DNA of 51,671 nt, the filler included, from Thelocarpon superellum (lineage: Eukaryota), in NCBI GenBank assembly GCA_026025795.1. It is 2 parts of 2 records of this genome, joined end to end, with 100 filler letters (N's around TTAATTAATTAA, not from the genome) between each part and the next. Parts side by side here need not be neighbours in the genome. Positions count along the whole stretch, not along the records: positions 1 to 25,801 come from JAPEUG010000263.1; 1 more part is not named here. One strand, given 5' to 3'. A model generated the notes under the pieces. The model saw only the letters and a list, made by a program, of their open reading frames with translations. It was not told the origin of the DNA and searched no databases. The translations under genes were made by a program, and so were the position numbers. Every line of letters begins with the position of its first letter. Position 1 is the stretch's first letter. Of the stretch, positions 1 through 51,671 are shown piece after piece.

Positions 1-691
1 ATGTCTTCCACCGAAGTCTCGTCGGCCGCAACGGAGCCGTCTTTGGTGACAAGGCCAAATGCTACGGAAGGCACAGATAGCAAGCCAAAGAGACTGTTGG
101 TCGTGTGTCCACGCTTCGTCCTCTCAGACTGACCAATACTCCAGGCCTGTGTCCGTCGAGAAGCCGACGCCGTACACTTTTGACCTGGGCAACCTCCTTG
201 CCTCCGACCCGAATCCCGTCCCTTCCGTCTCCGAGCCGACTCTTTCCTCGACCGCGCGTGATGGCGCCCAGGCCCTCCTCAATCAACTTCTCACCACCTG
301 TCCCATTGCATCAACCCCGGCCGGCGTGCTACTCACCCTCCCTCCCGCCTCTACTCCCCTCCCTCGCGAAAAGGCGCTGCCGGCCGACAAGCCTCTGACC
401 AAATGGCAGCAATTTGCCGCGAAGAAAGGAATCAAGGACAAGAAGAAAGAAGGCAAGATCGTCTACGATGAAGCGACGGGCGAATGGGTGCCAAAGTGGG
501 GCTACAAGGGGGCGAACAAGAAGGGAGAGTCAGATTGGATCGTCGAGGTGGACGAGAAGAAGGAGCGAGAGCAGGGGATGGCGAGTGACGGAGGACGGAA
601 TGTGGGGAGGAGAGAGCGCAAGGAGCGTGTTCGGCGCAACGAGCGCCGCGAGAGGGCAAACGAGAAGCGAAACCGGACCAAAGGAGCGTAG
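1..691 (+). CDS. RRS1: Ribosome biogenesis regulatory protein RRS1; exons 1-95, 145-691
   Basis: ATG at 1; intron 96-144 (GTTGGT...CTGAC...CAG) joins KPKR-L-PVSVEKPTPYTFDLGNLL; motifs ARDGAQALLNQL, LPREK, TKWQQFAAKKGI, GEWVPKWGYKG. Confidence 0.95.
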
Positions 692-978
692 AGGAGGCAG
701 AGGAGTGAACTTGAACGTGGCAAACGAGGGCTCACTTGCATGGGACGGCGTTGGGTTGGGCCGGTCTACGATGGTCTGATATCAGGTGCACTAGATGCGT
801 TCCCCGAGATTGCTCGAGAGAATGGAATCTCGAGTGAATCCACCGAGGGAAGCAGAGGACAAGGCAAAGATCGTGCCAGTGATGCGGTGGAGCGAGTGAC
901 CACATGTCTCACTCTGCACCGATACGAGCAGATACTCCTACCAACACCACACACCTCGCTCCTCATCACCGCCGTCAG

Positions 979-1278
979 TCAGCGAATCTTCCCCGCTTCC
1001 CGGAGAAAGTCCTCCACATCCAGAACATTCACATCCGCCACCTGCGTCAAGCGGATGCGGCGGAGGTACTCGCTGATTTCGGCACAGATGCGCAGTTCCT
1101 CGTTACCGACATCGTCCGGTCCCACCGACGCCATGTGTTCGGCGTACTCCAGGTTCCACCGGTCGATGGTGATGATGGCAGCTAGCGCACAGTACCGCTC
1201 GTCCAGGGTCTGCGCCTCGCGCCACCGCCGCAGAGTGGCGGGCGGTAATTCACTGGCGGACTCGAAAAACACTGGCAT
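979..1278 (-). CDS. Small hypothetical protein (99 aa)
   Basis: Protein-like composition with GC-rich third positions; TATAAA-like box on the minus strand at ~1386-1391; no recognised family. Confidence 0.4.
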   Translation of the reverse strand: MPVFFESASELPPATLRRWREAQTLDERYCALAAIITIDRWNLEYAEHMASVGPDDVGNEELRICAEISEYLRRIRLTQVADVNVLDVEDFLREAGKIR

Positions 1279-1802
1279 GATACCTCAGCGGCTTCCCGTG
1301 GCGTGGTGTGGGCCGGGCAAGCCAGTCCTGTCGTAGTCCAGGAGCATAGGAACGAGAGCGGAGAGGGGGGGGAGAGAGGTCCACGTTTATAGACATAGCC
1401 CCAGGGACATGTTTCCCATGTTCGGGTCCGTCACGCATGAGATGCATCGGGCATGTGTTGGTACATTAAGTGAATAAGGCCAGATGCTGCAGAACAATCA
1501 ATTGCACGCAACGCAGAATCCCGCCACTCCTATGGTACACGGGTCCTTGGGCGACCCAACACGATGAGAGGGATGCAACGAGCATAGCCAACCGAAGACG
1601 CTTCTGCAAATCGGATGCGGGCCGCATTGGTCAACGCTGTGGGAAAGGGTAAAGGGTATTCAAAGAGACTCGTAGGCTCGGCCAACGGCTGAATAGAGGA
1701 GAGGTGGTCATGGGCCTCGCGATGCATCGAGTGGGGCAGGTGGGTAGGAGGTCGAGGGGCGTGGAGCGCCCTCGTCAGCTGGACGGCACGCAATCGTGGT
1801 GC

Positions 1803-4055
1803 TTAGATGCCGAGGGGCGACAAGGGCATCATGGGCGTCAGCGGCGGAAGCTGCTGCGACGCTTGATCGGTTCCACCCGCCCTCGCCTCGTCAGGCACGC
1901 TGCCGTTGGTGCCAGGGTTCGTCGTCGGCCCCACGTGGAGATTCTCGTGGTGCTTCTCCGACGATTCTCGGCCATCGCTGAACGCCTTGCTGCTACTGCT
2001 GGCCGACGAGGCCGCGCGGCCACGCTCCCGTTCCCGCTCGCGCTCGCGCTCGCGCTCGCGGTCACGCTCATCCCCGCCGTCTTGCGACACCACCGTGCTG
2101 GGGGCCGTGCTGGCGTTCGAAGGTAGGATCCCATCCAGCACACGATACTCGTCCAGGAGCGCTTCCTTCTCCGTCCAGCAGCCTTGCCAGCAATGCTTCC
2201 AGTCACACACCAGGAATTGGAAGCAGAAGCCGTCGATCTTGAGGCACGGCTGGAAGCAGATGCACAGGTTTCGGTAGTCCATCTTATTCTTGTCCACGTA
2301 TGAGTGCAGCAGGCTGAGGTGGCACGTGATGGCAAAGAGCAGGTAGTACTTGAAGGGCGGCAGCTTCGACAGCTCGTCCTTGAGCATCTGCGGCACCTCC
2401 GTCGCACCCATACAGTGCTCGGCGATGCGCGCTTGTGTCGCCTTGGGCAGGATCTCGTCCGGCAATTCGCGCAGCCAAGCCTTGAACATGGATCCGATGA
2501 TGTTGATATCATAGAGATCCGGCTCCTCGAACAGGTTAATGTCGTACTCTGCCACCATGTCAGCCTCGTCTCGGATCTTGCGCCGCCTCGCACCAACTCG
2601 GTCCGGATTGGACTCACCAGTGTCAAATCGCCGTTGCCAGTGCTTTACCCGAGGCCCGCTCCCTGGGATCCGATAAAGGCCCTCTTCCTCGCACCCCTTG
2701 TCATTCAGATAACTGCCATCTGGTTAGCCTCTGGCCGCTCATACATCTCACGCGCTGGGGTGAGAGACGCACTCAATGCAGCGCCACGGGAGTGCCGGCA
2801 TCCAGAACTCCGTCTTGTCCTTTGAGTGCTCCAGCCGCTTCGAGATGCGCGTGCGCCGCGTCTGCTCGATCAGTGGCAGATTGATCGTGGTGCAGACATA
2901 GCTCTCGTCCGTGACATTGTCGCCGCTGCTCGTCGTCCGGGTCAATTTCCCAAAGATCCCCTTGCCGGCCTTGCCGATGCCATCGGCTGCCTTGGTCGAG
3001 GACGACTTGAGCCCGGAGAACAAACCAGACCCCGAGCCATCGCGAAATGAGGACGCAAAAGTGATGGGGTGGCGCCCACTCTCTTTCGTCGAGCCAACGC
3101 TGCCCGCATCGGATTCGCCGCCATGGCGATCGGCTGAACGATGACGGGCGTTGGAATTCATCATGTCGCGGAAGGAGCGGTCCCGCTCGTGCTGCAGCGG
3201 CGCCGTCTTGAGCGTCGGCGGCTCGTCCATCGGATCACGCGGGACTGAGGTCTCTGACTCAGCGAAGCGCTGGTGGTTCATCGTCTTTGGCAGCGGCGGC
3301 GTCGTGCCGGGCTCGACCCGGATCGATCGCGAGCGTGAGAGCAAATGTGCAAACGGCTTCGGTCGGTTCTTCCGCGCCGTGTTCATGTCTCGCTCCACCA
3401 CCCGCGGTTGGAGAAACCGCCCCGATTTGGGAGGAGCGCCGACCGGACGGCGGGAGATGACGCTTACCTCTGGCACGTCTGGTGGAAGGCTCATCAGCGT
3501 CCTGCCTGGGCCGTGCGAGAGATGGAGAGACACTGTACCTTGATGGTTGGAAAAGCTCGACTCATCCGCCGTGCTGGTTTGTGAAAGGTCGGGGGTCGAG
3601 CTTGGACTCGGGCGAAGATCGAGCGTGGGATCGTCTTCATGACCCAGCGAGGGTGACCGCTCGCCGTGCGACACCTGTCGGATGGTGCTTTCGGGGCCCT
3701 GCAACAGGTTGGAGGATTTGGAAGCTTGGTGGTTCTGGAAGAAGGATCGAGAATCGCCCTGCTCTGCCCGGGGTTCGAGCATCGGCCGAATGAGGGGGGG
3801 TGAGGACAGCGTGGGTGAGTCGGCCGTTTCCTGCGAGAGAGAGGCCAAGGGGGTCAAGCGACTCGGAGGGACGGTCGAGGAGCCCTCGAGACGTGTGTGA
3901 GCGCGTGGGCTGGCCATTCCGTCTTCTTGAAACGACGTTTTACGGGCGGAAGGCTGGGGCGAATGGGGGCTGGACGGTGACGTTGCCCCAGGATCGCGAG
4001 GGCCAAAAGGTGACAGGGCCAATGAAAGTGACTTGGACTTGGACTTCTTCGACAT
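1803..4055 (-). CDS. RhoGAP-domain protein; introns 3479-3538, 2713-2772, 2549-2617
   Basis: Spliced product reads LPLIEQTRRTRISKRL..KTEFWMPALPWRCI-DYLNDKGCEEEGLYRIPGS..-EYDINLF..GSMFKAWLRELPDEI..NKMDYRNLCICFQP, including the GLYRxPG arginine finger; canonical splice sites and branch points. Confidence 0.93.
2035..2060. repeat. (CGCTCG)n coding microsatellite giving an ER dipeptide run in the RhoGAP tail
   Basis: Directly visible; encodes ERERERER on the minus strand. Confidence 0.85.
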
Positions 4056-6614
4056 GCCCGTCGATATTGGCGGGCGTCAACGAAGATGGAGAGGGCAAGA
4101 TGCAGAGTGAATGATGCGGCTCGTGTGGAAGGCGGGCAAGGGAAGAAAGGTCCACCGTTGTCGAGCCTGGCTGGGCGGATGATGAGACGTGGCGCTCGAG
4201 CGACCCGGGTCAGCTGGCGCGCAGCATCAGCATCAGGCTCAAGATGGCTCGCCAGTTACATCCAACGTTGATCGATTTGGGCGGCGATGTAGGAGAGCGG
4301 ACCTAGGTACCGCTCATCGCCAGGGACAGCACAAACGGTCAACCTTCCCAGAGCCTGTGGCGGGGCAGATTGGCAGGTACGGCGGAGGGCGGACAGACGA
4401 CGCTCGGGTCGTAAGGCGGAGTGGGTGCTGGCGGATGTGCCCGGCGGCGCGGCGGTACGAAGCCGAGGTCGGCCACTCGGCGTGCGGCGGACAAAGGATG
4501 GGCCGGACACGCGACTGGCTCAGGGCGGTCGAGCGAGCCTGACGGTAGATGGAGGGTACGTTGAAAGAGTTGGCCGCGGCAAGAAGGACTAGTGGGCAAA
4601 ATGACATGGATCAGTCTGGTATTCGTCGCTGAAGGCATGAATTCAAGCGTCCCGATTTAGGAGGGAAGTAAGCATGAATGCAGGGTCCGGCAACGCCGCG
4701 TAACCTATGCTTGTCACTCCCGAGCATGCTCGAGGCGAGGCGGCAGCGAGGGTCGAGAGCGAGAGGACCACAGCATGCACCGCGACGGTGCACGGAAAGG
4801 ATGGCACGCCACACGGGCCGGCATAGAGTTGGGCGTCACTTACAGAAGCGTCTGACGGCTGGACGTCCGCGCAGCCCGGCAGTCGCCGAATCCCAAGATC
4901 CCAATCACGTCGGCAGGTAAATGTACGCTCCTGGTTGATCTGGAGAACAATCCTGGGGTCGATGCACGCAGATGCGAATCGTCGCTCGACAAGACGCGAG
5001 GCGAGGATATCGTGGACCAGGGGGAGAGTGCCGTTCCGGGTGCGAGGGAACCACCAACAAGGACGCAGGGAACCCCGGAGAAGACGTCGGAGGGAGACGC
5101 ACAACAACCCTCAGACTCCCTCAACGGGCGACTGTCTCCAGCGTCGGATAGGACGTTGGTGATGAGGGTCAATGGCGACGCCGACGGGACTGGCGGCGGT
5201 GGCAGTGGTGGTGGTGGTGGAAGTGGTGGTGTCGTCGCCACCACCAGTTTTGAGTTCCGCGCGCTGCTTGTTCCCCCTCAGCGATTCGTGGCCGCAGTCC
5301 AGTGCGGCCTAGCCGATAAGGCTTAGGGACATCCTACTCTCTCCACGCCGCACTTCGGACCTCGCCCCTAGCACCTCGCAGCTCGCACTCTCACAGTCGC
5401 TCTCGTCCACGGCCCTAGCCTCGTGCCAGTGCAGAGGTGGCCGCGCACGCTATCGAATCCCGCAGCACCTCCGGAGTACTCCTTGGGGCGCCGGGCTCCC
5501 GTGGGGATATTTTCCCCACTGGACAGGCAGCTACGATTCAATTCCGCTGCAGACCGTACCAGTGCACACCGTCAAGCCTCATTATTGATGACCAGGCTCC
5601 CCCTACTGAATCCACTGTAACAGCGCTAAACACCGTTCGCGAGCCCAATGCCGTGACCTTACTCGAGGCCTACGTGCTCAGGGATGCATGCGTGGCGGTA
5701 GGCCGCTAAGCGCCGAAGGAAGGAACGCGGGCAGTCTACGGAGGCGAATGGCGAAGGAAGAGACGCAGACGGGAGGACGGCGGTGAGTGACAGGGGAGGG
5801 AGTAGTCGACGGCAACTCGAGTCGCCACGCTCAGGTGGAACAGGCGAGTTTAGGCCGACGGCGACTTGGACAATATGGCCGGGCTAGTATACAGCCAGGT
5901 TGGCCGGCCAGAGGCGGGGAAAGGGCGTGTCGGTGCCGCGATGATGAAAGATGGGACACCCGCCATGCGATTGCGCTCAGGGCGCCGCTAAAATAAGTAC
6001 CCGTGGGCCAGGTACCTGACTAGGTCGCTTCTGTTCAGAGGAACCTGTCTCATGTACCTGAACCGAGATGTCGCAGATAAAGTGGCTGCACCAGCCCTCG
6101 CCAACTCCAAACTGCGTCCGTTGCCCTTGCGCAATGCCGGAGTCGGACCACAGTCATGTGATGACGGAGCCCCACGCCAGCCATTGCCAGCAGCCCAGGC
6201 TTCTCGGCCGGGGAAGGTGTAGGGGAACGGATTCCGGGGAGCGACCCTTCAGACGCCTACCACGACTAGGAGGCATCGATCATCAATAGGACTAAACGAT
6301 ATACCACGCAGAGTGAGTTGACCATCAACGTTGATGAGCCTGGGGAAACCAGCGTCACGAGTCAGACCCCTGCAATGTTCCGCGGGCGCGGAACATTGCA
6401 GGGGGGCCCGATTGACGATATGGCACGTGCGTCGAACAGCTGCCGTGAAGGCCTGTACGGCAACTACGGCGATCCCTCCGACTATGTTAGTGCTATGTTA
6501 CTAATACCAGCACATCGACATTTGGTGGCATGAACGTATCGGCGTGCACGAGCCGTCGTGGAATCTGTTCATCCACCGGATCTTGTCCGTGAGAGCATCT
6601 GCATCTCCTCGGAT

Positions 6615-7803
6615 ATGTCGCTGATCGCGGGACCCGGGAGAGGTGGGGTTTCTCACGAGGCGCCGAGCGCCCGGCAACTTCATGTCGAGAAACACGTGCG
6701 GTACATTCGGACCCTCGATACCGTGCGTGGCTGCTGGCGTTTGCGCTATCCTGGAGCTCCGCGAAAACGTTAACGTGCTGGCAGCGGAAAGACGAGCTTG
6801 AGTACTGGCTCACGGAGCACCTTCGGCTGAATGGCGTCTATTGGGGCCTGACGGCTCTCCACCTCCTCGGTCATCCCGACGCCTTGCCACGCAGCGACAC
6901 GATCGAGTTCGTGCTCTCTTGCCAACACGAGCATGGGGGCTTTGGTGCGGGCCCCGGTCATGATGCCCACATGCTGTACACCGTCAGTGCCATCCAGATC
7001 CTCGCCACCGTCGATGCCCTCGACGACTTGGATCGAAATGACCGACGGGGCCGCGTGAGGGTGGTCGAGTGTGAGTGAGCGTCGACAGCCCTCGTCTTCC
7101 ACGGGCTCGGGCCGACTGACGCCGCAAGGTAGACATCGCACAGCGACAAAACCGACAGACGGGGGCCTTTGCGGGGGATGATTGGGGCGAAGCCGACACG
7201 CGCTTCGTCTATGGCGCCCTCAACGCACTCTCCTTGCTGGGCCGTCTCGACCAGGTCGACGTGTCGGCCGCCGTCGCGTACGTGCAGTCTTGCGCCAACT
7301 TTGACGGAGGCTACGGGCTAAGCCCGGGGGCGGAATCGCATGCCGGACAGGTCTTCACGTGTGTAGGAGCGTTGGCCATCACGGGTCGCTTGGACCTCGT
7401 GGACCAGGAGAGCCTGGGTCGGTGGTTAAGTGAGCGACAGATGCCCGCGGGGGGACTGAACGGTCGACCGGAAAAGCTCGAGGACGCCTGCTATAGCTGG
7501 TGGGTGGGGAGTAGCCTGGCCATGATCGGCAAGCTACACTGGATTGACCGAGATCGCCTTCGCGCCTTCATCTTGGGCTGCCAGGACACTGATCATGGCG
7601 GCCTCGCCGACCGTCCCGGTGACATGGTCGACGTGTTCCACACACATTTTGCCATTGCAGGCTTGAGTCTGCTCGGGGACCCTGATTTGAAAGCCGTAGA
7701 TCCCATCTAGTGAGTCCCATCCCACGTCTCATGCCTTGGATCCTGACCCTGCTGCCTCAGTTGCATGCCGCGCGAGGTCACTCAACGTGTACTTGGCCGA
7801 TGA
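6615..7803 (+). CDS. BET2: Rab geranylgeranyltransferase (type II) beta subunit; exons 6615-6722, 6785-7070, 7133-7709, 7761-7803
   Basis: [75 protein letters not shown]; all introns are GT-AG and restore frame. Confidence 0.96.
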
Positions 7804-8526
7804 GAAGCATTCCCTTCGTAGGTCCCCCGATGAGTTCCTCCATGATGCCGTGCACGTCCGTGACGATACATGTGGTCCCTCTTACCATCTAATACCCCGC
7901 TTCTCAAATCCACTGTTGCTGCCGGGATACAATGTAAGAGGAGAAGAAGCCGGTGATGCCGTCCACACCCCACGCGCTTATCCGCGTGATGGTGAAACGG
8001 CTTGCATCTACATTTCGAAGACTCGAGCGAGCCTCCGTAGGTGTCCTCCTACTTTACCGCTGTACAGCAGTGCTGTATACTATCCTCATCACAACGGACT
8101 GGCCATACACAACGTGAAGAGCTCCTGCTTCAGGCTTCCCTACCATACCACGCATCGCTCCTTCGCCGTAGCGACCGCTTCTTCGGCCACGACACAGATG
8201 GCCCGCCATCGCCCTTTCTTCTTTCACCATGTTTTTTGCAGCGATGGCAGCCCTTAGTCTCAAGCACCGAGTCCCTACGGGGCCTGCTCCATCGACCCGG
8301 GTGGTGTCTCGCGTCCCACCCCTCTCGCTCGCTCATCTCCACTCCCTCTGCTCGTCTCTTCCTCACCTCTCACCCGCTTCTCACCTTTCCGTGCAGAGGG
8401 GAGATCGTCGTCTCTCCTCCTCATTGCTTAAGCTCCCCATAGCAAGTGCCCAGGACATTCTGACTGTAGCTTCCCTCTCCTCACAATCCTTACGACGGAC
8501 GCCAGACGCTCGTGCAAGCTCTCATC

Positions 8527-10409
8527 ATGGCCCACCATGCTATCGCTTCGATTCCGCTTCATTGCTCCATCTGTCCCAAAGACCCCAAGTTCAGCGACCC
8601 GTCTCACTTGCTCACCCACGTCGCCTCCAAGGGGCATCTCTCGAACCAGTTCAAGATCAGCGTCCGCACCTCGACCGACGTCACTGCCCGCGAGAAGTTG
8701 GCCAAGTACAATGCGTGGTACGAGAAACACGGCATCGAGAAGCTGCTCTCGCAACGCATGAAGAAGAAGGACGCAAAGCATGCCAAAGATCGCAAGTTTG
8801 CCGCCGCCAGCGCCGCCGCCTGTCACCAGGCAAGTGCTCATATGCCCAGAAACTCCGACTCTTCGCTCCACAGCGGTACGTCGGTAGTACTAACCGGACT
8901 GCGCAGGCCACGGTGGCCGCACGTCAGCCCAAGCGGGAGATCACCGCCGATTCTCCTAGTGCGCCGGCTGGCGAACGCCGTGCCCACATCCCCGTGCCCC
9001 GCATGCACATGTGGTCTGTTCCTGCACGTCTCTCTTCTGAGGAAGTCTTGGAAGCGACTGGCCCGGGCTCCACCGCGCCGTCCGACGGTGGTCTGTCGGA
9101 CTTTCACGCAGCATTTGGGGATCTCGCCGACGATCCCTTTGTTGTCTACCCCTCTCATACATCGGTCTCATCGTACACATCCAGCCTGGGGGACGATGTC
9201 GACGGGAAGTCGCCTGAAACGATGACACATGGCGGCGGTGACGTCCAGCTGAAAGGGGTGTGCTGGCCTGGCATGGACATCTTTGATTCGGCGACGCCGG
9301 AGATGAAGCGAAAGCGCAACCAAAAGAAGGACGATTCGTTAGCCATGCAATTGGAGATCAGTTCGACGCTCGTCGAGGCTACGGAACAAATGTTCGGCAA
9401 CGACGGCGATCTCCAGCAGGAACGGCCCATCTCTCGCCTGCTGGAGGACAGCCCAGGCAAGCCGTCGACGGGCACGAGTCGATCGTCGCAAGAGGCGTCG
9501 CAGATGGGCGTGCTGGGGAATAGCAACATCCACGGTATTCGATACAACGTGCCGGCTACGTCCCACGTGAAGACTCGCACGGGCGTCAAGCCGGGCCCAA
9601 CCCTCGAGACACAGCCAGGACATCGTACGGCCGCCGTTGGCCATACCGAGCCAGCCTCCTTCGGTCCGCGCGACGGACTCCCAAATGGATCGTGGGCGGA
9701 CGAGGATGCGGAGTGGCGCTTGACGTTCGGAACGCAGGGGAAGAAACGTGATCTGCGCATCTTCGAGGACGGCGATGGACCGGCGGATCAGAAGCCGGCG
9801 AAGATGGCTCGATCCGGGTTGTCCGAGGTGTCAACGTCGTACTCAGCTCGCGACTCCTATCACCTCCGACAGGCCGACAATTTCGCCTTCCTCAACGCCG
9901 GCTATCCGCTCTTGTCGCCTGATCTCCCGACCGGACCAGCATCGCTGTCTCATCCTTTTCATTCGTATGCTAGTGCTCATGCTGGCGGCAAGGAAAACGT
10001 CATGCCGCTCGAGGACGGTAGCTTTGGTCTCGTGGGCGACCCGACGGGATGGACCAGCCACGAGGCGACGGCGAGCTATCGTCCCCTGCCAGGCTCTCAA
10101 GGCCTCGACTATCACACGAACCTCCCGCGTCAGATGGACTTTGGCTCGTATCCCCATCTTGGAGGCTATACCTTTTCTAGCAACAATCCGTTGGCGTGCT
10201 CTTATCCGGGCCAAGCTGCACCACAGCTCTATTCCGATGAGCAGCGTTGCTCATCCTTCCATGTCGCTCCTCATCTGGCGCCGCGCTCTCGCCTTGGCTC
10301 TCACGATCACCACTCAACCTTGCTCGGATTCACAGAGAAGTCACGTGACGGATGCGCAGGCTATGGCAGCCACGATGACCACAGCCCGTCTGCCAAAAGC
10401 CTGGGATAA
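8527..10409 (+). CDS. Conserved fungal protein with N-terminal C2H2-like zinc finger; exons 8527-8829, 8907-10409 (GC-AG intron)
   Basis: IPLHCSICPKDPKFSDPSHLLTHVASKGHLS and LKGVCWPGMDIFDSATPEMKRKRNQKKD lie in different frames, joined by GCAAGT...TACTAAC...CAG. Confidence 0.85.
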
Positions 10410-10863
10410 GCGCAAGGTGGCGCTGTGGTTGCGTGACTGAGAGGCGATGGCTTGCGGACATTCATCCTTGGTGCTCACACAACTCTGATTTTCGTCCTCG
10501 GCGGTGGGCATTGTGAGCGCAAGAGGTCCATCACAAGAGTGAGATTTGCAGGGACGTGGCTCATCATACTCGCTGTCCCCTGACCCGACTGTCATTTCCA
10601 CGCCTTGATTCTCATCACCATTTTTATTTCCATTCTTCCACGTTTGTTGCGAATAGTCTTTCCCACCACGCCGGAGTAGGGTCGGCCATTCAATGAAAAC
10701 GTGCGCATCATTCCAGAAATATGATAGGAGCGGGATAAGATTGAGGGGCAGTGGAAGGAGTAGCGTAGAGTATGGTATGTTGTGTCGACTTCGCCTCTGG
10801 ATATCATCCCCCACGTACAAAGTCACCGGCTCAAGAATGACTCGTCGGCAAGGACGAGCGCAC

Positions 10864-11532
10864 TCATGGCTGATCCAAGACCCGAAAGACCGTCAGATTT
10901 TCGACCTGGCAATCTCGAGCAGGATCCATTGCGTCCGGAGGGCAGCCTAGCTCCTCGCGGATCTCTTCTCCCGTCATGCCTGGCTTTATGTTCATGCTCG
11001 CGATGATCATTGCCGCTTGCACGCACGAGGTTGTGTTTGAATCACCGGACGCCACAATGGCTTCAGGAGGCGAAACTCGAGTGGACTCTGGATGCGCACG
11101 ACGGACTTCGCACCTGCTCCCCCCTCCTTGATGTGGTAGCGACGGCGACGGCGGCGGCGGAGGAGCAGACGAGAACGCAAGGGGCGCGATGACACTGGCC
11201 AGCGTCGGCGTCGTCATTGTCAAAGGCAGATCATCCGCCCACCCCAGCCCGTCGACGCTCTCCTGGGTTTTCCGCGCCAGCACGGCGTCGATCTGCTGAG
11301 AAGTGACGCCTCGTTCGCTCAGCATATCGCGCAGACATTGATTTTCGCAGGCGACCTTGCGCGCCGCTGCCTGGAGCGCGGTGGAGGCTTCAACGCCGTG
11401 GAGTTCGTACTGGCGCAGTCGCTGCTGCATTTCTTGCATGTGCTCTCGGCGCCGCGTGCGTGATCGTCGCTGGTTCTCGCGGATCCGTCCGAGCTTGTTG
11501 CTCTGTGTGGCCATGCTTGCCGTGCCCACCAT
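10864..11532 (-). CDS. bZIP-type transcription factor (start at 11532 or 11514)
   Basis: Basic region RIRENQRRSRTRRRE followed by a coiled coil (AARKVACENQCLRDML); C-terminal TTSC..AAMIIASM...ELGC...CQVENLTVFRVLD typical of this fungal bZIP subgroup. Confidence 0.85.
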   Translation of the reverse strand: MVGTASMATQSNKLGRIRENQRRSRTRRREHMQEMQQRLRQYELHGVEASTALQAAARKVACENQCLRDMLSERGVTSQQIDAVLARKTQESVDGLGWADDLPLTMTTPTLASVIAPLAFSSAPPPPPSPSLPHQGGGSRCEVRRAHPESTRVSPPEAIVASGDSNTTSCVQAAMIIASMNIKPGMTGEEIREELGCPPDAMDPARDCQVENLTVFRVLDQP

Positions 11533-11540
11533 GCTCTTCG

Positions 11541-11564
11541 TTGCTTGCTTGCTTGCTTGCTTGC
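11541..11564. repeat. (TTGC)6 microsatellite just upstream of the bZIP start
   Basis: Directly visible. Confidence 0.9.
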
Positions 11565-12422
11565 TTTCTGGACTACTTCCACAGCTCGGGGTATGAGCGG
11601 AACGTTCCGTTTCCGATGGGCCCACTCGTGCCCCACATCACGTCCGTAAAGGAACGGGCTTTTCTTACTAAGAGTGCCGGATTGGCGACTCTAACATAGT
11701 GGCAAGCTAGACGGCGGACGCCGTGTTATATGTTGGCGAGTCTCGTTAAACGATCCGGGGTCGAGGAGCAACAAGGGAGCTGGTCCGGGTAACATAGTAT
11801 TACCACCAATTCAGTCATACTTCCCAAGCAGCAGCCGCCTAAGTTAATGCCAGCCTTGCGGGGCCGAGGATAAGAAGCACCCAAAAAGACCCCAGACTCG
11901 AGGCCTCCTCTCCACGGCCTAGCCGTCGTAGCCATCAGATAATGCTTGTCTCATAATGAGCTTAGCCTCCCATCGTGATAGGGAACGGGTTCGTGCTGAG
12001 CGCTGTCTGTCCAATTCAAATCTAGAGGTTGGTATTGAGTGGTCGCGGATTCTCGATCTGGAGCCTCCTCGGGACTAATCCGCTTGATAGGAGCCACGGG
12101 GCGGCATGAGTCAGCGCTAGCTGCAGCGTCAACATGGCTTCGCCGACGCGAAGCTCTCGAAGAGAACGACAATACTCGCACGCTACGTGTTCGGGCAGTG
12201 GCCCGGTGTCAGGATTGCAGGTCACGTGGACTACCACGTGATCCCTCAGCTCATACAACTAGCAAGTTCGCTCTAGCTTAGCTAGTTAGACAATACGATC
12301 ACTAGCTTCTACCTGAATAAAGGCCGAGAGCCTGACACCCGGTGATTCAGGGTGGTCAGGTTGCGGGCAGGGACATCCACGTCAGGGAGATCCCTGACCG
12401 AGCATCCTTCTGCGGATCATAG

Positions 12423-14025
12423 CTCGCCAACGTACTCTCTGGTGATCCATCAAACACCTTCACCGCCGCTCCATCCCTGGCCTGGGGCCTGTGCAAATAC
12501 TGTCGAAATTCGTTCCAGACGTTTCACGATGTAGCCGACAACGTGATGCGTCTATACGGCGTATTGAAAGAGACCGAGGAGTCCTACGAAAAGCAGCGTT
12601 TGAAATCCGAATAGAAGGCCCGTCTCAGCCTGCTGACGCAGGAATGTCACGACGTTCTTGGAGGTCTTCAGGATGTGCGGGACAAACATGAGGGCATGGG
12701 TCCCATTTCACAATTGCCGTGTGATAGGATGGAATCCGTACAACTGGTGGTAGCCGACATCAGACAGCGGATGACCGCGGCGGAGGGGCATCTCACTGCA
12801 TTCAACGGCAGCATCTTCCTGTAGGTTAGGTCGACCTTGGACAGATGGTACACATGACTGACGATATGCACAGTTCGTCTCAGAATCGCATCGAACGTAT
12901 CCTGCTCACATTCATCGGCGAGGCTCGGGAAGGACGACACGAAGATTCCGTGCGATCGTTCCCAACGTCCGACTCCCTGTCCGGCGGAGACCCGGCAGCA
13001 TGGCGTCAGATTCGAAAGAAGCGGGAGACCATTGGCATCTCCTTGGCGTTGTTTCTGGAGCACAAGGACTTCATTCTGGGAACGTTGGAGAAAGCCAAGG
13101 TAGAAGGCGCGTCCGATGGACTGCCGGCAGACGAGATGATCGAGATGGAGACGGCAAGCCCACCATCCAAAGGTGTCTTGTGGAACACAGAGGTAGATAT
13201 GGAGCTTGGAGAGCTGCAGGGCGGCCCGGAGAGTTGGGACAACCGAGCGAAAGCAGAGCACCACAACGAAACGCAGTGACGCATCTGCCCCACCCGCTCT
13301 GCTACCAGAGAAATTGGAAGCGCTTGCTCGGGCCGAAAGGGTACCAACCAGCTCGGCGCCATCAGCCGAGGCATCGGTAGTGTCAAGCGACGATCCCAGA
13401 AGACGCGCTGCCCGCAACATGCCGGATCCACGCTTCGTGTTCGCGTAGGCACGCCAGAGCCTAATGAACCGGAAGCTACAATCGGCCTTGCAATGTGGCG
13501 AATGGGAAAAGGTGACAAGTCTAGTGCAGACCGGGGCAGATGTCAATATGCGAAGCGACAAGGGGAACTATGCCATCTACCAAGCAGCAGAGGCGGGCAA
13601 AGAAGCCGTCGTGCAGTCAATGCTGGCTCGTGGAGCCCATGTGGACGTGCAAGATGAAGGAGGGTGGACGGCACTGATGATTGCAGCCGCAAGTGGACAG
13701 CCAGACACGATGCGCACTCTCCTGCGTCATGGGGCCAGTCTGGACGAAGAAGACTGCATTGGAGATGCTGCGCTTATCCATGCGGTGCAGTATCACAAAG
13801 TCCGGTCTGCCCGGCTCCTGATTCTCCACGGTGCCGATACCAACGCACACGGTAGGTTGGGCCAGACATCTCTGATGAATGCAGTGACAAAGTTCGACCG
13901 TTTTTCTTTGGGTAGCTACTACATCAGGGTGCAGACACCCAGGTAAAGGATACGCACGGGTTGCCTGCAATGTATTGGGCTGTGAAGCTGATATGGTGGA
14001 GCTGGTGGAAGCTCGCATGCGATAA
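12423..14025 (+). pseudogene. Decayed gene: N-terminal HeLo-like/SesA-like helical domain plus C-terminal ankyrin repeats
   Basis: LAWGLCKYCRNS..F..V...V..LYGVLKETEE and SSQNRIERIL..AWRQIRK..ETIGI; intron 12821-12873; ankyrin repeats from 13464 (GADVN, GWTALMIAA, GQTSLMNA, GADTQVKDTHG); in-frame TAGs at 12612, 13446, 13913; frameshifts; no in-frame ATG. Confidence 0.75.
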
Positions 14026-14967
14026 GGTTCGAGGCGTCAGACACGCCACCGCCCATCGCTAGCTGCAAATCATGTCGGTGGGACGAGGGCAGACAGTAGG
14101 CATCATCCATCCGTCTCGTCAGAAGAGTCATCAGAAGGGAGCGTGGCGGAGACAGATTTCGGAGGTGAATAGTAGTTCCTAGCCGCTAATAGTTAGATTC
14201 GTTCCTATTGTTCGCATTGTTGAGCCAAGTAGCCGACGAGCTTAGTAAGGTAGGTACCCGTACTTGTGCGAAGGGAGACTTCGTCCCATTCGCCCAATAG
14301 ATAGCTAGAAGCCTTAGTCTGGCTTCTAGCCGACAGTATACTCTGCCCGGCACCGGGCGCTTGTCTATGACAGAGGCGACTCCTCCCGTGTGACACCGGT
14401 AGCCAAGCTCCAGCTACCAGCAGTCTCCCGTAGCTCTTTGTTCATCGAACCCCGCGCACCAACATACGTACTCGTACCCGGCAGCCCCTTGCTCGGCACC
14501 CAACACCCCGTTTGCATTGTCTGGAACCAGCCCAGGCCCGGCCAGACCAGGCTGGACTTACGATAGGTACAGATGCTGCTGCACATGCGCGGCACTCGGC
14601 GAGGGCGATGGTGATACGGGGTGGCAGCGCACCAATCGGAAGGCAGCCGGACGAGCAGGGATCACGAGGGATGGAAGCCACACGGAGGGGGAGGGAGGGA
14701 TCGAATCCCGGCTGATTGGCCTGATGACTTTGGTGTGGGCGCGTACGAGAGGTGCCACGCTACAAGTGCTCTGCGGCGTGCTGCGAGAGATGCATCACAT
14801 TCCATCGGGAGCTGTTCAACGACCATTCCGCGTTGCGTAGCCTGGCGCGGGTCGCAGTAGTCTCCCCTCGACGCACGGCGCACGGCGCAACAGTCGCCGT
14901 GCCGGCTCCCCGGCCCGGTGCGCGCTCGCGCTTCCGATCAAGATGCTCCGGCGCAGAGGGAGAGGAG

Positions 14968-14973
14968 TATAAG
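14968..14973 (+). promoter_or_regulatory. Candidate TATA box of the HET-S-like gene
   Basis: TATAAG in otherwise GC-rich sequence, ~240 nt upstream of ATG 15211, followed by a CT-rich tract. Confidence 0.35.
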
Positions 14974-15210
14974 TCGAGGCAGCAACGGCCGGCCCTCTCC
15001 AAGTGGACCTCCGTTGACAAGCCGTCTGCGGAGCTGCTGTGACTTGGTACTGTCTTTCGCGTCGTGGAGTGAGCGGTCGATACGGACGGAAGCCCGAGAC
15101 AACGATCCCATCCTTCACGCCTTCACGACCTGCCCACCCGTTTCCCTTCCTCCCTTCTACGGCCCACCACACGGTAGCGTTCGTGTAGAGGGTACACTGG
15201 GCCCGGCAGG

Positions 15211-16113
15211 ATGACCGAGCTTGCGGGCGTCATGGTCGGGGGCATCGCGCTGGGGACTCTCTTCACGGAATGCGTCGACTGCTTCGAGCACGTGCAGCTG
15301 GGCCAGACGATTGGGCCCAACTACCGTCGAGGAATCCTCCGACTGGACATTGCGAGACTGCGCTTCACGCGCTGGGGCCAATCGGTGCACATCAACGACA
15401 TTCCCGGGGCGGGGCTGCGACAGCATCATGTGGTGGTGGCGACCAGGGAAGAACAAGGCTTGGTGAGGGACCTGCTGGGCCAGATCTTGGTCATCTTCAC
15501 CGAGACCCGGCAACTCTCCGAGACCTTCCGAGTGTCCGCGAGGCCCAAGGACCTGGCCGTCGTCGACGCCAACACCGCGCTGGAGCCGGGGGTGAAGGCG
15601 CTGCACCACACGATGCGGGTGCTGTCGCTTCAACGACAGAAACGAGCGAGCCCGGCCCCGAGAACCAAGTGGGCGCTGTATGAGGAGAAGCACCTGGACG
15701 ACTTGATCGATCAGGTCGGCACTCGAGTGGACCGCCTGATCAATCTGTTCCCGGCGGCACAAGGCTTGCAACGCACCGAGTGCGAGCGTGAGGTCGCGAC
15801 CATGGATTGCCACGCGCTGCGCGCCCTGGACGGCGTGGTGAAGGACGACAAGCTGCTCCAGGAGGTGTTGGATCAAGACGTGCAGCGTGCGCAGAGCACC
15901 TACAAGAGCGTCAAGGCATTCGACTACGCCACGATGCAGCTTGGAGAACAAGTCAACGACGGCTCCATCACGAACAACCGTGACTATCATTTTGAGGACC
16001 TTTCCGCCGCTGGTCGCTCCGTCATCCAGGCCGGTGCGACCCTGGGCGGCATGAGCATTTTTGAGCTCCAACGCCGGACTCCCGTTGTCGTCGCCGCGCC
16101 GGCAACTATCTAG
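15211..16113 (+). CDS. HET-S-like HeLo-domain (prion-inhibition and propagation) cell-death protein with C-terminal HET-s-related amyloid motif
   Basis: MTELAGVMVGGIALGTLFTECVDCFEHVQLG..LRLDIARLRFTRWGQSV.IND aligns without gaps to the HET-S N-terminus as recalled; RQK..RTKWALYE..L..LI..L..LFP; two 20-aa pseudo-repeats plus a GG-xx-IF tail; intronless and intact. Confidence 0.92.
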   Translation: MTELAGVMVGGIALGTLFTECVDCFEHVQLGQTIGPNYRRGILRLDIARLRFTRWGQSVHINDIPGAGLRQHHVVVATREEQGLVRDLLGQILVIFTETRQLSETFRVSARPKDLAVVDANTALEPGVKALHHTMRVLSLQRQKRASPAPRTKWALYEEKHLDDLIDQVGTRVDRLINLFPAAQGLQRTECEREVATMDCHALRALDGVVKDDKLLQEVLDQDVQRAQSTYKSVKAFDYATMQLGEQVNDGSITNNRDYHFEDLSAAGRSVIQAGATLGGMSIFELQRRTPVVVAAPATI

Positions 16114-16942
16114 CATCACCAGCGGTAGCCTAGATGCCTGCGGTAGAGGGTGCATGCAGATCTCTAGCTAGCCGGGCATGACCGGGAGCAATGTCTATCT
16201 TCGAGGCTCTTTCTTAGCTAAGCAATGTTTAATCTTCACGGGAGCCCACCCTACCACGTGACTACTCAACGCCGACGATGTCGAGGGGCATTACTGAAGT
16301 GCCTCCATCTCACATGTCCAACCCTGGACTTACCAGGGCTGTAGCTGGTTGCTGGTGGACGGTAAGCCCATCACTACCTGTGTGCTTCCTTACACTGTGA
16401 GACCAAACCAAAGTAGCCTTGCTGCACGTGACCAACCACGATCTGCGGGGCCCCTCCTTCGCTAGGAGTTGGTAAAACGTCCGTCACCTCCCACACGTAG
16501 GTGCCGTGTCAGCTGTCCTGGTTCTGCTTGCCCTCCATCTACCCAGGTTGCGGAAGCGAAGATTGCGTTGTGATTTGACCGCTGTGGTATGATTGCTTTC
16601 CGGAACTCCACGTACAAAAGATTTTGTCGAATATTTAATAGAACCGAGTCGAATATCTCGTCGCTCAACGCAGGAAATGATGGCCATGTTGGTACAGCCT
16701 TTCGATTCAATCGAGAGCGCTCGAGCTAGATCTAGAGCACAAGAAGCCCATGATCGCGGTTTTCTATAGCCCTCTCAATGGCCGACTGGAAGGCATCCTC
16801 TTCCGGCGCCGGATGTACCCGTGGTGTAGGGAATGACGCACCACATGGCCCACCACATGGCCTGGTACGTTCCTTCTGTCTTCCGTGCATGTGCCTTCCA
16901 TATCTGGCTCATGTTCTTGCTCCTGTGACAAGCATCACAATC

Positions 16943-17780
16943 ATGAAGAAAGAAGGGGACATACTGTCCCTCCTTCATCATCTCCCACAGTCGTCTCACA
17001 GGAGCCGATCCAGGAGATGTTACCCCATCCGTCGACCACGAACGGGACGCTCGATCGATCCGTCGACCCATTCATCCCGAACCAGCATCGACGGCACAGA
17101 CCCACGACTCTCCCACCCCACCCTCTCACGTATCCTCCTCGTCTCGCTCGACAAGGACGACTGGCTCGACTGCTACTACGCGCCACTACTGGGAGGAATT
17201 GACGCGCGAGCCGAGCGTTACTGGGCCAAGCAAGCCGTCTTCGTCGACCAATACCTCGCAGAGTACAGGCCACGCGCCGTCTTCGTCACGGACGGCGCAC
17301 TGTGCGTCGACATCTACCGCAGCTTGCTGGAGTCACTGGTGGCGTACGTGTGGGGCGGCGGCACGGTGGTGTTTGGGGCGCAGTTCAGCAGCCAGATGCG
17401 GCCGGCGGACCTGTCAGACTTCTTCCGGGGGGGCCTGGGGCGTGCCGTGGTCGTGTGGGCCGGTTCAGCATACAATGGTGCATTTGCATGCCGTCATGAG
17501 GCCCGCGTGGCCGAGGGTGAGATTGTCCGGCTTTCCCGTCACGGCGCTGTTCCTGAAGGATGTGGCCCGCCTCGATGCCGTTTAGCGCCCCACTCATTCT
17601 TCCGTGGTGGATAATCCGGTGAATAGGCGCGGGCCGGCGGATGTCAATGATGCCGCGGTGGCGTACGCGCGGGTCGGGTGTGGGTGGTTGGGCTATGTGG
17701 GTGACATGAACCATGGTCCTGCGGGTGACCTCACCATCTTGAACCTGTTTGGCCTGCTGTTGCGGCCGCCGAGGCCGTAG
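16943..17780 (+). pseudogene. Interrupted conserved fungal hypothetical protein (GGTVVF / GYVGDxN family)
   Basis: Reads P.AVFVTDGAL..LVAYVWGGGTVVFGAQFSS..FF / WGVPW..ALFLKDV..* ..AAVAYARVGCGWLGYVGDMN..ILNLFGL; +1 frameshift in the G7 run 17427-17433 and in-frame TAG at 17583; start uncertain. Confidence 0.7.
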
Positions 17781-18026
17781 CGGTCACTGTAGCTGCGGCT
17801 GGAGGACCATCGTCGGCCGTCTTGCATTCTTCCTCCAGGCCGCCCGGTTGGTTGGTAGCGTCGATAGCATCACAGCTGCTCCTGTGCAGGTTGGATCCGA
17901 GTCGCGTCCCATTATGCCAAGCCAGCGTCAAAGCGGGTATCACCCCCAGGTGAAAAATAAAGTTGATGGGACAAGAAACGGAAGAGATATCATACAAACA
18001 TCAATCCGACCCAGCCGTCCCTCCAC

Positions 18027-18110
18027 CCGTCCGTCCGTCCGTGCAGCTCCATCCCATCAAGACCAAGTGGCCGGAGAGAGACACGTGCCATGCCATGCCA
18101 TGCCATGCCA
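18027..18110. repeat. (CCGT)4 and (TGCCA)5 microsatellites downstream of the RhoGEF
   Basis: Directly visible at 18027-18042 and 18086-18110. Confidence 0.85.
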
Positions 18111-18337
18111 TTCCATCCATTCCACACGCCACGCAAAAGGCCAAGGGGGAATCGCCGCAAACCAGCACACGCAAGTCCACATCGCGCCGGCGAAATCACA
18201 CCAATCATGATGCACGAACCTGGAACACAATTCGAAAGGCGCACGGCCACGTCCACGTGGCACCGAGAGAAGACTGCACATCGACGTGGTAACGAGAAAG
18301 AAGAGAAAGAAAAGTCGGACCCGACGTGACCGGCCCA

Positions 18338-21300
18338 TCACGAGTCATTCGTCAGCTTGGCGAAATGCTTACACCATAGCCATCCCATCGTCTGCGTCCG
18401 GTCGTCCTGGTTGCGAGCTAGCCAAAGCTCGCCCTTCTCGGCGAGGACGTCGAAGATCTAGTCGATCGAGTCAGTCATGATGCGTCCATATGGGATGCGG
18501 GGATCGAGGAACAACGCACCTCGCCCTTGACATAGGTCAGATACGGATATCCCGCTTCCATCCGCGATCGATCGATGTTGAACTCATCAATGCTGGCCGT
18601 CGTGAAGAGCACATGCGCCTTGTCTGCCGTGAGGCGAGGCGATGCCGTGCGCGATGGGTGGGGCGACGAGCGTGGGCTGTCGGACATGGGCATCGCCGAC
18701 GAGAACATGCCCGAGAAGGGCCGTTGCGCCGGCGACGGTTGCCGCGCCGGCCCGTCCGGATTGAGCGAGAAGTACGACGTTGAACCCGACGCCGGACGCG
18801 TGTGCACCGATGAGGTCTCGGTGCTGGGTCGCGCGTAAGGGGCCTGGTCCATGCCACTCGGTCCGGCACTGGTGCTGGGTCGCGCCGTGTTGCTGGGCGT
18901 GTTGGACGTGGCTGGAGTCATGGCGTAGAAGGACCGAGCATGCGACGATACGTCGGGCGTCAGCGGCCCGCCCTGGCTGGACGACTGATTCGAGCTGGCC
19001 CGGGTCCGATCCGTGCGGACCGGCGGGAGCCCATAATGGGACGCGCCGAACAGGGGCTGCGTGCCGTCGATCATGGAGGGCGGCATAAAGCTCCCACTGT
19101 GGCGTTGGCCAAAGTCCGGCGCCGGGAGGACGGGGGAGTGGCTGCTGTTCACTGATCGCGTGCGAGCCTTGCCGCTGAGCGGAGGACCGTGACGTCGGAA
19201 GGAGGCTTCGTCCGCCGTCTGCGCCTTTTGCACCGAGAGCAACTGCGCTGAATCGGCGAGCATAGAGCCGTTGCAGATGCCCAAGGCGTGCACCTGCGCT
19301 TCCGTAAAGGCAAAGTCCCCGGCAAATTGCGTCAGGATGTCCGACACGCTCCGCGGCACCTGATACTCGTCCAGGATGGACTTGCTCTTCTCCTGCCAAA
19401 CCGTGTACCACTCCGCCTGCAGCTGGATGAGATTGCACAAGCATGCCTCCGCCAGCTTGCTCGTTAGCGCGTACAGGCGAGGCAGCTCCTCCTTCAACGT
19501 GTCGTTCAAGGCCATGAACTGTTCACCTTGCTCCTGCGTCCGCTTATCCGGCTTGTCGCCGCGGTCCTTGACCCCCTTGAACCGCGCGTAGTCCATGATG
19601 CGCTTGTTGCGTTTTTGGATGATCTTCTGCGGCGCGTCGTACAGCTTGACCAGCGTCTTCATCGGCCCGATCACGCTCTTCTGCACCCCCGTCCGGTGCT
19701 CGGTCAGGGCGACGGTGGCGAGCTCGCGCATCGCCATGCCGAACTTGCGCCATTTGCTCTCCATTTCCGGGTAGTTGCTGCGCTCGACCTTGATGAAGCC
19801 TTCGATCGCCGCCACGTACTCCATGAACCGGCCAACGAAGACCTGCGTCTCCCCGAGGTACTTGTCGACATCCGACATGGCAAATTGCAGCTGGATCACG
19901 TGCGAGTCCCACTTCTCCGCCACCTTGTTGAAGTCGAGGTCGTCGAACATCTCCGACAGCCCGACCTGTTGCTTGAAGCGTTCGGTGCGGCGGCCGAAGG
20001 CCTTGGACAGGCCGGTGCGCACGTCTGATTCCTTGCGCTTCCGGCCCACGGCCTGCTCCACCAGGTGCACGCGCTTCATCAAGTCCTCGATCCGCGACGC
20101 CACGGCCTTCATCTCCCACAGTGCCACGTCGAGCGCGGTATAGTCGGGGTGATCCTCGGGCGTCGCCTCGGAGAGGGCCTCGAGCAGGAGTGGATACTTC
20201 AAGATGCGCTGCATCGGCTTGACCATCAGCGAATCGAGCGACCAGGTGTCTGTCAGGTCTTCCGCGTGGCTGCGACACTCGTTCAGCCAGAGCACGACAC
20301 CGGGCACCGCCTGGAGCTTCTGCAGGCGTGTGTTGGCCCCCTCGAGATTGCGCAGGTACTCGCTGTACACCTTTTCCAGCCGCGACATGTGCTGCCCAAA
20401 GGCCTCTCCGATGAACGTCTTGCGGTCTTTCTCGTCGTCCGTCAGCTCCATGCCAATGGCCGGCGATCCACCGTCGTCAGGCCCACCGCTGCTGGACGTG
20501 GCAACGCTAGCACGTTTGTTGCCCGTCAGAGCGCTGATCTTCTTGACCACGTAAACGCTGGAACCCCCTTGCCGAAGCGCGTCGAAGAAGGTGAGCGAAA
20601 ATGCCACGATCTGGTCAATGTTGCCGAATAAGACCTTGACGTCATCGGCCGTTACAGCTGCACACGCATTGGACGTGCCCTTGTAGATTTCTTCCGTCAC
20701 CTTCATGTCGCCGTGGAAGAGCTTCTCCGTGTCGAGCAGCTCGCGAATGATGTGCCGGCGCTTGGTCAGCCGCCGCTGTTCCGGCGTCGGGCTGGCGTTG
20801 GCGACGGCTGGCTCCGCCGATGCGACGGGGGCTGCGGCGGGAACGGGGCGCGAGGTCGACCGCGGCGGCGGCCCCGGCGTCGCGGTGGAAGAGGTGACGA
20901 GTGAAGAGCCCTCGCTAGCGCGGAAGCGCGCCCCATTCGCCATGCCCTCGGGGAAGACGGAGGGGAAGATGCTCGAGCCCGGGTCTTTACTGTATAGGCT
21001 CGGCGACGGGGGTGTACGCATCGACGGGACCTGTCGTAGCCGGTCGGAGCGATCCTCATCCGTCGATTGGGTAGGTGGGGGCGGGGGCGAGTGATCGGGC
21101 AGTGGCGGGGGGGAGGGGAGGGAGAGCTCAGGCGCAGACGGCTCGGACAACACCAGTCCCAGCCCTTCCCCTGGGGAAGGAAGCTGTGGGAGATCGGGCG
21201 GAGCGTGCGTCAGGGGTTGCGAGGTCGGGGGCACCCCTCGGTCTGGCAAAATGCCGACCGCTTGTGACGCGCTCCAGTCCTTTGGGGGAGGCGTGGGACG

Positions 21301-24300
21301 GTAGTCGAAGCGGAGGTTGCTGTCGATCGGGCTATCGGCGGCCTGCGGGTGGATCCAGTCGACGATGGACGGCGAAGCATCCATCCAATCCGTTGCAAAT
21401 TGTAAGCTGGCGCTATGCATCACGGGGATGTCCTCGGGGACCCGAACTCCCGTCACCGCTGCTGCGGGATCGGTCCCGGGGAGCTCAAATACCGCCGTCG
21501 GACGCTCAGCCTCGTCATCGGTCGTCGCACGGTCCACAGATATAGGCGGCGCCCCGTCACCGTCGCGGGTCGCGCCACGGGGGCCTGCGGCTTCATCATC
21601 CGTGCTGGGCGGACCGAGCCGGACCGGGTCGTGAAGGCCGACGCGCGGTGGCGTAGCGGGTCGCGGCGCCTTGTACCGTCCACGACTCAGTTCCTGCAGA
21701 TAGAGCTGCGTCACGCGGGTTGGATCCCATCCGCCCTGGCGTGCAAGCTCGGGTGACTTGTGCAGGATCTGCTGCTTGAAGTCGTGAAACATCTCGGGGC
21801 TGGCGATGCTCGGGGCGTGATATTGCTCGAGGACCCGGTTGATGGTGCTATAGGCATCGCTATTGAGGGTGGTGTGTCCCGAGTGGCCTTCGTGGGCATC
21901 GTCGCCAGACCAGCGCTGGGAGTTGCGCGTGTAGGAGGTGGGTTGCGTGGACTCGCTCGAGGCGGCCGCTTCGTCGGTGCGACCCATCAGCGAGTCTCCT
22001 TCGTGGTCAGAGGCTTGTCGGAGGCGCGGGCTGGAGCCATAGGAATCCACGCTCCAGCGAGACCGGAAGTTCTCCGTGTACGATGGCAAGACCGCCCGCT
22101 TGACCGAGACGTAGTTGGTGGGCTTGTCTGCCGGACGCACCAGGACCGGACTCTCGCCGAGCATGATCTGGATGGATTCTTCATCGTCACGGTCCGATCC
22201 TGAGGCTTGGGAGCATTGGGAGCGCGTGGGACTCGACGGGCTTGACTCGCGCAGTTGGAGCACCTGGCTGAGCACGGTCCGATGTCGCGGCGGCGAGCGT
22301 GTCCGGTCCAGCTGCGGTTGTTCCGTCTGCGGCTCGTTCTCGATGGGCGTCACGGCCGTCTCCGCGGTTTCGATGGTAACTGCTGAAGTCGGCGTCCGGT
22401 CCATGCCCTGCGCCTCGTCGACCGGCACGCCCAAGCTGCTCCCGGCGCCCTGGGACTTTGGGGACCGCATCTGCGTATCGAGGGTCAGTCGACGGTCGGC
22501 TCGGACGGCGTCCGGGTCACGCGCCGTGGTCTCCACCATCTCGGGCTGCTCGGGAGCCCAGGGCTCGGACGTAGACAGTTGATGTTGCTCCTCGCTTGTC
22601 CCCTCGGGATCATTACCACCGGCCAGCCCCGCGCATTCGTTAGCTTTACGCTGATCAAAGAGACGGCGACGCTCGGCGCGATTCTCGTCTTGCTTCTCGC
22701 GTTCACGCATGCTGATGGTGAAGGCCCGCTGGATGCGCTCGCGCCGTGCAGCGAAGTCAACGCCACCAAGCTCAGGAATATGTTTGGTCTTGGGTGCGCT
22801 TTCGCTACCGCGGCGTCGACTTGGATGGCGGGGAGGCCGTGGGGGCGGAGTGCTCTCGGATGTGTCTACCGCCTTCGCGCGGGAGCTAGCCGTGGTGGCA
22901 GAAGAAACGGGCTGACGCGGTCGCGAGCTCCTCAGAGGCGGCGACATCTTGGCCGGGGGTGCGGAGATGAAGGCCTTCAGGCGTGGACTGGTCCCGCGCT
23001 GGGATGTCGGATGTAGCTCGGGACGTCTTGAGGTGGGGGTGAGGTTGGCATTGGTGGTGGTATCTTTCGAAGAGGGCGGGTGCCGTTGCGACTGCGAGAG
23101 GTAGGAGGCTTGAGAACGTGAGGACGGCCGCGCCATGGCTACACCCATGCCCGCCACGCCAGTCGACGCTGCAGCGGACGCTGGGTCGGGAGAGCTGGTC
23201 AGTGAGCCAACGCTCTCCACCGCCCTGACCTGCGTGTTGTCCAGAGGGGGTACGGGCTGCTCGGGAGGGCGGCGACCGTCGCGGTCCAAGGTGGAGCGGT
23301 TAGCATGGGGATTCATGGCCGCCGTGCCGGCAAAGTCGCTTCGCGTTCGGCGGTGAAGCCGACGGGCGGCGGCTGATCGGTCCGAGGCCTCGTCGTGATC
23401 GGGGAGAGAGAAAGGGTTGCCCATGTACCAGTCCCGAGCGGCGGGCGGAGAGACGCCGGCGTCGGAACGACTCTTCCGATGAGCGCCCGGCGCCAGGTGC
23501 GGGGAGCTCCCATCAGAACCCCGTCGCTGTCGGCCGGGAATCCCATAGCCTGGAAGAGGAGGCGCGGCGGCGGTACTGGAGGGGAGAACTTCGCCAAAAA
23601 GCGGTCTTCGCGCCGACTCGTTCTGAGCGAGATGCAGGCTCGTCATCGACTGCGAGGCCCATGGATTGTTGGCGACAGACGTTCGTGATCTCTCGCCCCG
23701 GTGCCCACGATCCACGGAGGTCCGCCTCGCTTGTACCTCCTCGAGCGTATTCTTCCGCCGGCGCGGCGTCATGGCCGCGTCCGAGGTCCGCTCTCGCGGG
23801 CGATTGCTCTCGGTCGACTTGCTTCCAAGATCGGTGGGCCGCTCTGCGTTGGACGACTTCCTCGGGCGCCCCGACGATGCGCTCCGGCCGTTGGCCGGTG
23901 GACGAGCCTTGGTGGTGGGCGAGGGACCTTCATGATCCTGATTGAAGCGGTTCACGAGATCCTGGAGGGAGGTCTGACGCGCACGCGGTGGGTTGTTGGA
24001 GGTAGACTTGGCCCGGACGGTCGAGGAGGAATACTGGGTCGCGGCGGGGGCACGCGGCGGGGGAGGGTACTTTCGGCTCTGGGCAACGGAGAGGAGGACG
24101 GTGGGCTCGGACGGGCGGGTGGCAGTCGTCATGCCGTCACGTAGCTCGCGATCGCTCCGAATGTCGAGATGCTGGGTGAAGCCCGGGGCCTGGCCGGTGA
24201 AGGGGTCCTTGAACTGACGGTAGAAGTCGTGGGGATCAGACGGATCGTCGTGGGCGGGTGGTGCGTGGGTGGAGGGGGCGTAGGAGAGGGCATGGACGGA

Positions 24301-24606
24301 GCGGTCGAAGGGGCGGGCGGACAAGGGCGACGAGCGGGAGGGGGAGCGGCGTAAGGCGTAGGTCGTCGGAGCCGGAGACGGTGAGGGCTCGGGCGAGGGT
24401 GGAGATGACTGGGAGGCGTGTAGACGTGGTCGTCGGGCATCGGTGGGCGGCGGTGACGAGGGTGCCGGGGGTGGTGGGGACGAGCGACGGCGCGCCGGGG
24501 CGGACCGGGGGAGATTGTGGGGAGGGTAGTCGTAGGTTGGGTGGGTGGATCGGGCGTCGTAGAAGGATTGGGGAAAGAAATTGTGGTCCAAGTTCCCTGA
24601 TGCCAT
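18338..24606 (-). CDS. Rho guanine nucleotide exchange factor, DH + BAR + SH3-like (dynamin-binding protein/Gef1-like); intron 18458-18519
   Basis: KRRHIIRELLDTE..LDSLMVKPMQRILKYPLLL (DH), helical BAR region (LNDTLKEELP), terminal exon IFDVLAEKGELWLARNQDD..GWLWCKHF; first ATG at 24606. Confidence 0.93.
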
Positions 24607-25801
24607 GCTGGGAGCGGTGGAATGAAGGGCATGAAGTTGGCCTTGCTCAGTGGTCAGTCGTGGAGACAGCGCGCGCGTTGTAGTCGAGCGAGGCCCAACG
24701 AGTCCCACGGTACCGATGAAGGTACGGGTACGGGTACGGCGGACCGGACAGTGGATCTTGGTGCGAGATGGCACCAGGGACCAGTAGGCGTTTGGTATCT
24801 GGATGGGCAGTGGTCTCGTACGGGTACTCGGACTCGCCCTCGCTGGCGCGCACGGCCACTGGGCAGGTCCTATTCCAGGAAGCTACCCGCCGCGGTACGA
24901 GGATCAATCCGGCGGCACAGCGGTACGGAGACTCGCTGAGTGCGACGGCTCTCCGCGCCTCCACTTCGCCCTGATGTTGCCGGCACCACAGCCGACCCTA
25001 CTGGTACGGGCACGTCGGTGCTGGACCTGGGACGAGCGAAGCGATCGTGTATTCGAACGAGGACATGCCGGTCGCTCACCAACCACGGTGGCAAGGGCGC
25101 TTGGCGATGAGGTGGCCAACGGACTTCTCTACACGAGTCGTCCACGATCCACCGGCCACGATCCACAAGTCGCCCCCGGTGCCCTGTCGTCGGCGGTGGC
25201 GGAATGTGAGTGGTGGGACGCAAGAAATGGTCGTCGGAGCATGAGCGACGCGGGCGATGACGACCAGCGAACGCTGACCCTGCTGCACGGTACGAAGTAG
25301 TTACCCCCGTACGAGGAAGCCTGCCCAGGTGGTGGGGACCCTACAAGTCGCAGTACGAAGTTCTCAGGGACGAGTACTATATGACGAGTAACTCGTCCCG
25401 GGCACGGCGCTGGCCGACAGCAGCGTAGGTCGAATTCGGTTCTCGCGAAGTCGACCGCGCTGCGGCGAATCAACGCTACGGGCTGGAGGAAGACATTCCA
25501 AGAGCGGTGGACGTTTCATGCGACGCTCACTCGGCCCGATGGCCTTGGACGGACCAGTCAGTGCGCCCTTCCTTGCAGGACCCGACCTTCCATCAGACGC
25601 GTATTACGCCTCAGAGGTCTGCATGTAAGCACCGCCCGGCATCGAGGTCCTGGAAGTCGCTTTGCCATCCGAAGCATTTCCCGTGGGCAGTCGGCAGTTT
25701 CTCGGATCAGTATACCCTGTCGACGTCCGCGTCCGCTGTCCTCCGTCCCAAGAGTCCGACGGAGTGCGTTGCCAAGCTGCCCAGCCCATTCCTTGGCAGT
25801 G

Positions 25802-25901
25802 NNNNNNNNNNNNNNNNNNNNNNNNNNNNNNNNNNNNNNNNNNNNTTAATTAATTAANNNNNNNNNNNNNNNNNNNNNNNNNNNNNNNNNNNNNNNNNNN
25901 N
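25802..25901. other. Artificial contig-joining spacer with six-frame stop linker
   Basis: 44 N + TTAATTAATTAA (25846-25857) + 44 N = exactly 100 nt. Confidence 0.97.
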
Positions 25902-26638
25902 GTTCCACTAAGCGCGCGCTGGTTGCCAGTAGCCAGCTGCAGGGTGATGTGCAGCGCTACGCGTGGCAGGAGTAAGGAGTGGGAGCAGTAGCAAGGCAGC
26001 TCATACAAAGAGTCACGCTTGGACGAGTCTGAGCACGGCATAGTGACCGTGACTGCTTCGTAACTACAAACTACTGTGACCACTTTGTCGGCCTGTGCGG
26101 CGTGAGGCGGGCGCTGGCGAGGCGTCGAGCCAGTCAGTCCCGGCGCCTCGCCGAACTAGGTCGCTGGAGCGAGGTGAGGCGAGAGCAAGGAAGGGGGGTT
26201 CTGGTCCGGGGCGTCCTGTCAAGGGTCCCCGGCACGATCTCGCAACGACTAGGCATGGTAGGTCCCTGGTGCCAGCTCACTCACGTACTTTCCATCCTCA
26301 TACGACATTGGCGACCAGTCACCGACAGGAGAGGCGCCGGGAGGTGGCGTGGTGATGGGCCCGTGCTCTTCACCCTGCACCGCCATCGTCTCCCCGCGAG
26401 TCAGGGTCCGACTCACCATAGACACGCTGGACGAGAAGGGGTGAGTTCTGCCCTGCAAGACCGACGGGCTCCTTACGACATATGTGATAAAAGCATGCTC
26501 TCCCCGGGCTGGGGTGGCTGGCTATCCATGTGCTCGTGCTGGCTCATCTATCGCCGTCGACTAAGCACGGACGGCTACAGAGGGAAACGCCGGCTGATGC
26601 AGTGGCCCAAGAGCGGCGTCATTTCTTGAGCTCGATGG

Positions 26639-29600
26639 TCACTGGTCTAACCCGTCCAGCTCAATCAGTCGCCGGACCGTGTCCACTACGTCGTTCGCAC
26701 ACAAGTCCACGGTCGGATCGTCAATCTTCTTGGCCAGCACGTCGTCCAGCATCGTCCGCAGTCGCGACACCAACACGCCGATCCGCGCCCACCCACGAAG
26801 ACGCACCCAGCCATCCACCACCAGGCCGCGCCCTAGCGTGTCGAGCGTGATGGGCCCGGAGAAGAGCAGCAGGGTGTATGCGTTGAACGCTAACCACCGT
26901 CAGTAGAGCACGCCAGGTGGGAATGGTCCACGTACGGGTGAGGTCGCGAATGAAGAGCTTACTCGTCGCCATCTGCGTAAAGTAGCTGAGAAACGCCACG
27001 GACGAGCCAAAAGTCTGCGCGTCGAAGAGGATCGAGCCGGGGTGGACAAACACCCGGCCCTGGTCGCGCGCGAAGTACTTGATCGTCCGCGCCTCCGGAT
27101 CGAGTGCCACCGCGCCTGACACCGACGCCGCAAACTTCTGGGGCGGGAAGTCGATCCGCACCAGCTGCGGGTGAAAGGCCCCGGCCACCAGCGCCCGGAG
27201 GATAGCCTCGTTGCCATTGTGCCGGTTGAAGGAGGCCTGCCAGCTCGCATCCGATCCGTGATACTGCACCGGCAGGAAGCCCATCTCCTTGAGCGATGAC
27301 ACGAATTGCCCGCGGTTCGACGAGATGTCCACGAGCGTCTGGTAGGAGAGGTAGTGCGCCTCGCACCACGCGCGGATCTCGCGCTGCGGCTGCGTCCCTT
27401 GCATCGCCGACCATGCTTCGTACGCCCGGAGGTCGGCCAGCAGATCCCCCTGGCCCTGCGAGAAAGCCACCCGCGCCTGCTTCGACTCTTCCCGCTTTGC
27501 CTGGGGCGCGACAAAGGGCGATCGGACGGTGAGCGTCGAGGCGATAACCAGGCACGCCTCCAAGCAGCCAAACGTCGCTCCATACACCAACAGCTTCCCG
27601 CAGCGCAAGTCCGCGGGGATCATCGAGAGGTGCCGCCCGAGCGCCGTCAGCTCCTCCCCTTCCAGGGCGCCGATGCGATGGAGCAGATCCATCGCGCCGT
27701 CGACCGCTAGGCTCGCCGGCGCCGTCAACGCGCTGGCCAGGAACGCCGGCACGTCCGCGATCCCCATGGCCTTCACCGACAGGCAGAGCTGCTCCAGCGG
27801 CACCCGACGGATCTCCGGCTCAGGCCGCTCGCGCATCTTGCCCGTCTCCGCCGCGCGTGTGTAGAGCTTGTAACACTCCCCGGCTCGCACCCGGCCCGCG
27901 CGGCCCCGGCGCTGCTTGCACGCCGCGCGGGAGGCCCAGACCTCCTCGAGCTTCACCATCTTGTTGCTCGCGTCGAAGCTCGTCTCTTTGACCCGACCCG
28001 TGTCAATCACCGCCACAATGTCCTCGATCGTGATGGACGTCTCGGCGATGTTTGTGGCCGCGATGACTTTGCGCATCCCTTTCGGCGCCGGCTGGAACAC
28101 CCGTCGCTGTTCCGCCGGTACCAAGGACGCGTGCAGGGGCAGCGCATGCACATGCGACATAGACCGTAGCGCATCGATGGTCCGGGAGATCTCCACGGTG
28201 CCGGGGAGGAAGATGAGGATCCCTCCCTCCTTCTGGCCCAGGTCTGCATCAATCTCTCGCACTATCTCTGCGATCAGTCGGTAATGAATCCCGCCTCCTA
28301 AGCTCTGGATGATCTTGGCCGTCGACTGGTCGATGCCCCGTAGATCATCATCCTCCTGCTCTCGTGACGATTTTGCGTGACGTGCGTAGCCGTCATGGCC
28401 TTGGTTGAAGCCCGTCATCTGGATGACGTCGTCCAGGTAAAAGTCCGTGACGGGAAACGTGCGGCCTTGGATCTCCACCCGTCCCACGGGGCCACTCCCG
28501 CGGAAGTACTGGTCAAAGATGTCGGCGTCCAGGGTGGCACTCATCAGGATGACCTTGAGATCCCGCCGGCGTCGGAGCGCATCGCGGAGCAAGACGAGGA
28601 GGAAGTCCGTGTCGAGACTCCGCTCATGCACTTCATCCACCACAACGTGACTGACGTCGGCCAATGCCGCCACCACATCATCGCTGCTACCGCCGGAGGT
28701 CTGTAAACGCCGCAGCAGCACGCCCGTGGTGACGAAGGTGATCTTGGTCCGCCCTGGCGTTTGCTTGGATTCGCCGCGAATGATGAAGCCCACCTCGTCG
28801 CCCACGGGTGTGCACCGCTCGTCGCTGACGCGATCGGCCAGTCCCAACGCCGAGATTCGCCGGGGCTGCGTGCAGATGATGTTGGCCGCGCCGCCCAGCT
28901 GGCGCTGAATGAGGTCGTCCAAGATGAACTGGACCGATTGCGTCGACTTGCCCGATCCCGTCTCCCCCGAGATGATCGTGACGTGGTGGGCGTTGACCGT
29001 GTCCACGATGTCATCGCGCAACGACCAGGCCGGGAGTCCGCGGCGCCCTGACATCATCCGCTCTTGACGTGCCGTCGTTTGCCTCGTCTTCCAGTCCTGC
29101 AACATCCGCAGGCTGGCCTGGCTTCCTGGGCGCCAATCAACTGGGCGAAGCCGACGGTTCTCCTTGCCGCGTCCGACCCGCTCCCGTCGACTGGCTCGCA
29201 CCTCTTCGGTGGTCTCGGTCGCGGCGGAGACATCGCGCAGGGAGCCCGGATTCTCCATCACCTTCGCCATGTTGCCTTCGAGCCAGTCAACAAGAGAGAA
29301 GATCATCGGCTCGCCTCGAAGATGGGCCATGGCGTGCTTGATGGCCTGTCGGATAACGCTCAGCCTGATGTACGCTGGCAACACCGGCGTCGACTGGATG
29401 GCGATGATGGGCACCGCATGAGGGTAGGCCTTGAAGGCGGGTCGGCGTACTTGGAGCGTCACCGCAGGGGACGGCAACGGCATCGTGAGAAGGATGTGGC
29501 ACGTGTCGGGAGATGGGGCACGATATCGGTCGGCAAAGATCGCTTCCAGCGTACTCTGCTCTTCTGTCCACATCGCGAGCTCCTCGGACCCTTTCAGCCC

Positions 29601-30905
29601 ACCCATGGCCGTGACGGGCGCCTCCTCGCCAACTAGTAGATCTTGGAGGATCTCGGCCGCCCTGCCTTCGTCCCCGCCCTGCTGCTCCACGACCCGCTCG
29701 CAAAGCTCTCGCGCAAAGCCCGCCGCCGCTAGTCGTGTGATGACGCCCTCACGTCGTAAATCCCCGCTGACCATACTGATCCCGGCCGAGTAGCCCTCCG
29801 GCAGGCTCCATCGCGGTAGGTCGTCCTCGGGGACGTGAATGAGAAGCCATTCGAGAGCCTCGGCCCGGTCCTTGCACTGTGCCACGGCTTCTTCGACATG
29901 ACTACGCCGGAAGCCAAGCTCAGACAGATTACGCACGGTATCCTCTCGTTCTAGTGGTGTCGCGCTGATCCCGTACGGATTCCACACGGCGTGCTGGCGG
30001 ATCAAGGCCTCGATCTGTGTTCGTGTCCGTTTTCCCATCTCGACCTTGGGGATGCGCGTCCACCCTTTCATGAGGTTCTGGCCACCGCCGCCGCCGCTCG
30101 GATGGGTTGTGCCGTCGGCCATATTCGTCAGGGTGGCCGTCTGGGTGTGCTCCTTGGCCCGGTCTGCCTCGCGCTGCGCTCGCTTCTTCGTAAGGCTGGC
30201 TTGGGCCTCGTCGCGCTCGCGCCTTGCCAGGAAGGGATCAGCCTCGTACATATATCCACGCCCTTGCCCGACGTCGTCCTTCTTCAGCGCCTGAAAGTCG
30301 TTCTTCCACAGGTCGCGGTAGGTGGGGGGAAGCATCATGTGGATATTCTTCATGCTGTTGATCCGGAAGAGCGCATAGGTGGCGGCGAAATGGCGAGCCT
30401 CAACCGCAGTAGGTTGCAGCGCCAGGTGCTTATGGGTGGGAGGCAGCTTGAAGGGTGGCAATGCCACCGTCTCCCGCGTCTTGGGATCGAAGGTCTTTAG
30501 GATGACCATGGACGAGTAGCCCTCGGCGCTGTGGCTCTTCGTACCGTTAGCCTTGGTGGAACCAGCTCCATCTCGCTCCCTTCGACGCACCATGGTATAT
30601 TCGCACTTGGCCCATTTCTGCTTCTGGCAGTGCTCTGCAAGCATATTCACGGGTAGTTTGCCGGTCCATGACGCCCCACCGATCAAGGTGCGTGTATCAG
30701 GCCGCTTCGGAGCATCCGTCGCGGTGGTCGACGATGCCTCGCCAGCATTCTTGGGCACGTCACCGGCTTTCTTCGATGCCGCATTGTCATGCCTGGTTTT
30801 GCCCTTGTCACTTGTAAAGACGATGAAAGAATCATCGACGTCTGGCACGGCGGTGGGCGTTTTCTTGGGGGCTGCTCCACGGCTGCTTTGGCCCTTTTTG
30901 GGCAT
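26639..30905 (-). CDS. DEAH-box RNA helicase, DHX57/Ucp12/YLR419W-like (UBA-like and RWD domains); introns 30537-30590, 26890-26935
   Basis: GETGSGKSTQ, TQPRRISA, DEVH, MSAT, TNIAETSITI, QRRGRAGR; LEWLLIHVPEDDLP and RWD-like EEQSTLEAIF..YP; last exon PFNAYTLLLFSG..DGWVRLRGWARIG. Confidence 0.95.
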
Positions 30906-31219
30906 CCTCTCTCTTCCGTCGGATCGAAGGGACGTGGGAGGGTAGTGGATCCATGGACGGGAGCAGTGAAGCCGGCGTGGTTCTGGGACGAAGTGTGCAC
31001 CTTGCCACGTGTGACCGATGTCAGTGTCCGAAGGACGGTGATTCTCTTCACTAATCCGACCGACGACTTCCACCACGGCCACTGTGGGGAGTTGGTGGCG
31101 CAAGCGAGACGGTCATGGTGGATGACGCCGTGTCGCCGCTCACACGGTCAACCCCTGTCCCGGAACTGCAACATGCCTCTCCGTCCGCGGTCGTCTCAAT
31201 CATCACCGATCTGTCAGCC

Positions 31220-32125
31220 ATGTCGGAGCCGGAGGAGGTCACGACAGATGCCCTGGATCCAGACGAGATCTCGGACACGGCAAATCCCGGGCCCGACCCA
31301 GGGGATCTGTCAACGCCGAGCAAGCACAATGCCTGTAGGATGAGCAGCTCCCATTCGGCATGAGAGGCTCAGGCTGATGCACTCGGTACAGTCTCGGAGT
31401 TGATGGCCCGCAAGCCCAAAGCCGAGACGCTCTCTGCCCAACCTAAACGATCCGTGTTCGGCTTCCTCGGAGCCAACGGGCTGGGAGCGTACGTCGCGGA
31501 CCCAGCCTCCTACCCTCCCTCCCGCGTCATATACTACAATGCCGACGTGGTGGCGATTTGGGACCTCTACCCCAAGTCGAGCGTGCACACGCTGCTTCTT
31601 CCCCGCTCCGCCACACATACCCGCCTCCACCCATTCGATGCGTTTGCGGATCCCCCCTTCCTGGCCATGGTGCGAGTGGAAGCCGAGAAGCTGAAGGCCT
31701 TGGTGTCATCCGAGCTACGGCGCAAGTACGGTTCCCTCTCGGCCCAAGCTCGAGCCAGAGACGTCGCCCTCGAACGCGAGCCCCCGCCGGATGTCCTCCC
31801 GGTGGGCCGGGACTGGTCGGCGTCGGTGAAGGTGGGGATCCACGCCAGCCCGTCCATGGCCAATCTACACGTCCATGTGCTCTCCGTGGACCGAGTGAGT
31901 CGGTGCGTGCGAAAGATGCCGCATTACAATAGCTTCGCCACGCCCTTCTTCGTGCCCCTCGCCGACTTTCCCTTGGCCGAGGACGACGTGAGGAGACATC
32001 CCGGCCGTGAGGGCTATCTGCACCGGGACTTGGTATGTTGGCGATGCGGCGCCAGTTTTGGCCGGAAGCTGGCAGCCCTTAAGGACCACCTAGAAGAAGA
32101 ATTCGTAGCATGGCAATCCGAGTGA
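31220..32125 (+). CDS. HNT3: Aprataxin-like HIT-family protein with zinc finger; exons 31220-31334, 31392-32125
   Basis: DLYPKSSVHTLLLPR, GIHASPSMANLHVHVLS (HIT motif), HYNSFATPFF, CWRC..LKDHLEEEF. Confidence 0.92.
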
Positions 32126-32707
32126 CCGAAGAAAGCCTCGCCGCGCATCGTGCAGCCTCTCGTATGCCGGACGAGCTGTGGTCAGGTGGAGTTGTTCGCC
32201 AAATGCGTGGACATAGAGTATCTGAATCTATCAAGGGCCCGCGCACGTCGTCAATGCGTTCTCGACGCCACGACATGCGCTGCGCGGAAAATTGGCTCGT
32301 CGTGTATCCAAGAGAATCGAAAAGGCCCGGCCGCGCACAAGGCGCGTTTCCCCTTAGGTCTCCCGCGCTCCAAGACCGCACTCCATGACCGCGCTGCGTC
32401 GGCGGAGGCGGCCGCGGAGATGACAGCACGTCTCACGAGCCGCCAATCAAGATCGAATGTAGACGGCTACGCTAGATCCACCCCGGCCCCTTCCACGTCG
32501 TGAGCGTTGCTACATGAATGTCATCCAGTACTTGCACGTTGCACATCTCGTTGCCCGCCAAGAAATCGAAAGAACGCTTCCTCCAGCGGACGTAGTCGCG
32601 CTGAACCTGCTGGCCGGGACCATCAGGAGGCCGCGCATGCCGAGAGTGTTGTGGTCATTGGTCGTCGTAGTCTGCGAGGTGCTCGAGGATTTGAGGATAC
32701 GGGGGTT

Positions 32708-35700
32708 TTACAGAAACCCCGACTCAGAGAGCAATCTGCTTCAACACGAGGAGTAAGCCAACCACCACCCACAACGTCAACAGGCTCTCCAGGTGAGGGG
32801 GTACATGATCGAGGGGAGGCCCGACCCTCCAGAAATGATAGTAAGAGCGGCCCATCCTAGAGTTTCGAAAGCATACCTCGCAATCTTCTCATCTTGATTC
32901 TCACGCGGTTCGACCGCCAAACTGCGTTCATACATCTCGTGCACATCTCCCGCCGATTGCATATTGGTGAGGATGTAGTCTTGCAGCTCCGGCACGGGCT
33001 GGAGCGGGTACGGTTCATTCTGGCATTGCTGAATGTCGCGGATGATCTCCGCCGTCTTAGCCCGCTTCGCGAAGTTGATCAGGTTTGTCTTTTTGATCGT
33101 ACTCGGGATGCCATCCTCGATGAAGGTGAGATCGGTGAGGTAGACCCCTGCACACGCATCGCACCCGTCAGCACAGTCACCACTGCGCGCCGCCGGATGC
33201 CTTGCGACGGTCATGACGACGGCACCTACCGAAGAAGGGGATGCAAGGCGGATTTGCCATGTGGAGGGTCTCGCGATATTGGGCAAAGTTTTTAGTGCTA
33301 CCCATCAGCGACCGCATCGACTCGAGCACCGACGCCGTCCGCGCGTGCACCTGGTGCCACGTCCGGCCTAGACGGTGGATCGGTGCCGTGCTGAGCGCCG
33401 AGATGATGGAGGTGAGGGTAGAGAAGTTGTTCAGCTGCCGGCATTTCTACCACTCCGTCAGTAGGTCGCATCGGTAGCTATGGGACCTTCCTCACATCCG
33501 CCACGGCCACAAAGTGCTTGATCACGACGACGCGTTTCTTCAGGTCGGTCTGAGTCAGGATCATCTCCGCCACCCAGTTGGTCAGTTGATTTGAGTGCAG
33601 GATCAGGGCCTTGACATTGGGCGCCGGCTCAGGCTCGCCCGGGGCCACCTTCTTCTGCCACGTTTTGTTCAGACATTCGGTCGCCTTGATCTTGCAATAA
33701 AGCTTCGACTCGATGATGGTCAGCTGTCGCGCAAATTCGGTCACGTCGATGTCCAGGAACTTGAGCTTCTTCATGTTCTTCGGCAGGATCGGAGCTGGAG
33801 GCGCCGTCGGCTGCGTCGCCACTAGCTTCTTCGCGTGGGCGTCCTGTCCGCGAAGACGCTGCTCCAGCACGGCCATGAGTGGCTGTGCTCCCGGCGTGCT
33901 AGTCGTCGCTACCGCGCGCTCGGCGAAATTGTAGATGCGACGGAGGAGCTCCTTGCTCGCCGCATCCTGGCCCTCCATCCAGTAGTTGTCGAGCCAACTC
34001 TTCAGGATGTTCACGACCCGGAAACGGATCAGTTTCTGCTTGCGCTCCGCCCAGAGCTGGTAGTCTTCCGGGCTCAGCCCATACGGCGGTTGAATGGTGA
34101 AGCGCGCCACCAGTAGGTCGAAGAGCTCGGCCGCGGTGGTGAAGGATCGGTAGGTGAGGAGGAAGGTGTTGTTGAAGGCGGAATCGTGCCGGTCATGTCG
34201 CGTCAGCTGTTCCACCAGCGCCGCGAGCGTACCGCCGCGCAGCTGCGGTGGATCTGTCTTGGAATCGAAGGAGATCTCGCTCTCCAGATCCAGCCGTAGG
34301 AAGTCGGGGACATCGTCCGCGTCGCGCGTCCGCGTTCCGGCCGCCGGGCTCGGCTCCTCGCCGAAGAACCGTTTGAGCTTGGGGTTATCACGGAAGGATT
34401 GGGTCGGCACGCGCTCGTCCCGCCCCGTCGTGCTGCCGCGCGAATACGCGCGTGTCGCCCGCGTCGACGGGTGGCCAGACTGGTACTGGCCGTCGTCGTA
34501 GGGCTCAGCGCCATCGGCCAATGGTCGACGGTCCTCATTGGGCATCATCTGATCGAGCAGCTGCATGGTGTAGAATATTTGCGAACTGCACGTCTCCAGC
34601 ATGCGCGACGTCGCGCGGACGCGCGACAGACGCTCGTCCAAGGAGTCGGCCCGCACTTCCGCCCACTCGTCCCCCAACGGGCTGGCGACGGATTGACACG
34701 CCATGAGGAGGTCCGACACGAGGTCATACAGCTTCTGCTTCTGCACATCCCAGTCCAGCAACGCCTGGCTCGGGTGGCTCGACCGGAGCGGCGTCAGGTT
34801 TACGGACTCTATCGTGGCTAGGAAGGGTCGGAAGATGTCGATGACCTTGCCGCCAGCGACGCAGACGGCGTCGGCGAGGGCCTCGTGTCGCGCTGGCGTA
34901 ATAATTTTGTCCGAGAAGGCCGATTGCTCGTCGAGGCGGCGGAGACCAGCCACGATCAGACGCTTCAGGTCCTCGAGCCGCTCGAGCAGGCGTGGGCCCA
35001 GCTGTGCGGTCGGCATGATGGTTTCCTCGTAGTCATCATTATCCATGAAGCTCGAGAGGGCCGGGTCGCGCTCGCGCAAGCCATTGGTCTGCCAGTTGCC
35101 GCCCGACGTACTGCCGATGACGAAACCCGGGACGAGGCGTTGAATCTCTTCTCCGCGCTGTTGCCGCGCAATCTCGACGTAGCCGTACACGCCATGGAGG
35201 ACGCCATCGGCTTCCTGTAGACATTTGGCGTAGGAGTCGGGAGTGGGCCAATCGGCGGCGGCAATGTGGGACGAGAGGACGAGCTTGGAGAACTTGGACA
35301 TCATGTCTCGGAAGTGGGGGTAAAGGGCCTTATTGGTGGAGATGATGGAGGGCTGGCCAGAGTGATTGTCGGTCGTACCCGAGCCTGCCGCGAGCAGGAG
35401 ACGCAGGTGGTCCGAGATGTCTTCGGCCCGTTTGACAAAGTCGGCGCGATCGCTGTTATTGATCGTTTGCCGATATCGTTCCACCGCCAAGCGCATGTTC
35501 TCGACCAGTCGATTCCAGGTCAAAGGCACGGCCGTGCCATCGTCAAACAGGAAGCGCGGTAGAGCGGCGCGGGGGGGGCCGCCGAGGGCATTGGTGAAGG
35601 AGGTCGCGGTAGTGCCTGAAGGCGGCATCGTGGCCGCGCCATGCACAGCGCTCAACGACAGGTCGCTCGGATCGTCGCGGGATCGCACCATGGACGTGAC

Positions 35701-36708
35701 GCCCATGGAGTCCATGGATGTGGCGGGCGATACGCCGTACGACAGGTTCGACGCCTTCTTACGGACCTGCACACGAAAGTCAGCTCGGGCTCGGCATCTT
35801 CCGGTCCCTGGTATCATGATGAGGCGACGGACCTCTTGAATGCCACGCGCACCACCGATGACATGGTCGGTGTCGCGCTCCGAGGCGGAAGCGGCCTCGT
35901 CTTCGTCGGCATCCTCGTCGCGCTCATAGCCGCCGACCATCATCTCGGCGGGCAGGCGGGTCTGATCTGGGTAGCGCACGTTCATGCGATCGGGCGGACC
36001 GGTCTCGATGGCTGAGGTGGGTTCCTCTAAGGGCAGCTCCATCGTGCTCACACCCGTCTTGGTGTTGAAGTAGAAGAGGCGACCATCGGGCGTAGCCTGC
36101 GGCACCCAGAAGGCCGCCTCTTCTCGCTCGTGTGCATCGGTGCCCTCAATGGGTAGGCCGGGCGAGGGGTCGTCGTGGGTGTTGCCCTCGGAATCCACCT
36201 CGACGAAGTCGTATTGATCTTCGGAATCGTCCTCATCCTCCTCCGACTCGGCCTCTGGGTCGCCATGATCGCCGCCCTCACCACCCTCGCCTCGAGCGTC
36301 GTCAGGGCCGGTGACCAGGGCACAGTAATTGCTGGGAAACCATCCTCGTGCACCGTTGATCACGCCATCCCACCAGCCACTATCGAGCTGGGTGATAACT
36401 TGGATGATATCGCCCTGATGAAAGCTCAAGCTGGTCCGGTCGTCGGCCTCATAGTCGTACAAGGCCTGGACGTACATCCCGGGCGCCTGGACGAGGGTGC
36501 CTGCGGCGGCGGCGTTGGTGCCGTTCATCACTGCTAACTTCTGTGCTTTCGGAGATCGCTTCCGTCGAGGGGCGAGGCGGCCGTCCGCACGCCGAGCGTG
36601 CGTGGTCGTTGGGTGGAAGTGATGGACAGATGGATTGGTGAGGGGTTTGGAGGAGATGGCGGCGCGCGACTTGATCTCGGTGGACGATACAGTGTGGGCC
36701 GTGAACAT
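32708..36708 (-). CDS. CDC25: CDC25-family Ras GEF (SH3, WW, REM, RasGEF); introns 35767-35832, 33447-33495, 33148-33229, 32736-32876; start at 36708 or 36528
   Basis: SH3 ALYDY..SGWWDG..RGWFPSNY; WW-like FWVPQATPDGRLFYFNT; REM FLLTYRSFTT; EFARQLT, CIPFFGVYLTDLTFIEDG, INFAKR; terminal exon LLSESGFL*. Confidence 0.93.
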
Positions 36709-39700
36709 GATGAGCTCATCCGACGCCGTGGCAGAGCAGGTCAATGGCAGATGCCCGGCTCCACCCTGGACGGCATGAGGCCAGAGCGATCGCTGCCGCA
36801 GGACGAGTCGGTGCGGCGTACCTTGACTGACCAATCAATGCTTCCGCGAGGTCGCGAGAATGGGGTCTCGAGCCCGGAGCCGCGACCCGCAGGGGGAGGG
36901 ATGGAGCGGGTCGTGGTGCTCGATGCGGTGAAGACAGCGGTGGTGGACAGCAGGAGACGTCTGACCGTGCCGTAGATGACAGCCACAAAGGCGATCGAGA
37001 ATGGATGGTGGGGTTGAGCGTTGGATGTTGATGGAAAGGCAGGCAAAGTGATGGGGATGATGGTGTGCGGGAGAAAAGCGAGCGAGGGCTGATTAGCGGT
37101 TATCGTGACCAAGGTCGTTGCGTTGCGGTGGCGCAATCGTCAATGCCGTGCACACACCCACCAACATGAACGAGGGTTGTGGGCGACGGAGGATAGTGAG
37201 ATGGCCGAGCACCCGTGGCATCAAATGGAGATGTTGGCCTCCGCTGCTTGCTTCTGCGGGTGGATCACACGTCCTCAAGATACGGCAAATGAGGAGCGGG
37301 AGTCGTACGATGCTCGATCCCCGATCTTATCCCCTCTCCTGTCCTGTCCGCGGCTTCGGAGCACCGTGTCAGCAGAGACGGGTTATCCGGGCTGATCTGG
37401 GGCTGTCAGATTCCTGGGCAGTCCGGTACGGCGCAGGGAACAAGGCGTAAAGCGGTGCCAACGTCGCCTGGCTGTTCCCGGCGGCGGGGTGTGACTGCCT
37501 AGCCACGGCGGTCGTTGGTCGCTGGTCGCTCTGGGCGCACCGCACAAGACCCTTTCTTACCCGTACTTGTAGACTACGACTAATCGGAATCCCGGAAGAG
37601 CAAGAATGTTGACCAATTACTTGCACTTACGGACATGTCGTCGCGCTCTCGTATCATACCGTAGGTCCTCCTACGGTCGCACCTTGCAGTGCTGCATGCT
37701 AGGGGGACCTCCCGGATGAAGGATGCTCAAGGATGCATCCAGGCCTTCTTCTCCCACGGCCGCGGCGTCAACATCGTCTCTCAACTGGACGACGGCATGG
37801 ACGATGCGCATGATTCCATGTTCTCGATAGACCGGAGGGGTACCAGCTACCCCCCCGTCCCCACCTGGCTTCGAGAGCTCACTACTAGCGTAGAGTCTGG
37901 TGGCAGAGAGGGGTGTGGGCCGGGGAGGGTCAATGGCCACACGTACGACTACCGAGCGACCGGTGGTCGATGGGGGTACTCGTACTCGACACGTATTCTG
38001 ACAGAGAGCCAAGATATTGAGAAAGGACCCGAGTAAGGCCTCGCAACTGCGCAGTGTCCAAAAACTAGGTCGCTGCGCGATCGAGCGATGACGGACGGCT
38101 CAGCGCACCTTGACTTTGCGCTCCCGCGCTGGCCGTGACCGCTGGCTCTGATTATGATGGAGGGTACGAGTACAGCGGCCAGCGGCCAGCGGCTCAGCGC
38201 GCGCACTGGGACGATTGTGCAGAAGAGGGGGGAAAACGTACGAAGTACACGGCCAACAGGCCTGGCAGCCGCCGTGGGGCTCAGCATAGTACGAGTACAG
38301 CACGAGTAAAATCTTGCACAAGTATTCGACGGGTACTTGAACCGGCGTGGCACCACGCATACTATGCGCGTCGCAAGCGGGAGCCTGTAAGTAACGTGCA
38401 TGGAGGGGTTCCGTGGTGGACGATGGCCTCTTTCGGCGCGCGATCTCCCGCCCAGCCAACATCTTGGTCATCTCAAAGATCTGGGTCACCCGATCCGATT
38501 CTCGCACCGCGCCTCGTCCCTACTCGTCGTAGGTGAGCAGGGGATCGAGCATTCGTTCCGTGGGAGAGTAACCCTCCGCAGTCGTGACGAGTGGTCGTCG
38601 CCCAGCCACCTGCATCACCATCCCCATCCTCGCCTCTCGCAACTCCACCAGCTACGATGAGCTCCAGCCGCCCAGCGAGCATCTCCCTGCCCGAGAAGCG
38701 CTCGACGGCTCGCTGCAGGCATGTTGTTCACTAGCTTCCATCGAACATGCCGGCAAGCCATGCATGACCAACCCCGGTCGGTCGCGCGCGTGCACGCCAT
38801 GCCCTCTGGGCGAGCGGACCTTCAAGCAATGAGCGCCCATACAAGTAGACAAGTAATCTAGGTAGAGGATCCGTTGGCCACCCCTCAGACGAATATAACA
38901 CTCGGTACTGGACAGGTAGCCTCAAACAAGTTGCAGAGACGCGGATGTCCATCTGGCCGGTTGGAGGGGATGAGCGGCATGGGCAGTAGCGTGCTCGAAG
39001 CGCGCGCAGGTGGGAGTCGATCCTTCATCGTCCACCCTCCTCCCTCCACGCCCCGCCTTATACTGCTCCTTGCCACGTGCAATCCTCGTCTCCCCACGCG
39101 CCGCTGGTACAAGCACGGCTCACCACCTCCAACTGGACCGATAAGCTTCGGAGCATACCTTAGTCCGGGGCAGTCAGACGCATGACCAGTAGTGGGAGAC
39201 AGCGCCCGGGCCTCGCGAAGGGCCTAGCAGGTACTCGGCCCCCAGTCTCCACGCGGCACGACACGGGAAACCATGTCTTGCTACGCACAAACCCTTTTGA
39301 CCATCCTTGCAGAGGGCCGTTCGGCACCCGTTCCACGCATCGCCTTAATGATCATCTCCTGCACTGGCACTGTGGCCGTCTCGGACCACTCGTGCTAGTT
39401 TGGGCAGGTAACGTTAATTGCTCTGCCGGCCGCATATGGGCAGCGTGGCCTCCAAAACGAGTGTACCCGCCGCAACGACCCGGTCGTTGTTGGATTGTTG
39501 GGTTTGTCTCGTGTCAGTGCAACGGCACTCTGACAACACCCGTGCAAGGTGGCTCGGGTCATGTCAGCCTCGACGTGCGACGATCGCTGATCAACCGTTT
39601 CGTTACTGAATCTCATGTCGCAGAGCCCCCCATTTTCGCCAACAGATATCGCCAGGTGGGGAGCGCTCCTCGTTGCCAATCACTCGAAAACGCTAGCTGT

Positions 39701-42700
39701 GCTATACAATCGAAAAGAAAATTCACGATGATTGCTAGGATCTGAGGCCTTCTGTAGCAACCGACCATTGTTCACTCACAAGCATACCACCGTGTATTCC
39801 ATGCATGACCGTCCCTTTGATTACTTACGGCGGAAGTAGGAATGATGCATCCCGCCTGCTTCCGCTGCCGCACTCGTGCCATTGTTTCGACCACCGATCG
39901 ATCTATGGGATGATTTCCAGCCACAAGGTTGATCTGACGATATCCCACGAGGGAATGAGGCATGGCAATACGAGCAATACCATGCCACAAACAGTCGTAC
40001 GACCCTTCTCGCTCCTTCGCCACAGGCCCATCCCAGTCGGAGGAGGTTCCGCCAACGTAGGCACTATCATGGGTGGAAATCGACAGGCGTTCATACCTGA
40101 TCGTGCATGCCAAGAATTCGACTTTTCTTCCCTGACACGCGCCTCCTCTCATTGCGTTTCCTGCCACGCTGGTGGCAGCCTATGACCTGCTCGCGGTCGA
40201 GATTCGATCCGCTGTGAAAAGCTCAAGGGAAGCCAGGATTTAATAGCGCACAACACATCTACATACCTCTGATGGGGCTCACCTAGCAAGATCACAATCA
40301 CGGAGAAACGAGACTTCCCCCACGGTCTGACAAGAGCCAATCGGCAGGTGAGCCGGAATGGGGGCCAGCGTATCTCAACGATACTTTGTGGCTAGCACTG
40401 CCGTTGTAATGGATGAAGTTTCCACGAGGTTCCGTCCGAGCCTGTGATCCAGTCGAAGCTCCCAACGAAACCAATGGTGTGGACGCCACCTCCACCACCA
40501 TGGTCTTGGCCTTGGTGGTGGACGCTATCAAGATCTAAGAGGAAAGGCCTCACAGCGTGAGCTCTACCCATTGGTGGGTAGCAATCACGAAACCATGGAA
40601 GAGAGGCGCCGCACGAGTCCCCTGTTCATGAATCTGTCCCTAACCGTATTTGCTGCTTCGCATGCGTAATCCGACCGTGGGTTGGAAGGGGACCAAGAAT
40701 GGTACGAATAGCTATACACGACGGGTGAACCTTGCGAGACGATTGCGTGAGACACCACCAAGCCCGTACGGGCACCAAAGGCGCGCGTGGCTCGCGGGCC
40801 GGATGGGTTGAACGAAAGAGCAGAGATTTTGACTCTAGTCTAAACGGAGCTATAGCACGTCAAGCCGTGGGACCATTGTCGACCCGATGGGCTGGGACTA
40901 CGAGGGTGGTAAGTGTAGAGTGGTACGGCGTAGCCTTCGCGAGTACGAGTAGTGGACGTGTCATTCTGTCATACTTGTGCTACAAGCGATGGGCTGTGTT
41001 GAGGCCCTGCTTGGACGGAAGCTCGGGCACGTTGTTTAACGCACAGAGAAAATACGGGTACGACGACAGCAACCATCTCGACCACGGTAGCTATGCTATG
41101 TCGATCAACTCAGTTGTCTTTGACGCCACTTTCACCGCAGATGATTGCCAATGCGCCCGTCGTTGGACCCACCTGGAGCCGGGCCTTTTCAATCGATTGG
41201 GTGTCATGGTGGGGAGCTGCAAGGCGAGCACAGATCGTGAGTGAGATCACGTTGGACTTAGCGTGGGGTGGTAAAGGGGTGGGGCGTAAATCTCATGGCT
41301 CTTGCCACCATGCCTGGGACCAGTCGTGATGCGATTACGATAACCAGGACAAGAGCTGAGTGGGTGTAGGTGTGACCGCAATGCTCGATCGATCCAATCC
41401 AGGAGCCGACGCATGCTGTTCCAGTTGAGCTGTGCGGTCGCCGGCCATATTTTTGAACATCACGTGTGAGCTTTCTTTGTTGTCTCACGTTTCCATGCAG
41501 CCGGATGAGAGGTGGTGTATTGAATAGCTACCAGCCCACCGGACCGTTGCTGAGATCTTGTGAAGGCGCCCGTGCTCATTTCCCGGTACCAACGCCCGTT
41601 CCCTCACGGACTGGACTACCGCCAAGCCTCGGTAGCGTTTGACTTTCCACGATCCCCGGGAAGCTGAAGCTGCAATAATGAGAGGTGCGAGTACTCGTAA
41701 AGCTAGAGCAAAACCTTCGCGGTCGGTGCGCCCAAGCGGTGGGGTTCCCTCATGTCTCCCCGACACGGCGGAACGGGTGGCGGATTGCCAAAGCGGGCTG
41801 GGGGAGAGACATGATCGTCGTCATGGGGCCCCTCCGGTACGCAAGGCTCCGAGACCGCGTCGTCACGCCGCGCAAGAGGAGGGGAGGGGGAGGGGGAGGG
41901 GAAGAGCGGGGGGCGAAAGGTGTGCTCAACACGCTTGGGCTGCAGCGGACCTGACCGTGGGAGATCGGTTGGACCGTCCCTGCGTCAACGACGTGGTGGC
42001 AAGCCCAGAGGGCGACGCCACGCTGCTCGGCACTGCAGCCGTGGAAGCCGGGCGGTCTAGCTGGAACAGACTCTACGCCAGGCACCGGGACGGAACACGC
42101 CGCCAAATGGCCAGCAGTGGACTAGATGGAGGGGAAGGGACAAAAAGAAAACGGGCCAGACAGAGAATTAATGCCACGGCGACCGGGGTACCTTGACCGG
42201 GGGCGAGGGCGAGGGCGAGGGCGAGAAGTCAATCGCCATCGGTACCAGCCCTGCGCAGAGGAAGGGTGAACGCGCAGCGGCCCGTTCTCCATTTACCGTC
42301 CAGTTGCACCGTGAGCTCATCTCAGAGATGCGGGATGCAGCAAACCGAGCACCATGCAGGCGCCATGGCCGCCGGGCCCACCGCGAGACTCAGCGGGTGT
42401 GTTTACTGTGTACGAGGATGATGCGAGTAGCATGTGAGAGAGGTGAAGAGGTGCAGCGGCGCAGCGGTGCAGCGGTGCAGAGCGAGGCGTGCATTTCGCC
42501 ATCGGACGTAACAATTGTGCGGCGGCGAGCTCGTCCGGGTCTGAGGTTCGAGTCTTCGCATCACCATGGGTCCCAAAGCAACGGCGCGTAGCGGACTCGC
42601 GACCACGGACGGAGTGGTCTTTGGTCGCACGACGGTGCGGTCGGGAGGCGGACCGCGATCCGACCACGGTGCGCGGTCGTCTGGCAATGTAGGGCCCCAG

Positions 42701-43677
42701 CAGGCTCAGGAAATTTGGGTGGGCAAACGGATCAACGCCTAAAAACTCGTGCACAGTCGAAAATTACAAGCACGTCGGATGCGTGGGTGCAGGGTAGGCG
42801 GACGACGGACTGCTCGGCCGAAGGACAAAAGGCAGCACCATATGGGCAGCGCCGAGACGGACCGTCGTGGAACGCCGGACCAGCGCACTAGAACATTGAC
42901 CCATGACTTAGCGGCGGCGCGGTAGGGCCGGCCGCCGCAATAGTTCGAATGCGATCGGGTACGAGTGCGGTGGGAGGCCGTGGAGCGCTGGAGGGGTTCC
43001 TCGTACCGATGGCGGGCCCCAGGCCCTTGCTAGGTGCTGCGAGGCCTGCTAGGGCCAGTGTCGTTCACAATCGACAGGTCGAGCGGCACGGCCAATGACA
43101 CGACGCGACCGCCACACCGGGCCAGGACTGGACGAGCTTGGGGAGGTGCTGGTACCAGTACCTGGGCCCTCGCCTACCGCCGCCTCCGACCTAGTTGCTG
43201 GTAGTCCGGGCCCGCTACCACATGTGAGCGCGCGGAGAGTTGGGTGGTACCGACTAGGGTGGAGCTGTCTTGACATGATTAGCCGGGGCGGCCATGTGTG
43301 AGTGGCCTGGTCGACGTGGGCGGCGAGCGGGCGATCGTGTCGAATCCGGCGGCTCCCCCTCCCCCTCCCCTCCCCTCCCTCACACCCGCTTGGCCGCTTC
43401 GCGAAAAGCGGGCGACCGGGGAATGGGGTGAGCGACGCGACTCGACTCGCTCTCGTGTGGCTCGGGAGGGAGGAAGGGAGGGGGTGGGTGCGGGAGCGGG
43501 CGTATGTACACAGGATGTGTGCGCGAAGGCGTGGGCATGGACGTGGGATTCGTCGTGGGCGCGGGCGTGTCTCTGCGCCCCACGACGTCCCAGCGAATCC
43601 AGCACCCACTCACATTTTCCTGCTCCTTGGGACCCGAGGCCAGGTGGGCAACACCCTCGTCGCGGACACCCAGCGTT

Positions 43678-43754
43678 CAGCACCCAGCACCCAGCACCCA
43701 GCACCCAGCACCCAGCACCCAGCACCCAGCACCCAGCACCCAGCACCCAGCACC
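43678..43754. repeat. Perfect 7-bp tandem repeat (CAGCACC)x11
   Basis: Directly visible, ~600 nt upstream of the C2H2 TF start. Confidence 0.95.
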
Positions 43755-44363
43755 CCCTTATTATTCCCATCTCGCTTTGCGCGAAGCTCGCTCGGTCGCA
43801 GGGCACCAGCATTTTCCCACCACCACCACCACCGCCGCCGACCCCTCCCCACGGTCGTCAGTGTTTTCGCCCTCGCCTCTCCACCGTCGCCTACCCCCCC
43901 GCCATCTCTGCCCGCCAACGCTCCATCCTCCCTCCCTCCTCTTTCACCCACCCACCCCCCTCACCACCCTGTCATCATCACCACCACATCCTCTATTTTT
44001 CGTCGCTCTTTAACGCCATCGTCGCGCTTCCTTCCTTTCCTTCCTTCATCTTGGGTGTTGCACGTTGCGTCGCCCCCTTTCTCCCCGCTTCTTTGCCACC
44101 GTCTACGTATGCGCAGTGGCCTGTCGCTCACGCGAGACTCTCGTCTATCGCGCGCACGCATCCTCACCTCCAGACCACCGTCGAAGTCCAGGTGCGCTTC
44201 CACCGACCCCGAGCATCCCGGCATGCTCCAGACGCGGCGCAACTTACAACACGCCCTTCAACACTGATCACGTCTCCGACGACGGCGCCGCCGACGATAT
44301 TCAACCATTGTTCGACGCCCCGTCGCACGCTGCTCCGCCTCAGCCACCATGCCGGCCGCCGCC

Positions 44364-47083
44364 ATGTCGCTGCTCACGTCGGCCGCCTCGACCCCGTCGA
44401 GTCGCAAGTCGTCCCTGGCACCGGAGAAGAAGTACAAGTGCCAATTCTGCAATCGCGCCTTCAGTCGGAGCGAGCATCGCAGTCGGCACGAGCGGTCTCG
44501 TAAGTGTGTCCTTGGGTCGCGGGGTGCGCTTCAGCGTCGGCGCTCCGGCCACGCGAGCGTCGGCACCTCCCAGCTCCCAGCTCCTAGCTACCCAGAGTTT
44601 CATTCTCGCCAGCGCCACGGACTGACCACACTCGCGTGCAGATACCAAGGAACGGCCCTTCAAGTGCCTCAAATGCCGGAGCACCTTCGTCCGCCGCGAT
44701 CTTCTGCTGCGACATGATCGCACCGTCCACGCCAAAGACGGCGGTGCGCCCCTGCATAGCGAGGTGAAGCGACGAGCTGGACCCAAGGCGTCGCCGCTCG
44801 AGCGCCCCGCCAAGACGGCCATCGCCATCGACGCGGCTACACTGGAACAGATCGAGGCCAGCAGCGATGGCATGGTTGACCTCGAGACGGCGGCCATGCT
44901 GATGACCGACCTGCATCACAAAGCCACGGCGGCCATGTCGTCCCAGGCGCTCCACTCCAGCGCGGGGCCCGGGGCCACCATGTCGCCCAACGGTACCGCT
45001 CTGCTCCAGCCCACCGTCACCTTCCCTGCGGGAGCGGTGTCGTTGCCGCAGGTGTCGTGGGAGACGTTCATGCCCCACACTGTCACCGAGCCCAAGGCAC
45101 ACTCCATCTCCTCTAGCCTGTCCGGGTCCCAGGAGTCGCAAGCGTCGTTGCAGTCCTTTACCAGCGCCAGCACCGTGCAGCCGGCGTCGGGTCCGCGCCC
45201 GTCGGTGATGGAGCGTCAGTGGTCTGCCGGCCAGACCCTGGCTCCCCACGGGCCGTCGGTCGCCCGGTCGGGCCACACCTCGGGCGCCGCTTCCCCCGCG
45301 CCCTATTCGCCCTACCCCTACTCCGTCCAGTCACCGCTGGACTATCGTCGCTCTCCGGGACCGACCAGTCAGCCCGCGGCGCTGCGCGTCCCGCGCCTCG
45401 CGAACGACGAGGAGCGCAACCTTGTGCTCGACAACATCCGGCAGCATGACAATGAGCATTCCGTGCTCGACACGCTGCGCATGCCCAACCTCGCGACGCT
45501 GAACCGCTACCTGTCGACGTACTTCAACCTCTTCCACCACCACCTCCCCTTCCTCCATCCGGCCTCGTTCCAGCCCACGACGGTGTCGCCGCCGCTGCTC
45601 CTGGCGGTCCTTTCCATCGGCGCACTTTACACCTTCGAGCAAGAGCAGGCATACGTGCTGCACATCGGATCAAAGGTGCTCGTCAATCAATTCCTCCAGA
45701 ACAAGGAGAACTTCAGCTCGCGCAAGTGTCCGCTGTGGACCATGCAGAGCTCGCTCCTGAACATGGTCTTCGCAAGCTGGAGTGGTGATCCCAAAGGACT
45801 CGAGTGGGCGTGCTCCATCAAGAGTCTGCTCGCGAATGTGCGTCCCTTTTCTACTGCTGCGAGCGACGTGAAGGCTGACTTTTCTGTTAGATGGTGGCCG
45901 GAAATAAATACGAGCTCAAGCTCCGGACCGAGGCGCGCGAGGGCGCACAAGCCAGTCGAGCGGACTGGGTCGAGGATGAGGGATGTCGACGGACGTACTA
46001 CGCGGTGTACATCTTCTTTGGCCTGCTCACGCTGTCGTACAACCACACTCCGGCGATCAACTTCAACGAGTTTGACTCGCTCGAGCTGCCGTCGTCGGAG
46101 ACGCTGTGGAATGCCGACGTTGCGGACGAGGAGGCCTGGCGCGAGTCGCTGACGGCCTCGCCGACGCTGACCTTCCGCGACGCGCACGACAAGCTCTTCC
46201 AGGGCGAGGCGACGCGGTACAGCGCCTTCGCAACGCGGATCATGATCAACGCCCTGTTCCTCGAGGTGTGGTACCACAAACGCAGCCCGGAGGCGCTCCA
46301 GGACGTGGTGACGGAATACAAGCTGCGATTGGCGCTCGAGACGTGGGAGAAGGCGCTAGATCTATGCGAGACGGAGTCGGTGGTGGTGCCCCTCACGGCA
46401 CCCCACCGCGGCCACCCGCTGATCTTCAACGCCATGGCGATGTTCCGCAACACTCGGGCCCGACTCGAAGTCGATCTCAAGTCGATCCAAGAAGCGCTCC
46501 GGTACCACGACCCGTACGAGGTGGCGGCTGCGATGACGACGGCGCGCGACCGGGTGAAGCGGTCGCACGAGATGACCAAGGTCATTCAGGAGTGCTTCGA
46601 GTGCATCGAGATTGCCGCGCTCCAGGGCATCCGTTGGGTGGCGCGGACGTCGGCCACCAACTGGAGCGTGGAGCATCCGCTCTGTGGCATGGACCTCATG
46701 ATCATCCTCAGCCTGTGGCTGTGGCGCGTGGAACATGACGAAGAGCCGGCGACCGAGGAAGAGCATATCATGTATAACAAGGTGCGCAGTCTCTTCGACG
46801 ACGACTCGACCGAGAGCACGGGATCGCACCTCAGCTCCGTCGTGGCGCGCGTGTGGGGGAGTATGCTGGACGAGGTTGTCGTCTGGGGGTATGTCGCTAT
46901 GTCCCGGTCGTGGTCCGTCCCATCGTGCTGACCTGCTGCAGTATCACCCGACTCCTCGGTGAATCGTTCAAGCTCCACGCGCAAGCGCTCACGGGGTATG
47001 AAGATGCCGTCGCCTCGGGCTCTGGTGTCACGACGCCATCCATGTCGCCCCACCGTGCGACCGAGGTGGATCCGGTCTACTGA
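44364..47083 (+). CDS. C2H2 zinc-finger plus fungal-specific TF-domain regulator (AmdA/AmdX/Klf1-like class); exons 44364-44499, 44642-45837, 45891-46888, 46942-47083
   Basis: [83 protein letters not shown]; splice sites restore frame; alternative ATG at 44349. Confidence 0.93.
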
Positions 47084-49023
47084 TGGCGGTCCCACCCCAC
47101 CTCTCAACCTCCTCGTGATACGATGTGTCTCCGAGACTTCTTTTCCCCACTCTTTGAGCATGGCATCTTGCTTGTTTTGATCCTACCTTCTGCCCTCTGC
47201 CTCCTGCCTTCTGCCTTTTGCCTTCTCCGATCTACATACATCACTTCCTTCGCAGCGCTCTGCTCCTTGTATTTCCATACTGTTTGTTTCCTTTGCTGGG
47301 GTCATCACATCACGGTTCGGAAAAAGATAAGACTGGTTGGGTACTCAAGGCGACGTCCATTTTTCACCGATACACCCTTAATCTCCTGTCGCGCAAACAC
47401 CCCTCAGCTGGTCCTGCCGTGTTCTGCCTCCAGACATACTCCACTACTTAATGTGCGTCTTTCGATTTGCTCGACTGTATCCTTATCTGTACTGTGTGTA
47501 TCCTGCAGCTGTACGAGGGGCCGTTCGTGACGGGGACCCAACGGCCGAGTGTGTGAGCTAGGTGGCCGGGAGGGGGTCCGTTTCATGTATTGTATAGCAA
47601 TGCCAACTCAAACCATCTCCTACCATCGGTATTCAGCACCAGGTGCAGCACGACCCGTAGCATTGTCGACTCGAGTGCCCAGGATGAGGTCACGTGATGG
47701 CGCAAGTCCAACCGGCGCTAGTAAGTGGAATTACGATTGGCAGTCACGGTCACCTCTTTCCCTCCGTCACCCACGCTGAACAACTTCTACATGTGATCTC
47801 TTCATGCATCTTGTGCTGAACAACTTTTGTGTTCTGTCTTTCCTGATATAAATTGCACGCCATTGTATTCATGAGGTTCGATTCACGGGACAGGAGGATG
47901 AACAGAAGTGTTTTGAGACATCTACAGTCGATCATAGTCGATCATAGTGGAGCACGTGCTTGTTGAACCCCCACCCTCGTCACCGTCCATGGTGACGAAG
48001 TTGGACATTCACGTCCATTGTGTTGGAATTGTCCCTATCGTCACTATCGTGCACTGTCGTCAGGGTGCTGCATGTGTTCCTCACATGTCATGATGTCGTA
48101 GTCTTGCGCAAGAAAAACGCACCGCATGTTGCGTTTTGATTCACGCCGACCCCCATTCCCTCTGCGGATGTGTCTGCTGTTGGTTATCATCGTCACTGTC
48201 TGCACAACACAGAAGACATGATGGTCCGTGCATGACAGTCTCGTGACCGCGATCCTCGAAGGATAAATAAGTTCGATGGTCCGCCCGATCTCTCTTCCTT
48301 TCTTCCCTCCCTCCCTACCGCGCTCTCGAGGCAGAACCTCGAGATATCCTCCACCACCCTCTTCCACACTCTCGAGGTACAACCTCGAGATCTATGTTAC
48401 CATCAGCCTTCCTCAAGACTTCGTCCAACATCAACCATCCTTTCCTCCTCCACCAACCTCAATCCTTCCCAGCCACGCACTTGGGGCTAACCTTGGGATC
48501 TTCATCATCCACCTTCATGCTCGCGAGGTATGACCTTGAGATCTCTTCCGCCCTTAGCTTTCACCGTGGAAGCACTTCATCGGATGTTCTTGCTCATTGT
48601 GGTGCAGCTACCTCATCGACGTCCAGACACTCTCCGGCTTGGTCCCTTCGACACAGAATAAAACTTCCTTCTGCCCACCTATCCTCGGGCAGATTGAGGT
48701 ATCTGCTAGATTTCGCGTCGACGCGACTCCACTTCCTCGGACCATCTCCCCTCCCGCTGACGCCATCTTTCCGGTCGCGAGCGAGATCCGCTCACGCCTC
48801 TTCGGATCCCGGCCCACTCGTGCGGCCTGTCAGGGCGCGAGCCGATGTGCGGATCGTCCTTGGTAGGGCCGACGACGACCAACCGCCCCCTCCTCCCGAA
48901 CATGGCCAGGGCGCCACCACGGGACCAACGAGGTCGACGACCGGCACCCGCTTGTCGGGTGTCGAGAACCAGGCGATGAGAGAGGTTGTCTTGTCGGTCT
49001 CCTCTCTCGCCTGGCCCCCCAAG

Positions 49024-49755
49024 GGTAAGTACACCACTTGACAGAATCCACTCGCGCACGTTGCCAGGATGGGACTCGACGCCGGATGCCGGCACCAGCA
49101 ACGCCTGGTTGGCGGTGTCCCGATTGGTGTCCCGATTGGTGTTCCGATCAGGGCCAGAGTCGGCCCTGATCGGGACAATACCAACCACCCGCAGCTATCG
49201 GAAGCTGCGAGGTCCCCGCTCCAGATGGCCGGAGCCCCAGGCTCCGACAGCAGACTGGACGGGGTGTCAGGGCCGGGTGAGTCCCAGGCCCTAGCTGGAG
49301 CTCACTCGGGCCCTGATCGGGACAACACCAAGCACCCGCAGCTATCGGAAGCTGCGAGGTCCCCGCTCCAGATGGCCGGAGCCCCAGGCTCCGATGGCGG
49401 ACTGGACGGGGCGTCAGGGCCGGGTGAGTCCCAGGCCCTAGCTGGGGCTCACTCGGGCCCTGGTCGGGACATCACCAACTGTGGGGCCCTTAGCCCAGGT
49501 GGCCGGAGCCCCCGGCTACGACGGTGGACTGAACGGGGAGTCAGGACCGAGTGAGTCCCAGGCCCTAGCTGGGGCTCACTCGGGCCCTGATCGGGACAAA
49601 ACCAACCACCCGCAGCTGTCAGGCGCTGCGGGGCCCCCGTATCAGATGACCGGAGTTCCAGGGGCCGACGAACGATGCAGCTGGTGCCGGCATCGGGCAT
49701 CAATTCGCACGTTGGTAACGTGCGAGACTGGCTTTTGTCAAGTGGTGTATTTTCC
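49024..49755. mobile_element. Non-autonomous TIR DNA element (MITE/foldback-like, possibly Mutator-related)
   Basis: ~75-bp imperfect terminal inverted repeats: GGTAAGTACACCACTTGACAG..GATGCCGGCACCAGC versus the reverse complement of 49680-49755, GGAAAATACACCACTTGACAA..GATGCCGGCACCAGC; no transposase; no TSD seen. Confidence 0.75.
49160..49665. repeat. Minisatellite, ~3.5 units (147, 147, 127 bp, partial)
   Basis: CCCTG(A/G)TCGGGACA recurs at 49164, 49311, 49458 and 49585. Confidence 0.92.
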
Positions 49756-50605
49756 ACGTGGACTGTGTACGCCTCGACAAGGTCCCTCAGGGTAAGATCT
49801 CTCTCGTTTGATATACGGGCCAGCTGGCTAAATGTCCTCTAGTGTGGATCTGCAGGGCGTGCTCTTCGGAGCCGGCTGATGACGCACCGGGGACTCCGCC
49901 GGCGCGGGAAGACCGTGGGGGGTCCCCGGGGTTGTTCATGTCGCCGTATCGGCTGGCCGATCGCCGCAGCCACCACGACCCTTCTTTGCAGGTCAAAGAG
50001 GGTGAAGAAACGTGGGCCCTTCGTCCCTCCCGGACGAAGGAGACTTCGATGGGGTGACGGCATCGTCGCCCAGCAAACGCCAGCTCGCCACCTCGAGCTC
50101 ATCGCCGTGACTTCGTCGCGGCTTTGATCATTTGCGGAGCTTTCCGCACGGCGGCCATGCGGGGCCATTCCCGATCAAGATCCGACGAGGCTCTATTCAG
50201 CAGGGCCAGCTCTTCCGGCGAGGTTTCCATACGAGCCGGCAAATAGAGCTCGGAAAGACGGTTTGAATCATTCGGTGCCGGATCACCTCGTCCTCCAACA
50301 ACTCTCCAGCACCCACTCACGCCGAGCGGAGTCAGCACATCACACCTTGGCACAGCTTCGGGGGGGTGGTACAGCAAGGCGCGGGCGCCTCCACCTGGCA
50401 TACGATCTTGTCGAGGGGTTCCCCTCACGGCTCTGGCGCGCGCTATACACGCGCCGCCAATGGCAGCTAGGCGTGCGGTCCGCTTCTGCGGCACGCAGGC
50501 TGGGAAAGTGTGGAGGGAGGAGGGGAGGGACGAGGGATGGAGGAAGGGGTTGGGAGGGACGAAGAGAGGGAGGAAGGGAAAAGGGCAGAGCGGTGGCACC
50601 GGGAT

Positions 50606-51458
50606 TCATGATACCGTCACTTCGTTGGCCTCAGTTACATTATATTGTAAGGGGACATCGTTGTCGGTACACCACATGTTCAAGGTGGAATTTGGCCGTA
50701 CAAATTTTGCATCATCATGTATCTACGCGCACAAACGACGTTGCTCAGACGAGGCAGGGCGAAATCGCCAGAACAGAACCTTCTCAATGGATCGCAGGAA
50801 GCCAGCTTGCGCCAGCTTCGTGAAACCAAGTGTCTGGAGCAAGAGGCATGAAGCACAATGGCTCGTGGAGGGCGTCAAATCTCCTTGGAGTCGATTGTCA
50901 ACTGCCCTGACACCTGTGCCATATACGCAGTGGATGGGACGAGCGTGGCGTGCCCACGAGCGCAGTCTAGATCGAGGCTGGGGGGTGGTACTCGACGCAT
51001 TCATTATTGCCATCCGGGCCGTAGGGCAGTAGCTCTTCAACGAAGTCAAGGTTCAAGTCTTGGTCGTGGCAAGTCGCCGCGTAGTTGACGGAAAAGCACT
51101 TATCCCTGCTCCGCTCCGTAATGTGTCAATGGAAGTTCCGATGGGGAGGATGTGTGGGGCAGGAGCGTACCCGTCTTGCAACATGGTGCCATTTCGAATT
51201 GGGAACACGGCGTTCTGCGTGATGTCGGTCAGATGGCACATGGAAGGTTTTGATGAGCACTGCACGGAACCATCCTACAGGATCGCAGGCTGTGATGAGC
51301 TGCTGTTGCTGGAGGAGATGGGCGGCAGTGGTGCTGTTGCCATAAGTGAGCACTCTTCGCGCGTGGTCACTACTCTGTGGCTCTGTCGCAGCTTGCGGGG
51401 CGGCGTTGGCTGCGGTGGCCACCAAGGCAGAGAAGATAGAGACGGAGAGAAAATGCAT
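50606..51458 (-). pseudogene. Probable decayed secreted Cys-containing protein gene
   Basis: Signal peptide MHFLSVSIFSALVATAANA; frame switch to QPAIL*DGSVQCSSKPSMC..; intron 51106-51170 then DKCFSVNYAATCHDQ..NECVEY..*; TAGs at 51275, 50967, 50723; 3' end uncertain. Confidence 0.5.
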
Positions 51459-51671
51459 GTTCCATAGTTGACCTGAAGATGACGTATACAGGCAAGGCAA
51501 GTCAAGCATTGGTGGGGACGATGGAACGATGGTGTAGTGGGAGGAGTGGACGCTCCTGATAGCAAAGAGGCTCGTCTTGTAGACAACACGGAACTGCGTG
51601 TGTCTACGTTGACAGTGAGGGTGATCCTGGCTCGCAGTCCACGTTGAAATCGAAGCGACGCCAGAACCGCT

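Follow-up and report, generated by a model that had tools for sequence, protein, structure and literature searches.

Can a HET-S-like executioner of cell death still be triggered when no receptor is encoded beside it? This question is raised by a gene at 15211-16113 (plus strand) in a window of 51.7 kb, by which we mean the whole stretch of DNA that was analysed. The window covers 15.2 kb upstream of the gene and 35.6 kb downstream. The gene is an intact single exon that runs from ATG to TAG and encodes a HET-S-family protein of 300 residues, with a HeLo domain followed by a two-repeat amyloid domain. It is an ordinary new, divergent member of its family, and its trigger domain is somewhat unusual. 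On balance we favour the reading that the protein is intact but divergent and is amyloid-triggered by a partner encoded elsewhere in the genome.

The protein belongs to the HET-S family from end to end. A search at E<=0.001 finds 1144 relatives, and the best of them (self excluded) are 33-37% identical. These relatives align over their full length, for example residues 1-290 with residues 1-287 of a 293-residue protein, and many alignments reach residue 284-290. The original prediction of an intact HET-S-like frame of 300 residues holds. The GC3 of the gene is 0.80, against 0.70-0.78 for the intact genes of the window, and it is 0.73 in the part that encodes the amyloid domain.

The HeLo domain occupies residues 6-199 (15226-15807, plus strand). 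It had been predicted, and an HMM search confirms it. PF14479 matches at E=2.2e-39 with 135.8 bits against a cut-off of 23.2, and the match covers profile positions 1-197 of 205. The HeLo-like domain PF17111 gives no match in the protein at E<=1. This sets it apart from HELLF and HELLP of Podospora, which are amyloid-controlled membrane-targeting executioners paired with NLRs and have the HeLo-like domain (PF17111) instead of HeLo. A sequence search of the PDB at E<=1 returns 3 distinct sequences, each a 'small s protein' (2wvn_A, E=8.2e-35; 2wvo_A, E=3.7e-33; 2wvq_A, E=1.5e-31). The AF2 model of the protein has a mean pLDDT of 86.8. Foldseek gives at least 500 matches to this model at E<=10, of which 4 are at E<=0.001, and every one of these 4 is a HET-s/HET-S N-terminal domain chain. 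Their TM-scores, normalised to the target, are 0.88-0.92, with 2wvq_A at 0.92 (E=1.4e-14). The two-domain plan is shared with HET-S/HET-s of Podospora anserina, where the prion-forming domain is residues 218-289, and the lengths are near-equal, but identity across the structural alignment is only about 32-33%. Three conserved HeLo positions are altered when compared with 61 relatives in a 62-sequence alignment. These are R32 to Q (R or K in 53/61), F34 to I (F in 50/61) and Y27 to H (Y in 46/61).

A hydrophobic N-terminal helix had also been predicted. No 19-residue stretch of the protein is more hydrophobic than residues 4-22 (15220-15276, plus strand; mean Kyte-Doolittle 1.73). These residues form a candidate membrane-inserting helix, a role that is suggested by HET-S in the excerpted text of PMC3531502. 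AF2 places a helix at residues 14-27, with low confidence at residues 1-9, but E20 and D23 interrupt the hydrophobic segment. It is worth considering residue 23 more closely, as well as residue 33. Residue 33 is Thr as predicted (codon 15307-15309, plus strand), and in the PDB alignments its counterpart is Pro in HET-s (2wvn) and His in HET-S (2wvo). Death competence had been argued from this residue. The Pro is indeed absent, but the argument is too simple because residue 23 matters too. According to the mutants described in that same excerpt (PMC3531502), H33P alone disables HET-S, the conversion of HET-s to HET-S requires D23A plus P33H, and TM prediction in HET-S/s follows residue 23. The codon of residue 23 (15277-15279, plus strand) encodes Asp, aligned to Asp of HET-s and Ala of HET-S. 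At residue 23, 28 of the 61 relatives have D, 20 have E and none has Ala; at residue 33, 17 have N, 14 have H, 10 have S and 3 have T, and Pro does not occur. Asp23 is as in HET-s and Thr33 fits neither allele. Since D23A and P33H are both needed, Asp23 is present here and the family is spread at both positions, Thr33 tells us only that the disabling Pro is absent.

The two-repeat claim is supported by the published HRAM pattern, which has hydrophobic residues at positions 5, 8, 10, 16 and 18 and Gly at 19. Both R1 (AQSTYKSVKAFDYATMQLGEQ; residues 227-247, 15889-15951, plus strand) and R2 (RDYHFEDLSAAGRSVIQAGAT; residues 257-277, 15979-16041, plus strand) fit it. At the five hydrophobic positions R1 has Y, V, A, M, L, and R2 has F, L, A, I, A. 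When the last 95 residues are shuffled, at least two non-overlapping hits appear in 70 of 20000 shuffles. R1 and R2 are in register with r1 and r2 of the 61 relatives. The arc glycines are G245 of R1, in a column that is Gly in 60/61 relatives, and G275 of R2, in a column that is Gly in 61/61; the column of G268 of R2 is Gly in 46/61. The inter-repeat loop (residues 248-256, 15952-15978, plus strand) has 9 residues, and this falls inside the range of 6-18 that an excerpt of PMC4518210 gives for 154/155 published proteins. The repeat starts are 30 residues apart, compared with 36 in HET-s (226, 262). The C-terminal tail (16042-16110, plus strand) contains a diglycine plus an aromatic residue (LGGMSIF...) and is extended by about 16 residues. 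Its two GG columns are Gly in 51/61 and 42/61 relatives, and the column of F284 is F in 27/61 and W in 8/61. HET-s depends critically on the corresponding aromatic loop, as stated in the excerpt of PMC4055769. At position 6, R1 has Lys and R2 has Glu, which is the charge pair of the first HET-s salt bridge (K229/E265), and position 17 is Gln in both repeats like Q240 of HET-s. Two repeats of 21 residues, the arc Gly, the hydrophobic core and the diglycine-aromatic tail are likewise shared with HET-S/HET-s. The HRAM proteins of PMC4518210, as excerpted, also have the Gly at 19, the hydrophobic positions, two repeats and a Gly/aromatic tail.

Three results go against the repeat claim. The BLOSUM62 similarity of R1 to R2 is within chance (reached by 697/2000 shuffles). 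The Pfam family HET-s_218-289 (PF11558) gives no match at E<=10. A repeat HMM made from 83 repeat units of 54 relatives puts the HeLo ORF at the top of 1340 window ORFs, but at E=0.22 it is too weak to discriminate. HET-S/HET-s differ from the protein with respect to PF11558, which 15 of the 62 aligned proteins match; about 75% of HRAM proteins in the PMC4518210 excerpt are unmatched too. With the family alignment AF2 builds two matching rungs at a 30-residue offset with pLDDT 89-95, with strands at 230-232 and 241-244 in R1 and at 260-262 and 271-274 in R2. When the C-terminal domain is modelled alone without an alignment it is helical (mean pLDDT 52.2), and the two-rung model is thus alignment-dependent. 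A complex prediction for three copies of residues 220-292 scored 0.01 against a mark of 0.32, in a run that left the family alignment unused and in which the chain fold is uncertain; it counts neither for nor against the solenoid. At E<=10 the C-terminus finds only noise in Pfam. The C-terminal 90 residues find one irrelevant match in the PDB at the same threshold (ALKBH3, E=0.93), and the HET-s fibril entry is absent.

There is no NLR in the window. A Pfam scan of 267 window ORFs, which left out the 34 shortest (100-108 residues) of the 184 remaining ORFs of at least 100 residues, found no NACHT, NB-ARC, WD40 or TPR domain. No Walker A motif is found in 11.6-18.4 kb. A tblastn search with 12 NACHT/ANK proteins gives nothing below E=0.069 outside a set of ankyrin repeats discussed below. 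A six-frame search found no credible r0 copy resembling R1 or R2 in the flanks. The best six-frame match outside the gene (1261-1323, plus strand) is a chance one. It sits 14 kb off in a 47-codon frame without an ATG, it is matched by 3/300 shuffles, its tblastn E-value of 0.38 is equalled by background, and there is no similarity at the DNA level. The window also has no tRNA genes. The genes that flank the HeLo gene and its upstream neighbour lie at 10.9-11.6 kb and 16.8-17.8 kb. The original prediction was right that the flanks hold no NACHT/NB-ARC gene and no matching R0, but the weight it laid on the missing neighbour was misplaced. Daskalov et al. 2015 (PMC4518210, in excerpt) report an adjacent NLR for only 98/155 such effectors and describe the clustering as 'common but not systematic'. 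The gene is thus like the other 57/155, and being unpaired is not unusual. Non-adjacent NLR-effector pairs have been discussed or proposed in the excerpted part of PMC9815663, and a literature search on 'orphan' HeLo effectors found nothing about the present case. When compared with NWD2/HET-S NLR-effector clusters the effector half is present and is of the expected kind. What differs is that the NLR half and r0 are missing from the window, no nwd2-like gene adjoins, and the neighbour is an ankyrin-repeat gene that appears to be broken and has no NB domain.

Since neither an NLR gene nor r0 lies within the 15.2 kb upstream or the 35.6 kb downstream, any trigger must be encoded elsewhere in the genome and act in trans. 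The protein is probably triggered in this way, or else its partner has been lost. We infer that an unlinked NLR partner exists. By homology the protein would be soluble and harmless until it is seeded. The usual seed would be the one r0 motif that an oligomerised NLR carries at its N-terminus, and it would template R1 and R2 into a two-rung beta-solenoid. This refolding would destabilise the HeLo domain and free the N-terminal hydrophobic segment. The freed segment would then insert into the membrane and oligomerise, and the cell would die. By analogy with HET-S we would expect this protein to form amyloid and to be toxic.

The amyloid domain has atypical residues that the original prediction overlooked. 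R1 has S at position 3 and E at position 20, and R2 has Y and A there. Neither repeat has the N, Q or H expected of an HRAM at position 3 or the D or N expected at position 20. Position 3 defines the HRAM subclasses, with N in HRAM1, Q in HRAM2 and H in HRAM3 (PMC4518210), and the pairs found there in the 61 relatives are HH in 29, NN in 10, QQ in 4 and SY in none. We took positions 3 and 20 in each repeat as ladder positions and counted N, H, D or Q. The protein has 0/4 such residues. No relative has 0, while 3 have 1, 7 have 2, 11 have 3 and 40 have all 4. Position 15, where HRAMs prefer Arg or Lys, is non-basic in both repeats (T241, V271), which is also the case in 9/61 relatives, and both polar pairs are missing in 6/61. 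The two anomalies together, ladder loss and a non-basic position 15, occur in 0/61. The protein differs from HET-s in having neither the Asn ladders nor Arg at position 15. The HET-s double mutants N226A/N243A and R238A/R274A abolish prion function (PMC4055769, as excerpted).

These residues bear on the likeliest of the alternatives. It holds that the gene is an orphan in drift, which lost its receptor and whose amyloid domain is no longer constrained. Triggering would then be poor or gone, and the gene would be turning into a pseudogene or being re-purposed. The complete loss of ladder residues seen in no relative, the two non-basic positions, and the null phenotype of the corresponding double-alanine mutants of HET-s in the PMC4055769 excerpt all point this way, as do 51.7 kb without an NLR and neighbouring genes that look damaged. 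However, all 300 codons are intact, and GC3 falls below the range seen in intact genes neither overall nor in the amyloid part. The most important features of HET-s are retained, namely the arc glycines, the hydrophobic core, Gln 17 and the diglycine-aromatic tail. The basic residues at position 15 and the polar pairs are not absolute requirements of the family, since 9/61 and 6/61 relatives do without them. We consider drift a real possibility, but an unlikely one.

The same residues could be read without decay. The amyloid domain may be a distinct HRAM variant with a co-evolved unlinked NLR, or this may be a pair that is coming apart, with an ankyrin relic next to an intact executioner. The variant solenoid would do without Asn/His/Asp ladders and without Arg at position 15, its residues at positions 3, 17 and 20 being Ser/Tyr, Gln/Gln and Glu/Ala. 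We regard this reading as improbable.

The ankyrin relic deserves its own discussion. The original prediction overlooked this gene (12423-14062, plus strand), which lies 1.1 kb upstream of the HeLo gene. The prediction had held that an NLR or NLR remnant within 11.6-18.3 kb would make this a conventional pair. No NLR is found in that interval by tblastn, but the ankyrin gene sits there and appears to be broken. Its N-terminal region is helical, and its ankyrin repeats lie at 13449-13943 (Ank_2, E=2.6e-20). There are in-frame TAGs at 12612-12614 and 13446-13448, the exon-2 frame stops at a TGA at 13277-13279, and the sole in-frame ATG ahead of the first TAG is at 12546. There is one good intron (12821-12873). 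GC3 is 0.59-0.67, and RIP indices of 0.47 and 1.32 mean that there is no RIP signature. The gene is probably a pseudogene, but this is not certain since two introns with weak donors (12561-12614 and 13100-13448) could skip both TAGs. Its N-terminal piece, with X at the stop, has a weak match to SesA (PF17107, E=0.04), scoring 14.5 bits where the cut-off is 26.3. SesA is a domain found on NACHT NTPases. The N-terminus was also tried as a relative of HeLo, and hhalign against the HeLo alignment gives a probability of 0.6%, which does not support such a relation. The exon-2 piece has 0 matches to longer proteins among 431 candidates and no usable match in the Atlas. The linker-plus-ankyrin piece finds 188 generic ankyrin proteins, none of which covers the linker, and this is uninformative on an NLR origin.

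One can imagine a scenario in which this relic is what remains of the cognate NLR of a conventional pair, minus the nucleotide-binding domain and r0. It directly adjoins the HeLo gene on the same strand, and such pairs occur according to the excerpt of PMC3321046. The C-terminal repeat that annotated fungal NLRs carry most often is ankyrin (42% in the excerpted survey of PMC4986451). The in-frame stops, the lowered GC3 and the weak SesA match would fit a ruined receptor. However, the relic has no NB domain (neither NACHT nor NB-ARC matches) and no Walker A motif, its N-terminus has no r0-like motif, and the SesA match is under the Pfam cut-off. The roughly 115 codons between the N-terminal region and the repeats are insufficient for an NB domain. 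All 118 HSPs in 13380-14100 come from the ankyrin-rich parts of the 12 NACHT/ANK proteins, and elsewhere none is below E=0.069. The best ankyrin matches are generic as well, at 30-40% identity and from all kingdoms, and leave the linker uncovered. In NLRs that signal through r0, this motif normally replaces the effector domain (PMC3321046, in the excerpt). We give this scenario little credence, and the ankyrin gene and the HeLo gene may be unrelated.

It is also very unlikely that the locus is one of allelic incompatibility or of a prion, in the manner of het-s/het-S. Here this allele, or another in the population, would propagate as a prion and would cause death when it meets the toxic allele on fusion, and no NLR would be involved. 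An NLR-free window would be in line with this, and the incompatibility of [Het-s] with HET-S is independent of functional NWD2 in the excerpted text of PMC4344463. However, the Pro at residue 33 is absent here and from 61/61 relatives, the het-s prion allele is described as derived from the HET-S toxin in Podospora, and the residue pairs required for HET-s prion propagation are missing (PMC4055769, as excerpted). Least credible of all is a gene that does not work, either a frame that is open by chance or a relic without expression: both neighbours do appear damaged and long frames arise easily in GC-rich DNA (the antisense frame is open for 336 codons), but full-length homology to 1144 proteins, a confidently modelled HeLo fold, 36/36 invariant columns of a six-sequence alignment kept, and a GC3 of 0.80 in the sense frame against 0.66 in antisense all speak against it.

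We return to the reading that an intact but divergent effector is triggered from elsewhere in the genome. Its gene is a natural sequence without the residue pairs whose replacement by Ala kills the prion function of HET-s. If the C-terminal domain still forms a solenoid that can be templated, then the sequence rules of this fold are looser than HET-s mutagenesis suggests. If it forms no solenoid, then it illustrates the drift of an effector that has become unlinked from a receptor. Either outcome would be incremental, since many unpaired HRAM effectors are already known.

The HeLo gene (15211-16113, +) runs from ATG to TAG through 300 codons with no interruption, so the 300-residue intact ORF of the original prediction is borne out. 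Its GC3 is 0.80, against 0.70-0.78 in the clearly intact genes of the window, 0.66 in a 336-codon frame antisense to it and 0.57-0.61 in the flanking intergenic DNA. The antisense frame (15157-16167, -) has no Pfam match and is not a gene but a mirror frame of the kind expected in GC-rich coding DNA. The proposed family assignment also holds, as the Pfam HeLo profile matches residues 6-199 nearly end to end (E=2.2e-39). In the PDB just three sequences match at E<=1, all of them constructs of the HET-s/HET-S N-terminal domain (8.2e-35 to 1.5e-31). The AlphaFold2 model, for which 61 relatives were aligned, is confident (mean pLDDT 86.8, pTM 0.79); Foldseek gives it four PDB matches at E<=0.001, every one a HET-s/HET-S HeLo structure (target-normalised TM-scores 0.88-0.92). 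HMMER, run exhaustively, finds 1144 relatives at E<=0.001, 421 at 1e-10 and 40 at 1e-30. The closest of them, self aside, are just 33-37% identical, and many alignments extend to residue 284-290. The window holds no second HeLo copy.

Residues 4-22 are the most hydrophobic of the protein, in agreement with the predicted N-terminal segment. Residue 33 was correctly read as Thr; the PDB sequence alignment sets it against Pro33 of HET-s and His33 of HET-S. The idea that this residue is a switch between toxic and non-toxic forms simplifies the published genetics. The mutants described in PMC3531502 indicate that H33P alone disables HET-S, but a toxic HET-s needs D23A and P33H together. Residue 23 here is Asp. 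Of the 61 relatives in the alignment, 28 have D and 20 have E at residue 23, and none has Ala; at residue 33, 17 have N, 14 H, 10 S, 8 K and 3 T, and none has Pro. The allele logic of Podospora therefore cannot be transferred residue by residue. Thr33 tells us one thing only, which is that the disabling proline is absent. The protein also departs from its relatives at three conserved HeLo positions, with Q32 (R or K in 53/61 relatives), I34 (F in 50/61) and H27 (Y in 46/61).

For the C-terminal domain the yardstick is the HET-s-related amyloid motif (HRAM) of PMC4518210, in which position 19 is Gly and positions 5, 8, 10, 16 and 18 are hydrophobic. The motif usually occurs twice, with a loop of 6-18 residues between and a Gly/aromatic segment after. 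The pattern is found twice in the HeLo protein, in the 21-residue repeats R1 (residues 227-247, AQSTYKSVKAFDYATMQLGEQ) and R2 (residues 257-277, RDYHFEDLSAAGRSVIQAGAT), which are separated by 9 residues and followed by a tail starting LGGMSIF. When the last 95 residues were shuffled 20000 times, at least two non-overlapping matches arose in 70 shuffles and at least one in 2646. The comparative evidence is stronger than these statistics. In an alignment of the protein with 61 of its relatives, Gly fills the column of G245 in 60/61, of G275 in 61/61 and of G268 in 46/61; the two tail GG columns have it in 51/61 and 42/61, and the column of F284 has F in 27/61 and W in 8/61. At position 6, R1 has Lys and R2 has Glu, like K229/E265 of HET-s, and position 17 is Gln in both, like Q240. 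(Position numbers in the 2014 paper PMC4055769 are those of the HRAM scheme minus two.) The AlphaFold2 model places matching strands at 230-232 and 241-244 in rung one and at 260-262 and 271-274 in rung two, an offset of 30 residues at pLDDT 89-95.

Several results count against the repeats. R1 and R2 are no more similar by BLOSUM score than chance (697/2000 shuffles). Pfam PF11558 does not match the C-terminal domain even at E<=10; this profile matches just 15/62 of the aligned proteins, and 38/155 of the published set according to PMC4518210. An HMM of the repeats made from relatives alone ranks the HeLo ORF top of 1340 window ORFs, yet at E=0.22. Folded without an alignment the domain is helical (pLDDT 52), and therefore the solenoid model owes more to the family alignment than to the sequence of the protein itself. 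The doubled pattern and the conserved arc glycine columns speak for the two-repeat domain.

GC content is high throughout the window (0.56-0.66 in 2-kb steps), whose ORF families are eukaryotic and fungal-type by Pfam: it identifies RRS1 (50-688, +), a RhoGAP (1806-2723, -), a prenyltransferase alpha-alpha toroid protein (6593-7707, +), a RhoGEF-BAR protein in a frame of 2135 codons (18478-24882, -), a DHX29-like helicase (26724-31112, -), a HIT/zf-C2HE protein (31364-32122, +), an SH3-WW-RasGEF protein (33481-36834, -) and a 'fungal specific transcription factor' domain protein (44626-46928, +). The HeLo gene has housekeeping and signalling genes around it (RRS1, RhoGAP, prenyltransferase, RhoGEF-BAR, DHX29-like helicase, RasGEF), in a region neither repeat-rich nor NLR-rich. 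No tRNA genes were found in the whole window. A 257-codon frame at 10864-11637 (-) has by eye a basic then leucine-rich stretch reminiscent of a bZIP region, with no Pfam match at E<=0.01. The Ser/Pro-rich open frame at 8172-10409 (+), 745 codons without a Pfam match, holds a single Walker-A-like string that looks accidental. Short microsatellites lie at 11541-11566, (TTGC) x6.5, and 18086-18124, (TGCCA) x8. The gene downstream of the HeLo gene (16778-17780, +) is of unknown family, with no Pfam match and only weak Atlas leads to ThuA/LBP_M-like clusters (0.85-0.87). Its frame changes within a seven-G run (17426-17432), which could be a true frameshift or an assembly error, and its TAG at 17583 is probably inside a 69-nt intron (17517-17585).

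An NLR partner was sought in the flanks, which in the window amount to 15,210 bp upstream and 35,558 bp downstream across two parts that need not be neighbours in the genome. The Pfam scan covered 267 stop-to-stop ORFs: 34 long ones from the whole window, 83 of at least 45 aa from both strands of 11.7-18.5 kb (excluding frames that overlap the HeLo ORF), and the longest 150 of the 184 remaining ORFs of at least 100 aa. None of the 267 matches NACHT, NB-ARC, WD40 or TPR, and the sole NTPase-like signal is a sub-threshold nSTAND3 match on the helicase P-loop. The interval 11.6-18.4 kb contains no Walker A motif. With 12 NACHT/ANK proteins as tblastn queries, 118 HSPs fall in 13380-14100, all from the ankyrin-rich parts of the queries, and the remaining 83 all have E>=0.069. 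A position-specific scan of all six frames with R1 and R2 for r0, the single amyloid motif at the N-terminus of a partner NLR, gave one outlier, a 21-residue peptide resembling R2 (LEKHWHDTSAASRGVVWAGQA; 1261-1323, +). It scores 48, the reversed-sequence maximum being 37, and 3/300 shuffles reach it. We reject it as chance: it has no ATG, its frame is 47 codons, it is 14 kb off, and its tblastn E of 0.38 is equalled by background matches. The peptide lies between two convergent genes. On these scans the original prediction of no NACHT/NB-ARC gene and no matching r0 is sustained.

This absence is real within the window but ordinary. Every HET-S homologue analysed in 2012 adjoined a STAND gene (PMC3321046). 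The 2015 survey gives an adjacent NLR for 98/155 HRAM-bearing HeLo-type proteins and calls the clustering 'common but not systematic' (PMC4518210), and a 2022 study explicitly examined signalling between non-adjacent genes (PMC9815663). Given these surveys, unpaired HET-S-like genes, and even partner decay, are already established observations. A literature search for 'orphan' HeLo effectors found nothing on this case. We lean, modestly, to a functional HET-S-type executioner triggered in trans as the most likely reading.

The main rival is an orphan effector whose amyloid domain is drifting, which we think rather improbable. The amyloid domain is atypical in its composition. Position 3 in the relatives is H in 36 and N in 10 of 61 for r1 (the counterpart of R1), and H in 30 and N in 14 for r2; position 20 is D in 42 and N in 16 for r1, and N in 30 and D in 19 for r2. 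The HeLo protein has S and Y at position 3 and E and A at position 20. Its count of N/H/D/Q over these four polar positions is 0, a value seen in none of the 61 relatives (1 in 3, 2 in 7, 3 in 11, 4 in 40). Position 15, for which R or K is preferred in the family, is T and V here; 9/61 relatives lack a basic residue there in both repeats, and 0/61 combine this with the polar-position anomaly. By the mutants in PMC4055769, N226A/N243A is inactive and R238A/R274A null in HET-s, and the harshest single changes hit the arc glycines and the aromatics F286 and W287. The domain retains the features most important in HET-s, but is naturally without two residue pairs that HET-s cannot lose without losing its prion function.

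One can also imagine a ruined adjacent NLR. A gene-like stretch overlooked in the original prediction (~12423-14062, +) ends 1.1 kb upstream of the HeLo start. It has a helical N-terminal region, a well-formed 53-nt intron that keeps the frame (12821-12873, +; GTAGGT...CAG), and then a second coding stretch, a linker and ankyrin repeats (13449-13943, +; Ank_2 E=2.6e-20). A TAG at 12420 precedes the first frame and another at 12612 cuts it; its single in-frame ATG is at 12546 and there is no usable start codon. A TGA at 13277 closes the second frame, and the ankyrin frame, a different one, is preceded by a TAG at 13446. GC3 is 0.59-0.67, close to intergenic values, and the stretch has no RIP signature. 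We regard it as a probable pseudogene, and just probable because both TAGs might in principle be skipped by way of two introns with weak donors. That it is a receptor remnant is conceivable since ankyrin is the commonest repeat type in annotated fungal NLRs (PMC4986451). The N-terminal piece, read through with X at the stop, has a sub-threshold match (E=0.04, 14.5 bits vs a 26.3 cut-off) to SesA, an 'N-terminal domain on NACHT_NTPase and P-loop NTPases'. However, a nucleotide-binding domain is absent and the ~115 codons between the domains leave no room for one, r0 is absent, database relatives of the ankyrin part are generic, and searches with the other pieces found nothing. The finding that would have refuted the original prediction, an NLR or NLR remnant within 11.6-18.3 kb, was therefore not made, though a remnant keeps a small probability. 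We consider a ruined receptor quite unlikely, and the stretch may have no connection with the HeLo gene. A het-s-like allelic or prion system, also raised in the original prediction, is very improbable.

The HeLo protein is a new, divergent member of a known family. The sole mildly unusual point of the locus is an amyloid domain without the ladders or the position-15 basic residues, and this is compatible with either a variant with different rules or drift.
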